A DNA stretch of 64,000 nucleotides from Nitrososphaerota archaeon (GTDB lineage Archaea; Thermoproteota; EX4484-205; JAAOZP01), in NCBI GenBank assembly GCA_011605725.1, contig JAAOZP010000004.1, positions 32,001-96,000 of the forward strand, in the 5' to 3' direction. The notes under the pieces are model-generated. The model did no database searches. It was not told where the DNA came from and worked only from the letters and a program-made list of their open reading frames with translations. The translations under genes were made by a program, and so were the position numbers. Of this stretch, positions 1 through 64,000 are shown piece by piece (within the stretch, counting starts at the first letter, position 1; each line of letters starts with the position of its first letter).

Positions 1-1049
1 TCATAGAAATCAGGGTTTCAGAACGTAGCGATAAACCTGTTTTCGCTAAGGGAATCGCCTATAAAAGGGTTGGAAGGAACAACGTTAAGATGGATAGGGA
101 TGAGATCGTAAGCTTGCTCAGGAAAGTTTACGAAATATCATATGAAGATGTTGAAGTCGCAAGCATTGAAGATATTGACTTCGATAAAGTAAGATCCTTC
201 ATAAATAGGGTCAGGGAAGCAAGATCCAGCTCGATACCTGAAAACGAGACTATTGTTTTGAGAAGCCTCGGATTAGTGGACGGCGAAGCTAGGCTGGCAG
301 CAATAATTCTATTCGGTAAGAACCCGCAGGCCTTAGCTCCGTGGGCTGTGGTGAAGATCGGCAGGTTCCTAGCTGAAGATGCAAGACCTGTTTTCGAGAA
401 GGAGATTGCAGGAGACCTTGTAGAGCAGATAGAAAAGAGCTATGCTGAAGTTCTATCATTAATAAGGAAGGAAATAAAAGTAAAGGGGCCCAGAAGAGAA
501 GAAATCTATGAATATCCTGTCGAAGCAGTCAGAGAACTCATTGTAAATGCTGTGACACATAGGGATTACTCGATTAAAAGCCCAATCTACATAAAGATAT
601 TTGAAGAAAAGATTTCCATCGAAAACCCAGGTGGACTACCCAAAGGCATAACGGTCGACGAGCTTAAAAAACCGCATAGTTCAATTCTCAGAAACCCTAA
701 GATAGCAAACGTGCTCTACAACTTGGGGTACATAGAGAAGTGGGGAATAGGAACGTTGGAAGTCATTAAAAAATGTCTGCTTAATGGAAACGGTGAACCC
801 ATCTTCTACTCCAACGGAGTGTTTAAGGCTGAAGTAAAAAGCAGGTACACGGTGAACATCAGCGATAAGGAAAGGATTGCTGTCGAGTACATAAGGAAAA
901 AAGGAAAGGCTACGAGGCTGGAGCTTGAAAAAATACTGGGTTTAAAAGAAAGCTCCGTAAGAAAGCTTCTTGAAGAACTCCAACGCAGAGGCCTCGTAGT
1001 GAAAGAAGGAAGGGGAAGGAGAACAAGATACAGGCTTTCAGTTTTCTAA
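1..1049 (+). CDS. Schlafen/AlbA_2 + HATPase_c_4 (RecG C-terminal-like) + wHTH protein, 5'-truncated by the window
   Basis: The frame is open from the window start (IEIRVSERSDKPVFAKGIAYKRVGRNN, end of AlbA_2). It contains EAVRELIVNAVTHRDY, IENPGG, RNPKIA and IEKWGIG, plus a C-terminal HTH. Confidence 0.85.
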   Translation, partial: IEIRVSERSDKPVFAKGIAYKRVGRNNVKMDRDEIVSLLRKVYEISYEDVEVASIEDIDFDKVRSFINRVREARSSSIPENETIVLRSLGLVDGEARLAAIILFGKNPQALAPWAVVKIGRFLAEDARPVFEKEIAGDLVEQIEKSYAEVLSLIRKEIKVKGPRREEIYEYPVEAVRELIVNAVTHRDYSIKSPIYIKIFEEKISIENPGGLPKGITVDELKKPHSSILRNPKIANVLYNLGYIEKWGIGTLEVIKKCLLNGNGEPIFYSNGVFKAEVKSRYTVNISDKERIAVEYIRKKGKATRLELEKILGLKESSVRKLLEELQRRGLVVKEGRGRRTRYRLSVF

Positions 1050-1171
1050 ACTCTCCCCGACAAGTAACTGCTCTGTTAACTTAAGCTCATGGAAGCATCA
1101 CTCCTAATCTTCTGAATCCACAATGGGACTATGTTAAATGCAGAAACACTAATAGCGTACGGCAACAACCG

Positions 1172-1250
1172 CTGAAGCCTACGGGCACTTCATAAAATAC
1201 AATAACCTCAAGAAAAAATAGCCGGCATCCTAAGTGGCTCAAAGACCCCA
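1172..1250 (+). pseudogene. Degenerate internal fragment of the ppsA 5' region
   Basis: gcaacaaccgctgaagcctacgggcacttcataaaatacaataacctcaagaaaaaatagccggcatcctaag...aaagacccca aligns with ppsA ~4162-4252. It ends at AGCGCGCT. Confidence 0.85.
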
Positions 1251-1261
1251 AGCGCGCTATA

Positions 1262-1383
1262 TCTCATCATACTCCTGTACTATCCATATTGTTGCCTTGT
1301 GGACGTAGTCGTTTATCAAGTTCGTAGCATGAATATATGACTCGGCTAGTTTCCTCCTTTCTTTCTCAAAGTTTTCGAACCTC
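1262..1383 (-). pseudogene. IS200/IS605 TnpB-like fragment
   Basis: The minus strand reads RFENFEKERRKLAESYIHATNLINDYVHKATIWIVQEYDE, resembling the TnpB 'RRKLA...N...D..HK....IV.EYD' segment. It is flanked by palindromes at 1251 and 1385. Confidence 0.55.
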
Positions 1384-1738
1384 TAGCACGCGCTTCTTTT
1401 TCTGAGGTTCCTTATCCATAAGCCACGCTTGCTGTATAGAAGCTTTTCCTCGGGACCGTTTTCTAATAGGCTCTCTTCTCATCTTTCGGTCTGAACATAA
1501 TCTCAGACATTATCCTCGCCCCGGAGTCATTTCTCATTACGAGTATCACGGAACATAGAAGTCTGCTTCCGACTCCGTGAATTCTCCATCTTTGATTCTT
1601 CTCACAAACGTTGAAATGCAGTATCTGTTCTCATCCGCATCATTCTAGTAATTCCCTCCCAAGCTTCTTTATGGATGTTTTTTAAAATTCTGGAATAACA
1701 TTTATATTTTGATGGAAAAATGGTAAATATGGTGAAAA

Positions 1739-1984
1739 ATGGAAAGTAAGGTAGAAGTTAAGAAGGTGGATCCGCAGGGCCGCGTTATTCTGCCCGCTGA
1801 CTGGCGCCAATCCGAAATGAAAGAAAGTAGAGAAATATACATAATCCGAGAGAAAGGGTATTTGAAGATAATCCCGAAGCGTAAAGTTGATTTAACCGAA
1901 TACTTTGATAAAGTTGATTTAAACGTCGAAGCCATTGAGAATTGGAAGAAGTTTGAGAAAAGGCTCTACGGGAGGCGCTCATGA
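1739..1984 (+). CDS. AbrB/MazE-fold antitoxin (VapB-like)
   Basis: KKVDPQGRVILPADWR motif; ATGA overlap with a PIN gene. Confidence 0.85.
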   Translation: MESKVEVKKVDPQGRVILPADWRQSEMKESREIYIIREKGYLKIIPKRKVDLTEYFDKVDLNVEAIENWKKFEKRLYGRRS

Positions 1985-3786
1985 GGTTCTTAGACGCAAA
2001 CATTTTCATCTACGCCTATTACAAACCGAAGAGGCAGCTCTCCCAAAAAGAGAAGCATATGAAGGAGTATGCCAAGAAGATAATTAGCAATGTATCTCAA
2101 GGAAAAGAGAAGGTGGCAACCACGGTTGTGCATCTTTCGGAGATTGTGAACATCCTCAAGCACGGCATGACCGTGGATGAATTAGCTAAACTCATCACCG
2201 GCTTATTTATGCTGGACAATGTTGAAATATATGGAGTGTCTAAGGAAGACTATTTTGCCGCGGTTGAGTTGAGTAAGGACTTAAAGATTGAGCGCGCGCG
2301 CGCTATCGTGTCCGTTCTCAGCGGGAACAACTCCATTTCTTGGGCAACCCTGAGTAAGTGGAACAGCACGAGCAAATCTTGGGATTACAACATTAAGGAC
2401 TTGAAGTCGAACATGAAGTCAGCACCCGGGTTAAGCTACATGGAGATCTGGGTGGACAAGCAGGACATAGGGTACACCCCTAATGGAATAAACTTCTTCA
2501 TAGAATCGTATGCTGAGGTTGGGGCTATGCTGGAGACGGAGCTGACTTACGTCATAGGTTCCTCGAAGAAGGGAATTACTTTGGACGGGGAACCGGATGA
2601 CTGGGGCACCATAGCCCCGTTGAAGACATTTCCATCAAAGAGGATAAACCCTCCTGAGCTGGAGGCTTCAAGCGTTTACATTGCAAACGATGATAAGAAT
2701 CTCTACTTCAGGTTTGACACGAGGGGAAAGCCCACCACAACAGTCAACGAAGGAGAATTGTACAGAATTACAGAAAGTTACCTTGACACCGATAACAATG
2801 ATAACACTGGATACATAGGGCGTGGTGGAGCAGAATTCAGAGTCTACGCATCCTTCTTTGTTAACGTGTCGAAATACACTCGCGTGCGCTACGAGAAGTA
2901 CACCGGGACGGGGCGTGATTATAGTTGGCAGGAGATTTCTGAATCATGGAACGCTGGGGACTTCAACAGCATCTTCGAATTCAAAATACCTCTCAGCATG
3001 ATTGGAGTAGAGACCGGTAGAACAATCGGCCTCTACATAGATGCGTTCTTGTGCATTTTTTATCGTAATATTCCCCAGCCCGGTCATTTGACGTATCCTC
3101 CGGATACTACTCCACCAGTCACAGCAATAGCTCTGAGCAAACCTAAGCATCAGGTTGGTTCAACAACCTATGTCTCCGGCTCAACGCTTTTCGAGCTCTC
3201 GGCAAGCGATGCTAGTGGAGTTAAGGAGATAAAGTATAGGGTTGACAATGGTCCATGGAATGCCTACACGGCAGGCTTCACGCTGTCAGGGTTCTCTGAC
3301 GGTTCTCACACGATAAGCTATTATAGTGTCGACAATGCTGGAAACACTGAGACCGAGAAAACCCTTACAATAATGCTGGATAAGACTCCTCCAACGATAG
3401 GCGAAGCATCGCCAACCGGAACCATTGGCTCAACATCAGTAACTTTCACGGTTAAGGTCGAGGACTCCGGCTCAGGAGTTAAGGAGGTTAAGCTAATCGT
3501 CGACGGTGCTTCCCAAGGCTTGATGAGCCAAAGCGGAAACACCTACACTAAAACGCTAAGTCTGTCAGAAGGCTCTCACACCTGGAGCATCGAAGCGGTT
3601 GACAACGTGGGAAACACCGCAACCCGAAACTACTCTCTCACATTCTCCACATGGATGAGCCTACTACCCTACCTTATAGCTGCTACCATAGTAATCGTAA
3701 TCATCATAGCCACCGCAGCAATCATGCTTAGGAGGAGACGCGCACCACTACCACCGCCCCCGCCTCCACCACCTCCTCCACCATAA
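1981..3786 (+). CDS. Chimeric ORF: truncated PIN/VapC toxin (~aa 1-103) fused to the C-terminal part of a surface protein (carbohydrate-binding-like, OmpL47/Ig-like domains, TM helix, poly-Pro tail)
   Basis: MRFLDANIF PIN start; the PIN sequence stops at palindrome 2291-2304 (reads ERARA). It is followed by TLDGEPDDW, DTTPPVT, YYSVDNAGNTE, a TM segment and RRRRAPLP11. Confidence 0.8.
   Translation: MRFLDANIFIYAYYKPKRQLSQKEKHMKEYAKKIISNVSQGKEKVATTVVHLSEIVNILKHGMTVDELAKLITGLFMLDNVEIYGVSKEDYFAAVELSKDLKIERARAIVSVLSGNNSISWATLSKWNSTSKSWDYNIKDLKSNMKSAPGLSYMEIWVDKQDIGYTPNGINFFIESYAEVGAMLETELTYVIGSSKKGITLDGEPDDWGTIAPLKTFPSKRINPPELEASSVYIANDDKNLYFRFDTRGKPTTTVNEGELYRITESYLDTDNNDNTGYIGRGGAEFRVYASFFVNVSKYTRVRYEKYTGTGRDYSWQEISESWNAGDFNSIFEFKIPLSMIGVETGRTIGLYIDAFLCIFYRNIPQPGHLTYPPDTTPPVTAIALSKPKHQVGSTTYVSGSTLFELSASDASGVKEIKYRVDNGPWNAYTAGFTLSGFSDGSHTISYYSVDNAGNTETEKTLTIMLDKTPPTIGEASPTGTIGSTSVTFTVKVEDSGSGVKEVKLIVDGASQGLMSQSGNTYTKTLSLSEGSHTWSIEAVDNVGNTATRNYSLTFSTWMSLLPYLIAATIVIVIIIATAAIMLRRRRAPLPPPPPPPPPPP
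2291..2304. repeat. Palindrome AGCGCGCGCGCGCT at a gene-fusion junction
   Basis: Perfect 14-bp palindrome, read directly. Confidence 0.9.
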
Positions 3787-4020
3787 CAACCCTAACCACT
3801 CCTTCTTTTCTTAAAAAAGTCGAACAAAGCGCCTTCACAGCCCTCGGAACCCCAAGCCTGCCTGCTGCGATTAGAAACAACGCATAAACCATCCCCATCC
3901 CGATTTTAAAAACAATGTTGAAACTCAAGTCTTAAGAACCCGAGTGTAAAGACGGTGGAAAACAACCGGTTGAAAACAGGAAACGCATATATACCACCAT
4001 GCAAACCAACCCCCTAGAAG

Positions 4021-6429
4021 ATGACCCAAGGAGAAAAATCCAAGAAATACGTACTCTGGTTCAACGAAATAGGCATAGAAGACGTACCCCTAGTAGGAGG
4101 AAAATCAGCAAGCCTAGGAGAAATGCTCAGGAAAACAGGCGTACCCGTGCCAAACGGCTTCGCAACCACCGCTGAAGCATACCGCTACTTCATAAAATAC
4201 AACAACCTCGAGAAGAAGATAGCCGACATACTAAGCGAGCTGAAAGACCCCAACGACACCAAAACACTGCAAAACGTAGGAGCAAGAATCAGGAAAACAA
4301 TCATGGAGGCAAAAATGCCCCCGGAAATAGAGGAGGAAATCAAAAAATACTACGCGCAGCTGGAGAAAGAAGTCAACCAGAAAAACCCGTTCGTAGCAGT
4401 AAGATCATCAGCAACAGCCGAAGACCTCCCAGACGCAAGCTTCGCAGGACAACAAGAAACATACCTAAACGTGTCAACACCCGAACAAGTCGTAGACAAG
4501 GTTAAAGAATGCTACTCAAGCCTCTTCACAGACAGAGCAATATTCTACAGAGTCCAAAAAGGATTCGACCACATGAAAGTCGCACTATCCGCAGCAGTCC
4601 AGCTAATGGTCTACTCAAAAGCCTCAGGAGTAATGTTCACCCTCGACGTAAGCAACGGAGACAGAAGCGTAGTAATGATAGAAGCAGGATACGGCCTCGG
4701 CGAATACGTCGTCCAAGGAAAAATCACGCCAGACGACTACTACGTTAGAAAAACCGACCTGCAAATCGTAAAGAAAGTCGTATCAACCAAAAAAGTAATG
4801 CTCGTCAGAAAACCAGGAGGAGGAACAGAAGAAAAAGAAGTCCCGCCAGAACTGCAAGACAAGCAAATACTCACCGACCAACAGATAAAAGAACTAGCAG
4901 CATACGCAATAGAAATCGAAAACCACTATGGTAAACCAATGGACATCGAATGGGCACTAGACGAAAGAGACAACAGACTCTACATACTCCAAGCAAGACC
5001 AGAAACAGTATGGGCACTCAAAAAACCCCAGGAGGAAAAAACAGAAACAGTAGCAGTAACCAAAGAGAAAGAAGTAATATGCCAAGGACTACCAGCATCA
5101 CCAGGACTAGCCGTTGGAAAGGCACATATAATTCTAAGCGTCGATAAATTAGACACATTCAAGCCAGGAGAAATACTAGTAACAATAATGACGGCGCCCG
5201 AGTGGGTTCCGGCCATGCGTAAGGCGGCTGCAATAGTTTGCGATTCAGGCGGCATGACTGCACACGCGGCCATAGTCTCACGAGAACTCGGAATCCCATG
5301 CATCGTCGGAACCGCGTCGAAAGGAAAACCTGCAACCGAAGCAATCAAGGATGGAGAAATCATAACGGTTGACGCGAAGCTGGGAGTCGTATACAGGGGA
5401 GCTTTAGCAGAAGTCGTAGAGAAAAAGGAGGAGAAGAAGGTTGAAGCCGTCGCAGTTGCAGCAGAATCATACCCGGTGACGGGAACAAAGATTTACGTTA
5501 ATCTAGGTGAACCCGAGTTAGCGGAAAAAGTCGCTTCACTACCTGTTGACGGCGTCGGACTAATGAGGCTCGAGTTCACGTACGCTGCCGAAGTAGGCGA
5601 GCACCCGCTACACTTAATCGAAACCGGTCACCCTGAGAAGGTTGTCGACAAGCTTGCCGAGGGGATGAGAAAAGTCTGCGCAGCGTTCTATCCTCGTCCC
5701 GTCGTGGTTCGTCTCGTCGACTTCAAGAGCAGCGAGTATAGAGACTTGAAAGGCGGGGAAAAATATGAGCCTGAGGAGCCCTCTGCGCTATTAGGCTGGA
5801 GAGGAGCATCGAGATATTACGATCCTAAGTATCTGCCTGCCTTCAGGCTTGAGCTCAGAGCTATAAAGAAGGTTCGCGACGAGTATGGGTTGAAGAACCT
5901 GTGGGTCATGATTCCGTTCTGCAGGACGATAAGCGAGATTGAGAAGGTCGTCGCAATCATGAAAGAGGAGGGACTTGAGCGCGGACCAGACTTCAAACTG
6001 TGGGTCATGGCTGAGATACCTTCAAACGTCTTGATAGCTGACAAGTTCAATAGATATATAGATGGGTATTCGATTGGTTCGAATGATTTAACTATGTTAA
6101 TACTTGGTGCAGACAGGGATAATGAGACTGTGGCGAAAATCTTCGACGAGAGGGACCTTGCTGTTAAAAGAGCAATTAAATATTTAATTAAAATAGCGCA
6201 TCGCGACGGCAAGACTGTTTCAATATGTGGACAGGCTCCATCAGTATATCCTGAGTTCACCGAGTTTCTTGTTAGAGCAGGCATTGACTCCGTGTCTATT
6301 AATCCTGATGCTGCAGTGTTCACTAGGAAGCTTGTTGCATCTATTGAGCAGAGGATAATGCTCGAGAAGGCTCTCGGCAAAGTTAAGGTTGACCCTGACT
6401 GGGACCTGCCTGACCCAGACGAAGAGTAA
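4021..6429 (+). CDS. ppsA: Phosphoenolpyruvate synthase (pyruvate, water dikinase)
   Basis: VGGKSASLGE, AVRSSATAEDLPDASFAGQQET, GGMTAHAAIVSRELGIP (phospho-His), SIGSNDL, SICGQAPS. Confidence 0.97.
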   Translation: MTQGEKSKKYVLWFNEIGIEDVPLVGGKSASLGEMLRKTGVPVPNGFATTAEAYRYFIKYNNLEKKIADILSELKDPNDTKTLQNVGARIRKTIMEAKMPPEIEEEIKKYYAQLEKEVNQKNPFVAVRSSATAEDLPDASFAGQQETYLNVSTPEQVVDKVKECYSSLFTDRAIFYRVQKGFDHMKVALSAAVQLMVYSKASGVMFTLDVSNGDRSVVMIEAGYGLGEYVVQGKITPDDYYVRKTDLQIVKKVVSTKKVMLVRKPGGGTEEKEVPPELQDKQILTDQQIKELAAYAIEIENHYGKPMDIEWALDERDNRLYILQARPETVWALKKPQEEKTETVAVTKEKEVICQGLPASPGLAVGKAHIILSVDKLDTFKPGEILVTIMTAPEWVPAMRKAAAIVCDSGGMTAHAAIVSRELGIPCIVGTASKGKPATEAIKDGEIITVDAKLGVVYRGALAEVVEKKEEKKVEAVAVAAESYPVTGTKIYVNLGEPELAEKVASLPVDGVGLMRLEFTYAAEVGEHPLHLIETGHPEKVVDKLAEGMRKVCAAFYPRPVVVRLVDFKSSEYRDLKGGEKYEPEEPSALLGWRGASRYYDPKYLPAFRLELRAIKKVRDEYGLKNLWVMIPFCRTISEIEKVVAIMKEEGLERGPDFKLWVMAEIPSNVLIADKFNRYIDGYSIGSNDLTMLILGADRDNETVAKIFDERDLAVKRAIKYLIKIAHRDGKTVSICGQAPSVYPEFTEFLVRAGIDSVSINPDAAVFTRKLVASIEQRIMLEKALGKVKVDPDWDLPDPDEE

Positions 6430-6486
6430 GGTTTCTAGTTCCCTTTTCTAACTTTTGTATTTTTCACTGTCCCCTTATTGTTAAAA
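6430..6486 (+). terminator. Pyrimidine/T-rich ppsA 3' region, probable archaeal terminator
   Basis: Oligo-T tracts right after the stop codon; also conserved in the relic copy at 37741-37795. Confidence 0.5.
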
Positions 6487-6490
6487 CTGA

Positions 6491-6504
6491 TTAGCGCGCG
6501 CTAA
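6491..6504. repeat. Palindrome TTAGCGCGCGCTAA at the ppsA/island boundary
   Basis: Perfect 14-bp palindrome directly after the ppsA 3' UTR. Confidence 0.9.
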
Positions 6505-7126
6505 GCTGATTAGTTTGAATATAAAAAGCTGGGGTAAGCACGTGTCAAAGGCGCGTTATCTTTACATACATTGAGCTTTTCCGGATTTTCGGATAAAAAT
6601 GTTAACTACTGTCTAAATCTATTTCATGAGAACCAAGTTAGCCCTAAAGATATGTGTTCACTAATCAGAAAGAATCTTACTCTTTAACTCCCTTCTAAAT
6701 CTTTTATACTTCAATAATTAATTGAAGTTGATTAACTGGAATAGCGTGTGCTGGTTCTGATGGATTAACATACTCTTCCAATTTGGAAGATTCCTTCTTC
6801 AAGTCCAAAGCATCCATTTCAGACCAGTAGTTTATTAAAAAAGTATACAGGACAATGTTTATATGATCCCATCCTACGTTTAATGATTTAGCCACAATGC
6901 TTATTAAACTCAGTGTTTCAGATGTTCAAGATCTCGCTGAAATCTTGTTTGAGAAGTGTATTAGGCCTGAAAGTAGCATGCACGCAGAAATAGACGTCTT
7001 CTTGAAAGATTTGATATTGATCGATCTCTAGCTTCAACACCTTATAGTAGTGCTGCAAAGAACCGTTTTCGCGAATTAATCAAGAATATTAACGGTACTG
7101 ACAAGTTCATTAAGGTCGTATCATAT

Positions 7127-7666
7127 TTGATTGAAACCAAGATCTCTCCTCAGGATACAGAAACCATAAGCGATCTTAGTCGGATCTTTGCCCCCTACGG
7201 TATTACTATTTCTGCTTCTGATAACAATTTGACCCTGCAATCGACATTAATGATTTCACAGAAGCTTCTAGAAGAAGAGCGTTATTGGTTAGAAGAAAAT
7301 GCGCCTGAAAAAACAATTACTCATCTTCGGCAAGCTCACGAAAAGTTAGGCCGAGGAGAATGGGCAGAGACGCTGTCTGCCTGTCGTAACGCATTGGAAT
7401 CTTTAACAAAGAGCGGGTCCTTTACAGGATTTATTAATGAACTTGTTGAAAAAGAAATCATAGCGAAGGGGGAGGAACAGAGGATGAAAGATGCTGAGTT
7501 ACTTAAAACCATATACGGATTCTGCTCTACAATCGGGTCACATGCGGCAGGTCAGGTGTTGGCAAATGAACAGAGGGCAAGAATGGGCTTGTTGATAACA
7601 GAGGCGGCAATCTATTTTTTATGTAGGCAGATGGAGGAAGCTAGAAGTAAAGGGATTTGTAGATGA
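7127..7666 (+). CDS. Abi_C/HEPN-like protein, probably 5'-degraded
   Basis: EWAETLSACRNALESL...GSHAAG...ARMGLLITEAAIYFL resembles the abortive-infection C-terminal domain; the upstream region has stops. Confidence 0.5.
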   Translation: MIETKISPQDTETISDLSRIFAPYGITISASDNNLTLQSTLMISQKLLEEERYWLEENAPEKTITHLRQAHEKLGRGEWAETLSACRNALESLTKSGSFTGFINELVEKEIIAKGEEQRMKDAELLKTIYGFCSTIGSHAAGQVLANEQRARMGLLITEAAIYFLCRQMEEARSKGICR

Positions 7667-7714
7667 ATAATGCTAATTTCGAGCGTTTGTTGCTGAAAAC
7701 GGTAACGTGCTACG

Positions 7715-9078
7715 CTATATGTAGTACCTAATATCTTTTACAACTTCATCCGATTGAAGACCTGCTTTGAGTATTTCAATTATGTTCGAGGCATACTTTA
7801 CTGTAACAGGCTCTCTGAGCATTAAATTGGTGTTATTCCAATCCATCTTAGTTAAAGCGAATATTTCTTTTCCTAATTTCTCAATTTCTGTTTTTCCATA
7901 ATCCATATGAAATTCTAATGGCTTCGGAATTCCGATACCTGGATAGGTTTTAAACGATTTAACGTACCCAGTCGTATATAACAGCCCTTTGGTGGCATCA
8001 ATCCTATAAAAAGTTCCTCTTGAAGGAGGCATTTTTCCATCTCCGAAAAACCTTAGAGATGGATTTTCAATGATGTTTACTAAGTCATAGGTAATGTCAA
8101 ATTTTGATAACACTTCTTCCACCCCTTCCTTTTCAGAGGGATTAAAGAAAGTTGTTTTATGCAACACTATTTTTTCAGGAGGATTGCCTATTTTTTGCCG
8201 GTATTCCTCGATCAATTTTTCAATTAAAACTGAAATCTTTTCCCTATTGAGATGATAGCTCCCATCAGTTTCTAATGTGAAATCTTTCCCAAACGCTTCA
8301 CTTGTAATTGAAACTACTGACACATGCTCTCCGTACTCGTTAAAGATTTCTGCCAAGCCGGATAAAACAGTTTGTCCGCTTTGAAGCTTTTTATGCCATA
8401 GGCTATGCCTATGAATGATTCAGTGTCTGTGAACTCCTTCAGCATCCAAGGTACTCCACCAGCCTTAACGTATAGACCAAGAGAGAGATTCCACATGTTT
8501 TCACAGACATATTTAGAAGCGAGTGCCTTCTCAGTAAGTATTTGACTTGCTATCCCTCTTTTGACCGCTAGCGCTTTAATCGATCTCCGTAAATTATATG
8601 ATAGTTGAGGATTATCATATTTCTCTAGCTCTTTGGGAATCTGAACTACCAGTACTTCATATTTTCCACGCATTTTATCATGAAATTCTTGGATTTTGTC
8701 ATCGTATAATTGAACAATTTCTTTAAACATATCCTTGGCCCACAACATCTTTGAAACATCGGAATCAGTTATCTTAATAGCTTCCCCTTCAGAAGGTATT
8801 CTTATAGGTACTTTATAGATTGTCTGAAAGCCTTTATATTTGATATCTCCAACTTTCTGCTCCGAGAAAGTATAATTAAGCTTCTCTAGAAAACTAATGA
8901 TCTTTGCAGGTTCTTTACATATTAACCCGAGCCGGATTTCTGGAAAGCTTCTCCTTCCTGAGTTAAAGTCTAGAGGTCCATGAAGGGATAGACCAACTTT
9001 AGGATCGATTATTGTTTCTTGGATTCCTAATCTAAATCTTAATTCAGGCTCAGTCCATACTACAGCTCTATCTACCAT
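7715..9078 (-). pseudogene. ago: Short prokaryotic Argonaute (MID+PIWI, catalytically inactive), split by a 1-nt frameshift
   Basis: EPELRF, GLSLHGP, SQIL, NLSLGLYVKAGGVPW, FIGIAY, KIVLHKT, PPSRGT, LLYTTG, PKPL, ALTKMDWN, EPVTVKYA. Adding one A to the run at 8388-8392 joins the ORFs (GIKKLQSGQTVLSGLAEIF), giving ~454 aa. Confidence 0.9.
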
Positions 9079-9874
9079 AGAAATCACTCTCCACCTCCTC
9101 CATTTTAGTGAATTCAGTACTGAAAACTAATCCTTCTCTCAAATTTCCAACCGGAATACTAATTTCCTCTTTTCCGTTACTTAAAAGTTTGACGATAGCG
9201 TTTAAAACGTTTCTCTTTTCAGGATTTCGTTTCAAGGCAATTTTACGAAAATCAAAGTAGAAATCTTTGGATCTAATTAAAGCAGGCCCAGCTTCTAAGT
9301 AAGCATTCTTGCTATTGCATACCATGTCTTGGGCTTCTAATACCGCTTTAAGAGGTAGAATCGGTTTCACTTTTGGAAGCAAAGTAAGTGCAATCCTGCT
9401 CCCCAAAAATTCCAGCCAGTAACTAAATCCTTCAAAAACGATGAGTCTTTCTCCAGAACTATTATAAATTTCATGGACTAATTCAGTATCTTCAAATCGT
9501 GTTGGTTCTAGGATAAAAGCTTGTTTTAAAAGCTTATTCATCCTTCGAGGTTGCCAAACAGAAACAGAATTATGTTTTACAAAATAAAAATGAAGCGCCT
9601 TATAAAAAATTGGTCGGATAATTTCCCAGTTGTTAACAGGATTTAAAGTAATTGATGAAGTATAAGCTGTCGTAAAGCCGTGTTCTCTAAGCTTCGTACT
9701 AACAGCTTCTTCATCTCCGATGAAGTATAACCTTCCACTGTGTAAATAATAGCAAGCATCATGAATAGGTCCAAGTATTTTATTCAACTGAGTGAATTGA
9801 ATGTTTATATCTATAACCTTGAAATCTTGTGGATGTTTTTTTAACATAAGCGAGTTAAGCATTAGCTCAACCAC
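9068..9874 (-). CDS. Ago-associated protein, N-L1/L2 lobe-like (Aga1/APAZ-like)
   Basis: Overlaps the ago start. N-terminal ELMLNSL and IVFEGFSYWLEFLGSRIALTLLPK resemble Ago N/L1 motifs. Confidence 0.65.
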   Translation of the reverse strand: MVELMLNSLMLKKHPQDFKVIDINIQFTQLNKILGPIHDACYYLHSGRLYFIGDEEAVSTKLREHGFTTAYTSSITLNPVNNWEIIRPIFYKALHFYFVKHNSVSVWQPRRMNKLLKQAFILEPTRFEDTELVHEIYNSSGERLIVFEGFSYWLEFLGSRIALTLLPKVKPILPLKAVLEAQDMVCNSKNAYLEAGPALIRSKDFYFDFRKIALKRNPEKRNVLNAIVKLLSNGKEEISIPVGNLREGLVFSTEFTKMEEVESDFYGR

Positions 9875-9876
9875 TT

Positions 9877-11244
9877 CTAATCACCATCTTCCGCTGAAAG
9901 AAGCTTTTTAACTAAATAACCAAGTAATGGCATGAACTTGAATAGCTCCAAAATACTGACTTCTCCTCCTTTCCGTAAAAAATATAAAATTCGTACGAGC
10001 CATATCCAAAGCCATATTGAAATCCCCGGTATCCAACATTCTATAATAACTTTTATTACGATTTTAATCGGATCCTGTACGAGTTCTTGAATGAGGGCAA
10101 TAACAGTTCTGTAGTCTAAAGCTAAAATCTTTAATACTATTTCTGGAAAAAAGATGAAAGTGAAAAAGCTCGTTATGCTTGTCATCAAAAGTATTATTTG
10201 ATATTCTTTTCTTCTCACCCCTAAATAACCTTTCTTTGACGCATTAAACACTTCTTTCATTCTTAAGAACTCGTCCTTATTCAGCATAATGGCAGAAGAG
10301 CGATTGTGAATATCCAGAGCCTTAAAAGCAAGGGCATGAAACTTCGGATTTATCCTAGGTAGTTCTCCTAACTCTGGAATTTGTTTGATACTTATACCTT
10401 TGTTTTCAACGCTTATATGTCCGGCCCAGGTTTTTCCTTCTTTTACTTTGGCATCTATAATTGATTTTATTGCTTCTTGAGGGTAAGTACTGTTCATTAA
10501 GCTTATTATTTCTCTAAGTCCTCTTTCTAAGGAAGGGCTAAGTGAATTTTTGAATTCTTCTTCTAGTCTTCTTTCTAGTTCTCTAATAAATATTATGGCA
10601 AATTTTTTATTCTTAAAAATTATACAGAGTTTAGCTAAAGTTTCGTCGGATATCCCATCTATATGCTGTATTATTTCCTGAAGGACATTTTCTTCTAACT
10701 CTAAATCCGTCTTTTTAACATCTAAACCATATAAACAATCGATTGCTTTTTCATAATCCCGATTTTTAGTAAACTCTTTATATTTTTCCATTATCCATGA
10801 TAGGGCTGCTTGGATGATCTCGTTAAATTCGTTAATGTTCGAAAGTGATCTCAAGACTAAACTTGCAAATTCGTGGTTATTTAGCCAGTTTCTTTTCTCT
10901 GCTTCACTCAAAATCAAATTTAAACTACTTAATAGCATATTTGAAACCTTTCTTTTTTTATAAAATACCTCGGTTGCAAAACATAATCCTAAAATAAATT
11001 CCGTATTAAGGAGCGAACTTAGTTTTCTGTCTTTAATCTTCTCGAGATCTTCCTTTAATAAAATTTCAAGTTTTCTCAAATCTTCATTACTTAGAGTTTT
11101 TAGGTGGACTGCTATCCAAGAAATAGAGTAAAGATTTTTATCGGCATAAGCCCATTCAAACTCTAGGCGTAACTGGTTCTCTAAAGCCCGGTATATCGGA
11201 TTTTTCATTTCAGAGAATTTTAGACCTGATTCATTTTCCATCAT
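9877..11244 (-). CDS. Helical protein with C-terminal TM segments; candidate Ago membrane effector (Aga2-analogous)
   Basis: Hydrophobic segments IILLMTSITSFFTFIFFPEIVL and IVIKVIIECWIPGISIWLWIWLVRILYFL. ATGA-coupled to hsdS and 2 nt from the next gene. Confidence 0.55.
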   Translation of the reverse strand: MMENESGLKFSEMKNPIYRALENQLRLEFEWAYADKNLYSISWIAVHLKTLSNEDLRKLEILLKEDLEKIKDRKLSSLLNTEFILGLCFATEVFYKKRKVSNMLLSSLNLILSEAEKRNWLNNHEFASLVLRSLSNINEFNEIIQAALSWIMEKYKEFTKNRDYEKAIDCLYGLDVKKTDLELEENVLQEIIQHIDGISDETLAKLCIIFKNKKFAIIFIRELERRLEEEFKNSLSPSLERGLREIISLMNSTYPQEAIKSIIDAKVKEGKTWAGHISVENKGISIKQIPELGELPRINPKFHALAFKALDIHNRSSAIMLNKDEFLRMKEVFNASKKGYLGVRRKEYQIILLMTSITSFFTFIFFPEIVLKILALDYRTVIALIQELVQDPIKIVIKVIIECWIPGISIWLWIWLVRILYFLRKGGEVSILELFKFMPLLGYLVKKLLSAEDGD

Positions 11245-12548
11245 AACTCACCCTTAAATGCCTTATCTAAGATAGACGGAACAAGTTTTTCAAGTTCCCC
11301 CTCTGTTCTTTGTTGAAGCTTCTTGAGAGATTCTATAATTTCGCTTATTTTATCAAGATAATCTATCATCTTCTTCTGTTTCTCAAGAGGAGGGAGAGGA
11401 ATCATTACCTTTCTTAAGAACTCTACCGGAACTCTTTGCTGACCCACACTGCCGGTCATATTTTTAGCAGCCTCATCTCTGAAAGATTTTTGTCTAATAT
11501 AGAAATGAATCCATTCGGCATGTACTTTCGATGAAGGTCTCAATACATGAAATTCGGTAGAACCAAAGCCTATTCCATTGATTAAACCCCTCGCTATTGC
11601 TGATTTCCCATTTTCCATGCAAGGCGTTATTTTTGCAAATAAAACATCGCCTTCCTTAAAGTAAGTATATCCTTTTTTTACCTCACCTAACAATCTAATT
11701 TCCGGCCTCTCAATCTTTCCTGTAACTTCACTGACAGCAGACATAGGAACAAACGTAACTTGCATATTATCAGGAAGATTTTTTATCTCGTGTTTTGCAG
11801 GGTTAATTTCACAGACTTTGCCCAATTCTGCCCGTTCCCATCCTTCTTCTTCGGCTCTGCTGAAGACTTTGTTTAAGGCTGCTTGCATTATTTTCTCGGC
11901 TTCTTCTCTTGCTTGTTTTCTAAGCCTCTTGGCCTCTTCAGCCCTGTTGACGAGTTGTTCTAAGCGTGAAACTATGCGTCTTTGCTCTTCAAGAGGCGGA
12001 AGAGGGATTAGAATAGTAGCTAATTTTTTTCTCGATATTTCCTTAAAAGTAGCTCCTGAACCCAACGCATTCATTTCTTCGACTTTGGTTAACAGAGTGT
12101 AATAAACAAAATCGCTTAGAACATGATTTGCATCCCTAATGACGATCGCTTTACAACCTTGGTTAAAACACATATTATCTCCTGCAATTGCAATATGTCC
12201 TATGGGCGCCCTTGTGGAAATTATTATAGATCCTTTCGGCACGATTGTTGTAGAACAGCTCTCCAAACCTTTTTGAGTTATTTTCCTTTCGGTATCAAAA
12301 ATGAATTTACCTATTACCTTACCGAGATCCCTTGGTGTAACCCACTTAATATTTCCTCTTTCCCAGTATTCTATGACATTAGTCTTGGGTGTTGATCCAG
12401 TTTCGATATGAAATAATTTTTTGTCTCCCAGCCTTACCCATTTCCACCCTTCAGGTAAATCGTAAGGTCCCCGAATCCCTTCTTGATCCTCAATTGCATT
12501 ACCTATTGTTTCTCTTGTATAAGTGTCTAATTTAATCTGCTTACTCAT
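11241..12548 (-). CDS. hsdS: Type I R-M specificity subunit
   Basis: Two TRDs with LPEGWKWVRLG, IPLPPLEEQRRIV, IPLPPLEKQ and SILDKAFKGEL. Confidence 0.95.
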   Translation of the reverse strand: MSKQIKLDTYTRETIGNAIEDQEGIRGPYDLPEGWKWVRLGDKKLFHIETGSTPKTNVIEYWERGNIKWVTPRDLGKVIGKFIFDTERKITQKGLESCSTTIVPKGSIIISTRAPIGHIAIAGDNMCFNQGCKAIVIRDANHVLSDFVYYTLLTKVEEMNALGSGATFKEISRKKLATILIPLPPLEEQRRIVSRLEQLVNRAEEAKRLRKQAREEAEKIMQAALNKVFSRAEEEGWERAELGKVCEINPAKHEIKNLPDNMQVTFVPMSAVSEVTGKIERPEIRLLGEVKKGYTYFKEGDVLFAKITPCMENGKSAIARGLINGIGFGSTEFHVLRPSSKVHAEWIHFYIRQKSFRDEAAKNMTGSVGQQRVPVEFLRKVMIPLPPLEKQKKMIDYLDKISEIIESLKKLQQRTEGELEKLVPSILDKAFKGEL

Positions 12549-13986
12549 GGCCTTCACCAAGAATGTTGCGGAATTCTTCAAGTATTTCTAAAATCTGTCT
12601 TTCCTTCTCAAGTATGCTTTCAACCAGTTCTTCCGGCTCTGCGTATACTGTTTCCTGTTTCCTGTTCGGATTCCTCGCAGTTAAGTCATAGTCCCTTTCT
12701 CTAATCTCCTCTATCGAGACTATCCATGAGTTTTCCGAGACCTTTCTGTTTTTCCACTTTCCGTAGCAGTCGGCTAGATGCTCGTCTTTAACGGGGTTTG
12801 CCTTAGTATAGTTCTCCCCATTCGGCGGGATAAGCTCGTAGTACCATATTTCCTTCGTAGGCCCGGTTCTGTCGAAGAACACTAGGTTTGCCTTGGGTCC
12901 TGTTCCTCCTTTAGGAGCTATGTGGGCGAAGGTGCCGGGGGGCAGGCTTATTATCGTGTGAACGTTAAACTCTTTCAACAACTCCATCTTAACCCTTTTA
13001 TAAGCTCCACCCCTGAATAAAACTCCTTCCGGCAAGACTATCCCGCATCTCCCGCCTTTCTTCAGCTTTCTCATGCAGTATTGGAGTGCTGCAAGCTCTG
13101 TCGAGCCTGTTGGCACTGGCAGGTTTTCCTGAAGAGTCTTAGCTAGGCTTCCGCCGAAAGGAGGATTGGTGAGTATTACGTCAAACCTTTGAGACGGCGT
13201 GTCGACAACGTTTTCCTCGAAAGTGTCTCTTCTCACTATGTTTGGCAACAGTAGTCCGTGCAGGATGCAGTTCATCGTTCCTATGAGGTAGGGCAGCGCC
13301 TTCAACTCCTGCGCGTAAAAGGTCTTCTCCTCAAGCATCTGGTACTCCTCCGTAGTGAGTTTCCTCTGCTCCTTCATCCACCTGAAGGATTCAACCAGGA
13401 AGCCGCATGACCCGGCGAGCGGGTCGAAAACCGTTTCACCTATCTTAGGGTTGACGATCTTCACCATCAGCCTAACTATGGGCCTCGGCGTGTAGTATTC
13501 CCCGGCTGCCCCGCCCTCCCTGCCCATCATCATCAGAAGCTCCTCGTAAAGCTGGGAGAGCGTGTGGGAGTCCTCAGGGTTTGTGAAGTCGATGCTGCTC
13601 AGCATCGTAACCACTTCCTTCAGGTTGAACGGGTCCCTCATCTGCTGCCTAACCTCTGCGAAAAGCGTTGCTATCAGGTTTCTCTCCTTCGAGCCGCGTA
13701 GCTCTCTAAGGTAGCGCAGCAAGTCTGTTTCTATGAAGTTTTTAAGCTCCTCAGCCTTCATGTCCCCCCTAGCCCAGTTGGACCAGCTGTACTTTGGGTC
13801 TATGATTGGCTCGTAGGTTCTTCCCTCAAACTCTGCTTCAAGCCTATACTCTTTCTCCAGGTCCTCGAAGATTTTCAGGAAGATCAGCCATGAGAGCTGC
13901 TCCATGTAGCCCAGGATGGTTAAACCGTCTCTCCTCATTATCTCGCATACCTGCTCGATCTTATTCGCCAGCTCCCTCCTATCCAT
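12541..13986 (-). CDS. hsdM: Type I R-M N6-adenine methyltransferase
   Basis: GEYYTPR, DPLAGSCGFL, TNPPFG, GIVLPEGVLF. Confidence 0.95.
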   Translation of the reverse strand: MDRRELANKIEQVCEIMRRDGLTILGYMEQLSWLIFLKIFEDLEKEYRLEAEFEGRTYEPIIDPKYSWSNWARGDMKAEELKNFIETDLLRYLRELRGSKERNLIATLFAEVRQQMRDPFNLKEVVTMLSSIDFTNPEDSHTLSQLYEELLMMMGREGGAAGEYYTPRPIVRLMVKIVNPKIGETVFDPLAGSCGFLVESFRWMKEQRKLTTEEYQMLEEKTFYAQELKALPYLIGTMNCILHGLLLPNIVRRDTFEENVVDTPSQRFDVILTNPPFGGSLAKTLQENLPVPTGSTELAALQYCMRKLKKGGRCGIVLPEGVLFRGGAYKRVKMELLKEFNVHTIISLPPGTFAHIAPKGGTGPKANLVFFDRTGPTKEIWYYELIPPNGENYTKANPVKDEHLADCYGKWKNRKVSENSWIVSIEEIRERDYDLTARNPNRKQETVYAEPEELVESILEKERQILEILEEFRNILGEGHE

Positions 13987-16506
13987 CTACCTGCGCACCC
14001 CAGCTGGTTGGACGAGCTCCGGGTAAAGCCCCTTCTCAATATCCTGGATAACCTCTTTTAAGGGTTCCAGCCCCCCGAAAATCTCGATAACCCCTTTCAA
14101 TGCCCCCATCTTGTCGAAGGGCGGTGTTCTGAACACTTTCGGGTCAGTTATCTCGTCGATACCGGCAATCTTATACCTGTCGACCAGCTCTAGGATAACT
14201 TCCCTCGCGCCCGGCCCGTATTTCTCTATGAATTCCCTCTGAAGGTCCAGTAATGCTCTAGCCCTCTCATCCCTGCTTAGGACGGGTGCTTTAAACAGGA
14301 TGTGCGCTATCAAGTCGAACTCCTCGGCCCCAGGCTTCTTAAGAAGCTTCGACAATATGTTCAGGTTTATCCCTGACTTCTCCAAATCCTCCTTGAATTT
14401 AATCCTCTTCGCCCTGTCCCTCCATATTCCGGCAAGCTGGTCTAGGGTTGTGATCCTCTTAATCAAACCGTTTTTACAGTACTCCACGTACTCAGCGTCT
14501 AGCAGCTCGTTTCCGAGAACATTGGCTTTAACAATACCCTCCTCAGCTATGTAAACTTCAACGTTTTCAGCCCTTATCAGCTCCCTCCTCTCCCTAACCT
14601 CCCTCTCCAGGCTGATGACTACGGACTGCTCAGGAGTTGGGAAAGTCGGCACGGTAGTCTCCTTCTTCCTGTATCCGCCTGCAGCCACGTCGATTTTAAC
14701 ACTGCCTCTCGGAACGTCTTTAAGCAGGATTAAACCGTTTTCATCAGTCTTCAACGTCACCGGCTTGCTCGGGGCTACAAGAGCCATGACGGATGCTTTC
14801 GCAATGCCCACCCCGGTTTCAGCGTCAATAACCCTGCACGCCAAGTACCAGTCCGCTGGCCCCTCATACTTTTTCCCAATCTCCGGCAGGTCCCATTCGT
14901 CGAAAAGCCTGGTTGCATCAGTATAATCGATTATCCGGAAGGTGAACTTTCTCGAGTTCTCGTCTATTCTCGCCCCCCTCCCTATTATTTGGTGAAACAC
15001 TACTTTGGAATCTATATGCTTCAGGAACACTATGTTCCTAACAGGCGGTATGTCCACCCCCGTGCTTAGCAGGTCGACCGTCGTGGTGACTACTGGAAAA
15101 TCCTTCTCAGAATCCTTAAACTCCCTCAAAACTTCGTGAGCATAAGGCTCGTCTGTAACTACTCTCACAGCGTAGTTTCTGGCTCCAAATATGGGAGCGA
15201 AATAATTGTTCAGCTCCTTAGCCACCTCCGCCGCGTGCGACTGGGAGACGCAGAAGATAGCGGTCTTCCCCTTCGGACCTGTGCTTTCAAGGATCCTAGC
15301 TAGATGCTCGCATATCCTCTTGGTTCTGTCGGGAAGCGTTATCTCTCTTTCAAACTCCTCCACAGTATAGTACTCTTTCAACTCTACTCCTGGGGGGACT
15401 TCTATTTTAGCGCCTTGGCTCTTCGCTTCAGTTATGTTGAGAACACCCGACTTATCTATGTTGGTGAACACCCTGATTATCTCGCAGGGCGCCAGATATC
15501 CGTCTTCAATCCCCAGCCGCATAGGATAATCGTAAACAGGCTCTCCAAAATACGCGTACGTGTCTATATTATCATCCCTTTTAGGCGTGGCCGTTAAGCC
15601 CAGGTGAATAGCGTTAGAGAAATATCTTAAAATCTCGTGCCACCTCTTCCACCCCGACCTGTGGCATTCGTCGATTATTACCATGTCGAAGAAATCCGGT
15701 TCGAAAAGCTCATAGATCTTCTTACCGTCTTTCTCGCTGTAAAGAGTCTGGTAGGTGGCGAAGTATATGTCCCTGTGTTTCGGAATGCTCTCTGCCCCCA
15801 CTAGTTCCTCCCTAGCGTTCCCGAATGGGAAGAACATGTCGTGAGCCTGCCTCCTGAGAAATATCCTGTCAACCAGGTAGAGGACCCTCCTCACCCTTCC
15901 CGTCTTGTAGAGCTTCCAGACTATTTGGAAGGCAACATAGGTCTTACCGCTGCCCGTGGCCATCGTGAGCAAAACCTTCTTCCTACCTCTAAGTATGGCT
16001 TCTATCGTCTTCCTGACGGCAACCTCCTGGTAATATCTAAGCGGCCTCTCGGGAAAAGGATAATAGGGGTATAGCAAAGGGTCTTTCTCCGTGACCTTGC
16101 CCAATTCTTTTCCTTCAACATATCTCCTCCATAACTCTGATGGGGATGGGAATTCCTCTAAAGTAGTTTGACGCTTATGAAAATCGTCATACTCCTCAAT
16201 CTTATGCCCGTTGGTGAAGTATGCGAACGGTACTCCCAGCCTCTCCATGTATTCTTTAGCCTGCTGCATTCCTGTTAGGTGGGACTCTTCCTCCGACTTC
16301 GCCTCTACGACGGCGAGCGGTACCCCATTCTTATCCGGGTAGTACAGTATGTAGTCCGGCCTCCTGGTTGGGAGACGGTCTCCGCCATCATTTATGATCA
16401 TGCCCCTTGCTATCGCTTTATCCCTCTCCACCATTTTCTCAGTCCAGCCGCTTCTCTGAAGCTTAGGGTCGATCAGCTTCGCCCTCGTATCAGCCTCGTT
16501 AAGCAT
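13987..16506 (-). CDS. hsdR: Type I restriction subunit (EcoAI/EcoEI-like)
   Basis: NEADTRAKLIDP, PD...VEAK nuclease, ATGSGKT, IIDECHRS, LTATP, STGVD, QIIGRGAR, EcoEI_R_C-like tail. Confidence 0.95.
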   Translation of the reverse strand: MLNEADTRAKLIDPKLQRSGWTEKMVERDKAIARGMIINDGGDRLPTRRPDYILYYPDKNGVPLAVVEAKSEEESHLTGMQQAKEYMERLGVPFAYFTNGHKIEEYDDFHKRQTTLEEFPSPSELWRRYVEGKELGKVTEKDPLLYPYYPFPERPLRYYQEVAVRKTIEAILRGRKKVLLTMATGSGKTYVAFQIVWKLYKTGRVRRVLYLVDRIFLRRQAHDMFFPFGNAREELVGAESIPKHRDIYFATYQTLYSEKDGKKIYELFEPDFFDMVIIDECHRSGWKRWHEILRYFSNAIHLGLTATPKRDDNIDTYAYFGEPVYDYPMRLGIEDGYLAPCEIIRVFTNIDKSGVLNITEAKSQGAKIEVPPGVELKEYYTVEEFEREITLPDRTKRICEHLARILESTGPKGKTAIFCVSQSHAAEVAKELNNYFAPIFGARNYAVRVVTDEPYAHEVLREFKDSEKDFPVVTTTVDLLSTGVDIPPVRNIVFLKHIDSKVVFHQIIGRGARIDENSRKFTFRIIDYTDATRLFDEWDLPEIGKKYEGPADWYLACRVIDAETGVGIAKASVMALVAPSKPVTLKTDENGLILLKDVPRGSVKIDVAAGGYRKKETTVPTFPTPEQSVVISLEREVRERRELIRAENVEVYIAEEGIVKANVLGNELLDAEYVEYCKNGLIKRITTLDQLAGIWRDRAKRIKFKEDLEKSGINLNILSKLLKKPGAEEFDLIAHILFKAPVLSRDERARALLDLQREFIEKYGPGAREVILELVDRYKIAGIDEITDPKVFRTPPFDKMGALKGVIEIFGGLEPLKEVIQDIEKGLYPELVQPAGVRR

Positions 16507-16689
16507 GCTCCCCCGCCTTTATCCCATAGAATTATGCTTCAGCACGTCTTATTCTTTTCGATTTCATACGCTTTATTTACCTCTTTAAATGGGTATGGGC
16601 AGGATTAAGGTGGTCAAAGAGAATGGCCAGAAGAAGGATACTATTGAGTTATTGCTTAACATTAAACGGCCCGTGAAAAGATATCAAAA

Positions 16690-16701
16690 TAGCGCGCGCT
16701 A
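16690..16701. repeat. Palindrome TAGCGCGCGCTA (consensus copy)
   Basis: Intergenic, between the hsdR promoter region and the HEPN gene. Confidence 0.9.
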
Positions 16702-16847
16702 CGAGTCTTAACATAGTTTTAGATCGTTACCATAAGCTACCCTAAAGAAGGGAAAAATTAAGTTCAGCCGGTGGTGCACAAAGGTTCTGTCAGCAGGCTG
16801 GGAATGCATAATTGTTAAATACCTACAACGAGATCTAACCGTAAAAG

Positions 16848-17381
16848 ATGGTGGACTACGGAGGGCTTCAGTCAAAGGGGCTGGATCCCGGTTCATTTCT
16901 AAAAGGATTGGCTGAGTCAAGTGATCTGGAAGACATAATTAAGAAATACTTAGTAGTACACTATAGTCCAGGCCATGCTAGCCGATTAGCATATCATTAT
17001 AAGAAGGACGTAGCTGAGATGCTGGATAATCTTTCGAAGCTCATGGCGCTGCTGGTAAAAGCGGGTATGAATCCAAACTGGCTTATCGCTGCTGTCTCCC
17101 TTGCCATTCAAGACGTTTATGTCCAGAGGGTGGCTGCAAAACTTAAGATCGATATTAAAAAGCCAGATGGCAAGTTCAAAACCACTAAAACTTTGTTAGA
17201 GGAAATACAGTCGAAGCTTGAGAAGCCAGGAATAAAAACAACGGAACTTAAGATAGCGAAAGTGTATAGCGAAGATTACAGGAACGAGGTGATACATGGA
17301 GGCTTAGACGTTGATGAGGATAGGGCCTTGGACATAATGCGTGCAACATCCAACTTAATAGATATACTTGCTAGCATTTAA
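16848..17381 (+). CDS. HEPN-domain protein (putative RNase)
   Basis: Rx4H motif YRNEVIHG near the C-terminus of a helical protein. Confidence 0.65.
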   Translation: MVDYGGLQSKGLDPGSFLKGLAESSDLEDIIKKYLVVHYSPGHASRLAYHYKKDVAEMLDNLSKLMALLVKAGMNPNWLIAAVSLAIQDVYVQRVAAKLKIDIKKPDGKFKTTKTLLEEIQSKLEKPGIKTTELKIAKVYSEDYRNEVIHGGLDVDEDRALDIMRATSNLIDILASI

Positions 17382-17391
17382 CGTATAACAA

Positions 17392-17403
17392 AAGCGCGCG
17401 CTT
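17392..17403. repeat. Palindrome AAGCGCGCGCTT
   Basis: Sits in the 29-bp gap between two convergent stop codons. Confidence 0.9.
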
Positions 17404-17410
17404 GGAGAAC

Positions 17411-19165
17411 TTATCCTCTAGCCAACTTAACTGTTCTTTCAACTGCCTCCCATATTTTGGATTTGAATAGTTCTTCTTTCTTATCTTCCTGGAGGTTTTT
17501 TATAAAATCGTATGCTTCATTGGGATGGATTTTTTCTCCTTCCTGCCTTTCCCAGCCCAGCTTCTTGATCTCGTCCTCTAACTCTCTATCAAGTTTGATG
17601 CATACATTTTGATCAATAAGATCGCCGAGCTCAACATCATGATCCGCTAAGATTATGAACGGTATCTCATATTTCCTTAATAACTTAATCCACTTTTTAA
17701 AGTTCTCTTTACCGCCTACATCCACGACGGTCACATCGTTTTGATCAAGTATATTCTCTTTCAATTCTGAGATCGCTATAACTGTAGCGTGATCCGCCGG
17801 GCCCTCTACCAGGAGAACGCTGTTAGAAAAGAATACTTCTGGTCGGAATTCATGCCGTTGAATTGCAAAACCGTTCGTCGGCGCTATGACCGTGCTTTCG
17901 TTATCATCCTTTCTCACATAAATCAGCCTCCTATCTTGTGTGCCTTGCAGTAGACTAAGGTCAACAAAGTATGGCGAATGCGTTACTATTATTGTCTGCA
18001 CGTCTTTCTTATCCATCAATATTTTACTTAGCAAGGTTATTTTCGTTTGGTGGAGGTGGAGAGCTGGTTCATCGAGTATAAGAATAGGATGTTCCGGAGC
18101 CGATATTAATGAAAGCATATAGAGAGCTTCAAAATAACCTGACGCACTCTCATGTAATCTAACACGCTTAGAACCCTCCTTTATGACTACGTATCTTTTC
18201 TTTCCAGTTAGAGCAGAGGTTTCTTCTTCATAAACGTCAAACTCTATGGACTGAAATATTTTTTGGAAATCCTGCTTTAATTTATCGTAGTTCTCAGCTA
18301 AAGGCTCTTTATTCTTTAGATCGAAAAGATTATTCGCTAGCTCTTCCAAAGAGGGCCTATGCTCAGATATGAAACATAGCCTATTCTCTAGCATTACCGC
18401 AAGCAACGTCCAAAAGGATGAGTGTCCTGTAAAACTGTATCTGGAGAGTTCTTTTATTGCATTCATAACATATTGTTTATCACGGTTTGTAAGGTATATA
18501 GTATCATCTATGTGAAATCTTGAACAATGAGATTGCTCAAAAAGGGTTTTTATATAAGTAGTGTCAAAATTGAGGGTCAGAGAAGGCATGTTTTTCTGCA
18601 TCTCCGGGAATTCCCTGCGAGAAGATTCATTTAATAGCTCTAATGCTTTTCCGGGATCTTCTCTAGAAATCGTTTGGGGCAACATTCCCCGATAGGCAAC
18701 ATATGATTCTCCTTCTCTACAGGAAGAATATAATATGATTCCATTATCAAACTATAGCGCCACGAAATCTGGTCGCACCTCTGCCGTGTCGGCAGTCGGC
18801 TTCCAGTATACGATCAGGGTTGAAATCTCATAGTCCTTATAGTAGGATTCGAGTTCTTCTGGAGGAGTATCCTTTCTGCTAACAGAATCAAGCAGTAAAT
18901 TTACTTCGCTTTCAGAAAATTCTACTCTCATATTTATTGAGCATTCAGAATTTTTATTAAACCTTAACTCATTTGAGATACCAGTGAGTGAAAGGCTTGG
19001 AGGACCAGAAGAGGGTGCACTAGGTTTAGTCAGGAGTTTCAATATTCTGATGAGGTTTGTCTTTCCACTCGCGTTTCTGCCTACTATAACATTATAGTTT
19101 CCAAAGCTGAAGCTAGCATCCTTATAGCTGTACAAATTCTTTATTTGTATGCTTTTAATCTTCAT
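17411..19165 (-). pseudogene. OLD-family ATP-dependent nuclease (ABC ATPase + TOPRIM), interrupted by one in-frame TAG
   Basis: GRNASGKT Walker A in the 137-aa ORF; ILDEPALHLH, VTHSP, LVEGPAD, DVGGK, ADHD in the 424-aa ORF. Both ORFs are in the same frame, separated by TAG 18752-18754 and 22 open codons. Confidence 0.85.
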
Positions 19166-19664
19166 TCACAATAGCAATGTTAAATTAAACTAATAAATTT
19201 TAAGACATGATGGATTGACTATGAATTTTGGTAGGAAAGTGCCTAATCCGGAAAAATAACGCTTAATGCTAGTTAGAGGAAAGAATGAAGAACCTTCTCG
19301 AATAACCTTTTTCATCAAGAGCCTGGCGTGCACTAGTTTTCTAATCTAATGACTATTCCAAAAATTCTATTAACATAGAATATACAAACACGAATACCGT
19401 GCCTTCCCTCCGGACATTTCTACGTTCTGCTTCGCCAGAAAATTGGGCATTAACCCCTTTACTGCGTACCCTCTTTCAGCATACTCGACACGATCATACA
19501 TCTCTGTGTCTTTTAGAAACATCCCGGGTAGCGCGCTAAATTCTGGTGGGACATATAAACTTTTAACATGGGCTAAAAGTTTCAGCATTATCCATTAACA
19601 GTTGGCATTCGTACGTCTGAAGATTCATAGTTCATACTTACCTTTTCTCAAATCTTCTCTAACA

Positions 19665-20996
19665 CTATTTTGCCATCTTAAGATTTGCTCTTTTTATCTT
19701 CTTATGAAAGAATGGTATTAGAATAAAGCATAACGTTGCAAAAGCAATATGTCCACGAGCCAATATCGTAGTGGTCTCTTCTAAGTGGTATACTATGAGG
19801 GATATGAGATAACTATAGGTGCTACTCAACAGACAGTACCCTGTTACTAGAAGGAATGCAAAATCCTTCAGGCTCTTAAGATTAAAAACATCCCTATTCA
19901 AGTATGCGTAATAGCCTAGTATAATTGATTGGCCAATTATCCAGAATGAAGCGCCTACAGGAGAGTATTCTGATGAGAAGAAAGCTGGCATGTTGAAGAA
20001 CAGATTTAAAGGTATGGGGAGGAAGTACCAGAAGAACCTAAACCGCAGTTTCTTAAGCCATATTTCAAGCGCGGTTCCTGAAAAAATGAAAACCAGTAGA
20101 TTGCCGAGGAGATGATCGTAACTATTGTGAAAGAGGAATGAGGAAAAAGCTTCAACCCATCTTGAGATGCTGTTCCAATAGTTGAGCATGATGAAATCCA
20201 TGCCTGTACCTATGAACACGTAAATTGCTAACATTATAATGCTCATGGCTAGTGTACACCAGGGAGTATTCTTACTTACGATGTGCATGACGCGTAGGGT
20301 CTTCGAATTAAGCGAATTATTGCTATTTTTCAATGTGAAGCGGAAAAACAGATTAATTGTTATCAAAGCCACGGAGATTGAGCAGAAAGCTAGAAATACT
20401 ATAGCGGTGGTTAAAAACCAGCTTTTATGATGAGGAAAAGGCAACTCGTCTACTACAGAGCCTTTAACGTTTCCAGTATAGGAGTTGCTCGCGAAAACCA
20501 TTTCCATGCCTAAACGGTTTCTGACGAAGGCTGCAAAGTAGATGGTGACCATAGTAATGTTTGGCGAGGCTCTTTGAATATTGAGATGAGGGTAAGAATA
20601 GAAAAATATGGTGGATGCGTCAAATGCTAGTTTTGTCATGTTCCTGAAGAATGAGAAGGTTACCAGTATCGGCTCTTTAGAATCTATCTTGTAAAAGTCT
20701 ACGGATAGCGATGAATAATCATCATAACCAGGCAAGCCTCTGGCGATAGCATCGTATTTATCGTTACTTATGCTCTCTACATCCGAAAGCGTGAAATTCC
20801 CTATGTACGTGTTAAAAGAGAAATCACTAACTGTCCCATTTGTCCAAATCATTAGGCTGAACTGAGCACGGCTCGGCGTTAAATCATGAAACAAGAAATA
20901 ATATCCTACTGAAAATACGATAAACACTACTAATATGAAAATGATTACCATGCATACCGTAAGTTTCCTATCTTTTGCTAGTTCAGTGAGTTCCAT
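19665..20996 (-). CDS. Membrane protein with C-terminal rhomboid-family protease domain
   Basis: FLFHNSYDHLLGN, PVGAS, ARGHIAF and multiple TM helices. Confidence 0.7.
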   Translation of the reverse strand: MELTELAKDRKLTVCMVIIFILVVFIVFSVGYYFLFHDLTPSRAQFSLMIWTNGTVSDFSFNTYIGNFTLSDVESISNDKYDAIARGLPGYDDYSSLSVDFYKIDSKEPILVTFSFFRNMTKLAFDASTIFFYSYPHLNIQRASPNITMVTIYFAAFVRNRLGMEMVFASNSYTGNVKGSVVDELPFPHHKSWFLTTAIVFLAFCSISVALITINLFFRFTLKNSNNSLNSKTLRVMHIVSKNTPWCTLAMSIIMLAIYVFIGTGMDFIMLNYWNSISRWVEAFSSFLFHNSYDHLLGNLLVFIFSGTALEIWLKKLRFRFFWYFLPIPLNLFFNMPAFFSSEYSPVGASFWIIGQSIILGYYAYLNRDVFNLKSLKDFAFLLVTGYCLLSSTYSYLISLIVYHLEETTTILARGHIAFATLCFILIPFFHKKIKRANLKMAK

Positions 20997-21305
20997 TTAC
21001 TCATCCTCCTCTTTACTTGGCAAAATATATTTTTTCAACTCTGAATAGATAAGTGTACTTATAACAATTAACGTTATAATTGTTAATCCAGCATGTTTAC
21101 GACCCTCCATATCTAAGGAGGGTACAACTAAAAACATATACGACAGCACGCCGAGAAGAAGACAGTATAGCGCTGCATCAAGTATCAGGAAAGCTTTTCT
21201 TCGACCGTAAATAGCAACCCTTCTCCTAATCTCCTCAATCCATTGTCTCCAAGTTCTTGCTAAATATTCTGCCATGCAGTCCCAAAGTTTTCCAATCATT
21301 CTCAT
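20997..21305 (-). CDS. Small two-TM membrane protein
   Basis: Two hydrophobic segments; abuts the rhomboid gene start. Confidence 0.55.
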   Translation of the reverse strand: MRMIGKLWDCMAEYLARTWRQWIEEIRRRVAIYGRRKAFLILDAALYCLLLGVLSYMFLVVPSLDMEGRKHAGLTIITLIVISTLIYSELKKYILPSKEEDE

Positions 21306-21366
21306 GCATTCAGATCAGCAAATTGCTTAAATAAATGTCATGCAAACAGTTGAATGAAGAAAAGTA

Positions 21367-22035
21367 ATGAGGTCATGGATGGGGAAGACGCTGGTGGAAA
21401 TTAGTAACGTAGAGTTTGACAGGAGCCGTTTTCGAAGATATTACGGTAATATAGGCGAGATGGTAGCTGAGGAATTTCTCGTAAGAAGAGGGTTTAGCGT
21501 GTGGCTATTTACACCGTATTCTTCATACGAGTCTCCCCTCCGGAAAAGGGGAGATTTAGGCAGAGGTGGATTACTCCATTACCTTAGCTATCTTTACTTA
21601 AAGCCGCCGGATAGAAACGATCTCGGAAGCAAATACATTGTGAAATATGGAGGGGCATCCTATGTTTTGTCGCGGGGAGTCGAAGATTATCATCATAGGC
21701 TTAAAGAGCTGAAGAACTTCTTTGGTGAAAAACTAGAGGCTTTTAGTAAATACGTGGAGGAATTAGGCATAGTCAGGAAAACGAGTGATGCTGAACCGGT
21801 TGAAATATTGCCAGAACAGGAGGAAACTAAGTATTACCCTGATTTGGTTGCGAAGAAGAGTGGTGAAATATATGTTGTTGAGGTTAAGACCAACACTGGG
21901 CTTGGATATTTAAAAGGAGCTAAACTTAAAGGACTACTGTTAGCCGAAAAGTATGGGTTCATCCCCACGGTAATTTCATTGAACATTGACGTAGAGGCAA
22001 CTAATTTAAAAATGATATCACTTGCAAGGTTCTGA
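21367..22035 (+). CDS. PD-(D/E)XK nuclease-family protein
   Basis: GNIGEMVAEEFL...YYPDLVAKK...VVEVKT. Confidence 0.75.
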   Translation: MRSWMGKTLVEISNVEFDRSRFRRYYGNIGEMVAEEFLVRRGFSVWLFTPYSSYESPLRKRGDLGRGGLLHYLSYLYLKPPDRNDLGSKYIVKYGGASYVLSRGVEDYHHRLKELKNFFGEKLEAFSKYVEELGIVRKTSDAEPVEILPEQEETKYYPDLVAKKSGEIYVVEVKTNTGLGYLKGAKLKGLLLAEKYGFIPTVISLNIDVEATNLKMISLARF

Positions 22036-22056
22036 TGCTTTCTTTATTAATCATCC

Positions 22057-22310
22057 TAGCGGGCGCTAGCGTGCGTCGCGCGCTAATTCATTGGTTGAAA
22101 TTATTCGGAATACTGGTTTTCGTGGTTGCATCCGCCAGAAGATGAAGAATATATCCGAGTAGTCATGTAGACAACACCAGTAGGACAAGAGCGAAAAGAG
22201 ATGCGATGAAAAGTATTAAAAAGGTTAGCGCGCGCTTTTAGCTTCAAAACTATGGGAACGATAATACAGATTGCTATTGCCCCAGTGACAAAATAGAGCC
22301 AGTGTGCGCT
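22057..22310. repeat. Cluster of junction palindromes (22057-22085, 22227-22236, 22301-22310)
   Basis: TAGCGGGCGCTAGCGTGCGTCGCGCGCTA; AGCGCGCGCT; AGTGTGCGCT. Confidence 0.75.
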
Positions 22311-22485
22311 TAACTTGGCTTTTAGTTGAATAACCTTGCTTTCAATTGGGGATTTAGAAAGCTATTCTCCTTTATTCCTTCTGGTTCTTTAGGAATTTCC
22401 AATGGTACAAGTTCTCCGATGAACTTCTGTTTTTAAGCTTTTGGCGAAGAAAAATTTTTAAGCTTAGATTTAGAAAACAAGCTGG

Positions 22486-23617
22486 ATGTCAAGCTACGAA
22501 CAAATTGAAGGATTTGAGTATTGGAATAAAGGAGCTTGGGAAAAATTCGTTAAAGATCACATTCTTCCTCTTCATATTTCGTCGAGCAAGCTTTTAAAGC
22601 TAAGAGAAGAAATTCTTTCAAGAACAGAGGGGAGAAAAACTGTCAGACTTAGACGACAACTTACTAAAATTTTTACTTGGAGGCATTAACGAAGAAGGAG
22701 ACTATGAAAAGAATAGCTTAGCCTTGTTCATTAAAAATGCCTTTGGAATTTATGTGGATTCAAAACAATATGTTGCTCTAGCAAAAGAAGGAATCAATCC
22801 TCTTGCATACGCTAAAGTTGAAGTTGACGCAGAAACAGAGTTCATTAAGTTTCTAAGAAATCTAAGTTCATTATCTTCAGGAATAGTTAGCAAAGTTGGA
22901 TTAGAAACTACTGAAGTAAAAGAAGTTGAGGAATTAATTAGAGAACCTGAGAAGATACTTGAAGTTTTAAGGGAACTTTATGAAAAAGTTTTACTGGTAA
23001 CTGCAAACTACAACTACTATACCTTCTTTACGGTAAGTACTAGGAACTTACCTTTCTTCTATCTTACGAAGGCATATCCAAAGCTTATAGAGAGTTTTGA
23101 TGAACTAAGAGAATTTTTAGGTCTTGGAGTAATCTTTGAGCCGGAAACTGAAGTACAGGATATAAAAGAAAAATGTACTATTTGGGGTCATGTGGAGGGA
23201 GGACTATGCAACTTAATATTTAACTTAAACAATTTAATCTGGGAAAGTATTAATCCAAGCTCTAATCTTTCACCAATATTTGGCTTTATTTCTCCCTCGT
23301 TTAAAGACTTAAAGAAAGAATACTTAAATAAAGCGGAAGAAAAGCTAAAACTTATAGGATGGAAGTTGCAACGACGTGACGCATTTAAAATTCTTCTCTG
23401 CGCGTTTAGCATCTCGTCAGGAATAGTTACTAAAAATTGGATTGTTAGATACCACACCCCTGACTACGGAACATATTATGATGATTCTGAAATCGCTAAA
23501 CAATATGAAGATAAAAGCTTGTTTAACGTTCTTAGCGATTTTTCACCTGCTTTATTCCTTGGATACCTTTATGTTGATATAGTCAGAAGTGATTATCTAA
23601 GTTTTCAAAGGGTGTAA
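22486..23617 (+). pseudogene. Hypothetical protein, frameshifted near 22630-22640
   Basis: A frame shift in GGGG/AAAAA continues as EKLSDLDDNLLKFLLGGINEEGDYEKNSLALF into the 297-aa ORF. Confidence 0.7.
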
Positions 23618-23622
23618 TAAGC

Positions 23623-25401
23623 TTGCAGAAAGAAGAAGAGAAGAAAGAAGGTCTTGAAGAAGAGGAAAGGAAAAGAAGAGAGAAAGAAAAACAAAAAACT
23701 ACTAGTGTTCGTGAAGAAAGGATAGAAAAGAAAGAAGTTTCTAGAGAAGAAGGAAAAGAGGCTGAAGCTCAAGAAGTTTTAATAATTCCAATATTAAAAT
23801 TAGAGAAACCCTCTTTTGAAACCTATAAGTTAAAGTTAAACATTAAAGTTCCAGAAATAAAGAGAGAAGAAATGGTTGTGAATATACCATTCGTTAAACC
23901 TCAAGAAAAACCTTCAGTTGTAGTTGAGCAAAAATTTAACGACAGGATAGTAATTATAGAGCGAGAAGAAATTTTATCTACTATTCCAATTCTTAGGCTG
24001 GAGACTTTAGCTAAAGCTCAAGTTATTCAGAAATTCGATGAAGAAGTAAGAAAAATAAAAGAAGAACGAATAGAACCTTTAATACCATTCTACAACGTAG
24101 AACGATTTTCTTTACCAAGATACTTAGAAAGCCTTAATTCAAATGTTTTGACCGCTGATGAAATTACGAAGCTAAAAGTAAAAAGTGTAGAAGAGTTAAA
24201 GGAGAAAGTAGGAACTGGAGAAGCTGGGGTACCTCCTGCTGGTGAAGAAGAAATTCCTGATTTCCTTAAGTTTTCGTTTGGTAGTGAAGGAGGAAAGATT
24301 AGAAGAAAAGGCCCAAAGATAATATTGTTTAAAGATGTTAAGAAAGATAGTTATATTAATTTCTTAGAAAACGTATGCTTAAGGGTTTACAGAGAAATTG
24401 AGGGAGGAGAACCAGAAGCCGTAAAAATTGAAAAGATAGATCATTTAAACAAAGAAGAGATTGAAAGACGGTTAGAAGCCGGTGGAAAAATCTTTACGAT
24501 AAATTTAGATGAAATAAAGGAAGCAGACAGAGAAGAATTCGATAAGATGATGAAAAGATTTGATGTAACTCATTTAATGGAAAGATTGGAGGAAACATAC
24601 TCTAGTGGACTAGGATACATAATATTTACTACAAGAAGTGAAGAGAAATTTAAGAAGATGAAAGAAGATTTACTTAATATCAACCTAATGTCTCAAGGAA
24701 GGTTAAACATGATTTTTATGGAAGCAAGAAGCTTACCTTTAGATTTGATAAGGCTATCCTCTGGAATGGTTGACTTATTTAAACCGCCAGGAAAAGTGAT
24801 AATAGACGAAGTAATACCAACTTTCTCAACTTTCGATTATATTTTTAACGATGCTCTCTTTAAGGAAGATAGTCGGTTTAACAAAGTTCTTGAAGAAATA
24901 AAGAATGAAGAAAATGGATTATTCAAGCTTGCCACTGCTAGAAACAAAGGTCAAGAAGAATCGGATCTTCACTACAACATTAAAGTTTTCATAGTTAGAT
25001 ATCTAGTAAATAGGTTAAGAAAAGAAGGAAAACAGTTAAGAACCCTTGAAGAAATAATAAAACATATAAAGACAGAGGAAAAAAGTGAAGGAAAGGAAAC
25101 ACCTGATGTTCAGGTAGACAATGAAGTCTATGAAGTTGAGACCTTGTTTGGAGAAGGTGTAGATGCTGACAAGAAAATTGATGAAACAATTAAGAAACAT
25201 GGTAGTAAAAAGGTAAACATAGTTATGGATAATTTTGGATTTCTATTACACTTAAAGGACTTAGAAAAAAGAAAGAGACATTACAAGAATGTAGAATTTT
25301 ACACGTTGGACTTAAAGAATAAAGAATTAGTAAGCATTGAAGAATTCAAGAAAGAGTTAAGGAAAATACTTTTATCTGCAAACAACAAAGCTGATTTTTG
25401 A
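23623..25401 (+). CDS. Hypothetical protein with charged N-terminus and C-terminal PD-(D/E)XK-like domain
   Basis: ESDLHYNIK...ETPDVQVDNEVYEVETLFG. Confidence 0.6.
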   Translation: MQKEEEKKEGLEEEERKRREKEKQKTTSVREERIEKKEVSREEGKEAEAQEVLIIPILKLEKPSFETYKLKLNIKVPEIKREEMVVNIPFVKPQEKPSVVVEQKFNDRIVIIEREEILSTIPILRLETLAKAQVIQKFDEEVRKIKEERIEPLIPFYNVERFSLPRYLESLNSNVLTADEITKLKVKSVEELKEKVGTGEAGVPPAGEEEIPDFLKFSFGSEGGKIRRKGPKIILFKDVKKDSYINFLENVCLRVYREIEGGEPEAVKIEKIDHLNKEEIERRLEAGGKIFTINLDEIKEADREEFDKMMKRFDVTHLMERLEETYSSGLGYIIFTTRSEEKFKKMKEDLLNINLMSQGRLNMIFMEARSLPLDLIRLSSGMVDLFKPPGKVIIDEVIPTFSTFDYIFNDALFKEDSRFNKVLEEIKNEENGLFKLATARNKGQEESDLHYNIKVFIVRYLVNRLRKEGKQLRTLEEIIKHIKTEEKSEGKETPDVQVDNEVYEVETLFGEGVDADKKIDETIKKHGSKKVNIVMDNFGFLLHLKDLEKRKRHYKNVEFYTLDLKNKELVSIEEFKKELRKILLSANNKADF

Positions 25402-25554
25402 ATTAATATGAAATTAAAGTCGATGGTTTTCCTTTCTCGCTGTAAATTCGGAAGTTCTTCCCTTACAATACTTTTATTAGAACTCTCTTTGTTTGAATAA
25501 GGAAGGGTACTGACTTTCCTCCCTTCCCATTGTCATTCCCTGCAACACTGAAAA

Positions 25555-25564
25555 AGCGCGCGCT
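25555..25564. repeat. Palindrome AGCGCGCGCT
   Basis: Intergenic, before the NERD gene. Confidence 0.85.
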
Positions 25565-25629
25565 ATTATAGGTATCCTCTATTTGACCCAGTTTCACCTT
25601 TCTTACTCTCATATTATTTACCTTTCCAT

Positions 25630-26325
25630 GTGGCCTTTTATCATTTAATAATGGTGAGTCAAAGCAAGATTGAAGAAAGATTTTTTCATGCGTTAGATGT
25701 ATCTTTTATGCTTGCAGGGAATAAAAGTATATCCCAGAAAGAATTCCTAAATCATGGATTAAAACCTGATGAGTTTCAGAGAATGTTTTGGGAATGCAAA
25801 ATAGGAGGAGGAGAGGGGGAGGAGAACGTTGCAGAGGTTCTCAACTCCCTGAGGAGTTTTGAAACTGTTAACGATGTTGTCCTCCCGGGTGAGAAGGCTA
25901 ATATTGACCATGTTGCGGTTTCTACAAAGGGGGTTTTCGTCATCGAGACTAAGAATCATAAGGGCTTGGTCAGGTGCAGGGGAGACTCCTGGGAGCTTTT
26001 GAAAACAGGCAGGAGGGGAACCGTCTACTCCGGCAACATCGGAAACCCCAGTAAGCAGGTTAAGAGGAATGCTGTTGCATTGAGAAAATTCCTATCTGAG
26101 AAGCTTGGAGTAGTCGCCTATGTGCACGGTATCGTCTGCTTCACTAACCCTGAAGCTAGGCTGGAAGTACAGGAGCCAACGGTCACCGTGATCCACATCA
26201 CAAACCTGAAAAGCTTCTTCCAGACACTTGAAGAACAGGAAGCGTTATCCGAGCAGGAAGTTAGAAGGATCAAGGCGGAGGTTGAAAAATACTCTTACAA
26301 CAGACCTAGGGAAAAACATGTTTAA
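25630..26325 (+). CDS. NERD nuclease-related domain protein
   Basis: GGEGEENV, NDVVLP, NIDHVAVSTKGVFVIETKNHKG, NPSKQVKRNA. Confidence 0.85.
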   Translation: MAFYHLIMVSQSKIEERFFHALDVSFMLAGNKSISQKEFLNHGLKPDEFQRMFWECKIGGGEGEENVAEVLNSLRSFETVNDVVLPGEKANIDHVAVSTKGVFVIETKNHKGLVRCRGDSWELLKTGRRGTVYSGNIGNPSKQVKRNAVALRKFLSEKLGVVAYVHGIVCFTNPEARLEVQEPTVTVIHITNLKSFFQTLEEQEALSEQEVRRIKAEVEKYSYNRPREKHV

Positions 26326-26482
26326 AAATAGCTTTGCATAATATTATTTAATGTTTCCTTAAAACCAGCTAGCTCGCGCTACGTAAAACCCCTGAAGAGT
26401 TAAGTTTGCATGTTCCTTCTTCATGTAAGCTTATATAAGATTAAGAGCGCGCGCGGAAACGTATCCTCATGCTGCTGAACTC

Positions 26483-26851
26483 ATGGAGAAAGTAGATGCG
26501 AAGGTCAAAAGGATTAAGGGCCTTGATGAAGAGGAATACTACTTTTGCTGGCCAGTTAACGTGATTGGCCTAAAAGACGTTATGGCTGAAGTTGAAAAGT
26601 TGTTGAATGAAGAAATGTTTTCGAAAAATGACCCAGAGGATAGGGAAATGGTTTTTGAATGGCTAGAGAAATTTAGTGATAGTTTTTTCAAGGAAAGAGC
26701 AAGGACTAAGAGCTTGACAAGCGATGAAGTAGATGAGTGGATTGAACGCTGGAACAAACACATGGAGCGATGGGGCAAATTCTTCAAGGGGGCTTATGAT
26801 ATTCACCGAAAGTATAATGCTGAGATGTGGTTTCTGGTAGTATCCGCATAA
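26483..26851 (+). CDS. Hypothetical protein (possible immunity-like)
   Basis: Acidic helical ORF; its C-terminus is similar to that of 27437-27652. Confidence 0.5.
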   Translation: MEKVDAKVKRIKGLDEEEYYFCWPVNVIGLKDVMAEVEKLLNEEMFSKNDPEDREMVFEWLEKFSDSFFKERARTKSLTSDEVDEWIERWNKHMERWGKFFKGAYDIHRKYNAEMWFLVVSA

Positions 26852-27017
26852 CCGCGATTCTTAATAACCTAGGCATCAAAGGTTTATACCGTGCTCTTAA
26901 CGAGTTTCTGAACACTGGTAAGTTGAAGATGCCCGATGGAACAATACTGTTGGACATAAGCCCGGATGAGGCGAGGAAAGTGGTTAAGCTACTCACGTGG
27001 GCCGGGGGTTACATACC

Positions 27018-27431
27018 GTGACCGAGGAATATATTTATATAGTTGTTCCTGATGACGCTCCGCCAGAAGCCCGGAAGGAACTAAAAGACTTGCAGTCCCA
27101 GACACTTAACGATGAGGAAAAAGGCATTACCCTCATAATCGGAATACCTTTCATGCTTCATAAGGGTTTGAAGTATATTCCGACGATACTCGCCTGGGCC
27201 TTTGAGAAGGGGGGTTCCTATGGGGATGATTATCTGGATCCCGAGGGGAAAGTTTCCAGGTGGCATTCGAGACTCATGAAGGAAGTGTACGACGAGCTTT
27301 CAAGGAAGGTCGACGTGAAGATAGAGGAGCATGCCGAGGGCAGGTTGGGGGCAGTCTGGCCCTGCGAAGTACTAGACTTAAAAGAGGTTCAGGAGGAGGC
27401 GGTGCTGCTCGCGAAATCGACAAAATCCTAG
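27018..27431 (+). CDS. Hypothetical protein
   Basis: GTG start overlapping the TGA of a short upstream ORF; acidic. Confidence 0.5.
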   Translation: MTEEYIYIVVPDDAPPEARKELKDLQSQTLNDEEKGITLIIGIPFMLHKGLKYIPTILAWAFEKGGSYGDDYLDPEGKVSRWHSRLMKEVYDELSRKVDVKIEEHAEGRLGAVWPCEVLDLKEVQEEAVLLAKSTKS

Positions 27432-27436
27432 TGAAG

Positions 27437-27652
27437 ATGGATAATAAGAGAGATTACCGGATGCTGCTTAGGCGAGCCGCCGCTCACACGAGCAGTTCGT
27501 GGGAAGAACTACCATTCGAAGAGAGGATAAGGAGGCACATGGAAATTGAGAACAGGTACTTCAGGGCATGGGGTAACTTCTTCCTGAAAGCGCTTGAGCT
27601 CCGTAGGAAATACCCGAACGCGAGATTCTGGTTCAAAACCGAAACGATTTAG
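27437..27652 (+). CDS. Hypothetical protein or fragment, paralogous to the C-terminus of 26483-26851
   Basis: WGNFFLKALELRRKYPNARFWF vs WGKFFKGAYDIHRKYNAEMWF. Confidence 0.45.
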   Translation: MDNKRDYRMLLRRAAAHTSSSWEELPFEERIRRHMEIENRYFRAWGNFFLKALELRRKYPNARFWFKTETI

Positions 27653-27674
27653 CATAAAATATCACTAATCCGGG

Positions 27675-27818
27675 TTTGTGAGAGCAGGCATTAAGCGGCG
27701 CTGCAGTCTTCACTCGTAAGCTTGTTGCAAGCGTCGAACAGAGGATTATGCTTGAGAAAGCCCTTGGCCAGGTTAAAACCGATCCCGACTGGGACCTGCC
27801 TACCCTGACGAAGAGTAG
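27675..27818 (+). pseudogene. ppsA 3'-end relic (copy 2)
   Basis: Encodes [37 protein letters not shown] with an internal deletion and a 1-nt deletion. Confidence 0.92.
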
Positions 27819-27939
27819 GGTTTTTAAAATATTAGATTTGCCAGCTTCCTCTAGCTTTTTTAACTCTTCCTTTTTCCCTTTGATTAAATAGTCTAAAGGC
27901 TTAATAATATCTTCAACCCCTTTCTAGGGTTGGAATACA

Positions 27940-28182
27940 ATGAATCTTAAGAAGACTCATCACCTCGACAGGATTACTATTGACCCGGATGTTATGGGTG
28001 GCCAGCCATGTATTAGAGGCCTGAGGATTCCAGTATCCCTCATAATCAAGCTGATAGCTTCAGGCAAGAGCGTTAAAGAAATACTGGATGACTACCCTGA
28101 GCTTGAGGAGGAGGATGTTAGACAGGCTTTAGAGTACGCTGCCTGGGCGACCACGGAAGCATCCATACCGATAATCCCATGA
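27940..28182 (+). CDS. DUF433 antitoxin
   Basis: RITIDPDVMGGQPCIRGLRIPV...YPELEEEDV. Confidence 0.9.
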   Translation: MNLKKTHHLDRITIDPDVMGGQPCIRGLRIPVSLIIKLIASGKSVKEILDDYPELEEEDVRQALEYAAWATTEASIPIIP

Positions 28183-28444
28183 GATTCCTAGCCAACATGT
28201 GCATATCGCCAAAGACGGTTGAGTTTCTGAGAAGCTTAGGATATGAAGTAGATAGGGCTAGTGTGCTTGGGCTCTCAAGGTCAAAGGATCGGGAAATAAT
28301 CGACTACGCGGCTGTGAACTCAATGGTTTTAATAACCATGGATCTGGATGTCGGTCGGATAATTGCCCTTCTTGGGAGAAGAAAACCGTCAGTAATATTG
28401 CTGCGCCTTAGGAAGCCGACTGTCGAGAACATAGCGCACACTAT
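28179..28444 (+). pseudogene. DUF5615 PIN-like toxin truncated at a palindrome
   Basis: MRFLANMCISP...KDREI...LITMDLD...VILLRL; similarity ends at ATAGCGCACACTAT (28431-28444). Confidence 0.75.
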
Positions 28445-28535
28445 AGAGTTCCACATACTCTATGCTTTTAAGCACCCATGCCGGCAATCTAAAATCTTAT
28501 ATAACAGGTTAGGTAAACATACTCGAGTAGCAAGC

Positions 28536-29093
28536 ATGATGAATAAGGCTCAGCCTAGGGATAGTGGACTGTTGTACGAGTTCACGGCTAACCTTGTTAA
28601 TATCTTTAAGATCCGAGGAACCATTTTAGGAAAATTGGATCTGCAGAAAACCGTGTATTTTATGAAGAGGCTAGGGGTAAAAATTCCTTTCGAGTTCAGA
28701 TGGAATCTTCTAGGCCCATATAGTTACGAGCTTGCGCATTATTGCACCCTCCTAGAGATCAAGGGCTTGCTGTCTTACTCAGGAACCTTCAGGCTGAATG
28801 AGGAGAAGGCTGAGGAATACAGGCTGGACTTACCGAAGGATGTTGCTGAGAAGATTAAACGCTTTTTTGAAGATATGGATGGATTATGTGAAGAAAAGGG
28901 TTATGACAGAGTTGTTTTCATTGAGTGTGCTGCCTCCCTAGACTTCATTAATCAAAACATTACTGCAGAGGGGTCTAGGAAAGATGCTGTTTTCTCCCTT
29001 CTTGAGAAACTGAAGCCTGAAAAGGCAGAGAAGTTCAGGGAAATGAGGGAGGATGCTTGGATGCTCCTCATACGCGAGAAACTGGTTGACTAG
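28536..29093 (+). CDS. YwgA/SocA(Panacea)-like wHTH protein
   Basis: GKLDLQKTVYF...FRWNLLGPYSYEL; in frame with the upstream PIN remnant, apparently by chance. Confidence 0.65.
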   Translation: MMNKAQPRDSGLLYEFTANLVNIFKIRGTILGKLDLQKTVYFMKRLGVKIPFEFRWNLLGPYSYELAHYCTLLEIKGLLSYSGTFRLNEEKAEEYRLDLPKDVAEKIKRFFEDMDGLCEEKGYDRVVFIECAASLDFINQNITAEGSRKDAVFSLLEKLKPEKAEKFREMREDAWMLLIREKLVD

Positions 29094-29118
29094 TAGCCTA
29101 TGATCCTGAGCCTTCATC

Positions 29119-29407
29119 ATGAGTAGAAGGACGTACAAGTATTTTCGCGACCCTATACATGGGTTCATAGAGGTTGATGAGCGTTTTCTAAAAATCATTG
29201 ATTCACCGTTTTTTCAACGTCTACGGAGAATAAAGCAGACCTGGTTTTCCATGGTGCTGAGCATTCTAGGTTCAGCCATTCCCTGGGTACATATCACTTG
29301 GCCGGCATCATAACTGAAAAAATTGATCCAGAAGGGTCAAGAAAAGGGTTGTATTATGAGTTTTATCTTGCGGCGCTGCTTCACGACATTAGCCATAGCG
29401 CATGTTA
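29119..29407 (+). pseudogene. HD-domain dNTP triphosphohydrolase (YwfO/SAMHD1-like) 5' fragment
   Basis: FRDPIHGFI, FQRLRRIKQ, (shifted) HSRFSHSLG, AALLHDISH; truncated at TAGCGCATGTTA. Confidence 0.85.
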
Positions 29408-29507
29408 ACATTTTCATGGGCCCTAACGTGCTTAAACCTCCCATTTCAATCGAACTATTCTCGGTAATGCTTATATTCACCTTACTGTGTAATTATCGAC
29501 GGAGAGA

Positions 29508-29984
29508 ATGTCCAACAGCACTTTGGAGGAGGTCTTAAAGAGGTTAGGCTTATTCGCAGCAAGGTTGAGAGGCTGGAGGACCTTGTGGAGGAGAGGCTGA
29601 TCGGTTCCGATGAGCCGCTAGAGGACGAGGCTGAGGCGATGAGAGAATACTTGGAGGCGAAGGAGAAGGGAGACGTAGAATACATACCTCTGGAGAAGAT
29701 CGAGTAGGAGAGATAAGCTTATTGCAACGATACCGCGTTTTTCTTGAAAGAAGAGCCCTTAAAGAGCTTGAAAAGATTAAGGGAGAAATGCACGGCAGAA
29801 TTGTCGAAGCCCTGCATATTCTTCAAGACGAAGGATTTTCAAAAGACTCGACATTATAAAACTGCGAGGAAGCAAAAACCATTACCGGATAAGAGTAGGC
29901 AAGTACAGAATACTGTTTGAACTAGCTTCCAATAAAACGATAACCATATATGCTATACTGCCACGTGAAGCAGCATACCAATAA
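29508..29984 (+). pseudogene. Frameshifted RelB-like antitoxin and RelE toxin pair
   Basis: EDLVEERLIGSDEPLEDEAEAMREYLEAKEKGDVEYIPLEKIE*; KLRGSKNHYRIRVGKYRILFEL...ILPREAAYQ*. Confidence 0.75.
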
Positions 29985-30035
29985 ATCAAAAGAACAAGTA
30001 AATTGGATAGAAAACAGAAAGAGATGGTAATAAAA

Positions 30036-30407
30036 AATACGCGCGCGTATTCGTCCGTTCTTGCATTTGCCTCCTCTTCCTCAAGTCTGTCGATTTGTTC
30101 CTCTAATCTAGAAATATATTCTTCAGCTTTTTCTATGTTATTTTCCCATCGCTCAATATTACTTTCCATCCGTTCTCGCCATTCTTCATATTTTCTCTTT
30201 CTTTCTTCTTGTCGTTGTAACCACTCCTCACGTTTTCTTCTTTTCTCTTCTTTGATCTCTACAATTCTTGATGTCGCTCGATTCCACGCATCACTTAACG
30301 TATCATATATCTCATGCCGTTGGTCTCTGCTCATATATACGCCCCGCAACGAGCAGAAGATCATCGAACATGTAAGGAAGCTTTCGCCTTGAGTCCTAGC
30401 GCGCGCT
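30036..30407 (-). pseudogene. Coiled-coil gene fragment bounded by palindromes
   Basis: The charged coiled-coil reading ends at AATACGCGCGCGTATT (30036-30051); the other side is TAGCGCGCGCT (30397-30407). Confidence 0.55.
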
Positions 30408-30566
30408 TCAATAACGGCTAACGTTTATAGCTGGTTAGCTCTGTCCCCCAAAGAACATTATGAGTGGAACCCCAGCGCGCGCGCTAAGATTTTAAACATT
30501 TTTTCAAGCATCGCGCACGAAACGGAAAAGTATGCGTGGAAATACTGGCTTCCTAAAAAATAATTC

Positions 30567-30980
30567 CTATTCTTCAGCATTTGGAGTAACCCAGATTCTT
30601 TTAATCCCCTTAACCCTGTCGAACTCCCTGTCTTCAGAAACTATATTGCTTATTCCGGCTTTCTCCATCGTTGCCAAGTGTATAGCGTCAGAGGGTTTCA
30701 AACCGTACTTTAACAAGTATTTTTCAACGGGCTTTAAATCCTCCTCTTCAACGGGCAAGACTTCAGCGTAGGGCAGCACCGTGTTTTTCAAGAAGTCTAA
30801 AGTTGTTTCATAAGACACTCCATACTTTCTCGATATGTAAAGCACCTCATCTACCACAAGCATGTTCGTAAACAGCTGTTCCTCAAGAAGTCTTCTGAAA
30901 AGCTCTTCTATCAGCCTTCTTTCATCATCCACCATAGCGTTCAAGTATATGAGGAAGCAGGAATCTAGAAAGGCTTTCAA
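30567..30980 (-). CDS. vapC: PIN-domain toxin (VapC)
   Basis: FLDSCFLIY, VDEVLY, SDAIHLAT, SEDREFD. Confidence 0.9.
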   Translation of the reverse strand: MKAFLDSCFLIYLNAMVDDERRLIEELFRRLLEEQLFTNMLVVDEVLYISRKYGVSYETTLDFLKNTVLPYAEVLPVEEEDLKPVEKYLLKYGLKPSDAIHLATMEKAGISNIVSEDREFDRVKGIKRIWVTPNAEE

Positions 30981-31249
30981 CCAGTGTTCTCCTCGAACTC
31001 CATTTCTAAATAGGCCTTACTCAGGTCTCCTAGCTTCGGGCTGGAAACCCTCATCCTTCTAATCTTTTCAACATGCTCCTTAAGCCTTTTCATTATTTCC
31101 TCTGGAGAGGGTTTTCCCCTTATCAAGATGCCTTCTGAAGTGGGTTCGATCGAAACTTTCTCTCCCTCCACTATTCCATACCTGTCTCTAAACACTTTGG
31201 GGATAAGTATCTGCCCCTTTTCTCCAACTTTTACCTTGAGTTCAACCAT
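30977..31249 (-). CDS. AbrB/MazE-fold antitoxin
   Basis: KVGEKGQILIPKVFRDRYGI; overlaps vapC. Confidence 0.9.
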   Translation of the reverse strand: MVELKVKVGEKGQILIPKVFRDRYGIVEGEKVSIEPTSEGILIRGKPSPEEIMKRLKEHVEKIRRMRVSSPKLGDLSKAYLEMEFEENTG

Positions 31250-31584
31250 GGTTTCTGAAAGTTATACCTTAGTTGGAATACTTAAACCTTTCCAACTTAA
31301 GATACAGCCAATGGGGCGCGCTCTTCCTTTTCCGGAAAGAGGCGAAACCCCTTGCTTCATCTAATAGCTTTCTCCTCAAGCGCGCGCTAACATTACTTTT
31401 TCGTATAGTTTCTCCTCCATTTAACATTGGAAATCAGTAATTACTGCTAATGTTTTCCAGTGCTTTTTCTATAAAAACATACTACGTTTAACAAGTATGG
31501 TGTATAAAAAGGAGTTTGAAGATGTTGTGTTTAGATATCAGTAGCGCGTGCTAAACTTCTTAAATAGCTGGAAAGAATAAAAGT

Positions 31585-32109
31585 ATGGATATGTTGACTA
31601 GTAGTCAGCTAGGGGATTTTTTAAGCATTGCTAGGGAGAGGCTTAGAAGTGGAAAGAGAATACCGATAGAAGGGGGAGGCACTTGGGATACGAGAGTAAG
31701 GAAATTTTTCTATGATGAAATGTTTGAGATTCTTAAAGAGGAGTTTGGCGTAGATAATCCCAACGAGTATCTTTACGTGGAAGGGAGGAATCGTCTACGT
31801 GGAGAGAAGCGTGTTAAGCTTTTCGGTTCAGGGCTTTACCCGGATGCTGTGATAAAATTTGACGATGCAATGGTTGCGATAGAGCTTGACGCCGGACAGG
31901 CTGGCAGGCCGAGCGGCAGCAGGATAAAGACAGCGCTGGCTAAAGCTGGAATCCTCGGGCTAACAGGCTGTTTCCAAAGCATTTACGTATTCTTCTTCAT
32001 TTACCACGGTGAACCAAGCGATTACGAGAGAATGAGGGATGAGGAGCTTGAAAAGAAGGTGCTGGATTTCTATGAGAAAAACCTTTCAACATATTTAATT
32101 CTAATTTAG
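31585..32109 (+). CDS. PD-(D/E)XK-like nuclease
   Basis: YPDAVIK...AIELD; flanked by TAGCGCGTGCTA (31542) and TAGTGCGCATTA (32107). Confidence 0.6.
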   Translation: MDMLTSSQLGDFLSIARERLRSGKRIPIEGGGTWDTRVRKFFYDEMFEILKEEFGVDNPNEYLYVEGRNRLRGEKRVKLFGSGLYPDAVIKFDDAMVAIELDAGQAGRPSGSRIKTALAKAGILGLTGCFQSIYVFFFIYHGEPSDYERMRDEELEKKVLDFYEKNLSTYLILI

Positions 32110-32491
32110 TGCGCATTATAATCAGACTATACATTAGCCAAGGATAAGACTATAGCGTGTGCACTAACCAGTGTTTATGATTAAGTTCCCACTTTTCCAG
32201 CAACCTTTTTAATAATGTATAGTCCAACTATTAAACAGTAAATTATCAATTCCCAGCTTTCCATCATATACCGTCCGATTAGAATTAGCCCAGAGAAATA
32301 TCCCAATTAATACAGTAAACCCCAATACTTCGCTCTTTCCAATTCGACAACTCCAATGATGATTAATAGGAAATTAATGAGTATTGCTAGGTTTCTGCCG
32401 CTTTCGCCAAATAACGCTGGAAAAACTGAACTTAGCGCGCGCCTCCCATTTTCAACAAATAAATAAGAGGAAGCTTAAAAATTTTATGACA

Positions 32492-34380
32492 TTAACACAT
32501 GCCAGATAATTTTGGGTTGTCCTTTTTTATGGAACCCAGCTTCTTACTGCGCCAAATCCTGCAGACGATTGTGGCTAAGGCGATTACAACAACTAATCCG
32601 ATGATAAGGGGAACAAGAGGGGGATTAACTGTAATGATGAGCGTATTGCTTATGGCGTTTTCCCTGACATCGTCCCCGGAATACGAGGCCTGTACCTTCC
32701 AAGATCCTGTAGTGTCAGTTGGATAGGAATCCTGAAAGTTGCCATCCGGATCAGTCAGTACATTTCGGGTTACTTTATCTCCATTTGGCTTAGTATAAGT
32801 GATACTTACGGTAGCTGAAGCTATCTTAGGAGTAATTGCCCCCGAGATTCGGATTGATTCGCCGATCGTTATGGATTCGGATGGAGTTGAAATAACAATA
32901 ATGGGTTGCATTTTCTCAACTAGAAATTTTATCTTTTCGCTAATACTTCCTTCATAACGATCGTTTCCTGTCCACGAGGCAACGACGTTCCACTCGCCAA
33001 CAGCATCGACTATAATAACATTAGAGAACCTTCCGTCAATGGTCGTCTTCGTTGTCGAATTGAACATAGATCCATCAGGCTTAACATAAGTTACGACTAT
33101 TGTCGCATTAGCTATGCTTGGGTCTAAGATGCCTGAAACAGTCTGCGACGAATTGAAAATAATAGGAGTTTTAGCGATCGATATGATGATAGAGCTGGTT
33201 CTCTTGAAGCATTGGATGACAACCAGATTACTCTCGCATCCTTCATAGTCCTGGTCCCCGGTCCAACATGCCTTTATGTAGACTGTTCCAACCGATTCAA
33301 GCTTCAGTTTAATCGAGAATCGGCCACTGGAGTCCGTTGTAGCATTATAGTTTAAACGATCAAACAGCAACGATGTGTCAGATTGATAAAACGAGATAAT
33401 AAGACCTGCTTTTGCAGGGTTGACGGATCCATTGAGCATGAATTCCTCTCCAATACGGACCTCGCTCTTGGTAGTCGTCAACGTTATTTGACTCTTTAAC
33501 CTTCTCTTGGCGATTGTCCAAGTAGTATAGAAGATATCGGCCACATCATTAACAGCATGAGAATAACAGATCTGAATAATAGAATTAAGCCTCGATTGAT
33601 CCACGGAAGGTGTGCCCGTACATGCTGGAGGATTGCATACTTTGCATGGACGATACCCTTTGTTATATGCATCACATTCATCGCAAACCATATCAGGTTT
33701 TCAGGCTTTATCTGCGAAACATAACGGCACCAAGGATAATGGTAAACATCGCTATTCTTGCTACCACAGTATTTTGCTCCTGAGCCGCTTGAACTGCTTC
33801 GATAGAAATTCGATATGTCATCGTAATACTGGTAAGCTGCGTTAGCAGTTTGTACCATACGTTGCCGTACGTCGGACACATTGGTTAGTCCATCGAAGTC
33901 ATATCTTATCGGCAGTAGTGAATCGGCATATGTTTCAAACTTGGAATGATAATTGTCTTCGTTAGGGTCTTTTGCACTCGTGTGTAAGGGGTTATCCAGG
34001 TCCATTATATAATGAGACAAGACGCCGAACTCAAAGGCTATATCGTCTTCCGAGGCGTTTTGTTTGATCATGTTCTTAATTAATGCGACCTCCTCAACTA
34101 TTTTATCTACGGCTTTACCATAATTCTCATCAACATGCCAAACGTGGTTCACAAAATCCTTAAACTGAGTATCGGGGGCAATAGCCCCTTCTAAATACTG
34201 TGCGATATTTCGCTCAAGGAGGTTCTTAAGGTCAGAGGGAAGATATTGGAGAATATCTCTTGCTATTTGCCTGTGTGTTTCATGCGCCCAAGGGCTTACC
34301 CTGATGGGTGAAACATCTGCCAGAAGAAATGCTATAAAAAGGACGATAACAATCCTCATTAGAACGCTATTACTCCTCAT
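32492..34380 (-). pseudogene. Secreted Zn-dependent phospholipase C/S1-P1-like enzyme with inserted Ada-type Zn finger, Ig-like repeats and C-terminal TM; frameshift at ~33685
   Basis: Signal peptide then WAHETH, APD, HVWH, SHYIMDLDNPLHT, HSKFE; GSKNSDVYHYPWC...GYRPCKVCNPP spans the two ORFs. Confidence 0.8.
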
Positions 34381-34768
34381 TCAACTCACAACCTCCGCAA
34401 TCACAATGAACGCAGACAAAGGTTCCATGGAAATGAACACCTCTTATGGACGGATCGGGTTTGAGACAAAGAACCATCTTGCCTCCGCATCTTGGACAGC
34501 TTATAACATCGCTGGCTGAAACCAGTTCCGCAAGCTTCTGATAACCTTTCGAATCTTAGGAACATCGATTGAGATGCAGAAGTCTGTTTGACCTACCGCC
34601 CTCTTCATTATGTGTCAAACCGCTTTGCGAAAAATTTAATCTTTACGCTTGAGGATAAAAATCCAGTGCATCCTAGAGCATGGAGACATATCCCCGGAAG
34701 CACGTGCTAAAATAGCATAATCTTATAAACTTTATATTCTTGTTTAGATATCCTATTAATGAGTAAAC

Positions 34769-35521
34769 ATGGGTGGCAGAATATTCCTCAGCATTTTTCT
34801 GATAGTTTTAACGATGGTTGGAGAAATTCTTCCCGTATCTGCAATCCCTTTTTATAACCACTTATGTCGATTAGATGTCAAAATAGATGCACCTTCAGAA
34901 GTTCGTGAAGGGGAGGAATTTTCAATAAAGGTATCTATAACAACGACCGGAGAAATTTTGTTTTCTCATGCAATTCTGGAAAGTTGGAGAATGCAAGGCG
35001 GAATAAAAATAACTCTTTATTCGCGTAAACAATACTATGAGGTATTACGCGAAGAGTATATAACAAGCCCTACACTCCTACCAGCGAATTATAAAATAAC
35101 AAAAGACTTTAATATCATTGCAGGAGAAGCAGGGACAGAATACTGGATTGAAATTGAAGCGATTTATGTTTTCGGCACGCTTGTATTAAGAGAGAAGTTA
35201 AATGACTTGTATATTGTCCTATATAGGACTGAAGTTGGGTATACTGGGCCCATAGCCACTGGATTTGGCAATAAAATTCTCGTAGGAGATGGAGGAGTCG
35301 AAGGTATACACGAGGATGTTTCATTCTACTGTACTAAATCTGTTAAACTAGGGATATCTGAAGTTGTGTCACTGCAACAGCAACAGGAAGTTCTTCAAAG
35401 CCAATTGCTGACACTTAGGTTAATAACGGTACTGATATCGATTATTGCCATAGTCTTCCTCATCCTTTTCTTAATTGAGAGGAAAAGATCTAAAAGTCAA
35501 TTTCCACCACCCCCATCATAA
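34769..35521 (+). CDS. Secreted/membrane-anchored protein with Pro-rich tail
   Basis: Signal peptide, beta-rich domain, TM helix, RKRSKSQFPPPPS. Confidence 0.7.
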   Translation: MGGRIFLSIFLIVLTMVGEILPVSAIPFYNHLCRLDVKIDAPSEVREGEEFSIKVSITTTGEILFSHAILESWRMQGGIKITLYSRKQYYEVLREEYITSPTLLPANYKITKDFNIIAGEAGTEYWIEIEAIYVFGTLVLREKLNDLYIVLYRTEVGYTGPIATGFGNKILVGDGGVEGIHEDVSFYCTKSVKLGISEVVSLQQQQEVLQSQLLTLRLITVLISIIAIVFLILFLIERKRSKSQFPPPPS

Positions 35522-35709
35522 TATATTTTAAACTCGCACGGATGAAGCGCGCGATTGTTTTTCTCTTTCTTGTCTTTGACACCAGATCCGAGAATGAAAA
35601 CTTGAAATCCTGCTGAAAATCGCTGAAAAGGACCCATATCTTAATAGGGATTATTCCTTTGAAAGAAGGACAAAGAGTTTTAAAAAGGTTCTTTCAAAAT
35701 CATATAGAG

Positions 35710-36072
35710 ATGAGGAGTGGAGTTTTCGCCATAGGGATCGTTATGCTATTGCTCGGAGGCTTCATGTACTTGGCTACTGCCCGCGAAGTATATAAGCTCC
35801 TAGGCTATGAGGTAGCTTCTAGCGAGAAGGAAATAGTGTTGCAAATAGGTGATCAAAGCATTCCCATGAAAAGCATAGGAGTGCTCCTCGGACTCATGGG
35901 CATAATCCTAGCTATTGGCGGGGCAATATCCTCCGGGAAAGGGCCTCAATACTATCCCTATCAACCCCCGCCACCAGAACCCGTCTACACTTGCCCAACC
36001 TGTGGCAACCCATTAACCTACATACCCCGGTACCGGCGATGGTACTGCTACAACTGTAGAAAATACGTGTAA
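35710..36072 (+). CDS. Two-TM protein with C-terminal zinc ribbon
   Basis: Two TM helices, PPPPEP, CPTCG...WYCYNC. Confidence 0.75.
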   Translation: MRSGVFAIGIVMLLLGGFMYLATAREVYKLLGYEVASSEKEIVLQIGDQSIPMKSIGVLLGLMGIILAIGGAISSGKGPQYYPYQPPPPEPVYTCPTCGNPLTYIPRYRRWYCYNCRKYV

Positions 36073-36134
36073 ATCCCAAGCTCCTTACTAAATCCAGGAC
36101 GATGCAAGAGTCACTGAGGACTCTTGGTTTGAAA

Positions 36135-36146
36135 TAGCGCGCGCTA
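36135..36146. repeat. Palindrome TAGCGCGCGCTA
   Basis: Between convergent genes. Confidence 0.9.
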
Positions 36147-36212
36147 ACCTCTAGAGTTCTTTCCAGTGACATGCATGAGGTAAATAAGGCAGGCTCTCTC
36201 TTAGGGCACGCA

Positions 36213-37376
36213 CTAAGATGTACTCGCCCACGAGATGAATTCCGAAAGACTGCTGAACGACTTGTAAGTGGCCTCGTTAAATACGTAATATACTTGGGTA
36301 AATGCGGAGCCTGAATTCTGCCAATAACGTAGGTAATCGTTTATTGCTTCTTCCACGGGACGTGCCGTAACCCATCTAATCAGGAATAAATCTAGCCCGG
36401 TTACGTATTTCCCTGCCGGATCTAGAATCGCTATTTTTCCCCCTGCAACAGGTATTACCACCGCCATATGACCTACGGTCTCGCTTGGTCCACCGATGCA
36501 CATGGCATAAGCACCGTAAAGTGTTCCTACGCAGTATTTGAAGTAGCAACGTATCATAGAGGTTAATAATATTGCTTGATCCTCGCAGTCACCATGTTTA
36601 TCTGCCAGCGTTTCATTAGGGAACCTCCAGAAGTCCTCTACCCAGTATGATCCACCCAGTGAAAAGAAATCCACATAATTCACAGTATACATCCCTGAAG
36701 AAAGGTATATGTAGCGTGCTCCTAAACTCAGACTGGGGGAATATGTGTCATAAGAATATTTAATATTCTGCACAACCCATCCTTGAAGCTTCTCTAAATC
36801 GTTCCAGAGATCGTTATCAGACCCGCCCCATCCTCCAGTTATGCTTCTAACCACGCTTCGAAGCTGCGGGTCATCGATAGTTATGAACCTACAACACTGC
36901 TCTCCATACGGGCTTCGGAGGCTTATTGCATCGAATAGCGACCGGCAGGTCTCATTAAGATGCTCCAGCTCGCTTAAGAGGGTTTGTCTGTCATCCAGCA
37001 CGGCTGAGTAGGAAGATTGTAAAGATCTATAGTTGGATTGCAAAGCCTCGTAATTAGTTTTCAAGTTGCTGTAGTCATTCTTTAGGGTAGCATGCTCAGA
37101 CTTCAGTTTGCTATAGTCGTCGGAAAGCAGGTTATAGCTACTTTTCAACTGGTCATACTCATTTTGGAGATTACGATATGACGATTGAAGCTCCTTATAA
37201 TCTGCCTCAAGGCTTGTATATTCAGAGTAAAGCCCGGAATAGCTTGTCGATAGCGCTTCATACCTGGAATTAAGCAGATTATAGTTAACTATGCTTATTA
37301 AAAGAATGATTGAACATACAATTAGGCCGATGCCCAGAATAATAGTCAAGTATCTCCTCCTAATGCCCTCCCCCAT
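36213..37376 (-). CDS. Membrane-anchored coiled-coil + transglutaminase-like cysteine protease domain protein
   Basis: N-terminal TM, heptad Y/L coiled coil, PNETL..GDCEDQAILL, GHMAV, ILDP. Confidence 0.8.
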   Translation of the reverse strand: MGEGIRRRYLTIILGIGLIVCSIILLISIVNYNLLNSRYEALSTSYSGLYSEYTSLEADYKELQSSYRNLQNEYDQLKSSYNLLSDDYSKLKSEHATLKNDYSNLKTNYEALQSNYRSLQSSYSAVLDDRQTLLSELEHLNETCRSLFDAISLRSPYGEQCCRFITIDDPQLRSVVRSITGGWGGSDNDLWNDLEKLQGWVVQNIKYSYDTYSPSLSLGARYIYLSSGMYTVNYVDFFSLGGSYWVEDFWRFPNETLADKHGDCEDQAILLTSMIRCYFKYCVGTLYGAYAMCIGGPSETVGHMAVVIPVAGGKIAILDPAGKYVTGLDLFLIRWVTARPVEEAINDYLRYWQNSGSAFTQVYYVFNEATYKSFSSLSEFISWASTS

Positions 37377-37497
37377 GGTTACCCACGATATAAACTAATA
37401 ATGGCTAATTTAAAAAATTAATGCGCATGCACCGAAGCTAGTTGATTTTGCTTTTAAATTTTAAAATAAACCTTAAATGATATAAAGGTGAGCTAGA

Positions 37498-37725
37498 ATG
37501 AGCGAGTTCAGGGGTTTAGAAATGGTTAGAGCTACTGAAATAGTTGAAAATCCGAGCGTCGAGTTAGCCGGAAAAGTACGAACAATTTATGACATTTCCA
37601 GACTCCGTTTGGGACCTTGGAATAACCTTGAAAAGGCGTTAAACATTCTTTATAATAAAGGCTGGAGGCCAGTATGTATGGCTATTTCTGGGACTATCGT
37701 CTATGTAATAATTGAAAAAAGATAG
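37498..37725 (+). CDS. Small hypothetical protein
   Basis: GGTGA RBS before the ATG; LNILYNKGWRPV. Confidence 0.55.
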   Translation: MSEFRGLEMVRATEIVENPSVELAGKVRTIYDISRLRLGPWNNLEKALNILYNKGWRPVCMAISGTIVYVIIEKR

Positions 37726-37740
37726 TACACGTCTATTAGC

Positions 37741-37978
37741 TTTAACAATAAGGGGACAGGGAGAATACAAAAAGTTAGAAAAGCGAACTAAAAACGCGCG
37801 TGCGCTCACTCTTCGTTCTGGTCGGGAAGATCCCAGTCAGGGTCAACCTTGACTTGGTCTAGAGCCTTCTCAAGCATTATGCGTTGCTCGATAGATGCAA
37901 CAAGCTTACGTGTAAACACTGCGGCATCAGGATTGATTGAAACAGAGTCGATTCCAGCCCTAACAAGAAACTCAGGGT
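37741..37978 (-). pseudogene. ppsA 3'-end plus 3'UTR relic (copy 3, inverted)
   Basis: [54 protein letters not shown], followed by sequence matching 6431-6485. Confidence 0.93.
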
Positions 37979-38127
37979 AGCAAGTTGAACGTTTCTAAGT
38001 CTTCATTAGGAAATCCTGTCTTCTCAAGAGGCTTGAACTCGGTTTCTTTCTGTCTGAGGCAACTTTATGCTTCTGATGTACACGTTAAGCTTATTAAGGT
38101 CTGAGACGAATTGTTGAACGAGCCTGA

Positions 38128-38373
38128 ATGGAGGACGAGGAGGAGCTTTTGAAGAGGATTGTGGTGAATCCTAAGGTTATGGCTGGTAAACCAGTGATAA
38201 GGGGGACGAGGATCCCGGTTGAGCACCTGCTGAGGCTGCTGGCTCAGGGTTTAACTTTTCAAGAGATACTTGACGATTACCCTCACCTGACGAAGGAGGA
38301 CATTACCGCAGTCCTACTTTATGCGGCCAAGATTACTGGTAAGGAAGAAGTGTATCCAGTAACATTGGAATGA
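38128..38373 (+). CDS. DUF433 antitoxin
   Basis: RIVVNPKVMAGKPVIRGTRIPV...YPHLTKEDI. Confidence 0.9.
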   Translation: MEDEEELLKRIVVNPKVMAGKPVIRGTRIPVEHLLRLLAQGLTFQEILDDYPHLTKEDITAVLLYAAKITGKEEVYPVTLE

Positions 38374-38383
38374 GGCTGGAAAC

Positions 38384-38728
38384 GTGAAGCTTCTAGTTGA
38401 CGAGAGCGTTGGCATAAAAGTCTACTTTAAGCTTAAACAAATGGGTTTCGATGTTGTCACGCCAATATATTCTATGAAGGGGGCGGATGATGAAGAAGTT
38501 ATGCGAAGCGCAGTTCTCGAGAACCGTGTAATAATCACGAATGACAAGGATTTTGGATGGCTTGCTCATCTTTATAAGCCGCTAGGCGTAATACTTCTAA
38601 GACTGAAAGACGAGAGAGCAGAAAACAAGATCAAGATCATACAGTACGTCTTGGAAAAATATGGTGAAAGAATTCCTGGGAATATTTTAATTGTCTCCGA
38701 GAAGAAAATCAGGATAAGAAGTATTTGA
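38384..38728 (+). CDS. DUF5615 PIN-like toxin
   Basis: LLVDESV, GADDEEV, IITNDKDFG, GVILLRL. Confidence 0.9.
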   Translation: MKLLVDESVGIKVYFKLKQMGFDVVTPIYSMKGADDEEVMRSAVLENRVIITNDKDFGWLAHLYKPLGVILLRLKDERAENKIKIIQYVLEKYGERIPGNILIVSEKKIRIRSI

Positions 38729-38837
38729 AAAATGGAAAAACAGGATAGAGATAGCTGAGTCTTACAGGAAGAAAAAGAAGCAGAGTAAAGATTTAGAAAA
38801 GCCAGAGGCATAAATAAACATCAGGTTTTAGAAGACC

Positions 38838-39034
38838 CTAATCCTCGTCAGGGTCAGGGAGGTCCCAGTTAGGGTCTGTTTTAACCTGGCCGAGGGCTTT
38901 CTCAAGCATAATCCTTTGCTCGATGGATGCGACTAGCTTGCAAGTGAAGACTGCAGCATCAGGATTTATAGAAACGGAGTCGATTCCAGCCCTAATGAGA
39001 AACTCTGTGAACTCAGGGTATACACTTGGAGCCT
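38838..39034 (-). pseudogene. ppsA 3'-end relic (copy 4, inverted)
   Basis: [64 protein letters not shown]; begins at the stop codon of the 367-aa gene. Confidence 0.95.
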
Positions 39035-40136
39035 ACTTGAACAGCTCAGGAAAGTCTTCCTTGAGGAACTCTATCTTCTCCAATGAGACCTCTTCCAGCC
39101 TCCTATGTCTCTTGTTTATTGCTACGACTATGTCATCCCTCTTGCGGAGCCCCTCCTCATCTATTTCCTCCTCATCCACTTTCCCAACGTGCTTGAGCTC
39201 CTTCTTCTCGAGCTTAACGAACTTGAGGCCCCTCTCCGTTTTCTTAGCGAGCCTGAGCCTATACCCATCCAGATTGTAAACCGCTGAATCGTCTGAGAGG
39301 TCATATTTTATTTGACGCTCGTACCGTCTCATCATCTCCGGGTCCTTCAATTCTATCGGCCACTTTACCATGTATCTCCACTTATGCATCTCGATGCTCC
39401 TCTTGGATTCCGGTATTGCAGTGCCCTCCCAGTATTCCCTCCTCTCCTCCCTCGCCAACCACTCTCTAAACCTTTTCTTAAACTCGATAACTGCCTCAGC
39501 CCTTTTAAGCACGTTATCAATAACCTCCTCATCGCTCATCCCGGATGAGTCGAATATGATCCTGTAGTGTGGATGATCAAGGTCGGTTATGAGCAGTTCC
39601 CCCAGATATCCGTGTTTAGAGAAGACCTCGTTGATAAGCTTTAGGAACACGTTCACATCCTTAACGAGGGCGGGCATGAACCTCGCGACCTTCATCCTGT
39701 CCTCCCTGTCCTCGAGGGCAAGTACGGAGAACCCCTTGAAGAAATCTTTATTCTTGATAGACCCGGGGGAAAAACAGAGATTATAGTGTACTCCACATAG
39801 GAATGATAAATCTACTTCATCATTCCTAATCGTGATTAAATCACTCTCTACATCCACAGCATCTATGAATGGGGAGCGTGGATCGATCCAGTCGTCCATC
39901 CATTTGATTCTCCTCCTCCATTTTGTATGCAACTCGCTGTCGTCGAAATAAACATCTTCGAGAAAAGCTTTAGTGTACATTTGGCCGAGCTCCCTCCCAT
40001 CCGGCAACTTAACGGGATATAGACCTTCAAAATTCATGTAACAGATATTTTCTCTGGTTTTGAATTCATAGCTACTTCTACCCTCCAACGCCCTTGCTAT
40101 CTTCGGGATAAGCGTCTTCCACCTCTCGCCATCCAT
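39033..40136 (-). CDS. Hypothetical cytoplasmic protein, candidate immunity protein
   Basis: 3 nt downstream of the putative toxin; no signal peptide or TM; acidic. Confidence 0.6.
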   Translation of the reverse strand: MDGERWKTLIPKIARALEGRSSYEFKTRENICYMNFEGLYPVKLPDGRELGQMYTKAFLEDVYFDDSELHTKWRRRIKWMDDWIDPRSPFIDAVDVESDLITIRNDEVDLSFLCGVHYNLCFSPGSIKNKDFFKGFSVLALEDREDRMKVARFMPALVKDVNVFLKLINEVFSKHGYLGELLITDLDHPHYRIIFDSSGMSDEEVIDNVLKRAEAVIEFKKRFREWLAREERREYWEGTAIPESKRSIEMHKWRYMVKWPIELKDPEMMRRYERQIKYDLSDDSAVYNLDGYRLRLAKKTERGLKFVKLEKKELKHVGKVDEEEIDEEGLRKRDDIVVAINKRHRRLEEVSLEKIEFLKEDFPELFK

Positions 40137-40139
40137 TAT

Positions 40140-43100
40140 TCAACCACCCAGTTTAACCTCTACCCATCCGAAGAATATTTTCTCTGGGGTTATATAAGCT
40201 ACTATGGCATAGCCCTTCTCAGGCACTATCCATTTTCCTTGTTCTGCCATATCTTTGTGATTCTTAAGTTGTCTTATTGCCTCATCAAGCTTTTTATTCA
40301 CCTCTCCCAAAATCTCTGAAAAATCCTTAGGTGTTTCAGGCGACCAGAGCGACTTCTCCTCAATGGCTAAGATTATCTTATTCCCATCTACCTGCATAAT
40401 GTCGAATGGAACTTCAGGAGTATTCTCCCCAGCGGTCTTCAACACCGGTTTACTGGAGTCGTATCCAAAGTTCTGCTGGTAGTTCTCCAGGAGCAATTTC
40501 TCCGTAAGCGCGTATGCGGCATATCCTCTCGTGCTAGGGTCGAGTAGGCACTTTCCATAGGAAAAGGCGTCCTGAAACTCCTCTCTCATATTGGCTTCTA
40601 TCTCCCCCAGCTTCCCTGAAATACTAGCCCCTTCTGCGGCTCTGAGCAGCTTGTCCTCTACCAAGGAGTACTGCGGATCCTTAACGCTGATGAACTCGTT
40701 CTTGAACCCTCCGGTAGCGGGGTCCAAGTACATGTAGTGCCTATTTACATGTCCCCTATTATCCTCGTAGTATATCTTCAGAATCTTGCTCTCTATGCTT
40801 CTTCCGTTCAAATCCGTGAATGATTCCGTAATATATTCCACATTCCTTACGAGGTATGCGTGAGGCTCGGAGACATACTCCACTTTCGACAGCCATTTCC
40901 CTCCATCGGGATCTATCGTCGTGGCAATCCAGAGCTTCTTACCCGAGCCAAGTTCGAGCTCCCAGAGAATCACTCCGCTGATTACTTCCCCCTCCTCATT
41001 TCCAATCTTTATATCATATTTATACTTGGGCTTGGCTGAGACCGATGAATCTTTAATGCTAACTATGCCTTCATTCTCAACCTTGTATTCTATGAGGTTT
41101 TTAAGGTACTCAGTTGTAAAGGTGTTGGAGAGTTCTTCCCAAGAGACTTGTCTAAGCCGTAGGGCGTAGACGCCTTCTCCATAGGATTTTAAAGTGACGG
41201 TACGCCCGTTCGAATCCCAAATCTTGTAGTGAGACTCACCGCCTATCTCCTCATATTCTATGATGCAGATCCCCGGGTTATTGTAACTAAGGAATTTACC
41301 AAAAGATCCTTCAGAAATCAGTGTTATATCTTCACCTATCTCCTTTGCTGTTGAGAAGAAATAGTCTGGCTCAACCGCTCCTTTAAGAGTAGCAACATAG
41401 TCTCCGTCTTTCATGTCAAACGCGCCCATGAGTGCACCACCACCTTCAACCTTCTGAGGATATACAACAACGGTACCGCCGATCGCCCCAATATGTGCTA
41501 ACGCCCTATATTCCTTATCTCCTTTGTTTAGAGATAGGGTGACGACATCTCCTTCTTTAAATTCCAGCTCCTCTGCAAGCCCTTTGGATAAGCATGGATA
41601 TACATACTCACCATATTTCATAACTCTTAAAGGAACTCCTAGTCTATGATACTTCTTAGAATATTCCAAAGTATCGCTCCATGCTTCAAGCGCCTTAATC
41701 CCGAATGTCTTCACTTGATCGAGGAAGTAACCTATTATCCCGCTGACTCTTTCCTCACCTATTTGAAGCTGTTTAGAATAATATTTTTCTAAATCAAAAT
41801 AGGTTTTGAACAGTTTAAGCCCGTTTTCGAAGCTGTCCCCTATTCCTTTAGCTGCAAGCGCCTTCCCAATGCCATCGAGGCCCTTTTTATCGAGCTTAAC
41901 TAACTCCGGAATAAGCTCATCGAGCATTTCGGACTGCGAGCCTTCAAGCTCCTCTACCTTGCCGTTGCTCAGCCACTTAACGAGACCAGTGGCAGCGTCC
42001 TCAGATTTCTCAGCCACGTTTGAAACCCTGTTGAGCGTTTTCTCCGCAAAGTCCTCCGAGATCTCGAGGAGCTTTCCGTAGAGTTTGAAGACGCTATCCC
42101 CTGCTTCCGGCAGCTTTCCGACGAGTTCCTTACACGTATCTCCATGCCCCGCTAGGATTCCTGCACCGTCGTTGATGTATTCGACGTCCCCGGGCTTAAC
42201 CTCCTCCTCGCCCGCAAGCTCTCCGAGCCTGAATTCAAGATCCTTCCAAATCCCCTCAATCCCCTCCGGAACCCTTCCAAGCACCCTTTTCATGGTGCGC
42301 ACGAACGCGTGGGCCTTCGCAATCGCATCGATGTTTATCGCGATTCCTTTCCTTGCGAGCTTGCCCGCGAGGGCTACGGCATCTACGAGCGGCGAGGTCG
42401 CCCAGGCTCCCGTCGCTTCCCCAAGGCCAAACTTCTTCGGGTCTTTTACTATGTTCTCCCTGTAATAGTTGGCGAACGAGTAGAAGGCTCCGAGCTGTGC
42501 AAGCGCCCCAACGACCTTTCCGAGGGAAGCCCAATGCTCCATCGTAACCTTGGCGCTTTTAAGCTTCCCATTCAGCTGCGACGAAATAGCGTAGGCACGT
42601 TCGTATTCCTCGGGCATGTTCAAGCCCATAAGCTTCTCAGAGGCGTCTGACATCGCATCGATAAGCATTCCTCCCTCGAACAATTCCCCGACGTTCTTCA
42701 AATCGTCGAGGCTAAAGCCAATGCTTTGCTCCATGAAGACATCTAGGGCGCTCATGGCTCCTTCCCCAAGCTTCCTCAGCTCCTCAGCCTCTTCGCGCAG
42801 TTCCTCGGAGAACTCGTTTTTACCGCTTCGCCTCTCGATGATCGCTGCAAGCTCCTCAAGCTTCTCAGCATTTCTCTTAAACTCCTCGCTAGACCTCAAT
42901 ACTGCGTTGAGCTCGAGGGCGTTCATATATGCGCCGTAAACGTAGTGATAAATGAAGAGGAATGTATGAATACCCGCGACCGCCGCCACGCCAGCCTCCT
43001 CGCCAAGCACTATTGGAAGAGCCTCGGGGGCGACGACGAAGACTATGAACATGAACACGATGCTCGGGATGAAGCGTTTCGCCCCGTTCCAAATGCCTTT

Positions 43101-45239
43101 AGCCCAATCCGGAAGGTTCTTATAGATATTCTGATATGTATAGCTGTCCGATTCGAAAACATACGGTATTTGATGGCAGGCAATAGGCTTCCATCGGCTC
43201 CTATCGGTCAAGTCGCTTCCCTCAGCCTTAACCAGCAGGACGTCTACGAAGACCTTAGCTGTCGGGTCCCCGATCATGGCGCTGAAGACGTTCATAGGGT
43301 CCTTAGCCAGCTCCGGCAGGGTCGTCCGCATTCCGTCGAAGCGGAGGTAGGGCCAGAACTTCACGTCGGAAGAGTAGTTCCCCTTCGGCAGGTCCATCGG
43401 GTATTCATCCGGCTCAGGCTCAAACCACCACTTGGCATCTGACGGAACGCCCCAGAGCCTTGAAACTACCTTATCGTCGAGCATGGCCAGCACACAGCTC
43501 CTAAGGGCCTCGCCGTACGCGTTGTTTATCGAGAAGGAGAGGACGTGTTCCCTTCCCAGTATCCCGGACCCATTTATGTTCGCCCTCGGCACCACTGGAA
43601 ACACGAGGGTGAATTCCCCACTCGGCACCTCTTCCCTCCTAACCCTGTAGCCAGTCGTAGAATTATAGTGTCTAGCGGTTTCAAGGGAGTACGTGTAGTT
43701 CTTAACTATCCATCCCCCTTCCACCACCCTCTCAACCAGGCAGTTCTGCAAAAGCGAAGCGCCCAAGTCCTTTTCCCCAACCGACCCCGCCAGCAGGATG
43801 GCGTTTCCACCCACCTCATCCAATACTCTTCCAGTAGGCTCCATCTCATAGTAATAGCTGGCTGTCTCAACCCTGCGGTAGGCGTCGTAAAGCTCCATCC
43901 TCTCTTTCTCATAAAGAACGTAGAGGTCCACGTAGTAGGTGGTGGTCTCAACCCCGTCGAAGACTATCGCATACTCACCCGTGGAATAGGATGAGGCCTC
44001 GTCCTCGCTGAACCTTCCAACGTATTCCCACTCAACCCTGTGGAACGGTTTATAATCCTCCCCCTCCGGTACTTCCCCCGGTTTCTCCTCAACATCCCCC
44101 AGGTAAACCCACTCACCCCACCCTCCAGTATGAATGCTCGCGTCGTCGACGTGCAGCTCCGAATCCCCCTGTGCCACGAAGGAAACCTCGTATTCGCCGG
44201 GAGCCGCAAGGATGCTGGAGACGTCTAATGAGAGCCGCGTCCATTCAGAGCTTGCTCCAAGGGGAATGATCGTTGCCCCTCCATCCGGGGTCTTTATCGT
44301 AACCATGCCCTTCCCACTAAGCCTATAGCTGAACTCAAGGACTGGGTAAGCGCTCCCGTCATAGCTGAATGCTTGTCTCCAGGCGCCGCGACCCCATGGG
44401 CCGGCCATAATCCTCAAGCATGATGGTTCACTCGTGTAGCTGGATGTGCAAAGCTCTCCGAACGCTTCTCCGAAACTCTCGAACAACCAGAAGAGGGAGG
44501 ACCCCATATCCCCATTCTTGATGAACTCGCGGATCGGCTCCTCAACCCACTTGTAATGATGGTAGAGCACCCTCGTTACTATCCTGTAGACCTTGAAATA
44601 GTTGGTCTGCCTGAACCTTATCCCACTGCCGTCCTTCTCCAGCCTATAGCCCGGGTTGTCAACGTAGCTCTTCGCCTCCTCCTCATCTACCAGGTCCCTA
44701 ACTACCCATGCCTCGCCCTCAACCGGCTTAAACATCCATGTATTCGCATCGTAATCCGGAGGAGGCGTAGTAACCCTGCCGACGTAGACCCATGATTCGT
44801 TGAATGAGAGGACGCGCCTAGATAACCTGTACTCGTAGTGCTTCCTGCTGGAGTTCTCATATCTTTCAACGTATACGGTGTCGCCGTCCCCCGGCTCCCA
44901 TCCAACCGGCAAATAGATATTGTAGTAGGTGCCATTTACAACCTTCTCCTCGATAATGTAGCGGGTCTTCCCCTTGGCGGCAAGGTGGATGAGCACGCTG
45001 CCGTTCGCCAACCCGTACATCCTGCTTATCCACGATTTGTTCGCATCATAATCCTCAAACTCCCTTAATTTCTCTTGGAACTTCTCATTCCCCCATCCCT
45101 CATAGATGGCCCTCTTCAAGAAATCGATCATGTTCGTCGACTCCTCGGGCTGAGCCCTCACGATGATGGAAATCGGAAGTATGAACAGCTCCTCGACGAA
45201 AAGGAGGATTAGCAGGAGGCCGATTATCCTCTTAATCAC
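40140..45239 (-). CDS. Large exported protein with C-terminal PD-(D/E)XK nuclease-like domain (candidate polymorphic toxin)
   Basis: Signal peptide, beta-rich/CBM-like region, hydrophobic hairpin (IVFMFIVFVVAPEALP), coiled coil, C-terminal PFDIMQVDGNKIILAIEEKS...EAIRQL. Confidence 0.65.
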   Translation of the reverse strand: MIKRIIGLLLILLFVEELFILPISIIVRAQPEESTNMIDFLKRAIYEGWGNEKFQEKLREFEDYDANKSWISRMYGLANGSVLIHLAAKGKTRYIIEEKVVNGTYYNIYLPVGWEPGDGDTVYVERYENSSRKHYEYRLSRRVLSFNESWVYVGRVTTPPPDYDANTWMFKPVEGEAWVVRDLVDEEEAKSYVDNPGYRLEKDGSGIRFRQTNYFKVYRIVTRVLYHHYKWVEEPIREFIKNGDMGSSLFWLFESFGEAFGELCTSSYTSEPSCLRIMAGPWGRGAWRQAFSYDGSAYPVLEFSYRLSGKGMVTIKTPDGGATIIPLGASSEWTRLSLDVSSILAAPGEYEVSFVAQGDSELHVDDASIHTGGWGEWVYLGDVEEKPGEVPEGEDYKPFHRVEWEYVGRFSEDEASSYSTGEYAIVFDGVETTTYYVDLYVLYEKERMELYDAYRRVETASYYYEMEPTGRVLDEVGGNAILLAGSVGEKDLGASLLQNCLVERVVEGGWIVKNYTYSLETARHYNSTTGYRVRREEVPSGEFTLVFPVVPRANINGSGILGREHVLSFSINNAYGEALRSCVLAMLDDKVVSRLWGVPSDAKWWFEPEPDEYPMDLPKGNYSSDVKFWPYLRFDGMRTTLPELAKDPMNVFSAMIGDPTAKVFVDVLLVKAEGSDLTDRSRWKPIACHQIPYVFESDSYTYQNIYKNLPDWAKGIWNGAKRFIPSIVFMFIVFVVAPEALPIVLGEEAGVAAVAGIHTFLFIYHYVYGAYMNALELNAVLRSSEEFKRNAEKLEELAAIIERRSGKNEFSEELREEAEELRKLGEGAMSALDVFMEQSIGFSLDDLKNVGELFEGGMLIDAMSDASEKLMGLNMPEEYERAYAISSQLNGKLKSAKVTMEHWASLGKVVGALAQLGAFYSFANYYRENIVKDPKKFGLGEATGAWATSPLVDAVALAGKLARKGIAINIDAIAKAHAFVRTMKRVLGRVPEGIEGIWKDLEFRLGELAGEEEVKPGDVEYINDGAGILAGHGDTCKELVGKLPEAGDSVFKLYGKLLEISEDFAEKTLNRVSNVAEKSEDAATGLVKWLSNGKVEELEGSQSEMLDELIPELVKLDKKGLDGIGKALAAKGIGDSFENGLKLFKTYFDLEKYYSKQLQIGEERVSGIIGYFLDQVKTFGIKALEAWSDTLEYSKKYHRLGVPLRVMKYGEYVYPCLSKGLAEELEFKEGDVVTLSLNKGDKEYRALAHIGAIGGTVVVYPQKVEGGGALMGAFDMKDGDYVATLKGAVEPDYFFSTAKEIGEDITLISEGSFGKFLSYNNPGICIIEYEEIGGESHYKIWDSNGRTVTLKSYGEGVYALRLRQVSWEELSNTFTTEYLKNLIEYKVENEGIVSIKDSSVSAKPKYKYDIKIGNEEGEVISGVILWELELGSGKKLWIATTIDPDGGKWLSKVEYVSEPHAYLVRNVEYITESFTDLNGRSIESKILKIYYEDNRGHVNRHYMYLDPATGGFKNEFISVKDPQYSLVEDKLLRAAEGASISGKLGEIEANMREEFQDAFSYGKCLLDPSTRGYAAYALTEKLLLENYQQNFGYDSSKPVLKTAGENTPEVPFDIMQVDGNKIILAIEEKSLWSPETPKDFSEILGEVNKKLDEAIRQLKNHKDMAEQGKWIVPEKGYAIVAYITPEKIFFGWVEVKLGG

Positions 45240-48200
45240 AGGGACACCACCGTTTCCCTCGCATAGATGCCGTTCGGCCTATCTAAGGCATAGACCAGCA
45301 GCTCTCCGCCGACGCCCCTTACTATGAACATCACCTTCCCCTCAAGATCCGTTATGCCTACCTGGTTCGTCTCGAACACCTTAACCCTCAGGTTGCTGAC
45401 GGGCATGAGGCTATGCGCCCAAACCGCCTTAACGTTAACAGCGTTCCCCTCCCTCGTCACGTTCAATAAAATCCTGGTGAACAGGAAGGAAAGACGGGTG
45501 CTTTCTCCGAATATCGCTCCGTCGCTCGCCGCAACTGAGCCGGCGTACTTTCCATCCGCCCCGCTCACCTTGATGACTATGATTCCGCTCTCATTCGCCA
45601 GTGCAGAATACCCGAGGAGGCTTGCCGAGGCTCCGGCTGCAGGCACCCCGCTATGAGAATAGCTCAGCTTAGCTGCGACGCTCAACATAGAATAGCTGTT
45701 GGCCCAGTATTCTCCCCCAACGTTGATTCCCTCAACGCTCATCACTTCAACGATGATCCTCGTGAACACTAAAGTGATGTTAAGCCCTCCCGGGATAATC
45801 CTGCTGTTCCTCATCGCAGTATAGCATAGCTTGACGGCTTCGTCAACGCCGCTGTATGAGAAAGTTATGCTCCCCCCGTCCGGCACAACCATCCTATTCC
45901 CCTCAGAGTCGTTGACGATCGTTCCGACGGCTGGGCCTCCATTCTTATAATGGACGTTTATCGTCAGGGTCACCGTCGAGTTGCTCTGCGCCCAATATTC
46001 GTTTCCCCTTCTAGCCGCTCCCTTCACTTCGACTATTGAGAGCTCAACCCCCGGCACGACAAGGATTTTACACGGCCCGCACGGCAGGAAATCATCCAGT
46101 ACGAACGTCGCGTTGAACGGGGAGTCGAGTATTCTCAGCGTGAAGTTGGCCGGCGTCCCCCTAGTTATGTTTCCCTCAACCCACCTAATCTTGAGGCCGT
46201 TCAGCGTCTTACCGTTATAGCTTAAGCGAACATTAAGGATCAAGCTCACATCCTCGCCAGGCGCTCCGGCAACAACCTCGCTAGACGATTCGATCCTAAC
46301 GTCTGTGAAGACAATGTCAAGCGGAGTGCTGCCGTTAACGATTCCGTCGCTGACAACTATGTTTCCATCATACTCCCTATCCCTGTCGCTTAGGCTTATC
46401 ACCGCGCTTCCCTTCGAATCGGTTTCAGAGTACTTGAAGAAGCCCGCTTTCGCATAAGCGGCGCTACTTCCATCATGTGAATACCTCGCCCTTATCGCTA
46501 TGGATACATTCGCCCCGTTTCCAGCATAATATACGCCGTTAAACGGTATTGCGACCCTAACCTCCTTCTCTACGATTATTCTCGAGAATACAAGCGTGAC
46601 GTTAACCTTATCCAGAGCCCTTCCGCTATTGCTGAACAACGTGTAGCTTATCGTTTTAATGCAATCGCCCGCATTGTAATAGAACGTCGCCGTACCATTC
46701 GAATCAGTTAACGCCACATTCCCGTATGAGTCGACTATCCTCATTCCAGTAGAAGATACGTTTAGGCTTGAGAGGCGTGGCTTAAGCCTAACCATGGCCG
46801 TTAAGCCGCTTTGAAGCCAGTACTTCGAATCCCTCAGCGTTCCATTTACCCTTGCGGTGAGCGTCGCGTTCACCGAAACCACCCTTACAACCACATTCCT
46901 GTAGCATGGTAGGAAGCCCTCGAGGATGAACGTCGCATTCTCCGAGCCCTTATCCGGAACTTTCAGGATGAAGTTGGCAGGCGTATCCTCAACCATGTTT
47001 TTCTCAACCAGCTTAACCTTCAAGCCGCTTAGGAACTCGCCGTTGTACGTTAGCCTCGCCCTTATCGTTACGGCTGCATCGTCCCCCGGAAATCCTTCCA
47101 CAATCATGCTTGAAGACTCCAGCGCCACATCGGTGAACACTAGAGTAAGTTTCTCATTTCCATCCACCACCCCGTCGCTTGCGACAATCAGCCCATCATA
47201 TTTCCTTTGACAGCCTTTCAGGCTAAACGTGGCAGCGCCGTTGACATCCGTCCTCGTTGAAAAATCCAAGTATCTTATCGAACAATTCGGTACTGATGCT
47301 CCGTTATGGGCATACGTAGCATTTATAGCGATGCTCACGTCCGCATCGTTACATCCATACCATGCGTCGCCGAAACGTACGGCATCAACCTTCACCCCAA
47401 GAATTATCCTAGTGAACACGAGCGTCAGGTTGATCTTCCCGCTAAGCGCGTATCCCCTGTCGATGGCGAGGAAGCTTAACGAAAGGGATTTGTCGCCATC
47501 TGAGTAAGAGAACTCGACGAAGCCCTTCTCATTCGCCGATTTCGTCGATCTACCGTCGGTAACGGTTATCGTTGTCGGCGGGTCGCTGCAGTACACGTAT
47601 TCCGCCTTCAGCTTAACCACAACGTTGGACCCACTTTTAGCCCAGTACTCCATACCCCTCTTACTCGCGCCAACGTCTTCCAACGAGAGCTTAACAGTCC
47701 TCGGTATGAGGGTAACGTTGACCTCGGGACATGGGAGGAAGCCGAGGAGCCTAAAGGTCGCGTTAGCAGGCGAGGAGGGTATCTCCACGTAGAATGGAGT
47801 CGACGTTTCCCCAACGATGCCTCCCTGAACCCATTCGACCCTAAGGCCGCTCAGGTATTCGTCGCTATAGCTCAGGCGAGCATAGATCGTTACCGATGTT
47901 TTAGCCCCCGGCGCCGCCTTAATTATGCTATTCGAGGGCTTGAGCTCAACGTCGGTGAAGATTAAGTCGAGATCCGTGCTTCCATCGACTACCCTGTCTG
48001 AGGCCATCGCCGTGTCCTTGTATTCCTCATCGCTACCGCTAAGCACGAAGCTCGCCACCCCGCTTCCATTGGTCCTTGAGGAAAGGCCCAGTAGGCTTAC
48101 GGTAGCATTTGCCACGGGCTTCCCGTTATGCGAATAAGATGCTTTCAGGAGTATATTCACGTTCCATCCATTACTCGCATAGTAAACTCCATTGAAGATG

Positions 48201-50902
48201 ACGACATTGCTGGCGGAGGCCTTCAGATTTATCCTGGAGAAGATGATCGTCGGTCCACGCAGGCTTCCCAATGCATGTCCCTCGTTGTCATAGGCGGTGT
48301 AGACCGGTGAGATCTCATGATCCGAATAATTATAGGAGAATCCAACGACCCCATTGGAATCCGCAACCGCCACATTACCTTCAGTATCCTTCACCACCAT
48401 GCCTCTGGTGGAATCGTTGCAGTACAGGAAGCTAACGCTCAGCTTCACCCTGATAACCGAGCCGCTCTTATTCCAGTATTCACCATTCCTCGGCATAGCG
48501 TTCTCGACAGAAAGGAGGGTGAGTTTCACGTTCTTCGGTATTAAGACCACATTGAGGGGTTTGCAGGATATGAAGTCCACGAGCTCAAATGTCATATTGG
48601 CTCGGGATTGTGGCATCGTCAGCGTGAAGGCCGCGGGCGTCTTCTTAACGATGCCTCCCTGAACCCATCTGACATCGACCTCATCAATGAAGCTCTTGTT
48701 ATACGTAAGATAGGCCTTTAGCACTACGTCGAAGCTTTCCCCAGGGGAACCCTTTATCAGGTAGCAGGGCTCGTCACGCCTAAACGGGATTAAGGATACT
48801 CCGGTGAAAACGATCGTCACGGGGTTTGTCTGCCCTGATATCACCCACTTGCTCGCATATATCCTGCTCGAGATCTCCTCGTCGTTTGAGCATATGTTGA
48901 ACTCCACATCGCCATTAGAATCAGTTGTCCTGCTCAGGTTGAAGAAGTAGACATTCGCCCCTGAAACAGGGTTTCCATTGTGGGAATACTTCGCATTCAC
49001 CCTGAGCTTCACATTCGTCCCATTAGGTGCGAAATACTTTCCGTTGAAAAGGATGGCATTACTTATGCTGGTTGTGAGGAGGATCCTAGTGTAGACTATG
49101 GTGATGCTTTTAGCGTCGCTCCATCCATCGTAATCATCATAATAGACGTATTCTACAACGAAGTAGTGATAGTATTTTACCTTATCCATATCACCGTAGT
49201 AGAACGTGGCTTTTCCGCTGGAATCCGTTTTAACCGTGTGGCCATCGCAGTCGAATACCGAGACCCCCTTAGCGTATTCTCCAGTATCCTCAAGTTGAGC
49301 GTAGACCTCAACCGTGGCGCCGCCCCTTGCGCAGTCAACCCAGTATTCGTCCCCGCTTAGGCGGGAGGCTCCATAGACTACAGCCGACAGCTTGAACCAT
49401 ATCCACCTCACCGTAATGCTTGCATTAGTCATGTGCGTTATCCCCTTATAGGAGGAGGGCATGAACACGTAGGATCTTCTACCGCTGCCTGGGCTGTTCA
49501 AAGAATAGTAATCCATTTTGGAGAACTCGCCTAAAGCATCCACAGTCTTTATACCTAGGGAAAGCTCATTGGCCTTGCTAACCTCCACGTAGGCCTCTGT
49601 TTCCGAAGGCCTCTTCAGCGCGAGGGGAATTTTCCCTCTATGCGTCACCGCACATGCCTCAGCTGGAATCGCCTTCAGCTCGTCGAAATGAATGTTAAGC
49701 CTGCATTCTAAGGATAGTTGAAGCGTACTCGTCTTCCCCTTTGAAGTGTAATTTACGCTAGCCGTACAGATGTCCTGAAAGCCCTCCACCCTGCATTCCT
49801 CCCCCTTGTAGTATCTCTCCGGGGTTCTGAAGGAGCACCATTGTGGAATACCATCTTTGACGCCATAGTACTCCGCGACAAACTTCCACCTTACTTCTGA
49901 ACCCCTGTTCGCCCAAACGTTAAAGGTCGTGCCGCTCCTCTCCCGGTATCCCTCTCCAGTATCGCCAGTTATATCCAGGCTGGAGAGCTGAATATCAGTA
50001 ACTAAGTATTTTGCACCCCTGTAGCCAACGAGATCACCGTTGCTTACTGCTACTGCAACGTTCTTAAGGCCGACTGAGTCAGCGCCCTCATTATAGTAGG
50101 CGTTGATGCTCCAACCGTTCTCCGGTTCGACTCCCGGCGGAGAGCCATGGAGCCCTATGACGACTGAGTCTCTGAAATACCAGCGGTCAAAGTTTTCAGC
50201 TTTAAAGCTAACTGTCATCTGCTTACCTCGGAGAGAAGAGTCGCCCTCGCCCGTTCTGAAAGCATTTCCCCATTTCGCCTCCCACTCCACCTTGATTATC
50301 GTCCCACTTTCCGAGGGAATTGTGAATTTGAAAGTGTGCGTTGCGTAATCAGCGTCTCTATAGCAGGTGGCGCTATGCTCATCGGCATGAACAATTATCG
50401 TCTTCTTCTCAACAACCCTTATCGTGACGGAGGGCGTATTCCCTCCGCTGTTTACTGTGATCGAAAGCCTTATCGTATGGGAGCCCTTCGAGGTTTCACA
50501 CACGTTTTTGAAGTCGGTTGAGCCCCAGTTTCCGCTGCCCAACTGGTATTTGACAACATCATCCAGATAAAGCTTAAGGTCCTTCCCATCCGGACTCTGA
50601 TTATTGTCGTATTTTATCTGGAGAATCCCGTAGTCCCAGTTTACAACAACGTTGTCGCTATGGTCGCACACATAGTAATAATGAAGCTGCTGATAGCTCG
50701 CAGTATACTCGTAGACAATTCTCGTATACGTCACCCTTGCCTCAAGCGTATTCCTATCCAGATTGCTCCAAGCATAAGAATCGGGCGGAGGAGCCGAGGA
50801 AACGGGAATCCAGGAAAGTGTGAAATGTGAGAGAATAACGGCAACTATTACTAGGGTTGTGGGAATTGACAATAATATCTGGAGATTTGGATATCTCCTC
50901 AA
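45236..50902 (-). CDS. Large secreted Ig-like repeat protein
   Basis: Signal peptide; repeats with YSHNG.PV..A.V, TDSNG.A.F, ASDG, IVFT; GTGA overlap with the next gene. Confidence 0.8.
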   Translation of the reverse strand: MRRYPNLQILLSIPTTLVIVAVILSHFTLSWIPVSSAPPPDSYAWSNLDRNTLEARVTYTRIVYEYTASYQQLHYYYVCDHSDNVVVNWDYGILQIKYDNNQSPDGKDLKLYLDDVVKYQLGSGNWGSTDFKNVCETSKGSHTIRLSITVNSGGNTPSVTIRVVEKKTIIVHADEHSATCYRDADYATHTFKFTIPSESGTIIKVEWEAKWGNAFRTGEGDSSLRGKQMTVSFKAENFDRWYFRDSVVIGLHGSPPGVEPENGWSINAYYNEGADSVGLKNVAVAVSNGDLVGYRGAKYLVTDIQLSSLDITGDTGEGYRERSGTTFNVWANRGSEVRWKFVAEYYGVKDGIPQWCSFRTPERYYKGEECRVEGFQDICTASVNYTSKGKTSTLQLSLECRLNIHFDELKAIPAEACAVTHRGKIPLALKRPSETEAYVEVSKANELSLGIKTVDALGEFSKMDYYSLNSPGSGRRSYVFMPSSYKGITHMTNASITVRWIWFKLSAVVYGASRLSGDEYWVDCARGGATVEVYAQLEDTGEYAKGVSVFDCDGHTVKTDSSGKATFYYGDMDKVKYYHYFVVEYVYYDDYDGWSDAKSITIVYTRILLTTSISNAILFNGKYFAPNGTNVKLRVNAKYSHNGNPVSGANVYFFNLSRTTDSNGDVEFNICSNDEEISSRIYASKWVISGQTNPVTIVFTGVSLIPFRRDEPCYLIKGSPGESFDVVLKAYLTYNKSFIDEVDVRWVQGGIVKKTPAAFTLTMPQSRANMTFELVDFISCKPLNVVLIPKNVKLTLLSVENAMPRNGEYWNKSGSVIRVKLSVSFLYCNDSTRGMVVKDTEGNVAVADSNGVVGFSYNYSDHEISPVYTAYDNEGHALGSLRGPTIIFSRINLKASASNVVIFNGVYYASNGWNVNILLKASYSHNGKPVANATVSLLGLSSRTNGSGVASFVLSGSDEEYKDTAMASDRVVDGSTDLDLIFTDVELKPSNSIIKAAPGAKTSVTIYARLSYSDEYLSGLRVEWVQGGIVGETSTPFYVEIPSSPANATFRLLGFLPCPEVNVTLIPRTVKLSLEDVGASKRGMEYWAKSGSNVVVKLKAEYVYCSDPPTTITVTDGRSTKSANEKGFVEFSYSDGDKSLSLSFLAIDRGYALSGKINLTLVFTRIILGVKVDAVRFGDAWYGCNDADVSIAINATYAHNGASVPNCSIRYLDFSTRTDVNGAATFSLKGCQRKYDGLIVASDGVVDGNEKLTLVFTDVALESSSMIVEGFPGDDAAVTIRARLTYNGEFLSGLKVKLVEKNMVEDTPANFILKVPDKGSENATFILEGFLPCYRNVVVRVVSVNATLTARVNGTLRDSKYWLQSGLTAMVRLKPRLSSLNVSSTGMRIVDSYGNVALTDSNGTATFYYNAGDCIKTISYTLFSNSGRALDKVNVTLVFSRIIVEKEVRVAIPFNGVYYAGNGANVSIAIRARYSHDGSSAAYAKAGFFKYSETDSKGSAVISLSDRDREYDGNIVVSDGIVNGSTPLDIVFTDVRIESSSEVVAGAPGEDVSLILNVRLSYNGKTLNGLKIRWVEGNITRGTPANFTLRILDSPFNATFVLDDFLPCGPCKILVVPGVELSIVEVKGAARRGNEYWAQSNSTVTLTINVHYKNGGPAVGTIVNDSEGNRMVVPDGGSITFSYSGVDEAVKLCYTAMRNSRIIPGGLNITLVFTRIIVEVMSVEGINVGGEYWANSYSMLSVAAKLSYSHSGVPAAGASASLLGYSALANESGIIVIKVSGADGKYAGSVAASDGAIFGESTRLSFLFTRILLNVTREGNAVNVKAVWAHSLMPVSNLRVKVFETNQVGITDLEGKVMFIVRGVGGELLVYALDRPNGIYARETVVSL

Positions 50903-51031
50903 CGTTTATATTAAAAAGCTTTAAGATCTTTATAAGCTTAACCTAAGTTAGACGACTCTCCTATGAGAATTATGAGAATGTTACTAACATTATGTAAACA
51001 AACTTAAAAACCCGAAATCCCTCTGAATACT

Positions 51032-52273
51032 ATGAGAAAAATCGTGGCAATACTGCTTATGACAATCACTCTCTTATCGACGAGCCCCATGCATACTGAA
51101 AGCGTTGAGGAATATAAACTGCATAGTAAAATACGTATCTATGATGATTCTATGTTTGATGCTGAGCACGGCGTAGTTAGAGGAAGTGGAACTAAAGACG
51201 ACCCTTATATCATAGAGGGCTGGAAAATAGATGCATCTAAAGGTGTTGGAATCTACATAAGGGACACTGAACCCTACTTCGTCATAAGGAATTGTCTGAT
51301 AGAAAACGGAAGCAGGGGTGAAATCCCCTTCGAGGGCATTGTCCTCGAGTGGGTGAGGAACGGGAGAATCGAGAACTGCATCTTTAGAAACAACAGGTAT
51401 GGAATAAGGGTTTATGAATCGTCAAACATTACGATAGTGAACTGCGCAGTGTACAATAGCAGCGGCTATATAGAAATGATGAAGATGGGGATTTCGGAGG
51501 GGGCGATCGAGGTTGATGTCTCGGAAAACGTGACCATAATTGGGTGCAAATTGCACAGGAACTATGGCGACGGCGTCTTCCTCGCCTTTACGAATCATAG
51601 CGTCGTAAGGGACTGCGAGGCATGTGGGAACCTCGTCGGAGGGGTTTCAATATGGTGGTCAAGCGATAACCTTGTGACGAATTGCACGGTATGCAACAAC
51701 ACGAGGGGCATTTATCTAGTCAAGGCGTCAAACAACACGGTGAGGGGTTGCAAGGCTTATGGCAACGGTCATGGGTTAAGCATCCTAGCATCGTCAGGTA
51801 ACGTGATAACGGGTTGCACGGTTAGTGGAAATTACAGGGGGATTTACATAGACCCGTTTGCGACTAACCTGGTTTACAATAACTTCTTCAACAACACTGG
51901 GAAATTCTTATTTAGGAATGAAACCCTTTCAGCGAAGAATTGGGAGATTCAGGGGGGCTACAACTTTTCCACGTGTAAATGGAACACTTCCAAGGTTAGG
52001 GGAAGGAGCATAGCTGGTGGACAATACATCGGTGGAAACTATTGGGACGATTACAATGGGGCGGATGAGGACAAGGATGGGATAGGAGACACCAATATTC
52101 CGTATGGGCCTGGGGATTATTTACCCCTGGTTAGGGTCGAGGTAGCGGAGGAGAAGCCATCGACATGGTTACAAGCTTGGATGATTGCGCGCTTTATTCC
52201 AATTATCGTAATGGTCATGGTTGTCGCATACCTCTTGATTAAGCGTAGGAGGCAGGCGGTTAAAAGTGGTTGA
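51032..52273 (+). CDS. NosD/CASH right-handed beta-helix surface protein with C-terminal TM
   Basis: GSGTKDDPYIIEGW, NN.I.NC repeats, GGNYWDDY...DGIGD. Confidence 0.85.
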   Translation: MRKIVAILLMTITLLSTSPMHTESVEEYKLHSKIRIYDDSMFDAEHGVVRGSGTKDDPYIIEGWKIDASKGVGIYIRDTEPYFVIRNCLIENGSRGEIPFEGIVLEWVRNGRIENCIFRNNRYGIRVYESSNITIVNCAVYNSSGYIEMMKMGISEGAIEVDVSENVTIIGCKLHRNYGDGVFLAFTNHSVVRDCEACGNLVGGVSIWWSSDNLVTNCTVCNNTRGIYLVKASNNTVRGCKAYGNGHGLSILASSGNVITGCTVSGNYRGIYIDPFATNLVYNNFFNNTGKFLFRNETLSAKNWEIQGGYNFSTCKWNTSKVRGRSIAGGQYIGGNYWDDYNGADEDKDGIGDTNIPYGPGDYLPLVRVEVAEEKPSTWLQAWMIARFIPIIVMVMVVAYLLIKRRRQAVKSG

Positions 52274-53789
52274 TATGAGAAGGCTGCTATTGATCATCAT
52301 GCTTACCCTAAGCCTTACCCTATTCGTTAACGCGGAGCCCCAGGGGAGAAAAGGGCATGCACCCATATGCATAAATGGCGACAGGGACTTCGAGAGATGG
52401 GGAATAGCTGGAAAGGGGAGCGGGGATGAACCATACGTGGTCGAGAACATTGAAATAAGAAGCTTGACGATGAACGGAATAGAGGTCTGGAATACTAAAT
52501 CCCACCTCGTCATAAGGAACGTCTTCATAGAGGGGAATGGAAGCTTTACCGGCATCTACCTTTACAATGTGGAGAATGTGAGGATAGAGAACTGCGAGCT
52601 TAAGGGCAACGCGTTCGGAATCCTGGTTCAAAACTCTTCGAACACAGTTATAATGGGCTGTAAGGTTGGTAACGGATCGATTGGGATCTTCGTCAACTCC
52701 TCCTCTAATATAGCGATAATCGGCTCTGAAGCGCTTAACAGCAGCGTCGGAATATACGTTAAGCTTTCCTTGAACTGCACAGCAGCCAATTGCACTCTAT
52801 CTAAAAACAAAAATGGAATTATGCTCGACTCATCCTCCTCAAACATGGTTTACAATTGCACAGTGGTTGAGAACGATTTGGGCATCATGCTCCTCTCCTC
52901 CACGAACAACACTATCTACAATAACCGCTTTAACAACGAAATCGACTGGCATGTTGCTGGAAACTCGACTGGAAACAGGTGGAACGTCTCAAAAACTAGT
53001 GGAAGGAACATCATCGGAGGACCGTTTATCGGCGGAAACCAGTGGAACAGTTACAAGGGCGTTGACAAGGATAAGGATGGAATCGGAGACACTGATGTTC
53101 CATACGGCCCCGGAGACTATCTTCCATTGGTGAAGTATAAGAATTCACCGCCAAAAGCGGATTTCTTCCATTATCCCTCTAAGGTAAAGTGCATGGGTGA
53201 GGTCATTTTCCTGGATAATTCAACGGATCCGGATGGCGAGGTGGTGAGCTGGATGTGGGATTTCGGAGACGGTGGAAACGCCACCGGCATGAGCGTTAGG
53301 CATGTGTTCAGGAAGAAAGGCAACTACACGGTTAGGCTGAGGGTTATGGATGACGGAGGGCTTGAGGCGAACTGTGAGAAAGTCATTGTCGTGTACAACT
53401 CGCCGCCCAAAGCAGGCTTCACATACTCGCCGATCGAGCCGAGGGTTAATGAAACAATCATTTTCACGAGCAACTCAACCGATGTTGACGGGAGGATTGT
53501 GAGCTGGGAATGGGAATTCGGAGACGGAGCCAAAGATGCTGGTGAAAACGTGACTCATGCGTATAGGAGGGAGGGAAACTACACGATAATCCTTCTGGTT
53601 AGGGACGATGAGGGGGATACGGATTGGTGCTTCGCAACGATAAGCGTTAAGCCGGCTTTAAGAACTGAGGGAAGAGGTGCAGAATACTTTCCGTGGATCC
53701 CAGTTGCCATGGTCACTATAGCGATTATAGCGACGTCTACGTACGTTGTGCTTAGGAAGCGTTTGATGCAAAGACGAGAGCGAGCTTAA
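52266..53789 (+). CDS. Beta-helix (NosD) + 2 PKD domain surface protein with C-terminal TM
   Basis: Paralog of the upstream gene; WDFGDG and WEFGDG PKD motifs. Confidence 0.88.
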   Translation: MVDMRRLLLIIMLTLSLTLFVNAEPQGRKGHAPICINGDRDFERWGIAGKGSGDEPYVVENIEIRSLTMNGIEVWNTKSHLVIRNVFIEGNGSFTGIYLYNVENVRIENCELKGNAFGILVQNSSNTVIMGCKVGNGSIGIFVNSSSNIAIIGSEALNSSVGIYVKLSLNCTAANCTLSKNKNGIMLDSSSSNMVYNCTVVENDLGIMLLSSTNNTIYNNRFNNEIDWHVAGNSTGNRWNVSKTSGRNIIGGPFIGGNQWNSYKGVDKDKDGIGDTDVPYGPGDYLPLVKYKNSPPKADFFHYPSKVKCMGEVIFLDNSTDPDGEVVSWMWDFGDGGNATGMSVRHVFRKKGNYTVRLRVMDDGGLEANCEKVIVVYNSPPKAGFTYSPIEPRVNETIIFTSNSTDVDGRIVSWEWEFGDGAKDAGENVTHAYRREGNYTIILLVRDDEGDTDWCFATISVKPALRTEGRGAEYFPWIPVAMVTIAIIATSTYVVLRKRLMQRRERA

Positions 53790-53917
53790 GAAGCTGAGGG
53801 AAGAAGCACACAACTCCTAGAGAATAGTGGGAGAAGAAGAGCTTGAAAAATACCTTAGGGAAGATGGCAATTCGTAACATCCTGCCTTCGCAGAGAATAC
53901 TGATGAGGAAAACATAA
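53788..53917 (+). pseudogene. Probable C-terminal relic of an archaeal tyrosine integrase
   Basis: Across two frameshifts it reads RIVGEEELEKYLRE(G)WQFV.ILPSQRILMRKT*, a tail I recall from archaeal integrases. No catalytic domain remains. Confidence 0.45.
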
Positions 53918-54058
53918 TGCTAAGTTTATGCATTTGAAACGTTTCTAACTGGAGAGTACACTCCATACTGTTGATGAAATATTTTTATGCTTAGACCTCT
54001 TGCTTAAAACCCGTGGCGAAGTGCGCCTACCGCGGGGAGAAGATAAGGGAGATTGAGG

Positions 54059-54070
54059 AGCGCGCGCGCT
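54059..54070. repeat. Palindrome AGCGCGCGCGCT at the right island boundary
   Basis: 41 bp before the lig stop codon, where housekeeping genes resume. Confidence 0.85.
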
Positions 54071-54111
54071 GATTTGCTCGCTCTATTTGCTCGTCAGAGC
54101 TTTTTCGGAAG

Positions 54112-55893
54112 CTAAGGTTTTTCGCCCGCAGGCTCCTCCTCAATCTTCTTCAACTGGCTCCTATACATCTCCAGAATCTCCTTCACCGTTGTCGCCTGCT
54201 CCGGAGCCTTATCGTCCCTAAGCCTACCTGTGTACTTGGGGAAGCGTCCCGCTAAGCCAGAACCAGCTCTTACCGCGTTTAACCCGCAGGTGTGCACGGG
54301 GCTCAGGGTTATTTCTGACGCTATTATCTCGATGACTATTCGTGGTTCAAACCATACGTCCGCCTCTATTTTCGAATCAACCCTGGGATGTTTATGGCTG
54401 ATCTTGTAGTTGTTCATCAACTCTGTGAAAGTAGCTAAATCCTCGTCGGTGAAGCCTGTTCCACATTTAGCAAACGTTCTGAAAACGTCTTCATCAGGAT
54501 CGTATGCAGCCAAGAGGTATGCTCCATACTTGCCTGCACGCTTGCCCCTGCCATGGAAACCGCCGACTATAACGAGGTCGAAGGTGTCGGCGACTTCAGC
54601 CTTATACTCTCTCTTCAGCTTTATCCAGCTCCATTCTCTAGCGCCAGCCCTGTATGGTGCTTTCAGGTCTTTCAACACGAGGCCCTCGCAGCCTTCTGAG
54701 ATCGCCTCCTCCATGAAGACCTCTATCTGGCTGGGGTCTCTCGATATTATCTGTTTGACGAGCTTAACCCTCTCGTCTTCTATGATAACGTTCTTTAAAG
54801 CCTCCCTTCTCTCCAAATACGGTTTCTCAGTGTAGTCGACGCCGTCGGCGTAGAGTAGGTCGAAGAAGAAGAGTGCAACAGGATACTCTTTCATAGCCTC
54901 TTCGATACCATACTTCCGCCTCCTGTGCATAAGCTCTTGGAACGGCAGCAGCTCGCTGGTGTCAGGGTTTATTGCTACGCATTCCGCCTCCAGGACAGCC
55001 TCCCTAGCCTTAACGTTCCTCCTCACCATTTCTATCGCGTCAGGGTAGTGGCTCGTAATATTTTCAAGCCTCCTGGAGAAGAGCAGAACACTATCATCGT
55101 TCTTGTGTATTTGCACACGCTCCCCGTCCAGCTTGTACTCAGCAGCAGCCTCTCCACCTATTTTCTCCAGCACCTCCTGCACTGTTGTCAAGCGTTCTGC
55201 AAGCATCGGCCTGATCGGTTTGCCCACGGTTATCTTGAAGTCGCGAACACCGTCAAGCCCCTTCTCGGCTATAGCCCTCGCCACAGCCCCGAGGTCGCTG
55301 GAAATGTTGTACGCACGCTCTATGATGGGCCTGTTCGACTTGTCCCCGGTGAATGCTTGCGCAATAGCGTCGAGAATAGTGTAGTCTGCTATACCGAGCC
55401 TAAGCCTCCCGGTGACGATCCTGACAGCATACTTCGCCTCCCTAGGAGACATGTCTATCAGGAGGGAGGATAGCAGGCTTGTCTTCTGCGTCACAGAACC
55501 CTTTCCCCCCAGCCTGGCAAGCCTGTAAAGCTTCTCGTAAACATCAGTCAGCGTCGGCTCCTTGCTTAAGAGCTTCTTCTGAACCTTTCTTTGCGCAAGG
55601 ATTTCGGCGGCGCTGCCTAGGTCGCCAGCCTCCTTGTAGAGTTTTTCAACAGTCTCATCATCTATTCCCGAGAATTCTGACAGGGATCTTAAAACAAGCT
55701 TCTCGGCGACGCCGAATTCTAAGCCCTCGTAGTCAGGCCTAACCTTGCCCTGGAGCAAGTATACGAGCTTCTCAAGCTCGGCTGGACTAGCTTTCTTGAA
55801 AAGGTCTACTAGAAGGCTTGTCATCTCAAGCCTCTTCGTCGTCGACTCCACCTGCTCCATCGCTTCTGCAACTTCCTTGAAAAGCATAACCAT
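54112..55893 (-). CDS. lig: ATP-dependent DNA ligase
   Basis: EYKLDGERVQIH, EGLVLK, WIKLKREY, DLVIVG, RFP. Confidence 0.97.
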   Translation of the reverse strand: MVMLFKEVAEAMEQVESTTKRLEMTSLLVDLFKKASPAELEKLVYLLQGKVRPDYEGLEFGVAEKLVLRSLSEFSGIDDETVEKLYKEAGDLGSAAEILAQRKVQKKLLSKEPTLTDVYEKLYRLARLGGKGSVTQKTSLLSSLLIDMSPREAKYAVRIVTGRLRLGIADYTILDAIAQAFTGDKSNRPIIERAYNISSDLGAVARAIAEKGLDGVRDFKITVGKPIRPMLAERLTTVQEVLEKIGGEAAAEYKLDGERVQIHKNDDSVLLFSRRLENITSHYPDAIEMVRRNVKAREAVLEAECVAINPDTSELLPFQELMHRRRKYGIEEAMKEYPVALFFFDLLYADGVDYTEKPYLERREALKNVIIEDERVKLVKQIISRDPSQIEVFMEEAISEGCEGLVLKDLKAPYRAGAREWSWIKLKREYKAEVADTFDLVIVGGFHGRGKRAGKYGAYLLAAYDPDEDVFRTFAKCGTGFTDEDLATFTELMNNYKISHKHPRVDSKIEADVWFEPRIVIEIIASEITLSPVHTCGLNAVRAGSGLAGRFPKYTGRLRDDKAPEQATTVKEILEMYRSQLKKIEEEPAGEKP

Positions 55894-55934
55894 AGTATTG
55901 AAGCATCGCGGGATGGTAAAAATGTTTCTGTCCT

Positions 55935-56402
55935 TTAAAACGAGCCGGGCGGGAACCCTGCTTTAAGGAAGGTTTCTAAAAGTTTCTTGAAGTCAACCGG
56001 GTCTCCCTCTCCAACCCCGGGACACTGCTCGTCGAATATGAAAACATACTGCTTCGAGCCGTGCCTAACAATCTCCACGTCCACGGGAAGGCTTAGAACA
56101 CTCTGAATCGTCTTCTTCTCAACCGGGTAGAAAGGGTAAAGCCTGCATAAAACAGGCTTATACTCATGGATCGTGCACAGACCGTTCCTGAGGAATGGGC
56201 AGAAACCGTTTTCACCAACAAGAATCAGCTTACCCTCTGGAGCGACGTATGGCTTGAAAGACGGGATGATTCTTCTAATCCTCTCCACGTCTTCCTCGGA
56301 AACCTCGGGATTTAGACCGCAGCATTTCTCTCCGCAAAGCCTACACTTGAAAAGCATGTTTCTCCAAGCTATTGGAAGCCTTGGGAGAGCTTCTCCAACC
56401 AT
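55935..56402 (-). CDS. YkgJ/CxxCxxCC cysteine-cluster protein
   Basis: FKCRLCGEKCC, CPFL, CTIHEYKPVLCRLYPF, CPGVG. Confidence 0.85.
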   Translation of the reverse strand: MVGEALPRLPIAWRNMLFKCRLCGEKCCGLNPEVSEEDVERIRRIIPSFKPYVAPEGKLILVGENGFCPFLRNGLCTIHEYKPVLCRLYPFYPVEKKTIQSVLSLPVDVEIVRHGSKQYVFIFDEQCPGVGEGDPVDFKKLLETFLKAGFPPGSF

Positions 56403-56457
56403 TTCAACCGATACTTGCAGGAACCTTTTTAAAACCTTATTCTTCAATCCAGGAGGC

Positions 56458-57039
56458 TTGACGCGGAATACTGCTAAAGCAATCTCCTACTTGTTGTCCA
56501 ACCCTGTCGTAGGGGGGCTTGGAGGACTCGTAATTATGCTTAAGGAGGAGGCTTTCTTAAACAACCCTATTTTAAACATTCTAGCTGTGTTTTTCTTCTA
56601 CAGTATTGTTCCCTTCGCAAGCGTCTACTATCTTAGGCTGCGCGGCAGGTCAGATGTTTTTATGAGTGAAAGAAGCAGGAGGCCGAAACACTTTATTCCA
56701 GGCCTATTGGGCTACATGGTTTCAATCCTAGTCTTCCAAGCATGCGGAATGAGGCTGATGAGGACTGCCTCGGCCTCATTCCTTTTAACATCGCTGATCC
56801 TCCTACTCTTAACATTCGTGACGAAGGTGAGTATTCACGTCGCAGGCTTGACGGCAACAGTAGTCCTAATTCTTCACGCTTATTGGCCAGCCGGATCAAT
56901 ACTGCTACTCCTAATACCTGTCTTAGCATGGGCACGCGTAAACACTGGTGAACACACGTACCGGCAGACGATGCTTGGCGCCTTCACTGGTTTAACCGGA
57001 AGTGTGCTAGGCATACTGTTCTTCCCAACCGTGTCTTAA
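56458..57039 (+). CDS. PAP2-like membrane protein
   Basis: AGGAGG before TTG; KVSIHVAG, WARV...HTYRQ. Confidence 0.7.
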   Translation: MTRNTAKAISYLLSNPVVGGLGGLVIMLKEEAFLNNPILNILAVFFFYSIVPFASVYYLRLRGRSDVFMSERSRRPKHFIPGLLGYMVSILVFQACGMRLMRTASASFLLTSLILLLLTFVTKVSIHVAGLTATVVLILHAYWPAGSILLLLIPVLAWARVNTGEHTYRQTMLGAFTGLTGSVLGILFFPTVS

Positions 57040-57043
57040 ACAC

Positions 57044-57787
57044 TCACCGGTACGCAGCCAAACTACCGAGTTTCGGAAAGACCTTCAACCCTTCTCCCTG
57101 AGCGAGAAGTATCGGCGTGAAAGACATCACGTCGACTCTTCTCAGAATCGGGGAGAGAAGGCTGTTCGCGTCAATTTCGTTAACCGCCATCCCCATTGTC
57201 AACGGGTTCATCGAGGGCAATACGATTATTTTTACCCACTGTTGCTCGCCGTATAGGAAGCTTTTGAACCTGTGTTTAACCCCTATTGAGTCCCTTATTG
57301 AGACAGCGGGGTGTTCATGACCCATGAGCACGACGGCTCCGTCTTCCGGCAGCTCGTGCTCCCTATCACCATGTATGAGGAAGTATTTACCAAGCCTTAG
57401 AGGCGGGTCTTGAAACTCCACGTTCAACCGCTTTAGAACAATCCTGACGAAATTGTCATGGTTTCCCCTGACTAGCAGCGGCTCTGCGCCAAGACTGCGG
57501 ACATCGTTAACAAAATCCTGGACCTGCGTCCACTCCTCAGGATTTATGTCTCCAAACTCGTTCTTTATATCCCCTAGTATTATGAGCTTTCGGGCAGACC
57601 TGTAGTTAAACATGTTTCTCAGAGACTTGATTATCGGGGCATAGGTTGGAAAGGGAATATGTACCCCTTTCTCCTCTAGCTCCCATTCTAGACCTAGGTG
57701 AATATCAGCTACGACGATAGCGTCCAAGGATTTCACGTACAGTGCGGGTTCGAACTCAACTATTTCAACATCTTCAGTTAACAGCAT
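57044..57787 (-). CDS. Metallophosphoesterase (Lhr-associated)
   Basis: ADIHLG, LGD, GNHD, HGD, GHEHP. Confidence 0.9.
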   Translation of the reverse strand: MLLTEDVEIVEFEPALYVKSLDAIVVADIHLGLEWELEEKGVHIPFPTYAPIIKSLRNMFNYRSARKLIILGDIKNEFGDINPEEWTQVQDFVNDVRSLGAEPLLVRGNHDNFVRIVLKRLNVEFQDPPLRLGKYFLIHGDREHELPEDGAVVLMGHEHPAVSIRDSIGVKHRFKSFLYGEQQWVKIIVLPSMNPLTMGMAVNEIDANSLLSPILRRVDVMSFTPILLAQGEGLKVFPKLGSLAAYR

Positions 57788-60419
57788 GTATCGCCGCCAG
57801 AACCTCCTTGTGAAGCCTTTCGAGAAGAGTCCTCTTATCCTCCATGAGCACAACGTCTGAGAAGCTTGAAACAAGCAGGGAATGGGAAAGGGGTGAAGCA
57901 ACCCTGCTGGGCCTGCAGACCAATGGGCTCCTCACGCCTTTTTCAAGCTCAGATACGAATCTAATCGCATTCTTAATATCCATCACGTCTTCAAGGATCT
58001 CCCTGTATGTTTCCCTCATAACTGGGAAATCCTTCAAATCTTTCACGGCTTTAAGAATATGCTCAGAGTTCAACTGGAGTTTAGAGACAACCACTTCATG
58101 ACCCTTATAGTTCCTGAGGATCATGAAGCTCCTGACAGCAACATGTCTAAACCTATGTTTCAACATGTCTGTCTTTTCAATCGACGAAACCACGAGTTCA
58201 CGAAGATTTGAAGAGCTTATTGATTTAACAACCCTTTCCGGGTCAATCCTGTATTTAGGTGGGAGTATCAGCAGGAAACCATTATCGCTCACCGCGATCT
58301 GTATTGAAACGGATCCCAATAGGCTTGACGCTGCTACTGCGAATGCTCTTGAAAGAACATCGTTAACCCTTCTCCCGACTAGGCTGTGGAAAACAACGAT
58401 CTGTCTATCTGATTCATCAACATAGTTCTCAACTATTAAAGAGCCCCTCCTAATATACGGGAGTATACCTATGTTGTTAAAATATTCAGCAGTTATCCTG
58501 AGATAGTCGTAGAGGGCGACGGCTGTCTTCCTATCTATCTTGAAATAATCCATGTATTGTTTAACCCGGTCCTCCTTCCTGTCGAACAGAATCGTCTGAA
58601 GCTCCCTTATCCTGAACTCGTCTATCATGCTGGCCAAGTCATAGGAGAGTGGAAGCATTTCGGAGAACCATTGAGGCACAGTCGGCCTCTCACCCTCAGC
58701 AGGCTCCACAATAAGCTTCATTAAACGGCTTTTCAAACACCTGTATGGCCTGCCCCCGAGTAGAAAGATATCGCCTGGGGAAAGCCTTTCGAAAAACTCC
58801 TCCTCAATGTTTCCAACAGGCTTGTTGTCTCTAGTGAAAACCTTGACCATCGCCATGTCTGGTATTGTGCCAGTGTTAGTCATGTAGATCACTCTAGCAA
58901 GATTACCTCTTCTTCCAAAAACTCCCGCAGCCTCGTCAAGCCAAATCTTCCCGTAAACCTTGTAGCCCTCAAGCTGCCTGTAATACCCGCTTAAATATCT
59001 TAGAACACTTACGAAGTCCTCCATCGTCAGGTTTCTAAAATTGTATGACCTCTTAACAAGACTATAGGCTTCCTCGATTTTCCATTTTCTTTCAACAGCC
59101 ATGCCTACGATATGCTGGGCCAAAACGTCAAGAGGGTTCTCTGGAATATAGGCTTCGTCAAGTCTTCCTGCTTCAGCAGCCTTAGACATCACGAGAACCT
59201 CCAGAAGATCATCTCTCTCCATCGGTATGAAGACTCCTTTTGAAACAGCCTCAAGAGAATGGCCTGAACGCCCTACTCTTTGAATAGCCCGGGTTACAGA
59301 CTTTGGGGAGCCTATTTGAACAACACAGTCTATGAAGCCGATGTCTATCCCTAGTTCAAGAGAGGTGCTTGTGACAACAGCTTTAAGCCTTCCCTTCTTC
59401 AACTTTTCTTCAACATCCAGCCTAACTTCGCGCGAGAGAGAGGAATGGTGGGCAGCATACTCGTCCTCGCTTAACACGCTTTTAGGCCTGAGCCTCTTAA
59501 GATGGTATACAACCCTCTCAGTGCTGCTCCGCGTGTTCGTGAAGATGAGGGTAGTCCTGTTACGCCTTATGATTTCATTTATCAGCCTGTACATTCTTCT
59601 GCTGAGCTCTTCAGCAGGCGTGTGCACGAGGTCGTGGTGTGGCGATACGACTTTAAGCTCAAACCTCTTTGAAGCATGAACATCCACTATGGTGCAGGGC
59701 CGCGGCGAGGAATCTTCATACCCGGCGAGGTAGGCAGCAATCTTCTCTAACGGGTGGATGGTTGCAGACAGGCCTATTCTCTGGAAATCTTGCCCGGAAA
59801 AGCTTCTCAGCCTTTCAAGGCTTAGTGAGAGATGGGCACCCCTTTTAGAGCTGCAGAGCTCATGAATCTCATCCACCACAACCCATCTGACACCTTTGAG
59901 AAGGGATCTGAATTTCGGCGCCACGAGAATTATGGATAAGCTTTCAGGAGTCGTTATTAGTATGTGGGGAGGCTTCTTAAGCATCCTTCCTCTTTCAGAA
60001 GTTTTAGTGTCTCCCGTCCTAACGTGAATCCTTATCTCTGGAAGCGAAACCCCTTTCTCTTCAGCAAGCCTCCTTAGCTCTTCCAAAGGCTGTGAAAGAT
60101 TCTTTCTCACGTCGTTGTTTAAAGATCGGAGGGGGGAAACATAAACGCAGTAAACCCTGTCTTCAAGCCTACCTTCAAAACCCATTTTAATCAAATCATC
60201 CAGGATTGTTAGGAAGCATGCGAGCGTCTTACCGCTTCCGGTTGGCGCAGAGATCAGCGTGTTCTCACCTCTCCTGATAGGCATTATCCCGTAGGACTGT
60301 GGCGGGGTCAATCCCTTGAACCTGCTTCTGAACCATTCTCCAACTATAGGGTGAAGTATCTTAACAACATCCTCGAGCGAACTCTTAACATTGTAGAACC
60401 TGTAGGACTCCCCTGACAT
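57774..60419 (-). CDS. lhr: Lhr-family ATP-dependent helicase
   Basis: APTGSGKT, TTPESL, VDEIH, LSAT, HHSSL, SLELGIDIG, QRVGRSGH. Confidence 0.93.
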   Translation of the reverse strand: MSGESYRFYNVKSSLEDVVKILHPIVGEWFRSRFKGLTPPQSYGIMPIRRGENTLISAPTGSGKTLACFLTILDDLIKMGFEGRLEDRVYCVYVSPLRSLNNDVRKNLSQPLEELRRLAEEKGVSLPEIRIHVRTGDTKTSERGRMLKKPPHILITTPESLSIILVAPKFRSLLKGVRWVVVDEIHELCSSKRGAHLSLSLERLRSFSGQDFQRIGLSATIHPLEKIAAYLAGYEDSSPRPCTIVDVHASKRFELKVVSPHHDLVHTPAEELSRRMYRLINEIIRRNRTTLIFTNTRSSTERVVYHLKRLRPKSVLSEDEYAAHHSSLSREVRLDVEEKLKKGRLKAVVTSTSLELGIDIGFIDCVVQIGSPKSVTRAIQRVGRSGHSLEAVSKGVFIPMERDDLLEVLVMSKAAEAGRLDEAYIPENPLDVLAQHIVGMAVERKWKIEEAYSLVKRSYNFRNLTMEDFVSVLRYLSGYYRQLEGYKVYGKIWLDEAAGVFGRRGNLARVIYMTNTGTIPDMAMVKVFTRDNKPVGNIEEEFFERLSPGDIFLLGGRPYRCLKSRLMKLIVEPAEGERPTVPQWFSEMLPLSYDLASMIDEFRIRELQTILFDRKEDRVKQYMDYFKIDRKTAVALYDYLRITAEYFNNIGILPYIRRGSLIVENYVDESDRQIVVFHSLVGRRVNDVLSRAFAVAASSLLGSVSIQIAVSDNGFLLILPPKYRIDPERVVKSISSSNLRELVVSSIEKTDMLKHRFRHVAVRSFMILRNYKGHEVVVSKLQLNSEHILKAVKDLKDFPVMRETYREILEDVMDIKNAIRFVSELEKGVRSPLVCRPSRVASPLSHSLLVSSFSDVVLMEDKRTLLERLHKEVLAAIHAVN

Positions 60420-60471
60420 TACTCAGGCTCCTTCGAAAGTTATGCTTAAGATAGTATTGATAAACCTTCCC

Positions 60472-61068
60472 CTACCTTCCTCTCCGCCGAGGCATCACTA
60501 TCAGGCCTTCATCAGGATCACCATAAGCCTCGTAATCACCCTCGTAAAACATTTTCGCCACGAGCGCGGCAGTAACAGCATCAAGCTCATGGTGGGTCTC
60601 AACTTTCTCAAGCCCCCTTATTTTAAGACGCGCCAATCCTTTTCGAAGCTTCTCAACACCGTGAGATTTACGAGGTATTTTAAGAATATCTTGAGCTCCA
60701 CCAGGATAAACCTCTATAACCTTGAAACCGGAAGAGTCGAGCATTTTCTTAAGCCGGATGCCTCTCTCCGTCAGCATTCGCATTGGTCCCAGTGTGACAG
60801 GGAAAAACTTTATGCCTCTTCTCAAAAGCTCCCTGTCGCAATTCCTAAGGTGAACACTACTCCTCACCTCCAGGCTGACTCTTCCCCTCGGCAGGGAGAG
60901 CGGAGCGTCAATCGCAACCACCGCGGGATTGAAGCGTGAAACCTCCATCATAATCTCCACGTCCGTATGTAGAATCATTGTTTCAACGCTTAGGAACTCG
61001 TTTAGAACCGCGAAACCACTGGGCCTGGTCTCCACCCCGGCTAGATCTATACCTGTGAAAAACATCAT
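60472..61068 (-). CDS. DUF429 RNase H-like nuclease
   Basis: GIDLAG, AIDAPL, IEVYP, HELDAV. Confidence 0.85.
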   Translation of the reverse strand: MMFFTGIDLAGVETRPSGFAVLNEFLSVETMILHTDVEIMMEVSRFNPAVVAIDAPLSLPRGRVSLEVRSSVHLRNCDRELLRRGIKFFPVTLGPMRMLTERGIRLKKMLDSSGFKVIEVYPGGAQDILKIPRKSHGVEKLRKGLARLKIRGLEKVETHHELDAVTAALVAKMFYEGDYEAYGDPDEGLIVMPRRRGR

Positions 61069-61826
61069 ATTCTCAACCCGAACAGCCTGCAAGCATTTTT
61101 AGTGGTTTCCTCAGCAACAGTATCAGGGTCGATTTTTTTAATCCTAGATATCTCTCTGAGGCTGAAAACTATGTTCGCAGGCTCATTCCTCTTCAACGGG
61201 TCAACCCCGAGAACCGGAGAGTCCGACTCCAGCAGAATGTTTTCCAGGGGAAGCCTGGCCGCAAGCTTCTGCTTCTGCGGAGACCTCGCTATGGAGGGAG
61301 GAATGCTGAAGAAGAAGCCTGCTTCAACACCCTTCATAGCGTATGAGGCTTTTCCGTCAAAAGCATGCATTAAAACCTTCTTAGCGTTTCTTCCAATAAG
61401 TATGTCGATAGCATCCTTCCCGGCACTTCTAGAGTGAACTATAATGGGAAGATTAAGCCTTTCAGCAAGCCCTATGAAAAACCCGAAAAACCCGATAAGC
61501 CTAGCCCTATCCTCGGGAGCCCTAACCGTATAGTAGTCTAGACCCACTTCACCTATTCCGATTATCCTACTCCTGTTATCCAGGATGATTTTAACCACCT
61601 CTTCATAGTTGACTGAGAAAGGCGCCCCATAGTCAATACCGATGGTTGAGTAAACATAGCCTCTGAACTTCTCTGAAATCCTTAAAGACCTTAAGGCACC
61701 GTCCGGGCCTAGCCCGCAATCCACGATGGCGGCTAAACCGTTCTCCCTAGCTTTCAACACTACACTCTCTAAATCCATCTCGAAAGAACTGTCGCTCAGA
61801 TGTGCATGCGCATCCACGAGCCGCAA
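61065..61826 (-). CDS. tatD: TatD-family hydrolase
   Basis: DAHAHL, GEVGLDY, VHSR, MHAF, LESDSP. Confidence 0.92.
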   Translation of the reverse strand: MRLVDAHAHLSDSSFEMDLESVVLKARENGLAAIVDCGLGPDGALRSLRISEKFRGYVYSTIGIDYGAPFSVNYEEVVKIILDNRSRIIGIGEVGLDYYTVRAPEDRARLIGFFGFFIGLAERLNLPIIVHSRSAGKDAIDILIGRNAKKVLMHAFDGKASYAMKGVEAGFFFSIPPSIARSPQKQKLAARLPLENILLESDSPVLGVDPLKRNEPANIVFSLREISRIKKIDPDTVAEETTKNACRLFGLRI

Positions 61827-61894
61827 TGAGACGAGCCAGCCTGCTGGAAGACAGAGATAAACCTTTAACTACCTTAAATCACCATTAAGTCGGA

Positions 61895-62098
61895 ATGGTT
61901 AAGAAGGCAAGTACCAAGCTGTACGTGCTTAATAAGAAGCTGGGTGGAAAAACGTATTCTGCAACAATGCTTTATCTGCCGAGTAAGATCGTCAACGATT
62001 CCGCTTTCCCCCTGAAAAAGAAGGGTAGGCTCATCGTGAAAATAGTTGGCAGCAAGATAGTTATTGAGAATGAGAAGAAGGGCAGGGGGAAGCCTTAA
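61895..62098 (+). CDS. Small basic AbrB-like hypothetical protein
   Basis: LYLPSKIVNDSAFPLKKKGRLIVKI. Confidence 0.6.
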   Translation: MVKKASTKLYVLNKKLGGKTYSATMLYLPSKIVNDSAFPLKKKGRLIVKIVGSKIVIENEKKGRGKP

Positions 62099-62496
62099 CC
62101 AAGCCTGTGCTTGAAGCTAGTGAAAGAGGTGTAGATTATTATGAATTGTTCAAGCTCTCTTAGAAAGCCTGTGCTTATATGCCATGATCCCTCTCTTTTC
62201 TCAACGATGCCGGCTCCCACGAGCCCCCTAATCATGTTGTAAAACTGGCCTACAGTGATTCTTCTCCGCCCAACCCAGTTTTTCCACTCGCTCACGTTCA
62301 TCCCTGAAGGACCTCTTGAAACGAGCTCCTCGCAGAAGACCTTTGCCTCAGACGCTAAAAGCGGGCTTCTCCAGAAAATCCTGGAAAACATTTCGTCGAC
62401 AGTAGCCGGAACCCTACCCGCCTTAAAAAGTATTGTAGTACCCTTATGCGTCTGCCTAACTCTTCGGCTCCTTCTAGGCATACGGACTAATTCCAA
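62095..62496 (-). CDS. Winged-helix-like hypothetical protein
   Basis: FYNMIRGLVGAGIVEKREG. Confidence 0.6.
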   Translation of the reverse strand: MELVRMPRRSRRVRQTHKGTTILFKAGRVPATVDEMFSRIFWRSPLLASEAKVFCEELVSRGPSGMNVSEWKNWVGRRRITVGQFYNMIRGLVGAGIVEKREGSWHISTGFLRELEQFIIIYTSFTSFKHRLG

Positions 62497-62605
62497 ACGC
62501 TTAGAGAAAAGCCTTACGAGCCGCCTCCCTAGCAGGCGCTAAGCTCTAAACAGGAGAAGCATACTTGCAAGCAGGATGGGAAACAGCCTTTTTAACGCTG
62601 AAGCA

Positions 62606-64000
62606 CTAGGCTATAAAACCATATTCTTCTTGAGCCGGAGGAGGCTGCGGCCTACGTCTCCTTATCCAGAGTAAAGATATTGAAACCGCCAGGACGACAG
62701 CGAAGATTATGACTATAAGGATCAAGTAGAGGTTGCTCACCCTGAAGAAAACCTCTTTAACACCAGTGTTACCGTAAGGATCGGTAGCGTTTATCAAAAC
62801 CATGTAGTCTCCAACCGGATTAGTAACTGGAAGATAATAGTCTCCAACCCACCTGCCACCCTGGTATTTAAGATTTATCATGCTCTTCATGGTTCCTGAG
62901 GAGACAACCGCGGTTACATTCCCGTCTTCAAGCCTTGAAGAATCAGGATATTTCACGATAACTCTTAAGTAGACAGTTTCAAACCCAACCTGATAACTCT
63001 CCTTTAAATCCTCTATCTCAAAGCTTAAAACAGCTTTAGTTATTTCAAGAGGAACAGGGTAGAAACCATAGTTACCATACGTGTCTTTGACAGTAATGTT
63101 CAACACGTTTCGTCCTAAAGCAGCATTCCTTGGGGCACTGACGTTTCCAAACCAAGCTCCTGCTGAGAAGTTCAGGCGGGCGAGAGCCTGCTCAACACCA
63201 TCATGAACCAGCTTAGCGTCTACAAAAGCTCCCTTATCTCGAGAAACATCCTCCAATGTCAGAACATCTTTAGAAGGATATTTCACCACCACTTTAACAA
63301 GTATTTTCTCGGTCCTGGAAAACATGCTGCCAACTGGGGCTAACAGCTCTATGATCAGCCTAGCGGGAACAATACTTATCTCCTGGGAGAAGTCTCCACT
63401 GTTTCCTGAACCGTCTGTCGCGGTTATTCTAAGGATCCAGACCCCGGTTTCCCACATCGCCGGAATCCTCCAAGACAGACTCCACTCTCCAAGGCTGGTC
63501 TTGTCAAGGTTAAACGGGCCCTTCCTAGTCTGGTCCTTGATGAGCTCAAGAGACACGCTGCCGGATGGCAGGGGTGTTCCATCAGGATATGTAACACTGA
63601 CTGAAACGTTTAGCCTAACAGACCTTTCATAAGTCTCGTTAAGCCTGCTCTTTAAAGTAATCCTCAGCTTTGCAGCAGTAAGGGTAAAAGACCTGTTTCC
63701 GGAGCCAGCATTACCATACTGGTCTGAAGCCTCCACCTTGACTAAATATCCCCCTAACGGGTCGGACGGCCCAGTCTTAATACTCTTAAACCAGTATTCG
63801 TCATGCGAGTAATCCATGAATATTTCTCTTCCTTCAACCCCGCCGTAGACGAGCTTCAGCCTCACAACCCCGTTCCAAGGCAGGCTTGAACCATCCTTAT
63901 ATTTCACCCGTACCGTAATGTTTATCGGTTTAACTCTTTCATAGGTTGTAGCATCCATCTCTACAGTAACGTTTAAAACCGCCTTAACCAGAGTAACCTG
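62606..64000 (-). CDS. Membrane-anchored Ig-like repeat surface protein (5' end outside window)
   Basis: Repeats of V.YPD...A.D.YGN.G, C-terminal TM, RRRRPQPPP. Confidence 0.8.
   Translation of the reverse strand, partial: QVTLVKAVLNVTVEMDATTYERVKPINITVRVKYKDGSSLPWNGVVRLKLVYGGVEGREIFMDYSHDEYWFKSIKTGPSDPLGGYLVKVEASDQYGNAGSGNRSFTLTAAKLRITLKSRLNETYERSVRLNVSVSVTYPDGTPLPSGSVSLELIKDQTRKGPFNLDKTSLGEWSLSWRIPAMWETGVWILRITATDGSGNSGDFSQEISIVPARLIIELLAPVGSMFSRTEKILVKVVVKYPSKDVLTLEDVSRDKGAFVDAKLVHDGVEQALARLNFSAGAWFGNVSAPRNAALGRNVLNITVKDTYGNYGFYPVPLEITKAVLSFEIEDLKESYQVGFETVYLRVIVKYPDSSRLEDGNVTAVVSSGTMKSMINLKYQGGRWVGDYYLPVTNPVGDYMVLINATDPYGNTGVKEVFFRVSNLYLILIVIIFAVVLAVSISLLWIRRRRPQPPPAQEEYGFIA

Follow-up and report, generated by a model that had tools for sequence, protein, structure and literature searches.

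A short Argonaute, a stand-alone APAZ protein and a candidate membrane effector as a putative abortive-infection module in a Nitrososphaerota archaeon

Our analyses of a 64,000-nucleotide stretch of the genome of a hot-spring Nitrososphaerota archaeon (hereafter, the window) point, with a probability of about 0.68, to a three-gene abortive-infection module composed of a membrane protein with a predicted toroid and two transmembrane (TM) helices, a stand-alone APAZ protein and an inactive short prokaryotic Argonaute (pAgo). By analogy with SiAgo-Aga1-Aga2 of Sulfolobus islandicus, the module most likely works through target-triggered membrane damage leading to abortive infection. As judged from sequence comparison, the candidate effector, a protein of 455 aa, represents a membrane protein family uncatalogued in Pfam and PADLOC. 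The coupling of the module to the restriction-modification (R-M) genes hsdRMS is lineage-specific, these genes being an optional neighbour.

The locus and the ago reading frame

The initial annotation described a block of six genes, hsdR-hsdM-hsdS-455 aa-268 aa-ago, on one strand, and this block is real. Its features are as follows:

16541..16578, minus strand: decayed 3' remnant of a small HTH regulator gene (blastn, 80% over 40 nt to the HTH gene of locus L009)
13987..16506, minus strand: hsdR, EcoEI-like (HSDR_N, ResIII and EcoEI_R_C in Pfam)
12541..13986, minus strand: hsdM (HsdM_N and N6_Mtase in Pfam)
11241..12548, minus strand: hsdS (likely ATG at 12548), two Methylase_S stretches; its stop and the effector start share ATGA
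9877..11244, minus strand: candidate membrane effector, 455 aa; toroid at ~12-320, TM helices at ~350-375 and ~399-420
9068..9874, minus strand: stand-alone APAZ / N-L1-L2 lobe, 268 aa, without effector domain and without PAZ (AF2, Foldseek and VIA)
7715..9078, minus strand: short pAgo (MID-PIWI), 454 aa as read-through (ATG 9078, stop 7715); PADLOC pAgo models match both halves, and there are PDB matches
8388..8392, minus strand: A5 homopolymer (A6 expected) that splits ago, a probable assembly error

The genes are tightly packed, with a 0-nt gap between hsdR and hsdM, an 8-nt overlap between hsdM and hsdS, a 4-nt ATGA overlap between hsdS and the 455-aa gene, a 2-nt gap between the 455-aa and 268-aa genes, and an 11-nt overlap between the latter and ago. 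A terminator scan found 5 sites against 9.0 in shuffles, with a single weak minus-strand hairpin (9872-9853) in the block, at the start of the 268-aa gene, so that nothing convincing interrupts it, in agreement with the absence of palindromes noted initially. The restriction genes, whose identities are backed by Pfam and PADLOC, encode HsdR, HsdM and an HsdS with two specificity domains, thus an ordinary EcoEI-like type I R-M system (hsdR-hsdM-hsdS with EcoEI_R_C), differing in that one hot-spring lineage has an Ago cassette coupled to hsdS at its 3' end. A small HTH gene heads the operon in five relatives (L001, L005, L008, L009 and L058); tblastn found no intact copy in the window.

In the assembly, ago appears as two ORFs (8314-9087 and 7715-8356), the homopolymer at 8388-8392 being one A short. 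The extra base is present in contigs from sequencing runs X1 and X3, with 0 substitutions relative to the window, and also in that of run X2, with 10 substitutions in 453 nt; homologues read IKKLQSGQ or IRKLESGQ at this site. The read-through is stop-free over 454 aa and 78% identical to P0047 end to end. A second one-base deletion, at position 6994, breaks the gene neighbouring ago in the same way, so both deletions look like assembly errors, and the ago frameshift is probably one. Programmed frameshifting was rejected, as the A5 form lacks a slippery heptamer and homologues are in frame. That the window's copy is a pseudogene might be proposed from the two ORFs and from the decay of the upstream HTH gene. 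We consider this distinctly improbable, given that the missing base occurs in otherwise matching contigs of three studies and that another such deletion lies 1.4 kb away; even if so, it would matter for this strain alone.

A short Argonaute outside the canonical clades

The 454-aa read-through consists of MID and PIWI without PAZ, as initially annotated, and aligns over its full length with short pAgo models and structures. The motifs IGIA, LHK and YAS, already pointed out as catalytic replacements, place A226, T309 and S431 where long-A Agos have their catalytic Asp residues; loss of the tetrad is read from these three positions, the Glu finger being not reliably alignable. The 5'-phosphate pocket is retained (R164/K168/Q179/K205). 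With its missing PAZ, substituted catalytic Asp residues and co-encoded APAZ protein, it is a short pAgo in the broad sense.

The Ago N-lobe fold suspected for the 268-aa protein was recovered by structure matching. Its AF2 model (pLDDT 87) matched the APAZ of SPARSA/SPARTA (Foldseek E 1e-10) and SiAga1 (1.7e-9), and VIA gave Z values of 17.1 to SPARTA APAZ, 13.4 to AfAgo-N and 12.3 to SiAga1, with matches covering residues 1-268. No sequence similarity to SiAga1 was found. The APAZ fold fills 1-268 of the 268 residues and a Pfam search gives no domain, showing no fused enzymatic effector; the TM protein is therefore the only conserved candidate effector.

Phylogenetic analyses placed the window Ago and its relatives in one clade (support 98/98), sister to the canonical S1+S2 short pAgos (96/91 and 99/97). 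The latter, with SIR2, TIR and Schlafen partners, form a group of their own (97/94), so the window Ago nests in neither S1 nor S2. Grouping it with SiAgo was rejected (AU p 0.008; 0.016 once L058 was added, LG+G4), and locus L104, which carries the SiAgo orthologue (E 4e-251 to 8znj), falls in a separate clade. Thus the proposal of a SiAgo-like system stands for gene layout and fails for descent. Profile E values were 1e-73 for GsAgo, 7e-21 for SiAgo, 2e-7 for RsAgo and 0.01 for AfAgo; these values, the trees and the position of the effector gene upstream of ago set the protein outside the long-B clade (AfAgo-type/BPAM). The PADLOC model PDLC02436 might have been taken for a SiAgo model, but its highest scores go to Agos linked to TIR-APAZ and Schlafen-APAZ. 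A scan of viral contigs with the Ago alignment retrieved canonical S1/S2 pAgos only. The clade may already be catalogued in the Koopal 2022/2023 surveys.

The candidate membrane effector

The 455-aa protein is predicted to fold into an alpha/alpha toroid followed by two C-terminal TM helices, both termini being predicted cytoplasmic (AF2 pLDDT 76; 55-65 in the TM region). VIA gave Z 13-15 to TED, terpene-cyclase and glycoside-hydrolase toroids, values no higher than helical proteins can attain through a common arrangement. The Atlas features of a bacterial homologue agree with this anatomy, and hydropathy and charge indicate that the 2-TM topology is kept in distant homologues. We found no match in Pfam, PADLOC, PDB sequences, Foldseek PDB, BFVD or PLSDB plasmids, and Atlas structures matched with TM-scores under 0.4 only, which does not in itself prove a new fold. 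The family counts 78 representatives. Its alignment has no invariant column; several charged residues are strongly conserved (K205, 98%; E224, E245 and R315), and E28, D169 and E201 are also conserved.

As initially supposed, this gene travels with ago homologues. It precedes ago in 19/19 distinct readable loci, bacterial two-gene forms among them, down to ~30% Ago identity, and lies upstream of every clade Ago that was looked up. Where downstream DNA is readable, the order is TM gene, APAZ gene and ago, or TM gene followed by a longer single Ago. Two such two-gene forms (L076 and L110; ~435 + 650 aa) look bacterial; the N-terminal region of their 650-aa Ago went undetected with a narrow APAZ profile, so that its N-lobe identity is presumed from length, and the profile does match the archaeal fusions of L058 and L059. 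The neighbours of the cassette are defence genes, including BREX, GmrSD and several unrelated R-M systems.

Compared by sequence, this protein and Aga2 share a weak juxtamembrane similarity alone, and the idea of a possibly distinct TM effector has held up in that the protein is not recognisable as Aga2 in sequence or profile comparison. It could nevertheless be a very distant Aga2 homologue, in a SiAgo system in the broad sense with a diverged Ago and compatible with a pore mechanism, a reading to which we give somewhat less than an even chance. The juxtamembrane motif LlaLkkagrdkvyqL, set against LIALKKLDFDKTVYV, reaches E 4.5e-6 to a Sulfolobaceae-type Aga2 orthologue (13-sequence set), L059 pairs a true family member (hhalign 97%) with an Ago falling in the SiAgo clade, and Manakova et al. 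report an alpha-helical domain common to Ago-linked effectors (PMC10954474). However, E drops to 0.07-0.5 against 2,038 background ORFs once the TM helices are removed, the profile-profile probability is 6%, Aga2 orthologues measure 350-370 aa against 430-470 aa, and the Ago clades are separate in the AU analysis above. It is rather improbable that the toroid serves as an enzyme or binds a ligand, acting for example on membrane lipids or sugars, with the TM helices a mere anchor and target recognition triggering catalysis instead of a pore. The structural neighbours would fit, since VIA gives Z 13-15 to terpene-cyclase and glycoside-hydrolase toroids (prenyltransferase-like toroids are also among them), and the conserved charged residues could signal a ligand or active site. 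Yet non-enzymatic TED domains match equally well, a DxDD-type cyclase motif occurs in just 3/46 members, invariant columns are nil, and the TM part is required in known Ago-linked TM effectors (PMC10620215).

Restriction genes, mode of action and known systems

Among 20 loci, 5 have intact coupling to hsdRMS, 2 carry in-frame hsdR'-'hsdS deletion scars and 13 are uncoupled. The link is therefore not unique to this genome, and conservation of the system does not extend to the R-M operon, which has been lost in frame in at least two genomes that kept the cassette. We regard as unlikely that R-M and Ago module form one functional unit, with restriction fragments serving as guides or targets or Ago as a restriction backup; nothing in the analysis supports the suggested use of restriction products. 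In its favour, translational coupling to orthologous hsdRMS recurs in the 5 loci (HsdR 81-92% identical), a shared HTH-hsdR...hsdS frame precedes two cassettes that differ widely (Ago 28% identical; L058), and 11/13 uncoupled loci have some R-M, MTase or BREX gene no more than 10 kb away. Against this, coupling is absent in the close relatives L010, L021 and L023 (Ago 64-71% identical), the deletions remove hsdR/M/S and spare the cassette (L001, 118 aa; L058, 142 aa; run X1, joint 11463/16255), GC is unequal (cassette 33-37%, hsdR/M 50%), and HsdS genes are generally common around pAgos (PMC6299218).

For the three-gene module itself, SPARTA, SPARSA and SiAgo suggest that APAZ and Ago would form a heterodimer, which would take up a guide with a 5'-phosphate (probably an RNA) and bind invader DNA complementary to it, both guide and target types being borrowed from these relatives. 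The activated complex may then dock on the cytoplasmic toroid of an oligomeric membrane protein, which would depolarise the membrane, killing or arresting the cell. In SiAgo, membrane depolarisation is caused by Aga2 (10.1101/2021.12.09.471704), to which guide/target-bound Ago-Aga1 binds and whose full-length form resisted purification (PMC11788926). In one hot-spring lineage, where the cassette lies 3'-most in the HTH-hsdRMS operon, it probably relies on that operon for promoter and translational coupling, and restriction itself would be dispensable.

SiAgo-Aga1-Aga2 (PDB 8znj/9lgw) resembles the module in its inactive MID-PIWI Ago, in an N-L1-L2 lobe that forms a protein of its own and lacks an effector, and in a distinct membrane protein whose TM helices are C-terminal and whose gene lies upstream of that for the N-lobe. 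By contrast, the Ago clade differs, the candidate effector studied here is ~90 aa longer without significant Aga2 match, and all three genes run in one direction, against a convergent ago in the SiAgo orthologue locus L104. SPARSA (S1; 8in8), SPARTA (S2A; 8ifk), and SPARDA and SPARHA (S2B; 9qbp, 9om4) contain the nearest Agos by sequence and tree, and the APAZ of the first two gives the best structural matches of the 268-aa partner; canonical S1/S2 systems nevertheless fuse SIR2, TIR or nuclease to APAZ, whereas the candidate effector is here a separate membrane protein in a clade outside S1+S2. Split long-B AfAgo/AfAgo-N/Af1317 (PMC10954474) and BPAM (PMC10620215) likewise combine an inactive Ago with an alpha-helical-plus-TM effector in coexisting split and single-chain forms, but have long-B ancestry and the effector gene downstream of ago; the downstream TM proteins within such loci gave no match to the 455-aa family. 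The operon of the Asgard HrAgo2 subclade is reported with InsG, TniQ, PCNA and TOPRIM genes, without membrane effector (10.1101/2023.12.14.571608).

In the published view (PMC11788926, PMC10954474), the effector of short pAgos is fused to APAZ, and a separate membrane effector characterizes SiAgo and long-B systems. The present clade, a short-pAgo relative with a separate candidate membrane effector, breaks that rule. Since the effector family escapes Pfam and PADLOC, loci of this kind would be counted as Argonautes without partners. The bacterial-looking two-gene forms may offer a version testable in E. coli. The chances are about even that this is an undescribed short-pAgo clade with the ancestral layout, in which APAZ is either free or fused to Ago and the toroid-2TM effector is a separate protein, linking SiAgo-type membrane systems to enzyme-APAZ fusions, and that its effector is a new immune membrane class whose toroid controls a 2-TM pore or has lipids as its target. 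As the clade adjoins S1+S2, parsimony over limited sampling suggests that membrane killing came first and was later replaced by enzyme-APAZ fusions.

The six-gene block and its reading frames

On the minus strand, hsdR, hsdM, hsdS, a gene for a 455-aa membrane protein, a gene for a 268-aa protein and ago follow each other head-to-tail, with successive junctions of 0, -8, -4, +2 and -11 nt, just as the initial annotation had described the block. In this Thermoproteota archaeon from a hot spring, the hsd genes code for an ordinary EcoEI-like type I restriction-modification (R-M) system. In the assembly, ago is interrupted by one missing A at 8388-8392. This base is present in contigs of three public hot-spring sequencing runs, two of them otherwise identical to the window, and the 454-aa read-through is free of stops, sharing 78% identity with an intact homologue. 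At 6994, the loss of another single base shortens the convergent neighbour to 179 aa instead of 256 aa, and both deletions are therefore probably assembly errors; that ago is a pseudogene in this strain seems very doubtful. Other features of the window include:

1981-3786 (+): 601-aa ORF with a PIN-toxin-like start followed by an unrelated surface-type protein, possibly a fusion through rearrangement or misassembly; an AbrB-like 81-aa ORF adjoins
6897-7667 (+): convergent gene 3' of ago, 256 aa after restoring the C missing at 6994, which is present in the three runs
17411-19165 (-): OLD/GajA-like ATPase-TOPRIM gene 0.9 kb 5' of hsdR, forming one defence island with the hsdR-ago block; split in two ORFs (137 aa and 424 aa), maybe by another indel
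40140-50902 (-): two very large secreted/surface-like ORFs (1699 and 1888 aa) of higher GC, the first with a nuclease-like C-terminal region as in polymorphic toxins

A catalytically altered Ago, its partner and a candidate membrane effector

The three catalytic Asp positions of Ago are occupied by A226, T309 and S431, which bears out the residue replacements noted initially, and the 5'-phosphate pocket (R164, K168, Q179, K205) is retained. The 268-aa protein, proposed as an N-lobe-like partner, has a confident predicted fold (pLDDT 87) that is an N-L1-L2/APAZ lobe along its entire length, with no space for an effector domain. Its top structural matches are the APAZ domains of SPARSA, SPARTA and SPARHA, followed by AfAgo-N and SiAga1.

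Residues ~12-320 of the 455-aa protein are predicted to form an alpha/alpha toroid, comparable to TED, terpene-cyclase and glycoside-hydrolase barrels (VIA Z 13-15) and also indicated by Atlas features of a distant homologue. Two hydrophobic helices follow, whose basic flanks place both termini putatively inside the cell. A profile search yielded 78 family representatives of 430-470 aa, one assigned to Bathyarchaeia and one to Lewinellaceae, and none matching Pfam, PADLOC or PDB sequences. An enzymatic toroid appears improbable, as the cyclase DxDD motif was not found as a feature of the family, despite ~90% or higher conservation of K205, E224, E245 and R315. A remote relationship to Aga2, the membrane effector of the Sulfolobus islandicus SiAgo system, is a serious but somewhat less favoured possibility: the resemblance to a true Aga2 orthologue (L104, whose Ago matches SiAgo structure 8znj at E 4e-251) is short and juxtamembrane, and loses significance once the TM helices are removed, in keeping with the "possibly distinct" effector first suggested. 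Such a kinship would leave the proposed mechanism unchanged. Among background sequences, the toroid profile scores best (E 0.002) on a 246-aa gene (L049:764-1504) that lies 3' of an unrelated 611-aa Ago, which may point to a broader group of helical domains associated with Agos.

Taking SiAgo as a model (PMC11788926; 10.1101/2021.12.09.471704), the APAZ-Ago heterodimer would take up a 5'-phosphate guide, attach to invader DNA and then engage the toroid, upon which the membrane protein would depolarise the cell. By analogy, we give this whole mechanism a probability of about 0.68. In the literature searched, short of some key surveys, we found no paper on such a system outside both the SiAgo clade and S1/S2.

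Conservation of the cassette and its link to restriction-modification

After merging duplicates, 20 distinct loci remained (window included), 19 with readable downstream DNA. In all 19 the TM gene precedes either APAZ and ago or a single longer Ago (L058, 777 aa; L059, 666 aa; L076, 650 aa; L110, 648 aa), an arrangement persisting to ~30% Ago identity. Conversely, sequence look-ups of seven clade Agos, and a genome scan that added one more, placed the TM gene upstream in every case; the expectation that this gene travels with ago thus held. Distribution is patchy: of 401 genomes of the phylum, four gave a clear match to the effector. At L016:2397-11371 the three-gene cassette adjoins capsid-protein genes and may be carried by a provirus.

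The R-M linkage extends beyond this genome, the TM gene being coupled to orthologous hsdRMS at five loci (window, L005/8, L006/7, L009, L013; HsdR 81-92% identical where present). Although this translational coupling would favour obligate cooperation of the cassette with R-M, we consider it unlikely: 13 loci, close relatives among them, are uncoupled and neighbour BREX, GmrSD, unrelated R-M systems or capsid genes; two others keep the cassette with only an in-frame hsdR'-'hsdS scar after the operon's HTH gene (L001, 118 aa; L058, 142 aa), with a third such joint in run X1; and GC differs (cassette 33-37%, hsdR/M 50%). In the simplest reading, the operon offers the cassette an expression slot made up of its promoter and the stop of hsdS, restriction not being needed. 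In L058:464-4869 (G135, same genus), this operon slot is taken by another cassette: behind HTH gene and scar come a distant TM effector and a single-chain APAZ-Ago that shares only 28% identity with the Ago of the window.

Phylogenetic position of the Ago

A clade Ago profile (39 sequences) matches GsAgo (E 1e-73) and AcaAgo (1e-71) far better than SiAgo (7e-21) or AfAgo (0.01). In three MID-PIWI trees, omitting long-branched rows and with proxies for PDB sequences, the clade groups with canonical short pAgos (99/98, 99/97, 96/91), SiAgo orthologues forming a separate clade. Adding S1 references (SIR2 partners) recovers the clade as monophyletic (98/98), with S1+S2 (97/94) as its sister group, so that it belongs to neither; in one tree without S1 it is an unresolved basal grade. 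Uniting it with SiAgo was rejected (AU p 0.008, simpler LG+G4 model). The cassette is "SiAgo-like" in its apparent working mode, analogous to SiAgo-Aga1-Aga2, but not in the ancestry of its Ago.

Among other Ago loci, L105 (G519) combines in one genome a split long-B system with TM effector and, <=10 kb away, a SiAgo-type system. Divergent long-branch PIWI-like proteins of 480-520 aa (L072, L073, L055; L074, 348 aa) occur in one Thermoproteota genus, followed in L072-L074 by a 190-210-aa gene.

Helical-TM effectors likewise occur on the two branches that are next deeper in the tree, namely L058 and the SiAgo clade. By parsimony, and from limited sampling, a separate helical-TM effector may thus be the layout ancestral to the enzyme-APAZ fusions.
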